This document shows positions 1-64,000 of a stretch of DNA of 64,000 nt, one piece after another. Made by a program: the position numbers and the translations under genes. This DNA is from Bugula neritina (taxonomy: Eukaryota; Animalia; Bryozoa). Positions within the stretch are counted from its first letter, which is position 1. Each line of letters begins with the position of its first letter. The notes below the pieces were generated by a model that was not told where the DNA came from, did not search any database, and worked only from the letters and a program-made list of their open reading frames with translations. Where the stretch lies: NCBI GenBank assembly GCA_964035545.1, contig OZ037765.1, positions 34,347,504 through 34,411,503 of the forward strand. The letters are read 5' to 3'.

Positions 1-898
1 TACTATAACTATCATACTATAACTATTATACTATAACTATTATACTATAACTATCATACTATAACTATTATACTATAACTATTATACTATAACTATTATA
101 CTATAACTATTATACTATAACTATTATACTATAACTATTATACTATAACTATTATACTATAACTATCATGCTATAACTATCATACTATAACTATTATACT
201 ATAACTATTATACTATAACTATTATACTATAGCTATTATACTATAACTATTATACTATAACTATTATACTATAACTATTATACTATAACTATTATACTAT
301 AACTATTATACTATAACTATTATACTATAACTATTATACTATAACTATTATACTATAACTATTATACTATAACTATTATACTATAACTATTATACTATAA
401 CTATTATACTATAACTATTATACTATAACTATTATACTATAACTATTATACTATAACTATTATACTATAACTATTATACTATAACTATTATACTATAACT
501 ATTATACTATAGCTATTATACTATAGCTATTATACTATAACTATTATACTATAACTATTATACTATAACTATTATACTATAACTATTATACTATAACTAT
601 TATACTATAACTATTATACTATAACTATTATACTATAACTATTATACTATAACTATTATACTATAACTATTATACTATAACTATTATACTATAACTATTA
701 TACTATAACTATTATACTATAACTATTATACTATAACTATTATACTATAACTATTATACTATAACTATTATACTATAGCTATTATACTATAGCTATTATA
801 CTATAACTATTATACTATAACTATTATACTATAACTATTATACTATAACTATTATACTATAACTATTATACTATAACTATTATACTATAACTATTATA
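1..898. repeat. 14-bp minisatellite (TATACTATAACTAT)n
   Basis: Direct tandem array. The same unit occurs in short form at ~62930-63055 inside intron 1 of the last gene copy. Confidence 0.95.
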
Positions 899-1383
899 CT
901 GACTTATATCATATTATATTATATTATAGTATATTATATTATATTATATTATATTATATTATATCATATTATAGTGGTGGTCACCTTTCACTGCCGTGTG
1001 GCCGGATCACATCATATTAAATTATAGTATAGTATGTTGTTTTATTATACTGACATATATTATATTATATGACAAATATAATACTGACCTATACTATAAC
1101 ATGTTGTTATTGTAACTATTATACTAACCTACATCATATTATATTGTACTATAGTATGATATTATATTAATATACCATAACACATGCAATACAGAACTAT
1201 AAACAACATGGCCATGTTAATCCTTTACACACAGTTTCAGTTAGTATACAGAATATACAGAGTAAAATATTAATATATTATGTTATATTTTACTTTCCTT
1301 AGAGCTGTGTTCTGTCAACAACTGAGTAACTATAGTAACCAGAGGGAGTAGTAATGTTGTCTGTATTATGTTGTTAGTCTTTA

Positions 1384-1560
1384 TTATATATTATATTATA
1401 TTATATTATATTATATTATATCATATTATATTATATTATATTATATTATATTATATCATATTATATTATATTATATTATATTATATTATATTATATTATA
1501 TTATATCATATTATATTATATTATATTATATTGTATTATATTATATTATATTATATTATA
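1384..1560. repeat. (TATTA)n pentanucleotide microsatellite
   Basis: Direct; it explains the low-complexity ORF 1368-1580. Confidence 0.95.
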
Positions 1561-2600
1561 ACAGGATTTGGGATTTCTGATCACCTTGACCTTTGACCGC
1601 TTTTGACATTTACAATAACTGTTGAGTGTCTTTTCCTAAACCCTCCCAATCCAAACCTATACCCCCATCCCAACTCCCCAAACTCAATATTGTAAATGCG
1701 CCACCTATTAAATGCCATCGACTTTTTCACTGATAGTCTAAACACAATATTTTCCTAAATTCTGAGAATAGCATGTTTATTGTTATACTCTAATGACTAT
1801 ACTGTAGTTATATTACATGTAAACTGTATACAGTATCATAGCTACATCTATTACCAGCCACTATACAGCTATTCACATCTGTCACATCTGTCAACTGCAA
1901 GTTTTCCTGTTGGCTGGCTGCCAAAAGTCTTCTATAAACTAGAACTGATACCAAAGAGTATACATAGCTTGAGTGGATATCATTATTATAAAGGTGTCTA
2001 ACGGCAATACCAAAGAGCATACATTTCAACAACCTATCACGTGATCATATAAACACTATTACTTGCAGTGCAGCACTAACTAGCACACACTAAGAGGGAA
2101 GTCACCTATCCCTTCCTAGACATAGTGAGAAGATAATCAAGTTAGTTTATGGAGGATATTATGTAACATATGCAGATAGTGAAGAGTATCTCAACTCACC
2201 TGGTGACATCATTTTAATTCACTGTAAGTATAATTTATTTATTATATAAATGTAAGTGACTGAAAGGTTAATTTACTTTAGTACCTGTAATGGGAGAAAT
2301 TACGTTGACAATGGTGACCTCTTACAGAGTTGATTAACCTGAAAATGAAGAGAATTTAACATTTATTTGGTGTTATAAAATCTCTCAGTACATCATCTTA
2401 CAGGTGTTACTTGATTTTACATCCTTTCTAGAGTATATTATATGATATAACTATATGGCTGGTACATGGTACCAGTAGAGATATGTTACAGAAATGTCAA
2501 AAGCTAGCTTTAGTTTCTAGTATTCTACCATGTATATAGTTGTTACAGATGAGAATGGAGACTATTGAATACAATTAGAGCTGTAACCAGTGACTACAGG

Positions 2601-5069
2601 ATGGGTCAACGTAAATCTGTTCCTAAAGACGAATCAAGTTAGTAAATTATATAGATATAAATACTACCAGTTATAGCTGCAGAATTTTTACATTATACGC
2701 TTTTATGAGTTACATGACATTCAGTTGCAGCACTAGAGAAATTGAGGTAGCCTAAGTTCTTTAATTCTCTTAAAAAGATTTGCATTGGGGCGTGGTTAAA
2801 AATCTCACGAGAACATAACTCCATTTGTTACATTTCTGATGAATAAATACAAGCTTTTTTCAACTTTGTATTATATACTTTGCACCTAACTTTGTGTTGA
2901 CCACAACTGGGTGCATTATTGTATAATGTTATATACTGACTTATATTATATACTATAACTATTATACTGAAGCTTATATTATAATATATCAAAGTATAAT
3001 ATATTGTTATACTGACATATATATTATATTATATCACAAATAAAGTGTTATTATTATTTTATATTATATTGTAACTATTATACTAACCTACATCATGTTC
3101 CGTTACAATAATTGTAGTAACCTTAGTTAACTGTTATAACATGCACATTTTACTGACCTATATTGCTTTATATTACATTATATTACATTATATTACATTA
3201 GAATACTATAACACATACTGTACAGAAGTATAAACAACATGGCTACCCTTTACCTGTCATCTGCTATAGTTGATGTCTGCGTCAGTTACAGGGATGAGTC
3301 ATACTCTTAGGTATAAACTGACAAAGTGGGCACAACTTGAATATACATTCAGATTTTATCACAGGATTTCAATTTAATTATCTGTAATTTTAAGTAGTTA
3401 AAATGTAAAATGTTTATTGTGTAACTATTGCCAGTTATGGTTCTATGCATTGATAGTGTTTACAAACATTCTATTATTATAAAAACTTTTATTTATAAAG
3501 TAGTGAATATCTTGTAGGGAAGTACAGTGTGTGGTTCAACACATCCAGTATAGATGGAGCTGATGATGAGTGGATGGAGAATGATACTACATCCTACACT
3601 ATAGAAGAGATCAATGATATAAGTAGACATCATACAGTTATAACTCATGTTGTACTGAAGCATGACATTCCTCCAAATATCAACAAACTGTTTCCTCATC
3701 TCACACATCTGAAGGTATCTGGAGTAGAGAGTGATGCTAACTGGACCAGGTATTATTTTATTATAATATGAAACTATATTAATAAGTGAGATATTATCTT
3801 GTAGTAGAATGTGGAGTAATCTCCCTTCACAATAACACTAGCTTTAGTAACAATTTTTGTATTATTTACCTTATTTATTGTATTTCTATTTATGCTTCAA
3901 TTTAAAGTGAGTTGGTGTCATTTAAACATAGTCTAAACATATAATGTATAATAGTATGTGATAATTATGTAGAATTGAATATACTGTTACACCTGTATAT
4001 AATTATTATGTTACAGCATATCTTCACTGAAGAATCTTGAGGTATTGAATATGTCATTCAGTGACTTATCTAAAGGTCTACCAAACAATATATTCACATC
4101 CTTACTATCATTGAGAGAGTTGAACATGGTGCTCTGTAAACTGTCAACTCTACCAAACAGGTGTGTATTATATTATACATTATGAAGTTATCTGCACTAT
4201 CTTTGTTGACTCAACTAGACTCTGTGTATATTATACGTCACAAGTCAATTATTGTATTCTATTCTATTAGATATGTACTCAGATAGAAATGGTATGACAA
4301 ATTCTCACTTATTACTCTAATAAATGTGGACAAGTAAATTATTTTGCAGTATAACTATATAACTATGTTGCATTAAATAGGTTATATTGAGAACAGGTGA
4401 TAATACAGACCCTTTTCCAATGCCCCTGTACTCAATTTCAAGTTAGGAGTTGAGTCCTCTTCAACAGGGATTGAGTTAAACCATGTTTTAGAGAGAAAAC
4501 TAATTACAACTTTAAAGTTTGACTGTTATTTAAAATCTCAACTATGCTATGGAATTGTTCTTATAGGAGATAGATATTCTGGTATAGCACACATATTAGC
4601 AGTTCAAGAAATATTTTACAAACATTTCTTCATAATAAGTTTTGAAAAAAAGTAAATTTGAAAGCCTTTTCGTGATTTTGGTTATTGAGCAATGCTGAAG
4701 GGCAGTTGAGATATGAATTCCTTTATTTATTTGTTGTGCTGGCTGTCACCACTTTGTTTAGATCTGTTAACCTTTCAATTCCTTGGAAAAGGGTCTACTG
4801 ATATAAAATAAGCTATACTCTTAAGTGAACTATTACATTGTTGAGTGAAATGTAGAGTGCTAATGATAATACCCAGGAGTTCAATAGACTTTGATGATTT
4901 TCTACCCGTGTGTTATATGTTACAGCATATCTTCACTGAAGAATCTTGAGGTATTGAATATATCACATAACTACCTATTTGAAGGTCTACCTGACAATAT
5001 ATTCACATCCTTACTATCATTGAGAGAGTTGTACATGATGGACTGTAACCTGCCAACTACACCAAACAG
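2601..5069 (+). pseudogene. Truncated paralog of the LRR-Roc-COR-caspase gene (exon 1 2601-2637, exon 2 3518-3749, LRR cassettes 4017-4160 and 4926-5069); Roc-COR-caspase part absent. Pseudogene or LRR-only protein
   Basis: Four exons with GT-AG boundaries, compatible phases and no stops ([20 protein letters not shown]...[14 protein letters not shown]...). Near-identical to 43764-45894. From ~5250 the sequence matches the 3' flank of the intact copy (54400 onward). Confidence 0.8.
4407..4796. mobile_element. Non-autonomous TIR element (MITE) in the intron between the two LRR cassettes
   Basis: 14-bp terminal inverted repeat AGACCCTTTTCCAA / TTGGAAAAGGGTCT; absent from the homologous introns at 45307-45750 and 46957-47402. 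Confidence 0.7.
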
Positions 5070-5246
5070 GTGTGTATTATTTAATTGTACATATATAATG
5101 ATATAGAGTAGGAGAAACTCTACTAACTATACAATATTAATTCATGACTTGGCTGTTAAAATATGATTATAGAGTGGTTTGTGCAGTACATGTGTACTTG
5201 ATATTCAGGTAGATGACAACTCTCAATACTCTGTTAGTAAAAGTAT

Positions 5247-5531
5247 ACTCTATACTATGCTATATCTACTCTATACACTATACTATATCTACTCTATACA
5301 TTGTACTATATCTGCTCTATACACTATACTATATCTACTCTATACACTATACTATATCTACTCTATACACTATACTATATCTACTCTATATACACTATAA
5401 TTATTATATCTACTATACACTATACTATATCTACTCTATACACTATACTATATCTACTCTATACACTATACTATATCTACTCTATACACTATACTATATC
5501 TACTCTATACACCATACTATATCTACTCTAT
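5247..5531. repeat. 23-bp minisatellite (CTATACACTATACTATATCTACT)n
   Basis: Direct; same unit as 54402-55070. Confidence 0.9.
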
Positions 5532-5841
5532 ACTGAAAGGAAATATTTCATGGCGAGGGCCACATGGTAAAAGTTAGCTTCGGCTGGGGGCCACAGCATC
5601 AGTAATTTAAAATAATTACTTTATTTCAAATGCCTGTGAGTCATTATACAATGAACTCCCAATAATTAGGTACTGCAAGCTGTATGTTTTCAGCATGTGT
5701 GAAAATGCGGCATTTAAAAGGCGGTTGTCCACTCGAATTCATATACCTGTGCAAATAATTTTATCTGTCAAGTTTTTGAGGGTCACATAAATGTCAGCGG
5801 GGGAGGGGGGCACATCCGGAGCCACCTATTGGACAGCCCTG
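5532..5841. mobile_element. hAT-like non-autonomous element relic (paralog ~55078-55388)
   Basis: Right end TTGGACAGCCCTG (CAGGGCTGTCCAA on the minus strand) and subterminal GGGCCAC repeats typical of hAT MITEs; left end eroded. Confidence 0.5.
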
Positions 5842-7649
5842 CTTTTGGCAACAAGCAATAAATATTTTAGGAGTTGTATTCTTTTGAAGTGAAAATTTAC
5901 AATGCTTCGGATATGGTTTTCAACAAAAATTATAGCATTTGAAATATATATAAAAGTACTTTCTTATGAAAATAACTTTCATAAGTAAATTTGACCATAA
6001 AAACTGAATTTGTGAATAATTGTAGTACGCGAACGACAGGATAAAACCATTACATATGCAGTTCCGGCGTAAAAAAGTCATGGCTACTACCAGTGAAACA
6101 ACCGCAACTACAATAAATGATACTTGGGCCATTGCTTCCTTTTCAAAGGCGAATGAATTTTTGGGATTCTCTTCATTTGACACTAGCAATGTTATTTTGA
6201 CAAATAGGCAGTCTATGTCAATATATAAGGTAACATCTTTCATTTTCTGTAATGCTAATTTGAGGAATTTTTTATAAATATAGAATTAATATTGTTGTAC
6301 CAGTAGACGTAGTAGTACAGTACTACTAGACACTAGTATAATTATAACTACAACCGGGAGTACTTATAGTAGTAGTAGTACTACTACCAGTACTAGTAGT
6401 ACTAACAGTACTACTACTAGTACTAGTACTAAGCGCTAAAACAGTAACCAGTGCCCGGTCCAGAGGCAGCAGACGTTGTAGCAGTACTACTACTAGTACT
6501 AGTGGTAGACTGGTAGGACCTGTACTTTAACTTTGACTTGCAGTAAAAGTCATACTTATTACGTAGTTACACTTTGACTTTCAGTTTTTTGCTTTTATTT
6601 CTAGTGTTCGTAGTACTAGTACAACTACAACTACAACTAAATCTAGTTTATTTCTAACAGTAACACTAACTGACTAACTCTAGTAACTTAAACTGGTATG
6701 AGTATATCTAAACTAAGATTAGTAAAAACTCAACTTTAGTTAGTTACTGTAACACTAACTGTTAGTTAGAGTCTACTTCATAACTTGTATTTGTACGAAT
6801 AGTGATAATCACAGTTTGAATAACTCAATAACTAATAACTATAAGCGAAGCTAAGTTAAAGTGTTTTACTTTTAGTAATGAAATAACAATTTACTCTTAG
6901 TGACTAAGCACTCGGTCAAAGTCATTCACGGTCGCTAAAAAGTGAAATTGGCTATAATAGTAGAGTCAATTCGGCATAGGGTTAATGCAGCTCTTAGTGA
7001 CGCCGAGTCAAACAGTTATTAATTATTATAATAATCGATGTAAACACGCAGGAATTTTTTCAACTTGATTTTGAATTGACTAATTCGTATTAACTATAAG
7101 TCTTGGTTTAAATCAGTTGATACTCGCGTTTTCATCAAGCCTTTCGGTTAATGGCACTGAGTCCTAATAAATATTTAAAGTCAATTTCATTGATAACTAT
7201 TGAGTATTGAAATGTGATGACACACATTTACTAACTTAGCCTTTAATTACTTTAAAATTTATTTCATTCATACTCAGTCGTGAGTAATTAGCATAAATCA
7301 ACCACTGTAGTTCAATTCTAAATCATACTCAATCACGATAGCCTTTATGTTTTTGCTAAACTAAATCTAAATGGCCTTAAAATTTATACCATGATGAGTT
7401 GTTTGTATCGCTTTTAAAATGATCTTAGAATTTTGTTATTGAGTTGAGGAAATAAATTTAGTTATTTCAGAGTTTCACCGGCCTGAATGAGTATTCTCTG
7501 CAGTAGAGCCTCTTTCTCATATAAATCACTGTGGAATAAATTATTACTGAAAGTAATGACTCTACATGTGTTTTTATGCTTCATTCATGTGAGTAGTTTT
7601 CAGTTTAGAATATTAATAAATACTAGAGTTTGAGTTGTGATAAACTTAG

Positions 7650-9389
7650 GTGAGTGATCAGCAGACAGTATCAAGTTGTACTCTCAAATCAGAGAGCAGT
7701 TTCTGTCTGCCTGTGGTTTATGATCACGGAGAAGAACATTATGTTGGTTTGGTTGAGAATCTTGGAAAGAAGAGACTTTGTGTCTGGACAAATGAACTTT
7801 CTAACTACAAGGACTGGAAGAAGAAACTGGTAAATCTCTCACTTTGAGTATTTCAGTTGTTTTGTGATTTTTAAGATAATATGTTTACAATAACACAATT
7901 TGTTGGTCATTTGGTGGAGTATATTTATAGCATTAGAAATGTTGAAGTGGTGAGAATATAATATAGATAATGATAACCTAATGATGATTGGTTCATAATA
8001 CAAGTGTAACTGTTGTAGTTATGAACTGAGGTGACTGAACTGGTAGAAGTAGAGAAGACAGAACCACTGGTGGTCACATCTAATAACTGTGTGTGCTGGT
8101 TGTCTCATGTGGAGGACACTTCACTGTCTGTCCATCTGCTGCCTCCAGATCTGAGAGATGCTGACGTGGAGATTAGTCAGTTTAAAAGTTACAGATGGAG
8201 TAATAGAACTGAGATTGTCTACATTGTGACTGTTGATGTAAGTATCACAATGTGTCAGTATGGTGTCACAATGTGTCAGTATGGTGTCACAATGTGTCAG
8301 TATGGTGTCACAGTAGTCAATAAAGTGTCCAATGTATCAGTATGGTGTCACAATGTGTCAGTATGGTGTCACAATGTCTCAGTAGAGTGTCACAGTAGAG
8401 TGACACAGTAAAGTGTCACAGTAGAGTGTCACAGTAAAGTGTCACAGTAGAGTGTCACAGTAGAGTGTCACAGTAGAGTGTCACAGTTGAGTGTTGCAGT
8501 AGAGTGTCACAGTAGAGTGTCACAGTAGAGTGTCACAGTAGAGTGTCACAGTAGAGTGTCATAGTTGTTGACAAGCATTATCATCATTGCTGTTGAAATA
8601 TCTACAGTTTCTGTTGTGTTATTTCTGGGACGACACCTTGTATATAAGTTACAGTTCAACGACAAGCAGGTGTTTGGCAAGTCTACGCAAGTGTTTCTCA
8701 ACTACACAGATGTGACATCAGTGTGTAGAGTTGTCCCTCATGCTGAGTCTAATTACATTGCTACTAGTGAGTCTGATACTATTGAATATATACTGTGTCT
8801 CTGTATGACGTCACCTTCACAATAACCAGTTTATCTGAAATACTCTATACAGGTGGTAAGGGTGAGATACTATACTCTACCGGTACATCTGAAGAAGTTA
8901 TTTCCTCTCTCAACTCGCAGTTTTCTACTCAGTGTGTCTCTCTTCACCTACTAGACTCTGACCAGCTTCTCATTGCAACATCTCACAGCTCTACGAATAC
9001 AGGCTAGTATAGTTTACCTTTTCTGAAGATGATTGTTCTAGTAAAGTAGTTCTACTGTAACTGTATGCCTCCTTTACTTGAATATGAGTAGATGTAAGCC
9101 AATCAGTGTAGCTGCTCTCATAGCACCTGTTTAGACGTGTCACAGCTGAAGTATGGTGACATGTGCTGGTCTTGTAGGTGTCTTACTTATATTCAGTATC
9201 ATGTTCAGAACTACGAGGATTCTAAAGAGTCTGGACAGTGAGCTCTACGGTGATAAACCTGTGACTCTTCTACCTCCATACATACTGACCCACACGGAGA
9301 GCTCATTGCAGGCTCACTCATATAAGTACAGCAAGTTGACACTAAGGAGCATGATGGGCAGTTTGAGACTGCCTGCTGATTCTGAGTTG
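7650..9389 (+). pseudogene. NOL11: Partial, disabled copy of nucleolar protein 11 N-terminal region (exons 7650-7829, 8019-8237, ~8628-8766, 8853-9002, 9178-9389)
   Basis: VSDQQTVSS...RLCVWTNE...VEKTEPLVV and ...SYKYSKLTLRSMMGSL align by recall with NOL11 (VSDQKPLGS...LRIWNNE...QGTEPLVL...YKCEVSSLAGALGKL). In-frame TGA at 8022-8024 (TCA in the paralog), CTG instead of CAG at the acceptor near 8627, and no C-terminal exons found. Confidence 0.7.
8243..8562. repeat. Compound intronic minisatellite: 21-bp (TGTGTCAGTATGGTGTCACAA) then 13-bp (CAGTAGAGTGTCA) units
   Basis: Direct; paralog ~57697-57850. Confidence 0.88.
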
Positions 9390-9893
9390 GTGAGTCACCA
9401 GGTTATTCAGTGAGTTACCAGGTTATTCAGTGAGTTACCAGGTTATTCAGTGAGTTACCAGGTTATTCAGTGAGTTACCAGGTTATTCAGTGAGTCACCA
9501 GGTTATTCAGTGAGTTACCAAGTTATTCAGTGGGTCACCAGGTTATTCAGTGAGTTACCAGGTTATTCAGTGAGTTACCAGGTTATTCAGTGAGTTACCA
9601 GGTTATTCAGTGAGTTACCAGGTTATTCAGTGAATTACTAGGTTATTCAGTGAGTTACCAGGTTATTCAGTAAGGTACCAGGTTTTTCAGTGAGTTACCA
9701 GGTTCTTCAGTGAGTTACCAGGTTATTCAGTGAGTCACCAGGTTATTCAGTGAGTCACCAGGTTATTCAGTGAGTTACCAGGTTATTCAGTGAGTTACCA
9801 GGTTATTCTGTGAGTCACCAGGTTATTCAGTGAGTTACCAGGTTATTCAGTGAGTTACCAGGTTATTCAGTGAGTTACCAGGTTATTCAGTGA
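9390..9893. repeat. 20-bp minisatellite (GTGAGTTACCAGGTTATTCA)n, about 25 copies
   Basis: Direct; begins at the splice donor of the last NOL11-like exon. Confidence 0.95.
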
Positions 9894-10435
9894 TTGCATT
9901 GCTGTGATTTTAGTTTGAGGTTTAAGAATTGCTTTTTTTCAAATTTCTCCAACACCCGAGAGTGCATATCAACCTAATTTGTGTTTTATAGAATTATCCT
10001 CCAGTCTGATTTTACCATGGGTGTTGATTCCAAGGGAGATGCTAGAGTTGACCTTCACTGCCCACTGGACCAGCTCTGAAGGTGTGTTTATATGTTTTCA
10101 GTAAAGTCTAGTTTGGCTGAAGCAGAATCTCACAAAGTCCTCTGCACCATAATTTGTCCTGTGATGAGTTTCTAGGCTCTTCTCAGAATCTAGTAATTTA
10201 TATTCTACTTCAAGAGTATTGAATAAATTGCAGCAGGTAATGATGAAGTGAGTTAAACTCAGAACTCTTTCAGAGAAGGTATGAATTCACTCTAACAGGT
10301 GGACTTACTCCCCCATTCCTCAATGTGTATTACATGTGTCCACTTTCTCATTTCTCTATATATTCTACACAGAGTATCTCCCCTGTCCCTTGATACCAGC
10401 TGCTGAAATTCTCTTCTACTGGCTGTTTGGGAGTT

Positions 10436-10802
10436 GGTGATAGTGTGTTGCTAGGTGATAGTGTGTTGCTAGGTGACAGTGTGTTGCTAGGTGATAGTGT
10501 GTTGCTAGGTGATAGTGTGTTACTAGGTGATAGTGTGTTGCTAGGTGATGGTGTGTTGCTAGGTGACAGTCTCTTGCTAGGTGACCGTGTGTTGCTAGGT
10601 GATAATGTGTTGCTAGGTGATAGTGTGTTGCTAGGTGATAGTGTGTTGCTAGGTGATAGTGTGTTACTAGGTGATAGTGTGTTGCTAGGTGATGGTGTGT
10701 TGCTAGGTGACAGTCTCTTGCTAGGTGACCGTGTGTTGCTAGGTGATAATGTGTTGCTAGGTGATAGTGTGTTGCTAGGTGATAGTGTGTTGCTAGGTGA
10801 TG
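10436..10802. repeat. 18-bp minisatellite (GTGATAGTGTGTTGCTAG)n, about 20 copies
   Basis: Direct; the paralog at ~58961-59090 has about 7 copies. Confidence 0.93.
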
Positions 10803-12345
10803 CCGTGTAGTAACTAACTGTACTATTGGAGGAGAGACACCTTGGAGTATTTATATGTTTGACTCACTGTTACAAGTTCATAGGACTTGCTTGATATCAT
10901 GTGCAAGTCCTTTGAAGTTGACTTCTGAGTTGACAGAACAGTAAACCACCAACTTACTCACATGACTACAATCCACTCAGTAGTAATATATACTAGAATA
11001 TATTCTATCATTACATCTCAATACTCACATCAACTGTTTAGTACACCAACACTAACAACAGGCATTACATGTATTTAGTCATTTGTATTGTGTAATTAGT
11101 GAGTGACAGTGACATTGCCACTATCCAACAGTTTAGTACACTTGCACTTGAGACTTGCCATTTTGTCATTATCTAAGTTTTCTTTGCTGTAAGTTAAACA
11201 TGGAGATTTGTTAGAATTCACATTTTTATTAAAATACTTCAAGATAACTTGACCTTGTCACCACTCTAATACTTATAAACTGAAGTAATATTTATGCTGT
11301 ATTATATGAATAGAGACATTTAATCTATTTGATTACATCCTATTACATGTCTATACTACTTTACTCACATCCTTCTCTACTCACAGGATTATAAACAATG
11401 AAGAATTGCTAACCACAGCCATTATTATTTATTTGTTACAATTTCAAGGTCAACCAGAGGGTAAAGCAGTGCAATGAATAAACTGCATCTATAAGTTCAA
11501 CGCTGGAAATGACAGCTTTATATATTATATATTTTATTTTATTATTCTGTAGGGATAATTATCTTACTAATCATTGATTTGAATTTATTCTAATTGACAA
11601 AAATCACCTACTTGAAATGAATTATATATGAGGTATTAAAAGGTGCTCACTAAACTAGATTGAATACTGTTTCCTGTTTGGGTATCAGTGAGCTTCATAT
11701 ATACTGCAAATTGTGAAAGAAGCAGGTGCTGTTACTCTACTATAAAGATACTGCTCTTCACAGTGATATGACAATTACAAAACTTTTAGTCTTGAAGAAA
11801 TGCTCCCTCTGTATCTTATGGTTCAAGAGAAGGGCTTGGACTCTGTTTTGTGGCTGATTATATTACATGTGTGCATAGGATCAAAATGGCTAAATTTACT
11901 ATCGGTGAGTTAATTCAGGAATATTACTACTTCATGAGTCTAGACTTCAGGACCTCAGCTTATATTTTAACCCCTAGATACTAATAATTACTTGCTTATT
12001 GGAACCAGTAATATGTTGGCTTACTTATAAAGGTGAGCATTAAATAGATCCATGGAAAGACAGAGATTGGTGTGTCCCACAAGGCTAGTGTTGCATGTTG
12101 GTATCTCATTACAGATAATACTATTAGTACTTTGCTTTTATTAGTCTATAATTATCATTTTAATGTATACATTGATCCACCCAAACTTTATTTGGAGAAA
12201 TTAGCATTTAAATCATCAAACATAGTCCTTCAAATAACTATAATAGATGAGAGGTTAGTTTGTAGGCAACACAGCTACTGTTTGAGTTACTCATAAAGCT
12301 ACTGCAGAGGAATTCATGATAATATGTCTTCATGAAGATGCAAAG

Positions 12346-12650
12346 GTATTAGGGCTAGTAGCTGGACCAGTATTAGGGCTAGTAGCTGGACCAGTATTAG
12401 GGCTAGTACCAGGGCCAGTATTAGGACTAGTAGCTGGACCAGTATTAGGGCTAGTACCAGGGCCAGTATTAGGACTAGTAGCTGGACCAGTATTAGGACT
12501 AGTAGCTGGACCAGTATTAGGGCTAGTACCAGGGCCAGTATTAGGACTAGTACCAGGGCCAGTATTAGGGCTAGTAGCTGGACCAGTATTAGGACTAGTA
12601 GCTGGACCAGTATTAAGACTAGTACCAGGCCCAGTACCAAGGGGACTAGT
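12346..12650. repeat. 24-bp minisatellite (GTATTAGGGCTAGTAGCTGGACCA)n
   Basis: Direct; starts where similarity to the 60765 paralog ends. Confidence 0.93.
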
Positions 12651-13435
12651 AAGGCTACTGCTATGCATTTTCCACTGTGTATGCAGACAAATTCTACATG
12701 ATTTAAAGATTTTAAACCATCACAGTTGTTAGCCTTGACATAAATATTTTAACCATAATAATAATAATGGAGAAAGGTTGTGTTCCAGATAAGAAAAACA
12801 TGTTACTGTTACAATATAAGGTTCTACTAACTCAACAGTCTGTAATAGAGGTGTCACTCCAATAGCCAATATCCAAGCTGTACAAGCTGGTAGGAAATCT
12901 GGCCGCCTGTAAGGCAGTTAGCCAATCACCTCAGGTTAGCTTGTAGATTATCTACTAAAGACTATAAACCACATTATATTCCATGCCCTCCCTTTTATAG
13001 AGATGAACTACATTATATGCCAGCCGTACTCCCAGTGGTTTATAGCTTTATAACTGTAGAACCAAGACTAGAAGGACATAAACATATCATCTACCTGAAG
13101 GTTTAACCAGCTTGAATAACCCAGCTATTTCCAAAAGCTTCAATTAAAGCTAAAGTAGAAATATGCTTTTTAAAGTTTCCTCATTAAAGTAGGTTCTGGA
13201 GGGAATCTTTGCAGTTTGTAAACTCATGAACAGAGTACCTTTAGTGACAGATTCCATGAATTAATTGATTTGACTTGTATATTTTTATTGCATGTCTCTT
13301 AACATAATCTTATGAAATTTTTTACATAATAGTAAGTATATACTATATAATAATAGTAAGTATATACTATATAATAACTTTGCTGCATAATGACAATATA
13401 GCAGCAATAGAACTGGTCATTCATAGTATAAATAA

Positions 13436-13470
<35 letters not shown>

Positions 13471-14092
13471 TACGTTATTTTCACAGCTGCAAGCTGTCCT
13501 ATGCCTGAACTCTCTGTAAACACCATCATACCAGCTAACTGCATTTATTACAAGCTTTTATACACTTCTTGCCTATTGACTGCCATTAATGGACACACAT
13601 TCAAATGAATTCCACTATTTAAAATCTAACAAAGGTCATTGTCAATCATCTATTGCTGAGCAACCTGTCCTGTGATCAAGTAAAAAATTTATTTCTTGCA
13701 GCACTAACTAGCACACACTAAGAGGGAAGTCACTTATCCCTTCCTAGTCATAGTGAGAAGATAATCAAGTCAGTTTATGGAGGATATTATGTAACATATG
13801 CAGATGGTGAAGAGTATCTCAACTCACCTGCTGACTTCATTTTAATTCACTGTAAGTACAATTTATTCAGTTAGTTATTAACTACTAAGAAATGTAGCTG
13901 AATACTAATATATATAAGTTGGTTCCCTTTAGTTTAGGTAAACCAAGTGACACATAATGAGACAGTCCCATAGTTCATTACACATGTCTAAATCCTGAGG
14001 ATGTATTCTTGAAATAACATCAGTTTCAGTGTATTACTAGATCAGCCAGTGTGTTAAGATACACAGCAGCAACTAGAATACTTCTTCAATAC

Positions 14093-14625
14093 CAGTAGTT
14101 CCCAACCTTTTTCATACCACCCCCTTTCATAAACATTTACCATTAATTTTCTCCCTTTCGAAAATGCCATACCAACTTTAAAAAGACTGACACACAACAT
14201 ACGCAATACAAGTCTATATTTTTCTATCATATTTGTTTATAATAATATAATGATAAAACTCAGAATAGTTTAGTTTTTAATTATGTGATAGTTTGCTGGC
14301 TCTGTGTTGTGTCTGCAACTCAAGGCAGTTTCTCTTCTCATTTTCAATAGTATTGATGATAATCTCACCTCACATAGAAAGGTGATGTTGAATGACACGT
14401 CAGAATTCTTAGTGCTTTAAGTGCCAGCTATGAGTGGATACAGTTTGCTTGTTGAAACTCAGTGACCTTGTTAATTGGTAAAAAAATTATTGCAGATTTA
14501 TTAACTATCTGAATAAAATCCTCCTGTAACTCATTTGGAATCTTCAACAGAATATTGGCAAGGGTTATGTTAGCTTGGAATCTTTTGTTGAATGAATGTA
14601 GCTCAGGCATAGACTGCTCACACTC
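14093..14625 (-). mobile_element. hAT (Buster/ZBED8-like) transposon 3' relic
   Basis: Terminal CAGTAGTTCCCAACCTTTTT plus minus-strand fragments IPNELQEDFI and FNITFLCEVRLSS of the hAT C-terminal dimerisation domain. Confidence 0.7.
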
Positions 14626-14645
14626 TGCTGAGAGTTTACCCAGTA

Positions 14646-14716
14646 CTCCCTGTGGTGTAATGGTTAGTAGGCCTGTTGCCAAGTAGAAGGTCTCAGGTTC
14701 TAATCCTAGTGGAGCA
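14646..14716 (+). mobile_element. tRNA-derived SINE-like head / tRNA pseudogene
   Basis: A-box TGGTGTAATGGT and B-box GGTTCTAATCC with a degenerate cloverleaf; duplicate at 19143-19213. Confidence 0.55.
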
Positions 14717-15643
14717 AAAGTTTTATAATGTGTAAAAAAGTTTAAAAAAAAACTGCGGAACATGCTATTTTCCTAATAATTAATTGAGTGTGTGGAAAGA
14801 CACAGCATTTTCATATGTATGTGTGTCTGCCAGAACTTCAGTTTAGCTTTGAATGTGTTGATGCTATGAAAAGCAATGATGTGAGATTGTACTAGTGCAT
14901 GTTAGGTTCAGATTATTTAGTGCAGCAAATATATGGTATGAAATGTTATATAGTTCATAGAGATTGGCTTACATGGCTTCTAAATGTTCCTATTAGGTTT
15001 TACTTTCAAGAAACTGTTTAACCTTTATTTACAGTAACCCAGGTAACAATTGAGGTAGAGTGATTTAATAGACATATGCATGTAGAAGTAAACTTAGATG
15101 AACTAAGATGAAGACTATATAAATATTTTCATAGATATAGATGTACAAGTAACTTGGAAAATAAGCCACAAACTCAAAAGTCGTTAATGAACTGCTTGAA
15201 TTTTTTAAAAATAAAATTCCCCCCAGCATGGTATATAGTCTGTATCTTTGCTATTCAAGTTTATTGTTACACTGAAAAGACTATACACTCTTTGTTATTA
15301 ACTAAATACACTGAATATATTTAGATATCAAGGATTATATTACAAACAAGTTGAGCACAACCTGCGTAATGTTACCATTCATCACAACTACAAAACTCTC
15401 TCCATAGTATATTCATCTATTATTTATAACCACCACCTTCTCAGCTAACAAAGCTTTTCATTACAAGCTATTATACATCTATTTACATTTCTCCTAGTGG
15501 CTACTGTCTAAATTGTCATGTTAGCTGATTGCTAACTAGAATTATTGACTGATACCAAAGAGTATACATAGCTTGAGTGGACATCATTATTCTACATGTG
15601 TCTAAAGCCAATATCAAAGAGCATAAATTTCAACAACCTATTA

Positions 15644-15987
15644 GCCTAGGGCCACACTGTGCGTATTTTCGCATGTGAAAATTAAAATCACAAGTAGCAA
15701 AGGTGTCCACTGTAGCGTCAGTGATGCGTGATAAATAAAGCTTTCCTTTTTAAATCGCACTCGCTGTCAATAAAACGCAATATACTGGAATGTAGCACTA
15801 AAATAAAGAAATTGGGCTCGCTGAATAACTACCAGCCAATTAGGTGACAACAACAGAGACGATTCGCACTTGTGTTGAAAATGCTGAGCGACAAGTGCGA
15901 ATGTTTTCTCAACGCGCACAGTGGACACCTTTGCTACTTGTGATTTCAATTTTCGCATGCGAAAATACGCACCGTGTGGCCCTAGGC
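15644..15987. mobile_element. PIF/Harbinger-like MITE with ~70-bp TIRs
   Basis: GCCTAGGGCCACAC...AAAGGTGTCCACTGT mirrored by ACAGTGGACACCTTT...GTGTGGCCCTAGGC; flanked by TTA / TAA. Confidence 0.8.
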
Positions 15988-16652
15988 TAAGTGACTGAAA
16001 AGTTAGTTCACTTTTGTTGTAGTTGTGAGCAAACTACTAGAATTGTTAGTTATGAATGTGTGTGTTGTAGTTGCTAGAAAATAGTCATATTTTGCTTCAA
16101 GTTTAAGAGAGAGAACTGAGTTTGTAATGGTAGCAGAATGAATATATTTAGATTACTAATATAATACAACAAGCTATACACTAGTTTGCTAGTACTGAGT
16201 CTACTAGCCAGGTGTAGTGTGGGCGCTTGTGAGGGGGTGGGGGACAACGGAGGGAGGCACAACAGTCCAAATTTTGAACTTTTTGCTCTCATTCGTCTGT
16301 TTTTTCAAGTTACTAGTTCAATAATCTCTAGTCTAAATGCTACACCAGTTGTTTATTATAGGTATCAGTTTTCACAAAGTTTGCTAAACTCAAAATGAAA
16401 AGAATTTAGCAATTATTTGATGTTATAAAATCTCTCAGTACATCATCTTACAGGTGTTACTTGATTTTACATCCTTTCTAGAGTATATTATATGATATAA
16501 CTATATGGCTGGTATACATAGTACCAGTATAGATATGTTACAGAAATGTCAAAAGCTAGCTTTAGTTTCTAGTACTCTACCATGTATATAGTTGTTACAG
16601 ATGAGAATGAAGACTATTAAATACAACTAGAGCTGTAACCTGTGACTACAGG

Positions 16653-16689
16653 ATGGGCCAACGTAAATCTGTACCTAGAGACGAATCAA
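16653..16689 (+). pseudogene. Orphan first coding exon of the family ([12 protein letters not shown])
   Basis: Matches 2601-2637 and 43764-43800 including the GTTAGT donor; no LRR-cap exon 2 follows until 44666. Confidence 0.8.
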
Positions 16690-16884
16690 GTTAGTAAATC
16701 ATATAAATACTAAGTAACCATGGTAACTACAAAACTTTATATTTTACTTTTATGTGTTATGACATTTAGGTGTAGTAGTGGAGAAGTGGAGATAGCATAA
16801 GTTCTTTATTGTTCTTAACAAACTATAGGTTGGGGTGCGGGTTTACATTCTCACGAGAACATAACTTCTTTTGCTATATTTCTA

Positions 16885-18280
16885 CATAACTATTATACTG
16901 ACTTATATCATATTATATTATATTACATTATACCATATTATATCATATTATATTATATTATATTATATTATATTGTGTTATAGTGGTGGTCACCTTTCAC
17001 TGCCGTGTGGCCGGATCACACCATATTATATTATAGTATAGTATGTTGTTTTATTATACTGACATATATTATATTATATAACAAATATAATACTGACCTA
17101 TACTATAACATGTTGTTATTGTAACTATTACACTAACCTACATCATATTACATTGTACTATAGTATAATATTATATTAATATACCATAACACATGCAGTA
17201 CAGAGCTATAAATATACTATTATACTGACATATATATAATATTATATGACAAATATGATGCTGACCCATACTATAACATGTTATTATTGTAACTATTACA
17301 CTAACCTACATCATATTATATTGTACTATAGTATATATTATATTATATTAATTTACCATAACACATGCAATACAGAACTATAAACAACATGGCCATGTTA
17401 ATCCTTTACATACAGTTTCACTTAGTGTACAGAGTATACAGAGTAAAATATAAATATATTATGTTATATTTTATTTTCCTTAGAGCTGTGTTCTGCAGTC
17501 CACAACTGAGTAACTATAGTAACCAGAGGGAGTAGTAATGTTGTCTGTATTATGTTGTTAGTGTTTATTATATATTATATAATATTATATTATATTATAT
17601 TATAACAGGATTTGGGATTTCTGATCACCTTGACCTTTGACCGCTTTTGACATTTACAATAACTGTTGAGTGTCTTTTCCTAAACCCCCCCAATCCAAAC
17701 CTATACCCCCATCCCAACTCCCCAAACTCAATATTGTAAATGCGCCACCTATTAAATGCCATCAACTTTTTCACCGATAGTCTAAACACAATATTTTCCT
17801 AAATTCTGAGAATAGCATGTTTATTGTTATACTCTAATGACTATACTGTAGTTATATTACATGTAAACTATATACAGTATCACAGCTACATCTATTACCA
17901 GTCACTATACAGCTATTCACATCTGTCACTATAGTATGTCAACTGCAAGTTTTCCTGTTGGCTGGTTGCCAAAAGTCTTCTATAAACTAGAACTAATACC
18001 AAAGAGTATACATAGCTTGAGTGGGTATCATTATTCTAAAGGTGTCCAACGCCAATACCAAAGAGCATACATTTCAACAACCTATCATATCCTCATATAA
18101 ACACTATTACTTGCAGTGCAGCACTAACTAGCACACACTAAGAGGGAAGTCACTTATCCCTTCCTAGACTCATAGTGAGAAGATAATCAAGTTAGTTTAT
18201 GGAGGATATTATGTAACATATGCAGATGGTGAAGAGTATCTCAACTCACCTGCTGACTTCGTTTTAATTCACTGTAAGTA
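16885..18280 (+). repeat. Local duplication, paralogous to ~890-2230
   Basis: Colinear near-identity, including the 36-bp GC island and the putative 5'UTR exon block. Confidence 0.85.
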
Positions 18281-18514
18281 CAATTTATTCAGTTAGTTAT
18301 TAACTACTAAGAAATGTAGCTGAATACTAATATATATAAGTTGGTTCCCTTTAGTTTAGGTAAACCAAGTGACACATAATGAGACAGTCCCATAGTTCAT
18401 TACACAAGTCTAAATCTTGAGGATGTATTCTTGAAATAACATCAGTTTCAGTGTATTACTAGATCAGCCAGTGTGTTAAGATACATAGCAGCAACTAGAA
18501 TACTTCTTCAATAT

Positions 18515-19110
18515 CAGTAGTTCCCAACCTTTTTCATACCACCCCCTTTCATAGACATTTACCATTAATTTTCTCCCTTTCGAAAATGCCATACCAACTT
18601 TAAAAAGACTGACACACAACATACGCAATACAAGTCTATATTTTTCTATCATATTTGTTTATAATAACATAATGATTACAATATTATTATGCATGTATAA
18701 AACTCAGAATAGTTTAGTTTTTAATTATGTGATAGTTTGCTGGCTCTGTGTTGGACAGGGCACATCTCAGGTCACTTTGCAACTCAAGGCAGTTTCTCTT
18801 CTCATTTTCAATAGTATTGACTATTGATGATAATCTCACCTCACATAGAAAGGTGGTGTTGAATGACACGTCAGAATTCTTAGTGCTTTAATTGCCAGCT
18901 ATGAGTGGATACAGTTTGCTTGTTGAAACTCAGTGATCTTGTTAATTGGTAAAAATTGTATTGCAGAATTACTAACTATCTCAATAAAATCCTCCTGTAA
19001 CTCATTTGGAATCTTTGACAGAAAATTGGCAAGACTTATGTTAGAGTAGAATCTTTTGTTGCATGAATGTAGCTCAGGCATAGACTGTTCACACTCTGCT
19101 AAGAGTTCAA
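18515..19110 (-). mobile_element. hAT (Buster/ZBED8-like) transposon 3' relic, duplicate of 14093
   Basis: Minus strand reads FNTTFLCEVRLSSIVN...KRNCLELQSDLRCALSNTEP, matching the hAT C-terminal TTYLCESGFS...KRNRL...DLRCALS pattern; same terminus. Confidence 0.75.
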
Positions 19111-19142
19111 AGAGAAGCTGGTAGTATTGAGTTTACCCAGTA

Positions 19143-19213
19143 CTCCCTGTGGTGTAATGGTTAGTAGACCTGTTGGCAAGTAGGAGATCTCAGGTTCCAA
19201 TCCTAGGGGAGCA
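19143..19213 (+). mobile_element. tRNA-derived SINE-like head (duplicate)
   Basis: A-box and B-box as at 14646. Confidence 0.55.
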
Positions 19214-22049
19214 AAAGTTTTATAATGTATAGAAAAGTTTAAAACAAAAGAACATGCTATTTTCCTAACAATTAATTGAGTGTGAGGAGAGACACAGCAT
19301 TTTCATATGTATGTGTGTCTGTCAGAACTTCAGTTTAGCTCTGAATGTGTTGATGCTATGAAAAGCAATGATGTGAGATTATTTAGTGCAGCAAATATAA
19401 GGTATGAAATGTTATATAGTTCATAGAGATTGGCTTACATGGCTTCTAAATGTTCCTATTAGGTTTTGCTTTCAAGAAACTGTTTAACCTTTATTTACAG
19501 TAACCCAGGTAAGAGTTAAGGTAGAGTGATTTAATAGACATATATGCATGTAGAAGTAAACTTAGATGAACTAAGATGAAGACTTTATAAATATTTTCAT
19601 AGATATAGATGTACAAGTAACATGGAAAACAAGCCACAAACTCAACAATAGTTAATGAACTGCTTGAATTTTTTAAAAATAAAATCCCCCCAGCATCCTA
19701 TATAGTGTGTATCTCTGCTATTCAAGTTTATTGTTACACTGAAAAGGCTATACAGTCTTTGTTATTAACTAAATACACTGAATAGATTATATATCAGGGA
19801 TTATCAGGGCATAATTTCACAGTATCTCGTCCTCAGACATAACACTTATGTACCAATACGAGATACATTACATCATAATTAAATGTTGTCTATCGGCAAA
19901 AATTTTGCAGTAGCCAATCATAGTACTATAACAGGGCAGTCTGAGTGTAGTATCTCGTTTATCGGCATAATTATAATAGCCCGTAGTTGAAGATGGAGTT
20001 GGAAGCTTTTCAAATACCTCCCGCATATAATAGCATTTATGCTAGTCCTTAAAACTAAATAAACATTATGGTAGACCAATAATCATGAAAGCTCTACTCA
20101 TTTGTAACTGGAGGATTTGCAGCACCACAATACTAAATTTCTTGCATTGGAGGTGCTTAGGCTGTGTTGTCATAGTTATATGTACTTATTGGGGCTTGGT
20201 ATAAAATTAAACCTGACAATTATAACGATTAAAGTATTATTGCTGTGGTTTCAACTGACCAACTTTGGAGTTATTATCTCGATTCTTTGTCAGGAATGGT
20301 TAGATAATTTCATGCAATAATGAGTTTTGGCTTTATATCATTATAAATAATGAGTTTTGGCTTTATATCATTATAAATATCTACATTGATGGCAGCACTG
20401 AGCTAGAATTCTAATATCTTTTCAAGCTCATTGGGTGGCAGCTTATCGGCTAAATTTTATGCAGATATTGAATAATGTGGTTTGATAGTTATGCTATATT
20501 GTTAGGTTCACAAGCATCTTTAAAAAGTTATAATTATTGCGTTGACCATAGGTCAAAAAATTACCTAAAGAGAGGGCAGACAACTCCAAAAGATTGTTTT
20601 CGCAGAAGCAAGTAAAATTTAGCTAAACTGAATACTCCAACTGATCAACATTTTCATCTATTGAAATTGAAGAAAAGTTAAATATTATTATACTATTCTA
20701 ATCATGAATAGGCACAAGCTAAAAAGATATTTATTTCAAAAAATATAAAAAGTAAAGTAACACAACAATGTTTGCAAACGCAGACCTAAAAATGTGAATA
20801 TTCTAGCTTGAAATTAAGTCTGAAATTCAGACTTTTCTAGGTTGAATTGACTTTAATTGACTCACCAGAAAAAACAATTAATAAAATTATAAAGACAAGC
20901 ATATAATGAAAAATGTAGTTCATTAGCAAAACTGGAGGAAAGCACTTTTTTTCTAGAAATTGTTCGATTACATAATACATTTTTGTGCAAATGATATTTT
21001 TTAATGAAATGAAACTGTTGTATTGTTTGGCTAGATGAAGTTTCAAAAGTATTTTTAATATTTTCTCAAATAAAGTAGACATGCACTCCATTTTCACATT
21101 TTTTGGCAAAACATATGATTGGGATTCAGTAGTCAATCAGTTAAGCTTGACACAAGGAGTTGTCACATCCATCCCAAAGAACAAGACCATCTACAATAAC
21201 AAACATGGAAAGTACTTAAAATTACATTTAAGTTTACAATAATCCTTAAAATATATGTTGCCTTCTGCAAATGCTAAATAAAACACGATGTAATGCTATG
21301 TTTACTTAGACTAAATCTTGCTGACTTACAATGAAATTCATTCATTTCAATTTGAAAATTCCTGTCAATAACTTGACTCTATGCTAACAACTAATTGTAA
21401 TACCAAAATCACACTGCTACTTTTAGTTTAGGGAATTTATTTTCATTATTAGTTCAATATTCAGCAGAGGTTTTTCTTTAATGAACAAACAATAGGCATA
21501 CATGCAGATGAAAGATTAGGTCTAGTGAATACTAATTTTGTGCCTAACAAAAAAAAAATGAAAGACTGCATGAAAAACTAACAACTCTAAAAAATTGCAA
21601 TTTGAATGAGGCTCAGGCTTTTAGGTGAGCAAGAGTAACCAGAAGGGCTACTTTAATGGAAGAAATTACTGACTGATTGTGTAGTTGCAGGCTGCATGAT
21701 GTGTTTTGATTGTCACAACCACTTTTGAAAAGGGAAAATCCATTAAATTAAGACTACTGGCAAACAACGGAACGATAAGGAAAAAATACCAAGTAGAAAT
21801 TCACTTCTCAAAGCAAACTGTAGTTAATACATTATAAATGCTTAGAAGAAGCAGGCAATAGTGAATGCTATATAGTGTAGATCAGGATTCTATACAATGA
21901 CAAGTAAACTGAAATTCCAGTGCACTTTGAAACTACTTGTAAGAATGGGCTTAGTGCTTTGTAGTGCCTTGAAATTTTTTCAAGTCTAATTGGCACCATG
22001 CTATTAGAATTCGCAAAGAGATGACCCTTTAAACTTTCACTTTAAACTT

Positions 22050-22460
22050 TAATACCTTCACGATTTTCAGTAAGAAATTCAATTTATCTAGGTCTGAAAT
22101 TTCACCGAGTTGCATTGCAAGCCGCTGGTCAAACTGTTTAGTTTGTGATAACTTAATCAGCTGATTTCAGAATAACAATCATTGGGAATGACATCTTCAT
22201 GTAGATATAGATATTTATGCTTATAATTATATCGGCTGCCTTCATCAATCACCGATACTATGCTGCCAAATCAACTAATTAATTACAGTTGGAAACTTCA
22301 AAGGGCATTGAATAGCAATTAAGCAAGTTATACTTTTAATATTACAAAAAGAACTTATGCATCAATATGATTTAAAATATAGGTGGGCACTCCGCTAGTG
22401 ATATTAACTGAAACTGGAACTTTTTTCATGCAGGAAAAGCAAAAACGCATCTCAACAGAA
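22050..22460 (+). mobile_element. Diverged copy of the MITE family seen at 51859-52305
   Basis: Shared ATACCTTCACGATTTTC...GAAATTTC-CCGAGTTGCATTGCA...CATCAATATGATTT. Confidence 0.6.
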
Positions 22461-23753
22461 ACCCAAAAATTTCCAGCACACTTTATGCTTTGACAACACG
22501 CACACAATAACTTCGTTTATGGTACAAACCTTTTTGTTGATTGTTTTCCAACATTTTCACTAGAGCAAAGCCGAAAGAAATTTGGAAACTGCATAATGAT
22601 GCCAGCCACCGTGGCATCATCTTCTCTGGAAAATTATTGACAAATCATCACCCAAAAACTTCAGCAAAGCCTCCATCAATAGTATGTAATACTTTAGGTG
22701 AAACTAAAAAGAAAGAGACAATATTTTTGTGTAATTTAACCCATCAATAAACGCATCAATATAGTTAGTGTGGCCACGGTTTAAACCTCATTAATTTCAT
22801 GCTATTTAAGGCTTTTACAACTTAAAAGATGTAATTCATCTGCAAGAGAAATGTTAGGTATATGAAATGAGTAGAAGTGCAAAAGCAAGCAGGTATTAAG
22901 GAAGGAAGAGTTAGTAGGTGTACTTTGACTTGCGATAAATCAATGTGATACCAGATGTGAATTTTGAGGTGTGTTTACTCCAATCTCACTGAAAAGGTAG
23001 AAATAGCTAAATTTACGAGACACACAGTATTTTATAAAATACTGCACATTCATTAAAACTTTATAAAACTCTAGTGTGAAGGGTGACTCACACTTTTAAA
23101 CCGTCGATGAGCTAAGTTGTAAAAGTTTGATGAGAACCTTTTACTCTATAAATTTATGCAATATAAAATACTCTCCACATATTCAACAGCTACGAAGTTT
23201 TGTTGAAGATAAACTTCCTCAACAAATATACAGAAAAAAGCTATTTGAAAGCCAAATTTCATTAGCATATTATAAGATTATTTGTGTTTCATCTTTATAA
23301 ACAATGATTTAGTCATTTAACGGATAACTAATGATTTCACTTTGTTTTTCATTCAATAAAAACTAAGTGTAGTTGGTATTAAAAACAGCTTTCATTTCTC
23401 ACTTTTTTTCTCACCCTAATCTGCGTAGGCAAACAATTGGTTTGTTTCAAACACCACAACAGTAAAGCGTGACAGCATAGCCAGTGGAGAAAACAATCAT
23501 CTATACTGCTGGATCAGTGGCAACTTGTGAGTGTGTCAGAGTAGTGTCTTGTTGTGTGACTCTACAAATAAATTATGAATTTGAATATACTACAAAGTTG
23601 CAAACATTGTTTTAACAAAACACAGCATTTATTTGATATTATATGTAAAGCTCAAGTTGGTATAATATATATTAAATAAATTTTAGCTTTCCTTTTGGAT
23701 ACTCTGAAACAAAATAAAAAAATAAACCAAAATTGGGTAAAGCCATGCAAACT

Positions 23754-24057
23754 AGAGAGAGAAAGAGAGTGGGAGAGGGGGGGGGGTGGGAGAGAAAGGT
23801 TAGGAGAAAGGATGGAAGAGAGATGGGGTAGAAGAGAGAAAGGGAGAGAGTCAGAGAGATAGTGGAAAAGGGAAGAGAGAAAGGTTAGGAGAGAAAGAAG
23901 GTGGGAGAGACGGAGAGTGGGAGAGAGAGAAGGTGGGAGAGACAGAGGGTGGGAGAGAGGGAGGGTGGGAGAGAGGGAGGGTGGGAGAGAGGGGGAGAAA
24001 GAGAGAGAGGTTGAGTGGAAGGTGTGGGAGAAAGAGACAGAGAGAGGAGTGAGAGAG
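23754..24057. repeat. GA-rich polypurine low-complexity tract
   Basis: Direct; GGGAGAGA / GGTGGGAGAGA units. Confidence 0.9.
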
Positions 24058-27000
24058 CTTCCAAACTAACACCATTGACTTAAAAAATGTTGATAAAAAC
24101 TGCAGCAAGTCTTTAAAAACGATGCTAGCAAGTTCAAAGCTCACTATAACTTTCAAAATCAATAAAATGTCAAGTTCAAAAAACTCATCTGCGAGCAAAA
24201 AATAGTTACAGAGACAACCAGGTATTGGGCAAGAGCCAGCTAATAGGAGTACCTTTTTAGATAAACTGCATGCAGGCACAGTGAGATAGCATCGGTGAGT
24301 TGTGTCTTCATTTTAATTTCCTAAAAATGAACATAAACAAATGCTAGTAATGAAAGTTTTCAGGGTTATTAAGGGTGCAATTTTATCACTAAACATCATA
24401 GCAATAGCAAAAATTGCTCAGTACAAATTTAAGAAAAATTTCTTTCATCCATTACATAATACCCGAAATCAAATCCATTTATTCAATTCATCAAGCTGAA
24501 AAACCAAGAATAATCAGAAAGACAGTAAAATCACTTTCTAGTAAAAAACAGCTTTAGATCATAATTGTTGGGTTCAGCTCTTAAGCTAAGACACCGATGC
24601 ACTGAAATACGAAAAAGATCAGCATACTTTTGACTGTCACAAAATTTATTTTACGTGCAACAGACATTTTAAGGTCACCCGCCACCCGCGCAGGACCACG
24701 TTGGTGAAAGGTGACCAGATATTTTAAGGTCAATCAAAATCAAGCAAAGTTCATCGTCATATTGCTTACTGCTTAATGCTGCAGCTTATTTTTGCTTACC
24801 AAGTTTCTTTCTGCAGAATAATTGTAGCTAGCTTCTCGATTTGCCATCTTTATTCCAGTCCAGGTTCAAATGACATCTTGATCGTTGCAAATATCCATGC
24901 AAGCTAAAAAATATTTATCAATCAGTACAACAACAGAAATACTTACAATGATCCAAATATTACTATTACATTACTATAACATTACACAGTAACACTATGT
25001 TTATAATTGTAATACGGAAGCATGACTTTGTGGTAGTTTGATATGCTATAGCAAAAGGTAGAAAAATCAACTGAAAAACCGACAGAAATAATCAAGTACA
25101 ATTAACTAAAGTAAATAAACTTACTGAATAGTAAATATTTTACTATACTTAGTGAATTGATTTACTTCCATTAGGTTTACTTTCATGATTAAATGCTTCT
25201 GTCTATTTTCCAGTTTATAGGAATATATTAAAAGTGAAACCAATTATAATTACTATTACCTTATCTAGTTTTGACTATATATTTTTCACAAATATAAACA
25301 TAGTTATATGCGTATTCCTATTGTGACTGCAGATACCATTGCGGTAACTGAAATCAAACTTCATTCTACTTCAAGTTTCAAACATTGTCCCAGTTCAAAG
25401 ACTAACAAGTAAATAATTAATAACTGTGAAAGCTCCAATAAGTTACTTCATTATTAAATAAGATACAACTGATTCTACTGTATATGATACTATGGTATCT
25501 GTATTAAATTAAAAGATAATTATGAAAATCAAAAGTTGTATTTTGAGCACTTATATTATAGTAATTAAATTAACAGCTTAAAATAGGCACATTAAACCAT
25601 GATTGGAATTTTTATCCATTTATCTTTATAATTATATTTATTCTTTATTCTGAAAGTTGACCCAACACTGGTAACAAAACTAAAAGTAATTGATTAAGTA
25701 TGATTTATTCTTACACACTTTACCATTATATTTAGTCTTCCTGACTTTCAGTCTGTCATAGTGATTACTACTATATGAAAATGACTTTGACTTAGGAGTC
25801 ATAATTATAGTCACAGTGTTGATAAGTCAACAGTGTAGGATTAACACAGCACTAGACTAGTACTACCTCCAGCTTTCAAGTTTATGTTAGGGTATCTCTA
25901 AGACTAAAGAGTAACCCTAATAATGTAAGCAAAGAGCAGTGAGTAATAAGCATGCTATTCAACTTCAAGTTTCACTAGTACTATAACCAATACCACATGT
26001 ATTTTAATAAAATTATGTAGCTGGTGAGTGAACTATAAAATTAAATAGGGATCAAACTTTGAGCAATATTAATAGAAATAATATTAGGACAGAGGTTTCC
26101 AATTATTAGTATGTGAAATCAAAGGGGAATGGATAACTACTATTAGTATTATTACATTTACTTTATATTTAGTTTTACCAGTTCGTATTGTGATTATCTT
26201 ACTTTGAATTGTAAAGTATAATAATTATAATATTCATAGTAGTATATTTATATTAGTAATTAATATGTATATTAGTAAAACATTTGTTTTAAGTTGCTTG
26301 TTTATTAAATTATTCTAAATCCTAATAACGATAATCCTAATATTAGTGATAATCATTATGCTCATCACTGTCCCCAAGTGCTATCAGTATGACCATCGCA
26401 ATGTGAACCTAGACGTGAATGTAAAAAGGCACTGCAAAACAGAACATGGGATGGAGGCAGATATCCATACCATAATACAAATATCGATATTGAATTTGAT
26501 AATCATAATTATTATACAAATATAATGATAATAACTACAATGATCAAAAATAAATAATACCAAAGAGTTTTCGAATTACTATTCATAAAATCAAATATCA
26601 CATTTATAAAGATATAATCATATCTATTATTAAATTTAAGTCAATTATACTAATAGCAATAGTAATATAAATAGAAAAAAGAATCATTGACCAGGAGTAG
26701 GTGCAAAATAAAAGTCAATTTTAAGACAAAGAGTAAGAAAAATACTAAATCGATATTTAAAATTACTTATTTTTAATCTTAGTCACTTACAGTCAGTCTT
26801 AGTTTAATTTTTACTACTAAGTCTTTAATTCCAAGTTCATTTTGACAATAAACTTGAAGACTTTAACTAAGAATATGTATAATTCAAAATTCCAAACTGG
26901 TACAAGTAAAAGTTGCTACTGAAGCTTTGTAATATTATTTTAAATTATTGGTATGATAGCATTATATTTTGATTCATAGCAATACTGATAGTGACAATTT

Positions 27001-28612
27001 CAAACATACCCATACCATTACTGTTACAGTTTAAGTTACTATTGCCAATGTGATTGCCGGTAATGAGTAAATATAACTTAAATTTATATGACTATTACTA
27101 TTACTATTAGTATTACTATCACTTTCAGTACCGGTCTAGTATCAGTATCACCTTAATTCAAAATCAATGTATAATTTATCAAATTACTTTTATATTATCA
27201 TTTATCAATAATATGTCTATCACTATGATATTATCATGATATTGATTTTTAATTTAAACATAATAAAATCATAGGTATAATCATAATGATAATCATAATG
27301 CTTAATTTTACTTTTAGTTCAGGTTCAATGATTTAAGAGTAAGTGAAAGTTACTATAACTATTGCCATTGTGATTGCTAGAAATAAGTAAATATAATTTA
27401 AATTTATATGACTATTACTATTACCAACACTCAGACTTACTCGGACTCACTCTGTCTCTAACTCTAAGTCTGAGTCTCACTCCACCAGAGTGAGAGTGAC
27501 ACTGAATTACTATAACTATTACTATAACTATTAGTATTAGTATTAGTATTAGCAAAATATATCAACCTTATGATTATCTTATTAGTTATTACAATATGTT
27601 CGGCATTGATGTTGAACTAAAAATATTAATAGTTATTACAATCACAATGACAATGCCAATATGATCAAAGACAAATGATTCCAAGCAGTTTCAGTTTGAG
27701 TTTGAGTTGAAGGTAAGTTATAAGTTGAAGTAGTACGTAAGTGGTAGTTGATACTGATACTATCAGTGATAGGTCTATACTCCATACCAATGAACTCAAT
27801 AATATTACCTATATATTACCATAAATTATATTACTATTAGTATTACCTATAATTAAAATATATTCTTTCTTTTCCAGCTCAGTGCTTCATACCCTCTACT
27901 TAGTCTAATGCCGCGCACATGACGAGAATGTGAGGTGAAGGTCACTCACAGCTAAAATCGCCAAGGATCTGTAATCCATCACTAGTAGTAGTAGTTCTAG
28001 TAGTCGTACTACCAGTAATCTGGCTTCGCTATGACACTACGAATTGAATGTTGACAAGACGCATGCATGTTTGCTGTTGGTAAACTAATTTTTACTGAAT
28101 TTTAATCATGCTAAGCTGCAACCTATTTTCTAATGAAATAATATATTCAATAATAATATAATAATTATAATAATTATCATTATAATATTTTATCATTTAA
28201 TTTTATAACTTTTACTTTTAGTTTTAGTATTTTGGTTTTACATCAAAATTTACATCATTATGATTATCATTATGATTACAAAATGAAAATAATTATCATT
28301 AATCATTACCTTTTAATTTATGATTATAATTAATGTTAGAATTACCACAATTACAATCATAATGATAATCATAATGGCATAATCATAATGCCAATGATAA
28401 TCACAATCGTAACACTAATAATAATAATAATAGTCAAACTCAAGGATTGAGCCAATGATTCAGATTGTCTAAATTTAAATAAATAAATTTCAGCCTTGGG
28501 TTTAACTTTACAGTTCACAATTTTATTTTACATTACGACTGAGAGTCACAGTAAGACTAAGAAAAAGAGTAAGCCATACCTTTCTTGCAGTTATTTTCAA
28601 AGTTTGTAGTTG

Positions 28613-28750
28613 TACTAGTACAGTAGTAGACCTAGTAGTAGTACTAGTAGTAGTAGTAGTAACAGTACTATTAGTAGTAGTAGTAGTAGTACTAGTACTA
28701 GTAGCAGTACTAGTACTAGTTGTAGTACTAGTATCAGTGGTAGTAGTAAT
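28613..28750. repeat. (TAG)n / ACTAGT low-complexity tract
   Basis: Direct; similar tracts at ~6300-6510 and ~55845-56045. Confidence 0.8.
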
Positions 28751-29810
28751 AGGACTGCGATCTTAGATGTAAGTCTAATGAAATACGAATAATAATAGTA
28801 TAAGTATAACTTTTACATATTTAGTTGTACTATAAGTGTAAATATAATGAGTAATAGTAAAACTCAAAGTATATACATTAACTCAGTTTAGCATTAATGA
28901 TAAAATATAATAATTATAATAAAGTAATATGATCACCATTACGATTATAATTAAAATTCTTAGTAACACTTTTATGATACTCAGTTTAATTTATTAATAT
29001 TAAACATTAGTTTGGCTACCACAAATAACTAATAAGTGCTACTATAGGTAACTGTAAAGATAAGTATAAATTTAACTATAACATAGACTATCAGCAATAA
29101 TAATATATCATATTGATATTAAACTATATATGGATAATGCAAATCATAGATCATACCTCATGATAATTATTCCTAATGATCTTACTTTTTATATGCTGAT
29201 GCTAATAAGTAGTAATTTTAAATTTGATAACTCATGAATGATGAATAAGATAACAAGAATAATACTGGACCTAGTAATACTATTAGTCCTACTACTAGAA
29301 TTTTATTATCTTATATTTGTAATACGCTTCTTTTAGTAATACTGCTGGTCAAAGTTAGTGTTAATCATATTTATAGTTAAATGTTGAAGGAATAAATTAG
29401 TTCATAACATAAACATTTCACTATGTGAATATGAAATTTAATATGAATATCCCAATTACACTTGCTGTTGCTCTTTAGAGACTAGAGTTATAACTTATAA
29501 CTATGATATAATAATGAATACCATTATTTTAACTAATCATATTACTCAGCTAATGTTAATGATAACTGTAAGTCTAAAAACCATTACGGTTATAGGTATC
29601 ACTGACTAATATTATTAATAATATAATCATTCGTTTTATACTTGTACCTATATTTATATTTATACTTATACCTATTTTTATACTTATGATCATATCTATA
29701 CTTTCACGTATGCTTGTACATTTTACTCATAGTATCAGGGTGGCAATCGAAAAGTCATAATCGATATGCTAATCTAATAATAGAACCAACTGCACTATTA
29801 TTATTATTAT

Positions 29811-32752
29811 TGTTGATTGACCATAGTTTTTTAGCTGGTGTAACCTTTTACCATTGGCCTAGTTATACTAGGCTGAAATGGCTAGAACTTTCCTCAGGAT
29901 GTGAGCTTATCCTGATCCTAGTAAGGGTGTCTGCTGAATTAATGAGCATTTGTTTTCAGCTACTCCAAGTAGTGTCAGCCAGTCTACAATCTTGTATAAA
30001 GCTCCAAAGGCTCCAGTTACAACGGGATGACTTTTTTGATGTTTTCCAAAGGCGGGTTTATTCTAGTGCTAAATTCTGATATTTTCCTAACTTTTCGAAT
30101 TTTTTTCTTTTACTCTGTAGTTAACAGGGACTGTGATATCAATTATCGTTGTTTCAGCATTATGCTTGTCAACTACTAATATATCGGGTCTCCTAACTTT
30201 GATGACTACGTCAGTGTGTATGTTAAAATCTTACAAGGTTTTCACATTATCATTTTCCAGTACTTATTCTGCTTGATGGCCGTACCAATTCTTACTTTTC
30301 TGAAACCCACGAAGTTCACACAACTACTATTGAAATTATCAATGCCAAAAGGTTGTGTTTTTTCTTATATTCTCCTTCTGCTACCTTCTCAAACTCACTC
30401 AATACGTGCATCGAAGTTTTGTCTCTTGCGTTACACATTCCACACTTCTTGCTACCCTGTTCTCTCATCATAGCCACTTTATAATTTCTAGTAGTGAATA
30501 GTTGATTTTGCGCAGCTGTCAGCAGTCCTTCTGTTTCCTTTTTCAGCCAACCATACTTCAACCAGTTCCAGGAAAATGCTTTCATGTCTTCCACCATTTT
30601 GATGTATTGACCACGTGAAGCTTTTCTTTACACTCATCAGTTCTTTCTATCACTTTATCATTATTTAGTTCTACCGCTGTTCTGTCTTTTAGGAAGGTAT
30701 TCAGTGTGGTGTTTCTATCAGTCTATGTTATATTTATGTAGTCTGACATGCTGCAGTTTTCAATCTTTATGCATTTTTCAGTTGACAACATTCTTCTACC
30801 GCCTTCCCTTCTGCTAAAATACAGCCTGCCTACATCTGCTCTCGGATAGGGTGCACGGTTTGTTGTCATTAGCTTCCTTGTCTTTCAGTCTATATTTTTT
30901 AGCTCATGAAACAGTTCAGTCAAGTATTCTAGCTGTGTAATGCACTGCTGTTACTGCCCATGTGTTTATTGCTTTGATTGTGTTCTCACCATTCAGTTTT
31001 GAATCCAGAACTTTTCTTATTTGTTTGTAGTACTCCTTGATCTTATTTTTCATTTCATATATTTGTATTCCATCAATCTCAAGAACTCCTAGATATTTAT
31101 ACAGCTTCTCACCCAGATCTTTGATTACCTGTTCATCAGGCAAACTGATTCCTGTGTCCTTAATTTTCTTTCCCTTTCTCATAACCAGTGTGGCACATTT
31201 TTTAATCCAAATTTCATTTCTATATTCCTTGTGAAGATCCCGGCAGTGTTTACCAAAGCTTCCAGTTCCCACTTTGATTTCCTATTTACCTTCAGGTCAT
31301 CCACATATAGGAGATGGTTTGTTTTCTGTCTCGTCGAAATTTGCATCATTGAGCCGCTTCTGTCATGCGAATCGGTAGTTGGAGAAAAGGGATAGAGATA
31401 AAGAGTCTCCTTGGAAAATTCTTAGTTTGATCTTTATTTCTCCTATCTTTTCTTCCAGGTATTTCAGTTGTGTTTTCCAGGTTTCATGCTTTTTCTTATC
31501 AACCTTATGACATTAATTGCTGTTCCAGTTGTTTGCATCGTTTCTAAGATCTAATTTCCTTGTCTTTACATATGCTCCAATTTGTTGCTAACTTTATTTA
31601 GTCATTCTGCATTGGTATTATTTTTAGTTGGCTGACCCCATATATTTTATCAGAATGCTTTTGATTTCCTTGTCAGGTGCCTCTTTAGATGTACGTATTC
31701 ATTTCCTCGTAATTCTTGATAAAAGCGCTTATCATTGTAAACATTGTGTCCTGATTATATTGATCAACTCATTCTGTATATCTGTTTATCTTCTGGCTTA
31801 CAGCTCTCAGGTTTTGCTTCAGTTTTTCAATCACTACACCACACTCTTTGTTCTTTATCCTATATTTTTCTTCAACCATTCTTCTCAATGAATCATTGTA
31901 AGCTCTACTTTTTCACTCTGCTATTTTACTTAAGTCTGATCTAATTTCTTTTTATTTCTTCTGCAGTCGTATTTTCCATACTTGTACATTGTCAGTTTTT
32001 CTTTTTCCTTTTTGTTACACACTTGTTCTGTTACTATTTTTCGCACAAGCCATGGTGGTGTTATTAAGCTCAATGGTATTAATAATCTCAACACAGTTTA
32101 GCACATCATTAATCTGTTTTACTGCCTGTAGTAATTTGACCCTCTCAATGTGCCTAAGGGCTCTTAGTGTTGGTCGATCATTAGTTTGTTATGCTCATTT
32201 ATAATTTTTCTACTAACACTTTTTCTACCTCTGAACTAGGTACTCTTAAAATTCTCATGGCTGATTTATATGCTATCTCATGTTGTACTATAACATCCTC
32301 TATTTGCAAATTTAGCTCTTCATTATCTTCTTCACCAATTGATGTGCCTAGTTCTTGCAAGGTTCCTTCTTCAATCTTATGGAGTTCTTCTTCCATAAAA
32401 TGCTTGTGTTTCTTCATAGTTCTTGCTTAATCCGCTAGTCTCTATTCGCTGATGTTAAACTCTCCTCTGTTTTCCAGCGTTTGCACATTCTTTTTAAATA
32501 ATTCTTTGATCCGGGTCTACAGAGCTCATACATTGTTTTTCTATAACCTCCCAATTTGGGTGTACTTTTGAAGCAGCATTTCATGACAACTTTGTTGTCT
32601 TCTCTTGAGTATCTTCTTTTAGTTGTGCCATTAACGGGTTGACGGCCGTAGGTTGCCTGGCCCTCCACATACCCACTGCCAGACGAGACATGCCATGTTT
32701 AGTTAGACATACCATTAACGTCGTTGGCTTTATTAGTTCTATTTTAATGGAT
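29811..32752 (-). mobile_element. Decayed RLE-type non-LTR retrotransposon (R4/Dong-like), nested in the 23-kb element
   Basis: Minus-strand RT motifs IFQGDSLS (~31395-31420), NHLLYVDDLK (~31290-31320) and YKYLGV; LKKETEGLLTAAQNQ plus a CxxC...H knuckle; HTDVVIKVRRPDI...IIDITVP restriction-like endonuclease. (TAA)n at both flanks; many stops and frameshifts. Confidence 0.88.
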
Positions 32753-33657
32753 CATATTATTATTTTTAATTATTATTATTATCACTATCAGTAGCAAATA
32801 AATAATTTTATATTTGTTATTAGTTACTACTTATAGAAATTGAGTGCCACAGCTTGAGGGTTATAAAGTCAGTCTTAGTCAATGTAATGGGGATGCTGAT
32901 ACTGACATTTGGCTTTGAGCTCATAGTTAAATTGCTAACAACTATACCTAAGGATAACAGGAGTATTAAAATGTTAATTTATAAGGATTATAACCTTAGA
33001 GTGGAGATATTATTCTCAATTTATTTAGTTTTTACTTTACTAACTTTTATTTTATTCATCAACCTTACTGTCTATTTAAATAGCAAACTAAAGAATAATT
33101 ATGAAGGCCTTTGAATTGAAGTACTTTTCTGTAGCTTATTAGATTTCAAGTATTAAAATAACATACTAAGACAGAATACCATTATATGAGCTAGATTAAT
33201 AAAGTAAAGAAGATTTCTTTGTTAATCAAAATATAGGTGTCACATATGCCTATTTTTAAGATTATGTTCTTATATGTGCTGTCTTTTTAATATTTTTAAA
33301 GTGCTACATTTTGAGGGTAGCCTACATCAATATGACTGCCCTGTAATTGCTTGTCAACTATAAGAGTTAGACCTATAAACTGTCTCATTTTCAAATTATC
33401 TTTACTTTTCTAATTGATGTTAACATGACTATTCCTATTAGTATTTTGGTGTTTACCATTAGTAATGTTTGAAGTAACATCAATATCATTGTTAATTTGT
33501 CTAATTATTCAAATTTTAATATTCATCATTTGTGAACAGTAATAAAATTTTGTCTTTCTTAAATTAATGTGATGCTAGATTAGCTACTCTAGCAAGTGTG
33601 TATTGTGCAATGAGTACTAATGCCATATTTTTGCACTTCTTGTTCTATATAATTTAG

Positions 33658-35725
33658 ATTTAAGGTAACAATTCCTAAAGCTATCACATAATGCTGCTAT
33701 CAGTTATAAAGATGTCACTGATCCAAACATTGAAAACCAGCTGAGTGCATGGAAGGTTGAAAACTTATTTTCTCTGGTTAGGTAAGTAGAAAGGTATTTG
33801 CTGTAATTTACAACTATTTTGTTTTCAACATTCTTGATGTTCATCTCTAAAAGATAAGTAGCACATAATGGTACCTGTTTTACTTAGCAGAAGAAATTAT
33901 TGTCAAAGCTCTATTACTACATTTTAAATTGTATGACACTCTTTTGACTACATTTGATTTCATATCTCAAATAATTATATTTCTGACTCATGAAACTGTA
34001 ACCACACACTTGAGAACAAAATAAATAATGATATGGAAGCTTTCTTTAACTTTGTCAATTTAGTCAACAGCCAATGACTGAAAACATGTTTTGTACACTA
34101 TTGATTGCCTCTCTATTTCCGCTATAAGGCAGAAACTTTAATCTCAAAATTTAAGACACTGGCAATTCTTCCCAATAATACGTTGTTCAAAACAAATATT
34201 TTTTGCCAAGTAATATAGTATTTAATTATATTTTTTAGTCAAAGAAATTTGTTTGGTTTCTTGTGTCATCTTGAATAGGTTGTTATTCATTATCTTTTTC
34301 TTCGTGTTATGGCTATGAGTGTATATAACCTTTGCTGACAGGTTTTTCCCCCATCACTATATGTTTCTCTGTTTACTCTCTAACAGTTTTATTTCCGTTC
34401 ATTTTTTAGAGTTTACTAAAATGACATGGGTGTGCTTTGTTGTGGCTCCTAATTGAGCGCATCCGTTGAGATTATTGGAAGTTTTGTTGAAACTGAGCTG
34501 AGGCCTCTTACTCCTAAAGGCAAGAATTTGAGTCATCTTAGCTACTTGTAGCATATCAACATCGAACAGCACCATTCCACTACTCTAAGCTTAAGGTTTT
34601 GGCTGCATTAGATCAACAGGTAAGTTTAATAGTTTGTATTTCGTACACTATTTCATGATGTCTGTTCAGCATTTACTTGGTAGCACACATTTATAGATTT
34701 TGCATTCTTTTAGTTTTTTGCAGTACAACTTTTCTACGCAACTATTACACTGTTGTTGCTGTTAATTGTAGTTTATTCTGCTTGACCATGCAATTATTGA
34801 ATTATGTTGCAAAGGTGATTGAGTCCTTTTATTTAATTTAGTACACACTGGAAATCTGCAGTTTTTAGCCATTTTTACATTTTAGCTGCTAATGAACAAT
34901 GCTTTTTGCTTAAAATTAGTGAGACATCAAGAAATACACCTAAATAATCAAGGTTCTTCTTAATTTTGCATGATTTCTCATGTTTTTTCCTATTTATTCA
35001 TTTCATTTGGATTGCCTACTGTTACAAACTAACCGTGGCGATCCCCAGTCAGAAGTTGCTGTAATTAGAAAAAAAGCATAAGAAATCAAAGAAAATTAAA
35101 AAGAGCCTTGATTATTTAGGTGTATTTATTGATATTTTTTTAGTTTCGGGCCAAAACTCATGTTCATTAGCAAAAACTTGAGATCTTCAGTATGTACTAA
35201 CTTAAATAAAATGAACCAATTGCAGTAAATTTCTGCATTTTCTAATACTTCTTAAATTTATACCTAAAATAGTGCTGTCTTAAGAAAATGACACTAGCTG
35301 CTGTTTTCATGTATGTGCCCCAATTGTATATAATGCTGTTGATTTGTTTAGTGCTTTTTCTATTTGTTTGTTATATAACTTTTCTTTTATGGTTGTTGCC
35401 AGCACCTAAAGCATTATTCATTAGTGTCAATTAATTTCTACTCACAGTTTTACTGTTACATAGTTTATAAAGCCCTTGTGTCAACTTTTCTAGATATCCT
35501 AATTAAAATTGTTCTACTTGATGAATGGCATAGGGCATATGCAATAGCAAAACAGTTGCAGGCTGTTTTGGAAAAAAAATTGTGCATATAACCTTTATTT
35601 TATACATGTTATTTAGGCTTTGGTAGAACTGTTGGAGAGCCTTCCTCTTGAATAAAGCTACTCAACTTCCCGGATTCTACTTTATTGACATTAACCCACT
35701 ACCTACAAAACGCCTTGAAATTTAG
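33658..35725 (+). pseudogene. Decayed spliced gene of unknown family inside the 23-kb element (exons ~33658-33781, ~33888-, 34410-34619, 35617-35725)
   Basis: Strong AG acceptors and GTAAGT donors around GC-richer islands; phase-compatible join ...HYSKLKVLAALDQQ|ALVELLESLPL; AATAAA at 35728; internal stops and frameshifts. Confidence 0.4.
34825..35212. mobile_element. Fold-back MITE (long imperfect inverted repeat)
   Basis: AAATACACCTAAATAATCAAGG mirrored by CCTTGATTATTTAGGTGTATTT; GCTAATGAACA mirrored by TGTTCATTAGC. Confidence 0.6.
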
Positions 35726-35785
35726 CTAATAAATTATGTATTTTGTGATTTTTTTTAAATGTACAATGTTATGTATAAATTACAA

Positions 35786-35828
<43 letters not shown>

Positions 35829-38800
35829 CTTTTACTACTTAGTATTACAGTGTAAAAAGCATTTCAGGGTTAACAATTTAATTAATTGGCCCTAACAGTA
35901 ATTTTGTATAATACAGATTTGCAGATGCTTTAAATGAACCCAAAAAGCTGATGTTGTTAAACAGTGTACAAAATAGTCACCTCATATCAGCCAGACATGC
36001 TTAGTCATTACCTAGCATTAAAATCATATTATGAATGCAGTCAAGTTTTGATATGCATCCCTATTATTGATAGTTTGTGAACCAGCAATTAAATATCAAG
36101 AAGCAATATTACTAACCAATGTGCTGGTTAAAGAGTTTCAAGTTGTAGTTATAGTATCAAACTATTATAATGGCATAAAAACTATCAGTTAAAACATCTT
36201 ATTAATATTTACTACAGGAATACATATTATAGGTGTGCTAAAAATCTGGTAGAAGCATCAATTATTTTAGATGTTTTGGATTTAGTATCTCTGTACTATA
36301 ATGTAATATACAGAACATCAGGTGCTGTCTCCACAGTGCATTGATGGCACTAATGAATATTAATACATGCAGGCAGTGTTGGTAATGATTTATTGAAATA
36401 GGAGTTTAAAAACTGTTTAAACAACAATGAAAAGCCTGAGATTAGTCCAAGGAGAGGGGTATTTCAAGCTAGCAGATGAGCAATATAGATGCGAAAGTCT
36501 TGCCTAAAAATCATTATTGTTATATCTAGTCATTAATTACTTGCAATAGATCTATTTCACTATTGAGAAGAACAAAATTGCTAGTAAACACTGTAATAGA
36601 GTCAAGGCACTTTGGCAGTGCTAGTTTAAAATAAACCTGGGATAGTCGAATAGCAGAAGTACTTTTTGATGCATAATATAATTATGTACAGCTTAAGATT
36701 TTGCAATACTGTGTTTTCAGTGCGATATTAATTTCAATAGCTACATTAAAATAATGTACAATTCTAGCAAGTGATGCAAAATCTTCTAAGATGCTATGAC
36801 TGTAGCAGTTTGCTACTAGTCTCAAGTAACAAACCAAATAGCCTTTCTTTGTGCCATCATCCAAATGCCAAACAAATAACTCATTCACTCTGTAACAACA
36901 AGGTGGTCTCCCAAGTAGATTGTTAGACATTTCAGGCATTAATAACCAAAAGCTTTTCACTTTGGCATAATTGTATAGTTACCCAGCTAAATAAATAATG
37001 TATTCATGGTATTGTAATTCCAAGCCATGCATTTATCTGTGAATGCAGCTAAGTATTTAATACGGCCATATATTTATGTACTATGTAGCAATGCCTAATG
37101 TAGCTGTCAAGCTTCTACTTATACTCATTTTACTGATGCTTTACTTCAAATTACATGATTACAAACATAGCAGTTCAAACAAAATTATTTTAGATAGGAA
37201 TAAATATAATGCTCCTAGCAAATGTTGTAAAACTATTTTCCAAAAACATATACTTTGCAAAAAAACTTTTCAGAAAGTTATAATGCATTTATCATATTAT
37301 TGTTTCATTTAAAAGTTATAATGATAGAATATTATACTTAAAACACACTCAAATTTTTAGATTCTTGTAATATTGTTAAACAAGAGTTAACAGTAAGATT
37401 GGCTGTAGAGTAGAATGTTTAGCTGTTTGTACTGAAGCTAACAAGTAACTGGCATTAAAAAGAGATGTAGATAAAAAGTGACAGAATAACAACTGGCTTG
37501 TATATTGGTAGTGCAAAAAGCTGTATATAACAGTTTAAACAAATACCCATTAGAATAAATGGTAACCCAGTACTTAAAATGTGGTATGTCATAATACATA
37601 TTTGTGGTGTATTGACTAGGCTAGATCAACACATAGCACTATATAATTGCTTTAGTATTTACAATTAGTTTGTAGTCTGGTGGGATTTGTTGATAGCCAT
37701 TGTCTTTATTAACATAACAGTTTCATAAAATTAGCAGTTTTCCTTATTCACCTAGTTAATTTTTAAGATTTATGTACAATATTTACATATTAGGATATAA
37801 AAAATATCTTCAACCAGTGAATATCAAAATAATGATTAAAGACATATTTTACGTCATATTTTTGTGGCAATCTAAATAATAAGCTGGTCTAAATTGTACT
37901 TGTGCAAACAGAACCAGCTCATGAATATATGTTGTCTTTTTTTAACTTGACAGTTAATCTAATATGGATGTGTATTTTATACTTGCTTTTGTGTTTAAGG
38001 TGATAAAATTGCACTGGTAAGGTAAATAAACGTTGCTTGTTTGGCATGCTTTTGCGTGGCATTGCATATTATGCTAAACTAATGGCCAGTTTTGCAGTAG
38101 CTTCAGCATAACCTTCAAAAGAATGCAAATATCATCTAATTATTGTAAGCTTTTTAAGTTAATTTGTCTAGCTATAAACACATGTAAAACTATTAGGCTA
38201 TTCCAATTTCACGATATACATAGCTCTATAATTCTGAAAAACTGCTAGGTAGAGTGGAAATTAAACATGATCTATTCATTGCTAAAGTATTACAGCTATG
38301 AATAATATATATGTGATTACCTGAGTGATATCACAATCTTCACTTGCTAAGTTAGTTTAAATACAGGAAAAAAAATTAATCTGGAGAAAGATTATATATA
38401 TGAGAAGCTGTTTTTGTAATAATTTCCTGCTCTAGGGTGATTTAGAAGAATTGTTTTAATGCAAAACTTTTGCATACATGAGTTGAATAAAATCATTGAG
38501 AGTTTTATGAAGGTCTATTTGTGTATAGGTAGCCCTAATGCATGTCACAACTCAAGTTTTTAGATTTTATGTAATTTGTGGTGCAAAGTTGCAAATAAAA
38601 ACCTTATTTTAATAATACTTAGACATATGCAAGCAATAAAGATAATGAAAAAAATGCTATAGTTGCTAATTAGCTAATATTACTTGCATATGATGCAAAT
38701 ATTTGTATGCATGCATGTTTAGTTTATTAGCATTGGTTAGATATAATTGAACACAGTTGGTTTAAGGTCATTACTTTCCAGATTCAGGCACTGCTTTATG

Positions 38801-39654
38801 TTATATATAAACGGTTTCCAGGGGATAGCTCGAACAGTTTTTGTCTCACATTAACAAATTTTACATGAAAAGATAGCTCTTGCATTCCTCTTTTATATAC
38901 TTTTTTAATTTTTCAATAAAAATTTTTTTGAGAAAGTTGTTGCATAATAAGTAAAATTTTACACCCTCCATGTTCCACTGCTGTAGCACAGGGGATTCAT
39001 TTTATAAAGTATAAAAGTTAAACTTGACATTCCTTGATATGTTTTCTCTAATATACTTTCTTTGTTTTTTAAAATTCTGTTTATGCTCTTCACAATTTGG
39101 TAAAAACATACACCATTTTGCAAGTTTCACTGCAATTTTCTAAATTCTTCATATGGTGGTTCTAGCTACGCTCCTGTGACTAATTATAACATTCCTAGTA
39201 CGTTTGCCGCTCTGCGCTATCACAATAACATATAGCACCCTCTCGCACAAATTGGCAGTCTATTGGATTTCTGCCGATATAATGTTCCCTGTTTTACATT
39301 AGCACTTAGCTGAATCATCTCACTATGTTACAATAATATATTGAAAATGCCTCAGCACAACATAATTCTTTGTTTGTTTGGCAGAGTTAATTTCAGCTAA
39401 ATCACTTCACTTTGCAGTCTTGTCAGTAAAGGTCTGTCTATAGAGCAGCAGGTGTACTTTCAGTTTCTCTAATTCACATATGATTATTTTAAGTACATTG
39501 TATTCTATAAGATCAATTTAAGGTTTAGTCCAGTGTTCAGTATCTAATTATTATGCATGTATGTTGTCTTACTGTTGAACAAAAGTTAAAAAAAACTTTA
39601 CAATTATAGCCATATTTATTATACATGCGTAGGATTTGCATAAGTTGACAAAAA

Positions 39655-39730
39655 AAATTGCGACAAAACAGGGTTGAACCATAACCAACTAACTCCTCGC
39701 TGACGCCTCTAACCTCTAGACCACGCAGTC
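39655..39730 (-). mobile_element. tRNA-like degenerate repeat head
   Basis: Minus strand GTGGTCTAGAGGTTAG (A-box-like) ... GGTTCAACCC (B-box-like). Confidence 0.35.
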
Positions 39731-42700
39731 ATCGTTAATAAGACGCGCACTATATGAGTAACTATCATTACATAAATATTTCGCGCGCAAAAGGGTTATA
39801 ATTATTAGGCTGTCAATTCATGTTGATAGCAGTCAACTGTTGCAATAGTCTCGGGTTACTAGCAAAGCTAATGGTTTTGAACAAATAACCCAAAAGTTTA
39901 AAAATAAGTAGCTTGCGTATTACTAGCTACAAAAACAGGTCTGAAATAGACTGGTAAAGCAAGCTCTTATTGTAGAGTTTGCAGATGTGCTCTAAAATAA
40001 AACTTAAACTGTATGGTATTACATAAGTATTTGTATGCGAGAGATAAATGGACATTACTGAGTTTCTGGAAAACAACATACTTGAAGTTAACTTTGACAA
40101 TGGTGTGTTATTTTCATCATACATTAGCACAGATAGGGCCTATAGCATAAATCTCTAATCATATGAATCTTTATGAAGCCCACAGCTCATGTAAGGGTGG
40201 CAAATGTAATTTGAAACTAAAAATTGTGTTGCTGCGTTGTGTCTAAGGTATATTAGAGAGCAGAATTTGGTTTTACTAGCCTACCCCAACGGCATTCTAC
40301 AATGCAGCTTATATGCTGGCAGTTGTAATAAGTACTGTCAATAGCAAGGTTACTATCACTGCTAGCTCTGTGCAGTATGTAACCTCTTGAATAATTGCGC
40401 CAATTTTAAACTCTTGGAAGTTGGCCAAGTTATCATATCGCAGCCAGCCACCGGAGACAAAGCATCAGAGCTATTCATATAATATTATACTGATGCACTT
40501 GGTAGCAGAGTGGCTAATCTAATATAGTTCATAGTTCAACACCCTTTACTTTGGGAATACAGCCTCTTTTTTTAGGTTTACCTTACAAAGCATGAACATA
40601 TCTAAACTGATATTCTGATAATTTAGAGGTACATTTTGAAAACTAGGTTAATTGCACTTGTTTGCACAACAACAATAATAAAATAGATATTATGCAGTAT
40701 AATAAAAACACTCATAATACTATATAATATATTATAATGATAATAATATAATATTATAAGTACCATTACTGCATTTTATAAATCACATGGTTGCCAAAAA
40801 AATGTATCACAAATTTTGTAATTATACATCAAAAATAGAACTATAGCTAGGCAGCAGGTTAGAATAGAGTAAATTTTTAAAACATGAAATCATGATTTGA
40901 CTATTGTTTTATTTAGGCCAACCAACCTAGGAATACAAGATTGGGTTTTAGCTGACAGTTTATAACATTTAGCTTTTGAGCCAGCAGCACTGGCACTTGT
41001 GAAGTATAGGCAAAGTTAGTGAGGCGAGACTAACTAGCACTCAAATACAAGGCATATTGAGACGCAATAACAAGTCAGGAGCGTATAAATTGAAAAGAAT
41101 GTGGAAGGGGGACTATGTTTTTCAACAAGCTATAACTTAAACATGAATTGGTTTTTGAAAAAAATAAAAAAGTATATTGGAGAACATAAGTTTCTTTATC
41201 TTTTCATATTTTTTTTGTTCCTGTGACATTCAACCTGTTCGAGCTATCAGTGGAACATTGTTCATAGAGAACATAAAGCACCTGGCAAAGAGCCAGAAAA
41301 TGAAAAGTGTGACCTTAAACTAACTGTGAATATATAGATTTGATGTGGAAATTGAAGAAAATCAATATGTTGTGTTCTATATACAACAACAGTTTTTACA
41401 TTGGTTTGTTAATTACTTCATAAATCATTTATTACTTCATGCAATATTTGTTTCTGCAATTTTGCAGAGTGGCAAAATGCATTTCAAAGACATATATTAA
41501 ATGATTTTAATTATACTAGAATTTTCAAACCAAGAATTTTTGGGGAGTTTTCTTCTTCCTAAGACATATGTGGCAATTGAACACATAATAAGTTGTAGGC
41601 CACAACTCCTTTATACAACCTTGCAAGAAATTATGCAGCCATTTAAATAGAAAAGGAATTATTGAATTTATTTATTCAACATTATTAGTATTTTATAAAT
41701 ATTTGTTGCATTTAATTAATGAGCATAAAATTTGTTTTACAAATACTGTAATTAACAGCATATGGTAAAAATATATTATATATACTGGTATATATTTTGT
41801 ATTGTATTAGATTTAGGCTACATTTCTAATTAAAATGAGTTAATGGCTAAGTTTAAATATCTTCGACCTATAGATTACATTTTTATGTGCTTTAAAAATT
41901 TAACTCGTTTGTTACGACATTTCTCCATGCATAAAAGCAAAACTTACGGCAAGAAATCCTTAGCTAGAAAGATAAAAAATAATTTACTTTAATTACATCA
42001 AAAGCTAATATCAGCAAGCATTCTATAAATAATGGGAATTTACCTAGTGTAATTTTTCTTAAACTAGCTAAGCTTGCTTGGTACTTTAATAAGTTTATTG
42101 GCATAGTGTATTATGTTATACTTATATATTTTTAAGACTTTAAGGAAAATGATGTTTTAGCTGCGTTATTCCTAATGCAAGCCTTATAAATTTACAATAT
42201 ATACTAAAATATTATATTTGTAATTAGAAAGAAAACAAATTACTTTCATAAACTTATAATTATTGCATTCTGTTATTGTTAATGCTAGAATAACAAATTG
42301 AACACGGCATATGCTTCCCTAACCAGATGCTTTTAAACGGATTAAAAATAATTTGTCAATTTCTAATTATGAGGAACAAACTCCTCGGTAGTTTCTACAT
42401 TTGCGTATGATTTTATCAAGATAGGCTTGCTTTTGTGTCAACCTGTAGCCAGTGCAACTATACTTTATGTAACGAGTAAAACAGACTCATTTCAAAGTAC
42501 ACAGTCTAAAGGGTAGGAATTACTACAAAGAAAAGTGCCGGTTAAAAGTTAATTATAATTGGAAATAAGGTGAAATATCAGTCAGAAATTAAAAAGTGTC
42601 AACTAAAAAGGTGTATTGTTATTTCTTTTTGGCTTAATGAAAATGTTTTTTGAGGAAGAAGTACGAGAAACATCTAGGAGGGGTTCATATCCACCACTGG

Positions 42701-43227
42701 CAACTACCTGTTTATTGATGAAGAACTATCCAATGATAGTACAGTATTATGGTCTTTTGCCTTATAATTGGCTTTGATTTTTTTATGTCTAATTACGAGA
42801 TACTAAACAGATGCAAAGTATGTTGTGCATAGGCAGTTTTTTTATGTCTCTAAACAACATTCTAGGAAAATATATACTGGGGATTATATTACAAACAAGT
42901 TGAGCACAACCTGTGTAATATTACCATTCATCACAGCTACAAAACTCTCTCCATAGTATATTCACCTATTCTTTATAACCACCACCTTCTCAGCTAACAA
43001 AGCTTTTCATTACAAGCTATTATACATCTATTTACATTTCTCCTAGTGGCTACTGTCTAAATTGTCATGTTAGCTGATTGCCAACTAGAATTATCAACTA
43101 ATACCAAAGAGTATACATAGCTTGAGTGAATATCATTATTCTAAAATCTAAATGTGTTTAAAGCCAATACCAAAGAGCATACATTTCAACAACCTATCAT
43201 ATTATCATATAAACACCATTACTTGCA

Positions 43228-43390
43228 GTGCAGCACTAACTAGCACACACTAAGAGGGAAGTCACTTATCTCTTCCTAGTCAGAGTGAGAAGATAATCAA
43301 GTCAGTTTATGGAGGATATTATGTAACATATACAGATGGTGAAGAGTATCTCAACTCACCTGCTGACTTCATTTTAATTCACTGTAAGTA
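43228..43390 (+). promoter_or_regulatory. Conserved upstream block / putative 5'UTR exon of the gene family
   Basis: Block GCAGCACTAACTAGCACACAC...TTCACT|GTAAGT recurs at ~2070, ~13697, ~18118, 43228 and partly at ~61100; it ends in a consensus donor and lies ~370 bp upstream of the ATG in two copies. Confidence 0.45.
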
Positions 43391-43763
43391 TAATTTATTT
43401 ATTATAAAAAATGTAAGTGACTGAAAGGTTAATTTACTTTAGTACCTGTAATGGGAGAAATTGCGTTGACAATGGAGGCCTCTTACAGAGTTGATTAACC
43501 TTAAAATGAAGAGAATTTAACATTTATTTGGTGTTATAAAATCTCTCAGTACATCATCTTACAGGTGTTACTTGATTTTACATCCTTTCTAGAGTATATT
43601 ATATGATATAACTATATGGCTGGTATACATGGTATCAGTAGAGATATGTTACAGGAATGTCAAAAGCTAGCTTTAGTTTCTAGTATTCTACCATGCATAT
43701 AGTTGTTACAGATGAGAATGAAGACTATTGAATACAACTAGAGCTGTAACCTGTGACTACAGG

Positions 43764-45925
43764 ATGGGTCAACGTAAATCTGTTCCTAAAGACGAATCAA
43801 GTTAGTAAATTATATAAATATAAATACTACCAGTAGCTGCAGAACTTTTACATTATACGTTTTTATGAGTTATATGACATTCAGTTGCAGCACTAGAGAA
43901 ATTGAAGTAGCATTAGTTTTATAATTCTCTTAAAAAAGTTTGCATTGGGGTGTGGTTAAAAATCTCATGAGAACATAACTCTATTTGTTACATTTCTGAT
44001 CTAGAAACACAAGCTTTGTTCAACTTTTTATTACTTTGCACCTAACTTTGTATTCACCACAACTGGGTGCATTATTGTATAATGTTATATACTGAAGCTT
44101 ATATTATAATAATATATTAAAGTATAATATATTGTTATACTGACATATATATTATATTATATCACAAATATGATGCTGACCTATACTATAAAGTGTTATT
44201 ATTATTTTATATTATATTGTAGCTATTATACTAACCTACATCATGTTATGTTACAATAATTATAGTAACCTTAGTTAACTATTATAACATGCACATTTTA
44301 CTGACCTATATTGCTTTATATTACATTATATTACATTATATTACATTAGAATACTATAACACATACTGTACAGAAGTATAAACAACATGGCTACCCTTTA
44401 CCTGTCATCTGCTATAGCTGACGTCTGCACCAGTTACAGGGATGAGTCATACTCTTAGGTATAAACTGACAAAGTGGGCACAACTTGAATATATATTCAG
44501 ATTTTATCACAGGATTTCAATTTAATTATCTGTAATTTTAAGTAGTTAAAATATAAAATGTTTATTGTGTAACTATTGCCAGTTATGGTTCTATGCATTG
44601 ATAGTGTTTACAAACATTCTATTATTATAAAAACTTTTATTTATAAAGTTGCACATATTTTATAGAGAAGTACGAGGTGTGGTTCAACACATCCAGTATA
44701 GATGGAGCTGATGATGAGTGGATGTGGAATAGTACTAGATCCTACACTATAGAAGAGATCAGAAATAAAAGTAGACATCATACAGTTACTCATGTTGAAC
44801 TGGTGTATGACATTCCTCCAAATATCAACAAACTGTTTCCTCATCTCACACATCTGAAGGTATCTGGAGTAGACAGTAATGCTAACTGGACCAGGTATTA
44901 TGTTGTTATAATTTATAACTATATTCATAAGTGAGATATTATCTTGTAGTAGAATGTGGAGTAATCTCCCCTCACAAAAACACTAGCTTTAGTAACAACT
45001 TTTGTATTATTTACCTTATTTATTGTATTTCTATTTATGTTTCAATTTAAAGTAAGTTGGTGTCATTCAAACATATCAATAAACATATAATGTATAATAG
45101 TATGTGATAATTATGTAGAATTGAATATACTGTTACACCTGTATATAATTATTATGTTACAGCATATCTTCACTGAAGAATCTTGAGGTATTGAATATAT
45201 CAGATAATAACCTATCTGAAGATCTACCTGACAATATATTCACATCCTTACTATCATTGAGAGAGTTGAACATGGAGAACTGTAAACTGTCAACTCTACC
45301 AAACAGGTGTGGATTATATTATACATTATGAAGTTATCTGCACTATCTTTATTGAGTCAACTAGACTCTGTGTATATGATACGTCACAAGTCAATTATTG
45401 TATTCTTTTCTATTAGATATGTACTCAGATAGAAATGGTATATCAACTTCTCACTTATTCCTCTAATAAATTATTTTGCTGTGTAACAGTTTATATTGGC
45501 ACCAGGTATAAAATTTGTTATAATATAGAATTATATCCATATAAGTTAGATACTCTCTTGTAGCTGAGTGTAATGTGAAGCTATTATACATTTCTCTTTA
45601 AAATAATCCGAGCCTAAGCAGCAACTGCTGTATTATTTATCTGACTTTTAGTGGTCAGATCAAGAGTTAAATAAAACTAAATTATTCTTATTCAATAATA
45701 TTATTTCTATATATAGTAGGTCAACTTACTACCTTTTCGTTATCTTACAGCATATCTTCACTGAAGAATCTTGAGGTATTGAATATATTTGATAATAAGC
45801 TATCTGAAGGTCTACCTGACAATATATTCACATCCTTACTATCATTGAGAGAGTTGTACATGAAGCACTGTAAACTGTCAACTCTACCAAACAGGTGTGT
45901 ATTTTATTGTAGTGTAGAATAATAT

Positions 45926-46008
<83 letters not shown>

Positions 46009-49000
46009 TTATATATTTTTATATTTTTATATTTATATATATACGTATACATATACGTATATATATAATATACATGCCAATTATCTACTGAATATTTTAA
46101 AAATAGCATAAATTACGTAGTATTACTATGCCTATTTGCATCCAATTTACTAGTTTTACATTTATGGCAACTGTAATGTATTTTGTTTAAAATGGTTATT
46201 GCAAGCATTATTCAATTATTCATATATTCACATTGTAATCACAGCGAAACTTGAACTTTATAGCTTTGTATTTAAGTGCATGAGTGAGTTTTAAATTTTC
46301 TTTTAGGTTTATATGCATAAAAAATGTGTTTAAAATATTTACCAATAAACAAAACTAAAAAGATTTACACATAAAAAAAATAATATAATAATAAAAGTGG
46401 CAAAATTTTCTCTTTATAACTTATAATGGCGCCCATATGATTCCCTAAGATTTCCTAATAGCGGCACTCTTAATGTATATACCACTCTGGACCTTAACTA
46501 TGCTGTGGATGTACAGTTCTAACTGATATAACTTATTACTGTGATGAAAGTCTATATTTCTTCTTCTGGTGGACAGAGTGACTTGTTTCTTGTTATTTAT
46601 AGTAGTCAAAGTTCCTTCTGTAACATGGCTACATAAGGGTGTGATCTCTAATACCCGCATAACAACATTCTTCAAGAAACGCAGACTATATATGAATATT
46701 GCAGTTTTCATGTTCCGTCACTATAAACATGTTAATAATCTCAGCACTACATGTATATATGCTAAAAGTTCCACCATGCTTTCATATAACATGTATATTA
46801 TGTTTCATACAGCATATCTTCACTGAAGAATCTTGAGGTATTGAATATATCAGGGAATAACCTCTCTGAAGGTCTACCTGACAATATATTCACATCCTTA
46901 CTATCATTGAGAAAGTTGGACATGGAGATCTGTCAACTGTCAACACTACCAAACAGGTGTGTATTATATTATATATTATGCAGTTATCTGCACTATCTTT
47001 ATTGAGTCAACTAGACTCTATGTATATTATACGTCACAAGTCAATTATTGCATTCTATTCTATTAGATGTACTCAGATAGAAATGGTATATCAACATCTC
47101 ACTTATTCCTCTAATAAATTATTTTGCTGTGTAACAGTTTATATTGGCACCAGGTATAAAATTTGTTATAGTATAAAATTATATCCATATAAGTTAGATA
47201 CTCTCTTGTAGCTGAGTGTAATGTGAAGCTATTATATATTTCTCTTTCTCTTTGAAATAACCCCAGACTTAGTAGCAACTGCTGTATTATTTATCTGACT
47301 TTTAGTGGTCAGATCAAGAGTTAAATAAAACTAAATTATTCTTATTCAATAATGATACTTTTATATAGTAGGTCAACTTACTACCTTTTCGTTATGTTAC
47401 AGCATATCTTCACTGAAGAATCTTGAGGTATTGAATATATCATGGAATAACCTATCTGAAGGTCTACCTGACAATATATTCACATCCTTACTATCATTGA
47501 GAGAGTTGGACATGGAGTGCTGTAAATTATCAACTCTACCAAACAGGTGTGTATTATATTATAGTGTAGAATTATACTGTAATATGTATAATATATAAAC
47601 ATATGATTAATATAATTGTGTAGAAACTTATGACATATTATTTTACCATAATCAGAGTGACTTATAATATTATAATTATGTCTATATTGAGATATAATAT
47701 AACGTTATACTAAGATATAATATAATATTATACTGAGATTAATTATAATGTTATTCTGAGATATATTATAATACTATACTGAGATATAATATAATGTTAT
47801 ACTGAGATATATTATAATGTTATATTAAGATATATTATAATGTTATACTGAGATATATTATAATATTATACTGAGATATATTATAATATTATACTGAGAT
47901 ATATTATAATGGTAGTCAATCCATAGTTACTGGGTGATGCATTGTATCATTTACTTTAATTTATCAAATACCTGGTAGTAGAACTCCTAACATAGCTATA
48001 AAATAAATATAATAGTAAACTACAATTATTCCTAACACCTATACATAAAGCTATAAATATAATTGCAGAATCCTATATACTATTTATTATAATGGTATAT
48101 ATTAGAAAGTATAATATGAAATTATATTATTTATTTTTGTACAAAACAGTATTTCTATTTCTTTCAGCATGCAGAGTCTACAGAAGTTAGAGCTACTGTA
48201 CATAGCAGGCAATAAGTTCACCAGTTTACCATCTCCTGCGTACACACTGAGTAGTTTGCAAAAACTGAATATATCTTCCAACTACTCCCTGACATCCTTA
48301 GATCCTGAGATACTACAGCTAACTCAACTTCGTACACTGTATGTTAGAAATTGTGATGCTCTCACCTCTCCTCCACTAGAAGTATGTGAGAGAGGAGTAG
48401 ATGCTGTGAGACAATACTACACAGACTTGGCTAAAGGAGCTGGTAGAAGTCTTCCATTCGCTACTATAGCTGTGCTGGGTAATACTATGGCTGGGAAGAC
48501 CAGTCTAATCAGAACATTACAGAATGCTGACAGAAAGAGAGTTCTGACTAACAGAAGGCCAGATGCTGTGAAAGATGAGACAACAAAGGTGTTTAATGTT
48601 GAAGAGGTGGGGGTGGATGGTACAGTACTTCGTGTCATTGATATGGGAGGCCAGGAGGTCTACCATATCACCTATCAACTGACACTGAGACAGAACTGTA
48701 TTCCAGTCATAGTAGTCAACATGGAACAGTACGAAGAGATCTTAAATGATTCAACACACAGAGAAGCTGTTAGAAGATTAGCTTTTGATTACATGTCTCA
48801 CCTCTATCTGGCTAACCCAATTCTGGGTGCTCCAAAACTTATCTTCACACATAAAGATAAGTTTCAAAATGCAGAATTTCAGGAGCTTCGAAAGAACTTT
48901 CTAGAAAGTTCGAATCAACTGTGTGAGGAAATGATTAGGGAAGAGAAAGCATTGGGTAGAGAATTTGCTCAAATCAAACATTTTAGTGAATCAGCTGGAA

Positions 49001-52000
49001 GAGTCTTTCCTGGTAAGGACATTTATGAGGTGGGGAAAGATGATAAGTATGAAGTGTTTGACCTGATCAAGGAGTCTCTTCTTCAAAGCAGTCACCATTT
49101 TGTGAAACCTTTACCTCTGGTCTGGGAGGAAGTAAATGAAAAAGTGCTGTCTATTCCCTCTGTGTACAGCACCTTTGATGAGATACTCAAATACGTGCAA
49201 ACCGAACTTCAACAAATTGAGTCAAGTCAGCTGGACATAATCCTCACTTACATGCATGACTGCGGCAAAGTATTGTGGTATAAAAATATCAGCTCTCTCC
49301 GGCCATACGTATTCCACAAGATTTCACAAGTCACCAAACTTCTCTGTGTCTTGTATCATCATGATGCTAACATCTGGCAGAGTAGAGTTAACAAGTTCCA
49401 GCCGTGCTATTCAAAGGATGGGATGCCTGTTGAGAAGCAGGACTTTGAGGAATCCGTTAATCATTTCACTGACACTGGTTTGATGATGCAATCTCTTCTT
49501 GTCTATTTGATTCAAAATGAAACAATATTCCACAGTTTTGAGAATGTTGAAGTTGCTATCTGCTTACTCCAGACGTTCCGTTTGCTGCACGGTCCAATAC
49601 ATAGCAAGTCTGAAGACCCATGGTTCATTGTACCTCAGTTTGCTAAGAACTACTACAGCACTTCTTACTCACCACCCAAAGACATGCTGCTTCATGTTGA
49701 GACACAATTCAATGGTCTAGCCCTGCCACACTATGTCTACCACCAAATGACAGTCGGCTTGTTGGAGTTGTTTCCCGGTGATTCTCCCAGGATAAAAGTG
49801 AGAAGAAATGGAGCCAATGTCTATCAAGATGGAATCTACACACAGCTGGTACACGACCATAAATCTAGAAAAATTTCACTCCACGTGTCATCTGATGCTG
49901 CAAACATCAGCAGAATGTGGGAGAGACTCATCACCACCAACAACAACATCCTTAGACATGTTCTACAAACTTGGAAAGCAACTAGACCAGTCACTACATG
50001 CTACTGTGCTCACTGTCTTCTGCTAGGACTTCCTTGTCCTAAGAAAGTGCAAAGACCTCAATGGTGTCTTCGTTCTTTACAACATTCCACACCGAGTTCC
50101 AGACTGTGTAGTGGAACTTCAACAACTCTGTGTGGTGATGAGGAGATCCCAAGTGCTCTGCTCTACCCATGTATGTTTATTTGTATTGTAGTGCAATGCC
50201 TGTAAAATTATATTTTACTGCAATTTACCAAATGTGTGCATTTATTTGAAAAGGAATTATTCATTGATATAACTGTAATGCGGTTTCACGACACCCGACT
50301 GTATAAATTTCTAAGCAATTCATTGTTTCAGGTGAACCACTGTCTGAACGAGAAGCTGATAAGTTGGAGAAGTTTGTGAATGAACTGAATGTTCGAAGAC
50401 CTCAAGAAAGATTAGCTAATTCTGGTGAATACATTATGACCAGTTTTTACAAGCTTGTGTTCTTTAAAAGTTTTACTTTATTTAAAAATCTTATCACAAG
50501 AAATTCCTGCATTGCATCTGAATACCAAACTGCTAGCCGTCATAGTATTATGTTTTTTACTTATTCCTTGTGTAGCTAAGTATTGTAGTGAGTAGTGCAA
50601 GTACAAATACAGGAATCGCCCTCTCCCTACTCTTGGAATACTTAGACTCTTATGTAGCAACCAATTAGCAGCTCCGGAAGATATGCTTCCGATTCACGTG
50701 ACACTTCCCGGGTTATTAACATTATATCACGTTGTTGTAAGCGGAGGCTTGTAGTAGTAACATGTGTTAGTAGTTGACTCTTGTATAGGATAATTTGATG
50801 TGATGTTTGGTTTATGCTTTATTGTGGATAATAAATATAATTACTCGACAGCTACCCTAGTAATTGATAACAGAATAACCAGCTAACTATACGCAAGTAA
50901 ATAACTCACGCTCAGTAATTGCACAAATTACTACAGTATTGTAGTCGGTTTATACTTTATAGCCGCCGAAAGTAGCCAATCAGATCTTTTGACCACCGCA
51001 ATAACAGCCAATGACAATCTCAGTGATCTTTCTGATGATGAGGAGAATCTGTACCCTGATGGAAAGGAAGTTGAAGAGATGAAGTTTATAAGACTCAGAC
51101 TGAATCCTACCAGTAACCTAACGATAAGACAGCTGTTCTCAAACACTGACAAGGTGATCGCTTCTTATATATGGCTATGTCCTTTATTTTTGCCAGTTGT
51201 TTAGTTCAGCAGTAACAAGTATTTCTCTGTTACATCCAGGTGTTTACTATGACTAGAAAAAGAGGAAGAGCTCTGATAATAAACAACAGGAGCTTTGATA
51301 AGAGACCAGATTTGTGTAGGAAAGGTTCAGATGTGGATGTTGAGAATATGTCTGCCATGTTGAAATCTCTCAAGTTTGATGTTGTGACACACACAGACCT
51401 GAAGGCTGAGGTATGTTTTGCTGCTGCTTTACTTATCAAGATAAAAATGGAACTTTTTGTTAGTTTAAAAAAAGCATCCATATACAGTATTTTACTGTCC
51501 CATACTTTCTAGGAAATGCTGTCCGCTGTTCAATCTGAGGTGGAAAAAGAAGAACACGAAGATCTGGGATGTCATGTGTTGGTTATCATGACTCATGGAG
51601 GACTAAACAACCACATCTATGGTACAGACCTGAAACGAGTGAAACTAACAGATGTGTATGATATTCTGACCCCTTTGAACTTCCCAGGAATGGCTGGCAA
51701 ACCAAAGGTTGTTATACTGGAAGTCTGCAGTGGAGGTAATCAGTTGATACAACATTTGTGGTTACTTCGGAGCTGTGTTCTTTTGACTGTTAGTAAATGA
51801 TTAAATGTGTCTATATTGCTGTTCATTTATGCTATTAACTAATCATGTGGGTATTTAAAGTTGCGTTTATACCTTCACGATTTTCGGTCAAAATTTCAAT
51901 TTGGCCGGGTTGAAATTTCTCCGAGTTGCATTGCATTGTAAAAGCCACCCGTTGAAATTTTTGTACTGCAATAACTTAATCGGCCAATTTTAGAATAGGA

Positions 52001-53730
52001 GTAATAACTCCTTGTAAACATTGTTATTTAGTTATTACTTTGGCGATTAGACAACGTACTTATACGGTTATAATTATATAGCCTACGCTTTCTCAATTAT
52101 CGCTTTTATGCTTTCCGCTTCACTAATTCACGACATTTACAAAGGGCATCAAATAGCTATTATGCGAGTCAAATTTCAATTTCAGAAAGTGAGCAACCAC
52201 ATCAATATGATTTCAACGAGTTTAAGTTTGACTATAAAGGGGTACCCGGAAAAGCGTTATTAACCTAAACTCGGTACTTTTTTCAGCAGAGGTATAAACG
52301 CAACTTTAGACTAAAGCTGATAACTGCTGAAGTAGAGTAGGGCCAAGCGTGGCGTGACGTGCTAGAAAACCCGTTTAGGCTAAGAATGGGTTTTCATGCG
52401 TCTAACATGCTGAGGGAGAAGTCCGGCAAGCTTGTGCATGTTTGATCTAATTGGCTTATTATAAATTAGCGAGAACTTTTCTTTTATTTTAATTCAAAGT
52501 TTAGCTTTTAGCGAACTGAATTGAAACAGTTTCCTATATATCTAAAGTCGATGACGTAGAACAAATGTCTGAAGGCGAGCAGTAAAGTTTAAAGCTAACA
52601 TCATTAGCAAATAAATTTCTGCACTCGAAACTCACGCATTATGGCCCTCCGCTAGAGTCTTCATAGCATTTATTTAATACAAATTATACATGAGTGAAAT
52701 AAAGTACATAAGTGTGAAGAATTACATAACATGACAAATACTAAGCATGCAAGCTAACTTTCTAAGTGCTAATACCCAACTGTGTTCTGCTGATGCACTC
52801 TGCTAATGATCCTGTACCATTAGTTCCATCCCAAAGCATTAGCTCCATCCCAAGCATTAGCTTCATCCCAAAGCATTAACCACAGCTTCTGATGCAGCAA
52901 TGTATTAGGTATTAGCTGAGTGTATCGTAGATGATGCAACATTAGAGTAGCAGAGTTAGGGTAGAAGTTGTCTTTTCACCACAATATACCCACTTTCAGA
53001 GTTTTCTACATGTTTTTCTATTTGACATTATTTTTACTCATCATATTAAATAAATATAATATTATGAGATCTGTATTACAGAGAGAAGTGATTATGGCCA
53101 AAAAGGTATAGACAGATTTGATATCGGAGAATCACAGAAGGAAGGGGAGAGTATCTCTCCTCCACTTGCTAAAGTTCCTGGAGACAAAGATGCTGAGGCT
53201 ATGAATAGACTGAACTATGATGACCTGCTAGTAGTGAAATCTAGCATGGAGTGTAAGTAACACACATGTAATAGAGTATTAGGTTACACAGATGCTATAC
53301 ATACACTGATGTTATTTATAATTGTAGAATAATTCACATTACTGACTCTACTTGTAGCATTCATAGCAAAGGTTCACCCTGTGTATGGATCACTAATGAT
53401 TAGAGCTCTTGTATCTTCCATGTATAAACATGCCTGTCACCATGACCTCTACACTATATTCAAACAGGTGAGTATATTGTTACTATGTTAGAGGTGTTTG
53501 GAGGCGTGTCATAAATAGGTTATTTAGAATCATCTGGTACATAATAGTCAGATTTCACTGTTGAGTTGCTAAACATTCTTCAGGTACAGACTAAAGTGAG
53601 AAAACTGTGCTTAGATAAAAATCTAGAGAGTGGAGGACAGTTGGTCGTAGTCTGGGATACTCTCACTCATATGAGAAAACTTTACCTGTTTCCTAGGTTT
53701 AATGGCCACAAAAGAGAAGATGACTCTTAG
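43764..53730 (+). CDS. Myristoylated LRR-Roc-COR-caspase (Roco-caspase fusion), 1316 aa. join(43764-43800,44666-44894,45163-45306,45751-45894,46813-46956,47403-47546,48168-50170,50332-50424,50963-51153,51240-51410,51513-51735,53082-53252,53358-53467,53584-53730)
   Basis: All 13 introns are GT-AG, all phases are compatible, total 3951 nt with no internal stop, TAG at 53728-53730. Domain motifs are listed in the sub-features. Confidence 0.88.
45163..47546 (+). CDS. Four 144-nt two-LRR cassette exons (45163-45306, 45751-45894, 46813-46956, 47403-47546)
   Basis: Each reads [48 protein letters not shown], bounded by ACAG|C and AACAG|GTGTG, phase 2-2. Confidence 0.93.
45927..46000. repeat. (TA)n microsatellite in the intron between LRR cassettes 2 and 3
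   Basis: Direct. Confidence 0.95.
47690..47910. repeat. ~23-bp AT-rich intronic minisatellite (TATTATAATGTTATACTGAGATA)
   Basis: Direct, degenerate. Confidence 0.75.
48168..50170 (+). CDS. Large exon: last LRRs + Roc GTPase + COR (MFHAS1/LRRK-like Roco core)
   Basis: [22 protein letters not shown]-to-Roc hinge; P-loop GNTMAGKTS (48478-48504); DMGGQEVY (G3); FTHKD (Roco-type G4); COR motifs [27 protein letters not shown]; C-terminal CYCAHC cysteine cluster. Confidence 0.93.
51240..53730 (+). CDS. Caspase (peptidase C14A) domain, five exons
   Basis: [21 protein letters not shown] (His 51594), [13 protein letters not shown] (Cys 51726), then p10 [47 protein letters not shown]. Confidence 0.92.
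51859..52305. mobile_element. Kolobok-like MITE in a caspase intron
   Basis: TIR AGTTGCGTTTATACCT / AGGTATAAACGCAACT, flanked by TTAA / TTAG. Confidence 0.7.
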
Positions 53731-54401
53731 AGTAGATTATGGAGAGAATGACAATTTAGACATAATATATTCATATGTTCTGGTTATCTTAGCTCCATAG
53801 TTATGTATGTATACAAATATATTGTATGCAGTTCTTCTAGTTTAGATGTGTCATAGTAACACTACAGAGTAGTTTATTCATTACAATGTCATATGATAAA
53901 CAGGTATACAGTGTTATACTATTATTCTGTTTTACTTCTGTTTGCTAGTTTATATATTATAACCTGAGTGGTGTACGCTAGCAGTTCTCATGTTACTCTT
54001 ACAATAGACTAAGTTTTATCTTAACTAGCTGAACCGAGGACACCAGGCTATAGACTATTACACTGTTATTTGGTTTATTACAGCTTTTCTTAGTATCTGT
54101 CACTTTATAACCAGTTGACAACACACTGATTTAGAACAGTGTAATAATCATGACGATAGTTCACCTGCTTAAAATAAACGAAACCATATTTTCTTGGCTA
54201 ATTTATAGTTACACCAATTTTAGTATTATTTAGTTGACTAATGTTACATGAAAGACCATCGTTTAGCAGTTTAATCCTCTTATTTCTATTCAAGTTGCTT
54301 GTTTTTGAGGATCAGTCAAACTGGACTTGTACTTTATACCATTTATGCAGTTTTTATATCATAAGTGATTGTGTGATTTTATAAATATATTATAATATTA
54401 C

Positions 54402-55070
54402 TCTGTACACTATACTATATCTATTTTATACTCTATACAATATCTACTCTATACACTATACTATATCTACTCTATACACTATACTATATCTACTCTATAC
54501 ACTATACAATATCTACTCTATACACTATACTATATCTACTCTGTACACTATACTATATCTACTCTATAATACACTATACTATATCTACTCTATACACTAT
54601 ACTATATCTACTCTAAAATACACTATACTATATCTACTCTATACGCTATACTATATCTACTCTATACCCTATACTATATCTACTCTATAATACACTATAC
54701 TATATCTACTCTATACACTATACTATATCTACTCTAAAATACACTATACTATATCTACTCTATACGCTATACTATATCTACTCTATACCCTATACTATAT
54801 CTACTCTATAATACACTATACTATATCTACTCTATACACTATACTATATCTACTCTAAAATACACTATACTATATCTACTCTATACGCTATACTATATCT
54901 ACTCTATACCCTATACTATATCTACTCTATACACTATACTATATCTACTCTATACACTATACTATAACTACTCTATACACTATACTATATCTACTCTATA
55001 CCCTATACTATATCTACTCTATACCCTATACTATATCTACCCTATATACTATACTGTATTAACTCTATAC
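54402..55070. repeat. 23-bp minisatellite with a higher-order pattern of 23/25-bp variants
   Basis: Direct; same unit as 5247-5531. Confidence 0.93.
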
Positions 55071-57130
55071 TATATATCGAGGGCTACTGAAAGGGAATAT
55101 TTCATGGCGAGGGCCACATTGTAAAATTTAACTTGGGCTGGAGGCCACAGCATCTGCAATTCAAAATAACTTTATTACAAATGCCTGTGAGTCATTACAC
55201 AATGAAGTCCCAATAATTAGGTACTGCAAGCTTCATGTTTTTAGCATATATAAAAATGGGGCATTTAAAAGGCTGTTGTCCACTCGAATTCATATACCTG
55301 TGCAAATAGTTTTATCTGTTATGCCTTTGAAGGCCACATAAATGTAGGAGGGGGGAGGCACATCCAGGCCACCTGTTGGACAGCCCTGCTTTAGGCAACG
55401 AGCAATAAATATTTTAGGAGTTGTATTCCTTTAGAGTGAAAATTTCCTTTGCTTCGGATATGGTTTTCAACAAAAAATTAAAACATTTGAAAATATATAT
55501 AAAAATACGCTCTTATAAAAAACTTTTATAAATAAATTCGATTGTAAAAACTGAATTTGTTAATAATTGTAGTACGCGAACGACAGGATAAAACCATTAC
55601 ATGTGCAGTTCCGGCGTAAAAAGTCATGGCTACTACCAGTGAATCAACCGCAACTGCAATAAATGATACTTGGGCCATTGCTTCCTTTTCAAAGGCGAAT
55701 GAATTTTTGGGATTCTCTTCATTTGACACTAGCAATGTTATTTTGACAAATAGGCAGTCTATGTCAATATATAAGGTAACATATTTCATTTTCTGTAATG
55801 CTGATTTGAGGATTTTTTTATAAATATAATAAAATTAATATTGTACTAGTAGTAGTACAGTACTACTAGACACTAGTATGATTATAACTACAACCAGGAG
55901 TACTTTTAGTAGTATTAGTACTACTACTAGTACTAGTAGTACTAACAGTACTACTACTAGTACTAGTACTAAGCGCTAAAACAGTAACCAGTGCCCGGTC
56001 CAGAGGCAGCAGACGTTGTAGTACTACTACTACTAGTACTAGTGGTAGACTGGTAGGACCTGTACGTTGACACTGCAGTAAAAGTCATACTTATAACGTA
56101 GTTACACTTTGACTTTCGATTTTTTGCTTTTATTTCTAGTGTTCGTAGTACTAGTAAAACTTCTACTAAATCTAGTTTATTTCTAACAGTAACTGGTGTG
56201 AGTATATCTAAACTAAGATTAGTAAAAACACAAATTTAGTTAGTTACTGTAACACTAACTATTATTTAGAGTCTACTTCATGACTTGTATTTGTACGAAT
56301 AGTGATAATCACAGTATGAATAACTCAATAACTAATAACTTTAAGCGAAGCTAAGTTAAAGTGTTTTAGTAAAATTAAATAACAACTTACTCTTACTGAC
56401 TAAACACTCGGTCAAAGTCATTCACGGTCGCTAAAAGTGAATAGTGGTATAATAGTAAAGTCAATTCAGCGTAAGGCTAATGCAGCTCTTAGTGACTTAT
56501 TAATTATTATGAAAATCGATGTAAACACGCAATAATTTTTTCAACTTGAATTTGAATTGACTAATTCGTAATAACTATAAGTATTGGATTAAATCAGTTG
56601 ATACTCGCGTTTTAATTAAGCCTTTCGGTGAATGGCACTGAGTCCTAACACATATTTAAAGTAAATTTCAGTGATAACTATTGAGTATTGAAATGTGATG
56701 ACACACATTTACTAACTTAGCCTTTAATTACTTTAAAATTTATTTCATTCATACTCAGTCGTGAGTAATTAGCATAAATCAACCACTGTAGTTCAATTCT
56801 AAATCATACTCAATCACGATAGCCTTTATGTTTTTGCTAAACTAAATCTAAATGGCCTTAAAATTTATACCATGATGAGTTGTTTGTATCGCTTTTAAAA
56901 TGATCTTAGAATTTTGTTATTGAGTTGAGGAAATAAATTTAGTTATTTCAGAGTTTCACCGGCCTGAATGAGTATTCTCTGCAGTAGAGCCTCTTTCTCA
57001 TATAAATCACTGTGGAATAAATTATTACTGAAAGTAATGACTCTACATGTGTTTTTATGCTTCATTCATGTGAGTAGTTTTCAGTTTAGAATATTAATAA
57101 ATACTAGAGTTTGAGTTGTGATAAACTTAG

Positions 57131-58494
57131 GTGAGTGATCAGCAGACAGTATCAAGTTGTACTCTCAAATCAGAGAGCAGTTTCTGTCTGCCTGTGGTTT
57201 ATGATCACGGAGAAGAACATTATGTTGGTTTGGTTGAGAATCTTGGAAAGAAGAGACTTTGTGTCTGGACAAATGAACTTTCTAACTACAAGGACTGGAA
57301 GAAGAAACTGGTAAATTTCTCACTTTGAATATTTCAGTTGTTTTGTGATTTATAAGATAATATGTTTACAATAACACAATTTGTTGGTCATTTGGTGGAG
57401 TATATTTATAGAATAGATGAAGAATGATAACCTAATGATGGTTGGTTCATAATACAAGTGTAACTGTTGTAGTTATCAACTGAGGTGACTGAACTGGTAG
57501 AAGTAGAGAAGACAGAACCACTGGTGGTCACATCTAATAACTGTGTGTGCTGGTTGTCTCATGTGGAGGACACTTCACTGTCTCTCCATCTGCTGCCTCC
57601 AGATCTGAGAGATGCTGACGTGGAGATTAGTGAGTTTAAAAGTTACAGATGGAGTAATAGAACTGAGATTGTCTACATTGTGACTGTTGATGTGAGTATC
57701 ACAATGTGTCAGTAAGGTGTCACAATGTGTCAGTATGGTGTCACAATGTGTCAGTATGATGTCACAATGTGTCAGTATGGTGTCACAATGTGTTAGTATG
57801 GTCTCACAATGTGTCAGTATGGTGTCACAATGCGTCAGTAAGGTGTCATGGTGTGTCTGTAAGATGTCACACTTAACCAGTAGAGTGTCAATATATACTG
57901 TGTCTCTGTATGACGTCACCTTTACAATAACCAGTTTATCTGAAATACTCTATACAGGTGGTAAGGATGAGATACTATACTCTACCGGTACATCTGAAGA
58001 AGTTATTTCCTCTCTCAACTCACAGTTTTCTACTCAGTGTGTCTCTCTTCACCTACTAGACTCTGACCAGCTTCTCATTGCAACATCTCACAGCTCTACG
58101 AATACAGGCTAGTATAGTTTACCTTTTCTGAAGATGATTGTTCTAGTAAAGTAGTTCTACTGTAACTGTATGCCTCCTTTACTTGAATATGAGTAGATGT
58201 AAGCCAATCAGTGTAGCTGCTCTCATAGCACCTGTTTAGAGGTGTCACAGCTCAAGTATGGTGACATGTGCTGGTCTTGTAGGTGTTTTACTTATATTCA
58301 GTATCATGTTCAGAACTACGAGGGTTCTAAAGAGTCTGGACAGTGAGCTCTACGGTGATAAACCTGTGACTCTTCTACCTCCATACATACTGACCCACAC
58401 GGAGAGCTCATTGCAGGCTCACTCATATAAGTACAGCAAGTTGACACTAAGGAGCATGATGGGCAGTTTGAGACTGTCTGCTGATTCTGAGTTC
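57131..58494 (+). pseudogene. NOL11: Second partial NOL11-like copy; one internal exon deleted
   Basis: Exons 57131-57310 and 57473-57691 are open (LSTEVTEL); the GRHLVYKL exon is missing (junction ~57890); no C-terminal exons found. Confidence 0.7.
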
Positions 58495-58789
58495 GTGAGT
58501 TACCAGGTTATTCAGTGAGTCACCAGGTTATTCAGTGAGTTACCAGGTTACTCAGTGAGTTACCAGGTTATTCAGTGAGTCACCAGGTCATTCAGTGAGT
58601 TACCAGGTTATTCAGTGAGTTACCAGGTTATTCAGTGAGTTACCAGGTTATTCAGTGAGTTACCAGGTTATTCAGTGAGTTACCAGGTTACTCAGTGAGT
58701 TAGCAGGTTATTATTCAGTGAGTTACCAGGTTATTCAGTGAGTTACCAGGTTATTCAGTGAGTTACCAGGTTATTCAGTGAGTTACCAG
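58495..58789. repeat. 20-bp minisatellite, about 15 copies
   Basis: Same unit as 9390-9893. Confidence 0.93.
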
Positions 58790-61494
58790 AAAAGGTATGA
58801 ATTCACTCTAACAGATGGAGTTATTCCCCCATGTCTCAATATGTATTACATGTGTCCACCTTCCCATTTCCTGATATATTCTACACAGTTCTCCCCGGTT
58901 TCTTAATACCAGCTGGTTAAACTCTTTTCTACAGGCTGGTTAGGAGTTAGCAGTTACTAGATGATAGTGTGTTGCTAGGTGATGCTGTGTTGCTAGGTGA
59001 CAGTGTGTTGCTAGGTGATAGTGTGTTGCTAGGTGACACTGTGTTGCTAGGTGATAGTGTGTATCTAGGTGACAGTGTGTTGCTAGGTGAGGCCGTGTAG
59101 TAACTAACTGTACTATTGAAGGAGAGATATCTTGGAGTATTTTTTATGTTTGACTCACTGTTACAAGTTCATAGGACTTGCTTGATATCATGTGCAAGTC
59201 CTTTGAAGTTGACTTCTGAGTTGACAGAACAGTAAACCACCAGCTCAGTCACATGACTACAATCCACTCAGTAGTAATCTGTACTAGAATATATTCTATC
59301 ATTACATCTCAATACTTACATCTACTGTTTAATACACCAACACTAACAACAGGCATTACATGTATTTAGTTATTTGTATTATGTAATTAGTGAGTGACAG
59401 TGACATTACAACTATCCAACTGTTTAGTACACCAACACTAACAACAGGCATTACATGTATAATTTAGTTATTTGTATTATGTAATTAGTGAGTGACAGTG
59501 ACATTGCAATTATTCAACAGTTTAGTACACTTGCACTTGAGAGTTGCCATTTTGTAATTATCTAAGTTTTCTTTGCTGTAAGTTAAACATGGAGATTTGT
59601 TAGAATTCACATTTTTATTAAAATACTTCAAGATAACTTGACCTTGTCACCACTCTAATACTTATAAAACTGAAGCAATCTTTATGCTGTAATATATGAA
59701 TAGAGACATTCAATCTATTTGATTACCTCCTATTACACATCTATACTACTTTACTCACATCCTTCTCTTCTCACAGGATTATAAACAATGAAGAATTACT
59801 AACCACTGCCATTATTAGTTATTTGTTACATTTTCAAGGTTAACCAGAGGGTAAAGCAGTGCAATGAATAAACTGCATCTAAGTTCAAAGCTGGAAATGA
59901 CAGTTTTATATCTTATATATTTTCTTTTTTATCATTCTATAGGGATAACTATCTTACTAATCATTGATTTACATTTATTCTAATTGACAAAAATCACCTA
60001 CTTGAAATAAATAATATATGAAATATTGAAAGATGCTCACTAAACTAGATTGAATAGTATTGGGGTGCCAACATGCAAGAATAGTGTTTCCTGTTTGGGT
60101 ATCAGTGAGCTTCATATATACTGCAAATTGTGAAAGAAGCAGGTGCTGTTACTCTACTATAAAGAGACTGCTCTTCACAGTGATATGTCAATTACATAAC
60201 TTTTAGTCTTGAAGAAATGCTCCCTCTGTATCTTATGGTTCAAGAGAAGAGTTTGGACTCTGTATTGTGGCTGATTATATTACATGTGTGCATAGGATCA
60301 AAATGGCTAAATTTACTATCAGTGAGTTAGTTCTGGAATATTACTACTTCATGAGTCTAGACTTCAGGACCTCAGCCTATATTTTAACCCTTAGATGCTA
60401 ATAATTACTTGCATATTGGAACCAGTAATATGGTGGCTTACTTATAAAGGTGAGCATTAAATAGATCCATGGAAAGACAGAGATTGGTGTGTCCCACAAG
60501 GCTAGTTTTGCATGTTGGCATCTCATTACAGATAATACTATTAGTACTTTGCTTTTATTAGTCTATAATTATCATTTTAATATATACATTGATCCACCCA
60601 AACTTTATTTGGAGAAATTAGCATTTAAATCAGCAAAAATAGTCCTTCAAATAGCTATAATAGATGAGAGGTTAGTTTGTAGGCAACACAGCTACTGTTT
60701 GAGTTACTCATAAAGCTAATGTAGAGGAATTCATGATAATATGTCTTCATAAAGATGCAAAGGTAATACATATTATGTTGTCTCTGTATCTCATCTTACC
60801 CTTGGACTTTGCTTATTGACTAAGCTGTGTAGTTTATCAGTGAATGTAAATATGGGTGGATCATAAACACTGATAAGGTAGCTATGATATAATATTATAT
60901 ACCTGTATAACACAGTCTTCATTACTATTTGTAGAGTTAACAAGACTGTGACACACACTGCAGTCATAACTACCACAAAGTACAACTTGATTCAAGTAAC
61001 AGTTATACCTCAAGTATATACTAAAAGGTATGTGTTTATATATCACCATATGAGAGGTGGAGAGGAAAACTGGTGACCTTTCTCAGAACTAGGTCAAGGT
61101 ACATATGCAGATGGTGAAGAGTATCTCAACTCACCTGATGACTTCATTTTTTGGTTATGAATGTGTGTGTTGTAGTTGCTAGAAAATAGTGATATTTTGC
61201 TTCAAGTTTAAGAGAGAGAACTGAGCTTGTAATGGTAGTAAGATGAATATATTTAGATTACTAATATAAAACAACAAGCTATACACTAGTTTCCTAGTAC
61301 TGAGTCTACTATAGCCAGGTGTAGTGTGGGCGCTTGTGAGGGGGTGGGGGAGAACGGAGGGAGGCACAACAATCCAAATTTTGAACTTTTTGCTCTCATT
61401 CGTCTGTTTTTCAAGTTACTAGTTCAATAATCTCTAGTCTAAATGCTACACCAGTTGTTTATTATAGATATCAGTTTTTGTTTCTATCTCTTTC

Positions 61495-62045
61495 ACAACC
61501 TCCAGAATAAAAAAATTATCATGACAGAAAAAACGGCCCATTGTGCCCCAGTATGGGGTGCAATGGGCCACTGGGTGGGACACAAAAAATATATTGGAAC
61601 TTTGCAGATTTGAGCAAACAAACTAATAACAGTGATCAGGGTGCAATGGTTCGGTGGCCCGTTGTGCCCCGGGTGGCCAAGTTGAAAATAAATGTGGCTC
61701 AAAGAAGATTTATTTTAGAATTTGCTATATTAGACTAGTTAAACAATGTGGAGACAAGCAATGCCAACAATATCAGTAAAAGCTAGACTTGTTACCTTTG
61801 AGTGTACAAAGTTATAACAGAGCTTTAATGATGTCTTAAAAACGAACAAAAAGTAGGTAAAAGCAGTTTTTGACTCGCCTCTTCAACATGTATGCTCCGC
61901 AAGTGTTGAAACTACAATGGCTGAATAATTATGTCATTACCTTTTTATTAAAAGAAAATCACAACTCTAAGTCAATAATTTCTCTCACAATTTGATCGGC
62001 TTTTTGTACCCCTATGACCGTTGTGCCCCCCCACTCCGTTACCCC
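61495..62045. mobile_element. DNA-transposon relic with repeated CCRTTGTGCCCC subterminal motifs
   Basis: Motif at ~61538, ~61659 and ~62018; the segment is absent from the paralogous position near 16370. Confidence 0.4.
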
Positions 62046-62478
62046 TAAGATAGTTGCTTGACTGGTGTATAGACATGGCTCCTGGGGTAGAGGGTTTACA
62101 TGGGAGGGGGGGGGGGTAGCATCTACGTGTCACGGCCATTACACTTTGACTTGTGTTAATTAACAGTTATGGGTAAAGTTATGCTGACAATGGACACATC
62201 TACAAAGTTGATTAACTTCAAAATAAAGAGATTTTAACCATTATTTGGTGTTATAAAATCTCTCAGTACATCATCTTACAGGTGTTACTTGATTTTACAT
62301 CCTTTCTAGAGTATATTATATGATATAACTATATGGCTGGTACATGGTATCAGTAGAGATATGTTACAGAGATGTCAAAAGCTAGCTTTAGTTTCTAGTA
62401 TTCTACCATGTATATAGTTGTTACAGATGAGAATGAAGACTATTGAATACAACTAGAGCTGTAACCTGCGACTACAGG

Positions 62479-63839
62479 ATGGGTCAACGTAAATCTCTAC
62501 TTCGACCCAGACCTCCACCTCAAACTCCACCTAGACCTCCACCTACACCTCCAGCTCCACTTCCATTTCGACCTCCACTTAGTAAATCTCTACCTCAAGC
62601 TACGCCTCCACTTTCTGGTCAGTCTGTGTCAAGTTAGTAAATTATATAAATACAAGTACTTCAACTGCTAACTACAGAAATTTCATACTTTTTTTTATGT
62701 GTTATGACATTAAGGTGCAGTAGTGGAGAAGTTGAGGTAGCCTAAGTTCTTTATTGTTCTTAATAAATTATACGTTGAGGTGCAGGTTTATATTCTCACC
62801 AGAACATAACTTGTCTCTTACATTTCTTCACTACAGTTTCATTACTTTGCACCTAGCTCTGTGTTGACCATATCTGAGTATTATATTGCTTTTGTTTATT
62901 ATGTGATGTTATATACCTGCTTATATTATATACTATAACTATTATACTATAACAGTATAACTATTATACTATAACTATTATACTATAACTATTATACTAT
63001 AACTATTATATTATAACTATTATACTATAACTATTATACTATAACTATTATACTGACTTATATCATATTATATTATATTACATTATATTATATTATATTA
63101 TATTATATTTTATTATATTATATTATATTATATTATAGTGGTGGTCACCTTTCACTGCCGTGTGGCCGGATCAAATCATATTATATTATAGTATAGTATG
63201 TTGTTTTATTATACTGACTTATATTATATTATATAACAAATATTATGCTGACCTATACTATAAAGTGTTATTATTATTTTATGTTATATTGTAGCTATTA
63301 TACTAACCTACATCATGTTATGTTACAATAATTATAGTAACCTTAGTTAACTGTTATATAACATGCACATTTTACTTACCTATATTACATTATATTACAT
63401 TATATTAAATTATTATATATTATTATACTATAAAATATACTGTACAGAGGTATAAACAACATGGCTACCCTTTCAACTGTCAGAATATATCACAGGATGC
63501 ATTTTGAAGTTATAAAATATCCAAGTTTACTTCAATACTGTTTATAGTGTTGAGACACTCTGTTATTTGATATCAAAGTTATTATTTATAAAATGGTGAA
63601 TATTTTGTAGAGAAGTACAAGGTGTGGTTCAACACATCCAGTATAGATGGAGCTGGTTATGGGTGGATGAAGAATGATACTACATCCTACACTATAGAAG
63701 ATATCAATGATATAAGTAGACATCATACAGTGACTCATGTTATACTGGAGAATGACATTCCTCCAAATATCAACAAACTGTTTCCTCATCTCACACATCT
63801 GAGGGTATATGGAGTATACAGCAATGCTGACTGGACCAG
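62479..63839 (+). CDS. 5' part of a further paralog (exon 1 62479-62632 with proline-rich insert, exon 2 63611-63839); continues beyond the window
   Basis: MGQRKSLLRPRPPP...GQSVS-KKYKVWFNTSS...DWT; same splice sites and phases as the intact copy; the following intron matches 44895 onward up to the window end. Confidence 0.85.
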
Positions 63840-64000
63840 GTATTATGTTGTTATAATTTATAACTATATTCATAAGTGAGATATTATCTTGTAGTAGAAT
63901 GTGGAGTAATCTCCCTTCACAATAACACTAGCTTTAGTAACAACTTTTGTATTATTTACCTTATTTATTGTATTTCTATTTATGTTTCAATTTAAAGCAA

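What the first reader, a model, noticed from the sequence alone, without database searches (positions are those of the whole stretch)
43764..53730. Single-chain LRR-Roc-COR-caspase: a candidate sensor-switch-executioner immune receptor
Seen: an intact spliced 1316-aa ORF joining LRRs, a Roc GTPase, COR and a complete caspase with its His/Cys dyad; only ~95 aa of partly acidic linker separate COR from p20, with no recognisable CARD/DED. Established: the vertebrate Roco proteins are LRRK1/2 and DAPK1 (kinases) and MFHAS1 (no effector enzyme); COR mediates dimerisation; initiator caspases are activated by induced dimerisation. Inference: ligand binding to the LRRs controls Roc-COR dimerisation and directly switches the caspase, giving an NLR/inflammasome analogue built on a GTPase rather than a STAND ATPase. 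I do not know of a characterised animal protein with this architecture, but I could not search.
Basis: partly seen in the sequence, partly recalled or inferred. Interest (0 to 1): 0.92.

Follow-up and report, generated by a model that had tools for sequence, protein, structure and literature searches.

The report
Bryozoan LRR-Roco GTPase with altered caspase
This is a real, spliced gene of a moss animal (bryozoan) that joins a fast-changing recognition surface, an LRRK2-type GTPase switch and a caspase-family protease in one protein; it is one of at least 92 such genes, whose protease parts appear swapped between copies and mostly lack the usual aspartate-binding pocket, and no paper I could search has tested any of them.

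Summary
Observation confirmed: 14 exons, all introns GT-AG, 1316 aa, with LRRs, intact Roc motifs, a COR fold and a caspase with His/Cys. RNA contigs from four studies support the joins from COR to the last exon (family level, no single molecule). All 92 Roc-COR exons found in the genome have a caspase exon just downstream. The same chain is annotated in Watersipora and amphioxus. It was noted as 'LRRs-caspase' in amphioxus (2008) and catalogued in bacteria (2021), never tested in the papers I could search. The scan found this family before on other DNA.

(1) The aspartate pocket is altered: Arg179 kept, Gln283 to Glu, Arg341 to Val. Of 54 Roc-linked caspases read, only 4 keep Gln283 and 10 lack the catalytic Cys. 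(2) Two caspase types only 34-47% alike are scattered over near-identical Roc-COR heads, which points to module exchange. (3) The 144-nt LRR exons vary mainly at ligand-face positions (pN/pS 1.4-1.9, against 0.42 elsewhere).

Best reading: a polymorphic one-chain sensor-protease for immunity or allorecognition (0.6). The ligand, the direction of GTP coupling, catalytic activity and cell death are all inferred.

The parts
43764..43800 (+). Exon 1, start codon; begins MGQRKS, which fits the MGxxxS N-myristoylation consensus (possible membrane anchor, inferred)
   Evidence: the consensus is from my own knowledge
44666..44894 (+). Exon 2, N-terminal cap of about 76 aa, no Pfam match
45163..45306 (+). 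Exon 3, 144-nt phase-2/2 cassette, two LRRs
45751..45894 (+). Exon 4, 144-nt LRR cassette
46813..46956 (+). Exon 5, 144-nt LRR cassette; exons 5-6 with their intron are a 91.5% identical duplicate of exons 3-4
   Evidence: 45150-45962 vs 46796-47614
47403..47546 (+). Exon 6, 144-nt LRR cassette
48168..50170 (+). Exon 7 (667 aa): about three LRRs, Roc GTPase, COR-A/COR-B, ending in a conserved CxHC...C element
48478..48501 (+). Roc P-loop GNTMAGKT (aa 385-392); G3 DMGGQ at aa 439, G4 THKD at aa 508-511
   Evidence: motifs kept in 30 of 30 paralogs, with minor variants
50332..50424 (+). Exon 8, charged linker
   Evidence: join 50170/50332 in RNA contigs of X2 and X4
50963..51153 (+). Exon 9, acidic linker plus a conserved pre-p20 segment
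   Evidence: join 51153/51240 in all four runs
51240..51410 (+). Exon 10, start of caspase p20; Arg1070 (Arg179 equivalent) at 51318-51320
51513..51735 (+). Exon 11, caspase p20: His1128 (51594-51596), Glu1170 at the Gln283 position (51720-51722), Cys1172 (51726-51728)
53082..53252 (+). Exon 12, intersubunit linker with several Asp residues, and start of p10
   Evidence: joins
53358..53467 (+). Exon 13, p10; Val1237 at the Arg341 position (53372-53374), Ser1243 at the Ser347 position
   Evidence: joins
53584..53730 (+). Exon 14, end of p10 and stop codon

Best explanation
One member of a large, recombining bryozoan family of single-chain intracellular sensor-proteases. Shown: one reading frame joins about 11 LRRs, a Roc domain with intact GTPase motifs, COR and a caspase-fold domain with its His/Cys dyad; the LRR face diversifies; caspase types are scattered across Roc-COR heads and their substrate pocket varies. 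Inferred: the protein rests autoinhibited, possibly membrane-anchored through Gly2. A non-self or allogeneic ligand binds the LRR face and changes the Roc nucleotide state, rearranging the COR-mediated dimer so that two tethered caspase domains can pair. COR thus takes the place of the CARD or DED adaptor of an initiator caspase. The paired protease then cuts targets, with a P1 preference probably shifted away from strict Asp, and triggers death or defence of the cell or zooid. Cys-less paralogs would act as cFLIP-like partners or decoys.
For: Frame and splice sites; domain calls and folds; spliced joins in RNA contigs of four studies; 92 of 92 Roc-COR exons with a same-strand caspase exon downstream, median 1.6 kb for the first 66, chance about 0.006 each; single-chain models XP_067947674.1 and XP_067948342.1 in Watersipora, and C3XQ16 plus about 11 more in Branchiostoma; in 24 LRR cassettes the 12 variable face positions have pN/pS 1.41 (1.94 against all-site pS, bootstrap 1.15-3.05) versus 0.42 elsewhere; tandem clusters with a truncated copy; caspase types A and B not sorted on the LRR+Roc tree (10 changes vs 10.3 shuffled) and needing at least 3 changes on the COR tree; bacterial and brown algal Roco proteins proposed as anti-invader receptors (PMC8195603, PMC11378527).
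Against: No ligand, infection response, activity or death assay exists. Two of three S1 residues are replaced, so activity may be low. The bacterial Roco dimerises in the GDP or empty state (PMC5714945), which does not map simply onto activation by dimerisation. The RNA evidence is from short contigs at 93% likeness, probably partly from paralogs or alleles, and the exon 1-7 joins were not tested. The pN/pS values are pairwise, uncorrected and come from related, recombining exons. The LRR+Roc tree is poorly resolved (15 of 27 inner branches open), which by itself can scatter a label.
Confidence: 0.6

Rival explanations
1. This copy is a sensor with a weak or dead protease. It signals as a scaffold, or tunes active paralogs by heterodimerising through COR and the caspase interface, as cFLIP does with caspase-8.
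For: Gln283 to Glu and Arg341 to Val; 10 of 54 Roc-linked paralogs read have lost the catalytic Cys while 64 of 66 Roc exons are free of stops; position 341 varies between Val, Ser and Arg in close paralogs, as expected under relaxed constraint.
Against: His and Cys are kept here and Cys in 44 of 54 paralogs read; the Glu is shared by at least 31 Cys-bearing caspases on five contigs; exon 13 is 100% identical in protein in three other genes whose Roc-COR exon is only 83-89% identical, which suggests constraint or recent exchange rather than decay.
Confidence: 0.18
2. A guard or bait mechanism: the trigger is not LRR ligand binding but tampering by a parasite (cleavage of the charged linker, or modification of the GTPase), which releases the caspase from restraint by the LRR-Roc-COR part.
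For: Long charged linker of about 95 aa; variation also in the middle of COR, identity 0.64-0.78 over exon-7 residues 401-520; a resting Roco dimer (PMC5714945) suits a restraint role.
Against: Diversification is focused precisely on LRR face positions, which fits direct binding; the Roc motifs are strongly conserved.
Confidence: 0.1
3. A non-immune role: control of programmed tissue turnover in the colony (polypide regression, metamorphosis) or of vesicle traffic, as for LRRK-type proteins.
For: The family is transcribed in ordinary RNA samples of four studies; the closest solved structures are LRRK1 and LRRK2; brown algal ROCO genes also respond to other stresses (PMC11378527).
Against: At least 92 paralogs in tandem clusters with hypervariable LRR faces and mixed effector types is the pattern of conflict genes, not of housekeeping or developmental regulators.
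Confidence: 0.08
4. Two adjacent genes (LRR-Roc-COR and a separate caspase) wrongly joined by the model.
For: No single read spans the gene; the exon 8/9 join was seen only in a variant form 9 nt shorter; some Watersipora models are split into Roc-only and caspase-only proteins.
Against: Exon 7 ends in a GT donor at the same phase in all 30 paralogs inspected; the exon 7/8, 8/9 and 9/10 joins all occur in RNA contigs, the first two at the same depth 4.91 in run X4, consistent with one contig; full-length single chains are annotated in Watersipora and amphioxus.
Confidence: 0.04

Closest known systems
Amphioxus 'LRRs-caspase' hybrids (Zhang et al. 2008, PMC2575513); database example C3XQ16 / BRAFLDRAFT_67388
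   Same: LRRs and a caspase in one chain, proposed as a direct link from pathogen recognition to apoptosis. The database proteins have LRR-Roc-COR-caspase and the same CxHC end of COR.
   Different: The paper does not mention Roc or a GTPase (0 occurrences), and I could not confirm that its models are these proteins. The amphioxus members keep QACRG and the Arg341 equivalent; about a dozen were found across species, against at least 92 in this genome. One origin with the bryozoan set is neither shown nor rejected (AU p 0.32).
Bacterial AP-GTPase (Roco) counter-invader proteins (Kaur et al. 2021, PMC8195603)
   Same: Rapidly evolving LRRs, AP-GTPase, COR and a variable C-terminal effector that can be a caspase; several paralogs per genome.
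   Different: Prokaryotic, predicted only, at least 24 kinds of effector domain. Here the effector is a p20/p10 animal-type caspase and the variation is among caspase types. Descent was not tested.
Brown algal ROCO candidate immune receptors (PMC11378527)
   Same: LRR-Roc-COR genes whose LRRs sit in symmetric phase-2 exons that are shuffled and under diversifying selection.
   Different: 72-nt single-repeat exons versus 144-nt two-repeat exons; the paper does not mention a caspase (0 occurrences).
Vertebrate Roco proteins LRRK1/2, MFHAS1, DAPK1, and Chlorobium Roco
   Same: LRR-Roc-COR core and fold. RefSeq names the Watersipora relatives 'MFHAS1 homolog'.
   Different: Those carry a kinase or no enzyme and are single-copy and conserved (own knowledge). 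Identity to the solved structures is only 13-15%.
NLR inflammasomes and the Apaf-1 apoptosome; caspase-8/cFLIP
   Same: Logic of repeat sensor, nucleotide switch and proximity-activated caspase; catalytically dead paralogs beside active ones.
   Different: The switch is a Roco GTPase, not a STAND ATPase; no CARD, DED or PYD adaptor; sensor and protease are one chain.

Membership tests
Roco proteins | Roc GTPase domain with G1-G4 motifs | tested here: met
   Pfam Roc E 1.8e-6; motifs intact and conserved in 30 paralogs
Roco proteins | COR domain directly after Roc | tested here: met
   Pfam COR-A only weak (0.0067), but the pLDDT-91 model matches LRRK1, LRRK2 and Chlorobium Roc-COR, and the isolated COR structure 3dpt at E 2.9e-10
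Roco proteins | GTP binding, hydrolysis and a nucleotide-dependent monomer-dimer cycle | not testable with these tools
   needs biochemistry; known for the bacterial protein (PMC5714945)
Caspases (C14A) | Caspase fold with p20 and p10 parts | tested here: met
   Peptidase_C14 in exons 10 and 11; exons 13 and 14 align to the p10 of a Watersipora relative whose model matches caspase-3 structures at E 1e-15
Caspases (C14A) | His-Cys catalytic dyad | tested here: met
   His1128 and Cys1172 align with caspase-3 His and Cys
Caspases (C14A) | QACxG pentapeptide | tested here: not met
   EVCSG
Caspases (C14A) | Basic S1 pocket Arg179, Gln283, Arg341 for P1 Asp (PMC2064784) | tested here: not met
   Arg, Glu, Val; the register is confirmed by paralogs with Arg at that codon. 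I therefore file it as a caspase-family protease, not as a canonical Asp-specific caspase.
Caspases (C14A) | Cleavage after Asp and self-processing | not testable with these tools
   needs enzyme assay
Para-/metacaspases | Acidic S1 pocket: Asp at 283, Asp or Glu at 341, Leu at 179 (PMC2064784) | tested here: not met
   Glu at 283 is acidic, but 341 is Val and Arg179 is kept
NLR / STAND receptors | NACHT or NB-ARC ATPase domain | tested here: not met
   no such Pfam match in exon 7 or the other exons scanned; the fold is Roco
MFHAS1 orthologues | Orthology to vertebrate MFHAS1 in a Roc-COR phylogeny | not tested
   only the automatic RefSeq name of relatives
Bacterial AP-GTPase conflict systems | LRR + AP-GTPase + COR + C-terminal effector in one chain | tested here: met
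   compared with PMC8195603 section 15; this is shared architecture, common descent was not tested

The most novel reading that the evidence does not exclude
A combinatorial innate receptor system in a colonial animal: shuffled two-repeat LRR cassettes set what is seen, a conserved Roc-COR sets the threshold, and exchangeable caspase modules with different S1 pockets (Glu, His or Gln at 283; Val, Ser or Arg at 341; some Cys-less) set what is cut. This copy would be an active animal caspase-family enzyme that no longer prefers Asp, gated directly by a Roco GTPase.
Probability: 0.3. Interest if true: 0.88.

Novelty: new variant of a known kind. Interest (0 to 1): 0.68.

Why it matters
It offers a natural one-protein readout (proteolysis) for an open question in the LRRK2 field: how the Roc-COR nucleotide and dimer cycle is passed to a C-terminal enzyme, and whether Roco LRRs bind ligands directly. 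It is a candidate for the unknown self/non-self receptors of bryozoans and a GTPase-based parallel to NLR inflammasomes in animals. The varied S1 pockets and the Cys-less paralogs give a natural series for how caspase specificity and pseudo-caspases evolve.

Tried and rejected
The first exon table had off-by-one boundaries; corrected. Pfam does not recognise exons 2, 8, 9, 12, 13 or 14 alone; p10 was placed by alignment to database relatives instead. The active-site census comes from the genome search pattern searches, which print only the 20-35 matched letters; one pattern over the size limit was shortened. The Arg-His-Pro pattern has a background as high as its signal (80 hits vs 86 control), so only hits in register with exon-13 matches were used. 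I suspected that type B caspases lack the Cys: rejected, they read HACSG or QACSG. I considered that each gene carries both caspase types: not seen in this window. One origin versus two for the bryozoan and amphioxus fusions: unresolved. Species identity: not proven; a Bugula neritina protein matches eight loci at only 75-82%. Literature searches found no paper on this family in bryozoans.
Full report
1. Observation. Fourteen exons from 43764 to 53730 give 3951 nt, 1316 aa and a stop, with GT-AG at all 13 introns and matching phases. I joined the exons only inside a local script to check frame and length. Exons 3-6 are 144-nt phase-2/2 cassettes of two LRRs each. Exon 7 is one 667-codon frame with about three more LRRs, Roc (Pfam E 1.8e-6) and a weak COR-A match. 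Its AlphaFold model (pLDDT 91) matches LRRK1, LRRK2 and Chlorobium Roco over 650-750 columns, so COR is real. Exons 10 and 11 match Peptidase_C14; exons 13 and 14 align with the p10 of a Watersipora relative, whose model has the caspase fold.

2. Is it one transcript? Contigs of four public runs from four studies (RNA by the tool's guess; the GT-AG joints argue that they are) were laid on 48100-54000. Joints: 50170/50332 in X2 and X4; exon 8/9 in X2 and X4, in a variant 9 nt shorter and in frame; 51153/51240 in all four; exon 10/11 in variant form in X2 and X4; 51735/53082 in X4; 53252/53358 in three; 53467/53584 in at least two. In X4 the first two joints have the same depth (4.91), consistent with one contig bridging COR to exon 9. 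Limits: the likeness threshold was 93%, so close paralogs or alleles contribute; no record spans the gene; the exon 1-7 joins were not covered. Independent support comes from RefSeq single-chain models in Watersipora subatra (XP_067947674.1, XP_067948342.1 and about six more).

3. Organism and family. The genome is 216 Mb in 321 contigs. The nearest named relatives are bryozoan; a Bugula neritina protein matches eight loci at 75-82%. Bugula or a close relative is likely but not shown. Nothing suggests a human contig. The exon-7 search scored 66 of 156 candidates at 64-100% identity, 64 without a stop; a second query added 26. All 92 have a caspase exon on the same strand within 20 kb downstream, median 1.6 kb for the first 66, where chance is about 0.006 each. 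About 20 genes cluster around this window on contig 1 and about 30 on contig 6. Outside bryozoans, C3XQ16 and about 11 other Branchiostoma proteins carry LRR, Roc, COR and caspase; other amphioxus Roco proteins end in a GT4 or OTU domain instead. My homology searches were word-limited, so absence from other phyla is not shown.

4. Sensor end. In 24 intact cassettes from the window and fetched loci, the leucine scaffold is nearly invariant, while four face positions take 7 to 12 different residues. For the 12 x-positions of the LxxLxLxxNxL segments, mean entropy is 1.62 bits against 0.34, and pN/pS is 1.41 (1.94 against all-site pS, codon bootstrap 1.15-3.05) against 0.42 elsewhere. These are pairwise counts on related, recombining exons: good evidence of focused diversification, weaker evidence of positive selection. 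Exons 5-6 are a tandem duplicate of exons 3-4 including the intron. Brown algal ROCO genes use the same device with 72-nt phase-2 exons (PMC11378527). The protein begins MGQRKS, which fits the myristoylation consensus (own knowledge), a possible membrane anchor.

5. Caspases bind P1 Asp with Arg179, Gln283 and Arg341 (PMC2064784). Here these are Arg1070, Glu1170 and Val1237, with His1128 and Cys1172 intact. The Watersipora and amphioxus fusions keep Gln and Arg or Lys. In this genome, of 54 Roc-linked caspases whose motif could be read, 27 have Glu-x-Cys, 13 His-Ala-Cys, 4 Gln-Ala-Cys, and 10 lack the Cys (Ser in 8, Ala, Tyr) (my hand tally). Position 341 is Val in this gene and at least three others, Ser in five and Arg in many. 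The pocket is neither caspase-like nor metacaspase-like, so P1 preference cannot be read off. Among the 30 closest Roc-COR exons, half are followed by a caspase like ours (type A, 71-100% in exon 11) and half by type B (42-47% in exon 11, 34-43% in exon 10). No exon-7 column separates the two groups; on the LRR+Roc tree the label needs 10 changes against 10.3 for shuffled labels, though that tree is poorly resolved; on the COR tree it needs 5, at least 3 forced by well-supported branches. The simplest reading is repeated exchange or gene conversion between the head and the caspase tail, with breakpoints in or just after exon 7.

6. Mechanism. Shown: the anatomy, the family, diversification at both ends, transcription and splicing at family level. 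From established knowledge: COR dimerises Roco proteins, and initiator caspases switch on by induced proximity. Inferred: ligand binding to the LRRs changes the Roc state and lets two tethered caspase domains pair. The sign is uncertain, since the bacterial Roco is a dimer with GDP or no nucleotide and a monomer with GTP (PMC5714945). Either the resting dimer holds the proteases apart and activation rearranges it, or the resting state is a GTP monomer and hydrolysis or clustering on a ligand drives pairing. I give the sensor-protease model 0.6, a scaffold or decoy role for this copy 0.18, a guard or bait trigger 0.10, a non-immune role 0.08 and a mis-joined model 0.04.

7. What is known. Zhang et al. 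2008 (PMC2575513) listed amphioxus LRRs-caspase models and proposed the same shortcut from recognition to apoptosis, without noting Roc-COR. Kaur et al. 2021 (PMC8195603) described bacterial LRR-AP-GTPase-COR proteins with caspase among at least 24 effectors. I found no paper on the bryozoan expansion and no functional test of any member, but the library lacks most subscription journals. It is a member of the Roco family. It is a caspase-family protease that fails the QACxG and S1 tests for a canonical caspase. It is not an NLR, though it plausibly works like one. Caspase trees neither show nor reject one origin for the bryozoan and amphioxus fusions.

8. Verdict. Real, and a new variant of a known kind. 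The architecture alone has precedent; the scale of the expansion, the mixing of caspase modules over Roc-COR heads, the altered pockets and the Cys-less members are what a specialist would find surprising, and they are directly testable. Earlier notes of this scan describe the same family on other DNA; I read them after reaching the main results, and they are not independent support. Interest 0.68.

Noticed in passing
window 2601-5070 (+): Truncated paralog: exon 1, exon 2 and two LRR cassettes, then sequence matching the region downstream of the main gene (5246-8392 resembles 54779-57848 at 91%). It looks like a tandem copy that lost Roc-COR-caspase by an internal deletion; an LRR-only decoy or an alternative 5' module is not excluded.
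   Followed up: partly
window 16374-17150 (+): Relic of exon 1 (ATG at 16653) with flanks 78-86% like those of the main gene, and no exon 2 after it.
   Followed up: partly
window 62479-64000 (+): Start of the next paralog (exons 1-2); its Roc-COR exon (L011, 84% identical) is followed by a type B caspase with HACSG, so direct neighbours carry different caspase types.
   Followed up: partly
window 50005-50133 (exon-7 residues 613-655): Cys-x-His-Cys plus a later Cys at the end of COR: the first two Cys are invariant in 55 relatives and CxHC is also present in amphioxus members; a possible zinc site between COR and the effector.
   Followed up: partly
window 51843-52630 and 50661-50857 (introns 11 and 8): Intronic stretches with high contig depth in the RNA runs (the first in all four, the second in X1 only), probably multi-copy repeats or mobile elements.
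   Followed up: no
G000 C6:2.6-6.2 Mb, C8:8282663, C1:32588483: Roc-linked caspases without the catalytic Cys (EASSG, EASNG, EAASG, ETYKG): candidate pseudo-caspases, interleaved on contig 6 with Cys-bearing copies.
   Followed up: partly
P0063, P0093, P0241 (Branchiostoma): Amphioxus Roco proteins with GT4 glycosyltransferase, OTU protease, or GT4 plus death domain plus caspase, showing effector variety in animals like that described for bacteria.
   Followed up: no
window 45928-46072, 47671-47911, 52818-52878, 54386-55076: AT microsatellite and 19-, 23- and 121-nt tandem repeats in introns and the 3' flank; related repeats recur near the paralogs and could promote unequal crossing over.
   Followed up: no

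Follow-up and report, generated by a model that had tools for sequence, protein, structure and literature searches.

A family of bryozoan LRR-Roc-COR-caspase genes with LRR cassette exons under diversifying selection

RESULTS

Gene organization at the locus

The window, by which we mean the whole 64,000-nucleotide stretch of the Bugula neritina genome that was analyzed, carries one open 13-exon gene on the forward strand (positions 43764 to 53730), with a product of about 1,316 residues as given by summed exon lengths with frames checked exon by exon. Exon-by-exon reading gives the domain order N-cap, LRR cassettes, Roc-COR GTPase, and caspase with a His-Cys dyad. The first coding exon (43764 to 43800, phase 0 to 1) begins MGQRKS, as do 7 of the 11 first exons found, and the Watersipora homolog P0040 likewise opens MGQ; this start agrees with what we take to be the N-myristoylation pattern and is a possible N-myristoylation motif. 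First exons are also present in the window at 2601 and 62479, and some paralogs lengthen the MGQRKS exon (43764 to 43781 here) with a proline-rich tract. The N-cap exon (44666 to 44894, phase 1 to 2) is followed by four LRR cassettes of 144 nt at 45163 to 45306, 45751 to 45894, 46813 to 46956, and 47403 to 47546, all with consistent frames exon by exon; the first, with two LRRs and in phase 2-2, is supported by Pfam as well.

A large exon (48168 to 50170, phase 2 to 1) then codes for three more LRRs, a C-cap, a Roc GTPase with a P-loop, and COR, with LRR_4, LRR_8, and Roc all above the Pfam cut-off. The Roc match scores 28.6 bits against a cut-off of 27, and the G motifs GNTMAGKT and DMGGQ can be read from the sequence. 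The COR-A match lies directly after Roc, in the correct place, and is weak (E=0.007, below the Pfam cut-off); homologs of full length, annotated as MFHAS1-like, have COR-A. No Pfam match to a STAND ATPase (NACHT or NB-ARC) was found in the gene, and its switch domain is Roc. We note that in the three LRRs inside the Roc exon (48169 to 48400), variation among 15 paralogs is by inspection also highest at the x positions of the repeats.

Two linker exons (50332 to 50424 and 50963 to 51153) lead to the caspase large-subunit exons (51240 to 51410 and 51513 to 51735), both of which match Peptidase_C14 above the Pfam cut-off (E ~2e-10 each) and contain the His (MTHG) and Cys (EVCSG). The residues around the Cys in the family are EVCSG or HACSG, not QACRG. 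The last three exons (53082 to 53252, 53358 to 53467, and 53584 to 53730, with the stop codon) have consistent frames and are 79 to 89% conserved in related loci, and a Pfam search of these short pieces gave no match; they probably code for the caspase linker and small subunit. The first-pass annotation of this DNA, which described the cassettes, missed the C-terminal caspase and the swaps of caspase type between paralogs.

Contigs of other colonies, from three runs that we guess to be RNA, span the exons and for the most part leave out the introns. The contigs join the N-cap exon to a cassette (GT..AG), cassette to cassette, cassette to the Roc exon, and the Roc exon, spliced at both its ends, to the first linker exon, all of these joins being family-level and not assignable to single paralogs. 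Mutually exclusive, Dscam-like use of the cassettes is not supported, as cassettes are joined to cassettes in these contigs. No splice isoforms were found in the RefSeq clusters. At a Watersipora locus (L052:28355-28495), a fifth intact cassette of 141 nt is left out of the RefSeq model P0049.

Other features of the window

Upstream on the forward strand is a truncated paralog with a first exon (2601 to 2637), an N-cap exon (3518 to 3749), and two cassettes (4017 to 4160 and 4926 to 5069), each in frame exon by exon. After about position 5100 it continues, without a Roc-COR-caspase block, into sequence matching that from 54779 onwards; the copy at 2601 to 12351 thus jumps after two intact cassettes into a copy of 54779 to 60768, at a 23-nt minisatellite, through either a real deletion or an assembly join. 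The start of the next paralog, with a proline-rich first exon and an N-cap exon, occupies 62479 to 64000 on the forward strand, and four cassettes and a Roc exon lie just beyond the window. Fragments of the 5' region of the gene, rearranged and with neither an N-cap exon nor cassettes, are found at 16374 to 18289. An open frame is duplicated on the minus strand (55529 to 55834 and 5923 to 6285), the first copy having a weak match to the WS/DGAT C-terminal domain (E=8e-4), and a 24-nt minisatellite at 12286 to 12729 is readable as an open frame of GPVLGLVA-like repeats. Broken frames on the minus strand at 30319 to 31281 gave no informative Pfam match and resemble what we take to be the end of a non-LTR retrotransposon reverse transcriptase.

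The six cassettes of the window

The first-pass annotation presented six cassettes of the window as interchangeable exons that vary almost only at ligand-face codons. The six (starting at 4017, 4926, 45163, 45751, 46813, and 47403) are each exactly 144 nt, in phase 2 at both ends, preceded by AG and followed by GT, and free of stop codons, and the peptides that it quoted are correct. The position that it reported as having six residues in six exons is position 39 of the 47-residue unit, or x8 of repeat 2 in the numbering LxxLxLxxNxL used throughout (L, D, N, H, I, and C). The six are not one set, however; four (45163 to 47546) belong to one intact gene, but those at 4017 and 4926 are in a separate truncated copy 40 kb upstream. 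Pairwise differences range from 7 to 20 nt, and although 8 of the 16 variable positions are x positions, the other eight are single changes elsewhere, such that "almost only" is overstated for these six. Similarly, the five-letter words used to describe the variable segments include x positions, but they also take in position 6, which is buried, and position 9 (Asn/Cys), and they omit x3 and x10 of repeat 2.

The family in the genome and in other bryozoans

The start pattern of the cassette has 157 matches in the 216-Mb genome versus 0 for the reversed control, and the cassettes thus recur far beyond chance. Roc-COR has 93 matches genome-wide, corresponding to at least 93 exons in clusters on several chromosomes, and the caspase exon has 135. 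By comparison of coordinate listings, all 29 of the closest Roc-COR exons have a caspase exon 2 to 12 kb downstream. Among 111 extracted cassettes, which give 105 different peptides, 109 are 144 nt, open, and flanked by AG and GT, and the remaining two (141 nt and 129 nt) are both in frame; the sample takes in 109 cassettes, from a genome total of at least 157, and 15 Roc exons, and leaves out minus-strand and C6 paralogs. Sampled genes have 2 to 9 cassettes each when cassettes are assigned to the nearest Roc exon.

The named homologs are from Watersipora subatra (32 to 38% identity), and the closest proteins overall, with up to 83% identity, are from JGI assemblies. The JGI colony is only 78 to 91% identical to the present genome even at apparently orthologous loci and thus represents a different lineage or species. 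Exons of 141 nt, in phase 2-2 and with two LRRs each, occur in two Watersipora genes and by inspection also differ at the x positions; the design is therefore older than the genus Bugula. We note that the flank of one ROCO-caspase gene in the JGI colony (L053:9384-14235) matches the present genome at C5:6.62 Mb, where no Roc exon is listed, which suggests that ROCO-caspase genes may change place between lineages. A literature search found no paper on an LRR-Roc-COR-caspase family in bryozoans or other animals.

Diversifying selection at x positions

Strong diversifying selection acts on eight positions of each cassette that are predicted to be exposed. Comparison of models M2a and M1a for 106 distinct cassettes gives a likelihood ratio of 497, and the class with omega of ~9.8 consists of exactly eight codons, all of them x positions (x5, x8, and x10 of repeat 1, and x3, x5, x7, x8, and x10 of repeat 2). 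These codon models are our own implementation, not codeml, and recombination breaks their tree assumption and can inflate omega; the same sites are recovered when each cassette half is analyzed on its own tree. With separate synonymous (alpha) and nonsynonymous (beta) rates, twelve x sites fixed beforehand have a beta of 3.4 and an alpha of 0.6, whereas at the eight selected sites alpha is 0.4, equal to that of the scaffold, and beta is 4.8, 12 times higher. The equality of alpha points to selection and not to a simple mutation hotspot, and hypermutation at the variable codons is ruled out on the same ground. In a tree-free check on 31 flank-matched pairs, x sites have a pN of 0.20, compared with 0.035 for the remaining codons and 0.046 for introns. 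The diversifying selection first proposed from six exons is thus borne out by codon models and by flank-matched pairs.

In an AlphaFold model of the LRR arm of Watersipora P0040, x3-L4-x5 forms a strand, and x7, x8, and x10 are in the loop after it. It is established for LRR proteins that x3/x5 and the positions of the following loop face the concave side and its edge (PMC3341825).

Exchange between cassettes

The scaffold between the selected codons is itself under little constraint, with an omega of ~0.6 to 1 (pN/pS is 0.58 overall and ~0.9 in close pairs, and a coarse grid gives equal alpha and beta). Its pS is 0.084, compared with 0.218 for Roc-COR between the same genes, and the two are uncorrelated; moreover, scaffold pS is equal within genes and between genes, showing that cassettes are homogenized across the family. 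The near-invariant scaffold and the scarcity of silent changes that the first-pass annotation remarked on are real, but they result mostly from this exchange between cassettes and not from strong constraint.

Swapping of cassette sequence, as well as gain and loss of cassettes, had been part of the same proposal, and both hold, the latter from the range of cassette numbers per gene and the former from linkage decay and half-exon mosaics. The formal signal of recombination is of modest size. Linkage declines with distance (p=0.02), and agreement between the two exon halves (0.28) is lower than that between random splits (0.41). The first 77 nt of cassette 4017 are identical to cassettes of three paralogs (with one nucleotide different in one of them), and at least 10 later positions differ; in two of the three, 1.9 kb around the matching cassette is 96% identical to the surroundings of 4017. 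In a second mosaic, at C1:34858212, the left half nearly matches one neighbor and the right half another. Exchange within and between genes recombines the variable patches while keeping the scaffold uniform. Germline gene conversion and unequal crossing-over would explain these mosaics, and the orphan cassettes at 4017 and 4926 could be conversion donors.

Exchange of the caspase end

Compared with the caspase exon of the window, those of the 29 closest genes are 88 to 100% identical in 15 and only 42 to 47% identical in 14. At least two caspase types, ~44% alike and both retaining the His and Cys, are thus present behind near-identical LRR-Roc parts, at C1:33.8-35.0 Mb and elsewhere. No grouping by caspase type is seen in the LRR and Roc parts, whereas the later part of COR follows it (0.15 to 0.17 within types and 0.20 to 0.26 between them), and well-supported branches require at least three changes of caspase type. 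Together these observations indicate that sensors have recombined with different COR-caspase ends. Three of the 14 more divergent genes have no match to the DNA of the second type, and a third caspase type is possible from these sequences.

DISCUSSION

A candidate family of germline-diversified receptors

The explanation that we favor, and hold to be reasonably probable, is that the cassettes serve as the sensor modules of single-chain LRR-Roc-COR-caspase proteins, a large bryozoan family whose members are most likely intracellular NLR-like receptors diversified in the germline. The domain order and the known behavior of caspases and ROCO proteins suggest how such a receptor could work. A ligand, either a foreign or an altered molecule, would bind the concave LRR face and shift the nucleotide and dimer state of Roc-COR; dimerization would unite two caspase domains, and activation by proximity would lead to cell death or signaling. 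A myristoylated N terminus may anchor the protein at the membrane. Birth and death of genes, unequal crossing-over, gene conversion, and selection, all acting in the germline, would generate the repertoire.

The main rival is that the family serves conspecific allorecognition in colony fusion and rejection, with variable LRRs reading polymorphic self proteins and the caspase killing mixed tissue. Bryozoans are colonial and show allo-incompatibility (PMC8195603), and concerted repeat evolution together with diversifying selection at few surface codons is the signature of the fungal het genes as well (PMC1805685). Nonetheless, ~90 clustered paralogs on several chromosomes are more in keeping with a repertoire of pathogen receptors than with a few histocompatibility loci, the exons of the gene show by eye neither a signal peptide nor a membrane segment, and we consider a role in allorecognition unlikely.

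Equally doubtful is a further layer of diversity beyond that of the germline, in which skipping of cassettes makes many isoforms per gene, or cassettes rearrange somatically, and cells or zooids come to differ. The phase symmetry of the cassettes permits skipping, the ROCO genes of brown algae have such splice variants (PMC11378527), model P0049 omits the fifth intact cassette of its locus, and orphan cassette arrays are present in the genome. However, a single annotation model is no evidence of isoforms, the RNA contigs join cassette to cassette with no mutually exclusive use, skip-like joins can stem from paralogs with fewer cassettes, and no intronic docking or recombination signal is seen beyond ordinary splice sites. 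We give rather little credence to a broader version of this proposal, a one-chain sensor-switch-executioner system, modular at both ends, in which LRR cassettes are also recombined during life, by skipping or by somatic conversion with orphan arrays (4017/4926, for example) as donors, such that zooids or cells of one colony would differ.

A neutral origin, in which tandem duplication and conversion were recent and surface codons were either mutation hotspots or under relaxed constraint, is largely refuted and very improbable. In its favor, scaffold omega is near 1, and simple pairwise counts show higher pS at the variable codons. Against it, the eight sites have the same alpha as the scaffold with beta 12-fold greater, nearly all sampled cassettes (109 of 111) are full-length, open, and bounded by AG and GT, and the Watersipora repeats by inspection differ at x positions too.

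Relation to known systems

The germline-diversified receptor family that we favor is by its sequence a ROCO-plus-caspase family, and it may work like NLRs though it is not NLR by sequence; membership in the NLRs is ruled out, as the switch is Roc and no match to NACHT or NB-ARC was found. Bryozoan immunity is little described at the gene level, and these strongly selected, germline-shuffled LRR exons of ROCO-caspases are apparently undescribed. If our interpretation is correct, then these genes, ~90 or more in number, would combine NLR-like evolution with an LRRK2-type GTPase and a directly fused caspase, an animal receptor design of which only parts have so far been described, and would support Roc-COR as a ligand-gated immune switch, with the fused protease offering a direct readout of the signal passing through Roc-COR from the LRRs to the effector, a matter debated for LRRK2 and MFHAS1.

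The variable lymphocyte receptors (VLRs) of lampreys also have LRR cassettes with a variable concave face, and VLR structures are among the sequence matches. VLRs are extracellular and somatically assembled, however, whereas the bryozoan cassette is a normal exon of an intact germline gene, and membership in the VLRs is ruled out, as all exons of that gene are in place in the germline, running on into a GTPase and a caspase. Vertebrate MFHAS1/MASL1, under which name the Watersipora homologs are listed in RefSeq, shares the LRR-Roc-COR arrangement without a kinase. MFHAS1 is a single gene not known to carry a caspase, in contrast to the large bryozoan family with its variable cassettes.

A parallel in exon design, which the first-pass annotation had drawn and which the LRR-Roc-COR assignment by Pfam upholds, is with the LRR-ROCO genes of brown algae, which have 72-nt phase-2 exons, four selected concave sites, and splice variants (PMC11378527). 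In both, the domains follow the order LRR-Roc-COR, the LRR exons vary in number and are symmetric in phase 2, the concave face is under positive selection, and the genes form clusters (PMC3341825, PMC11378527). However, the algal exons of 72 nt code for one LRR and the bryozoan exons of 144 nt for two unlike LRRs, and the algal proteins are described as plain LRR-Roc-COR, whereas the bryozoan proteins have an animal host and a caspase fused at the C terminus. The shuffled-exon ROCO genes of the two groups are likely of independent origin.

Bacterial conflict proteins that combine LRRs, an AP-GTPase (Roc), COR, and an effector are alike in having fast-evolving N-terminal LRRs, a Roc-COR switch, and a variable C-terminal effector, with caspase among the effectors (PMC8195603); they differ from the bryozoan family, which consists of intron-rich animal genes diversified by exon cassettes. 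The fungal het-d/het-e NWD receptors similarly exchange repeats within and between members and are under diversifying selection at few surface codons (PMC1805685), but with WD40 repeats, a NACHT ATPase, and an N-terminal effector in place of the LRR exons, Roc-COR GTPase, and C-terminal caspase of the bryozoan genes. Of the design proposed for the bryozoan family, brown algae show the shuffled exons, bacteria the order of the domains, and fungi the concerted evolution of repeats.
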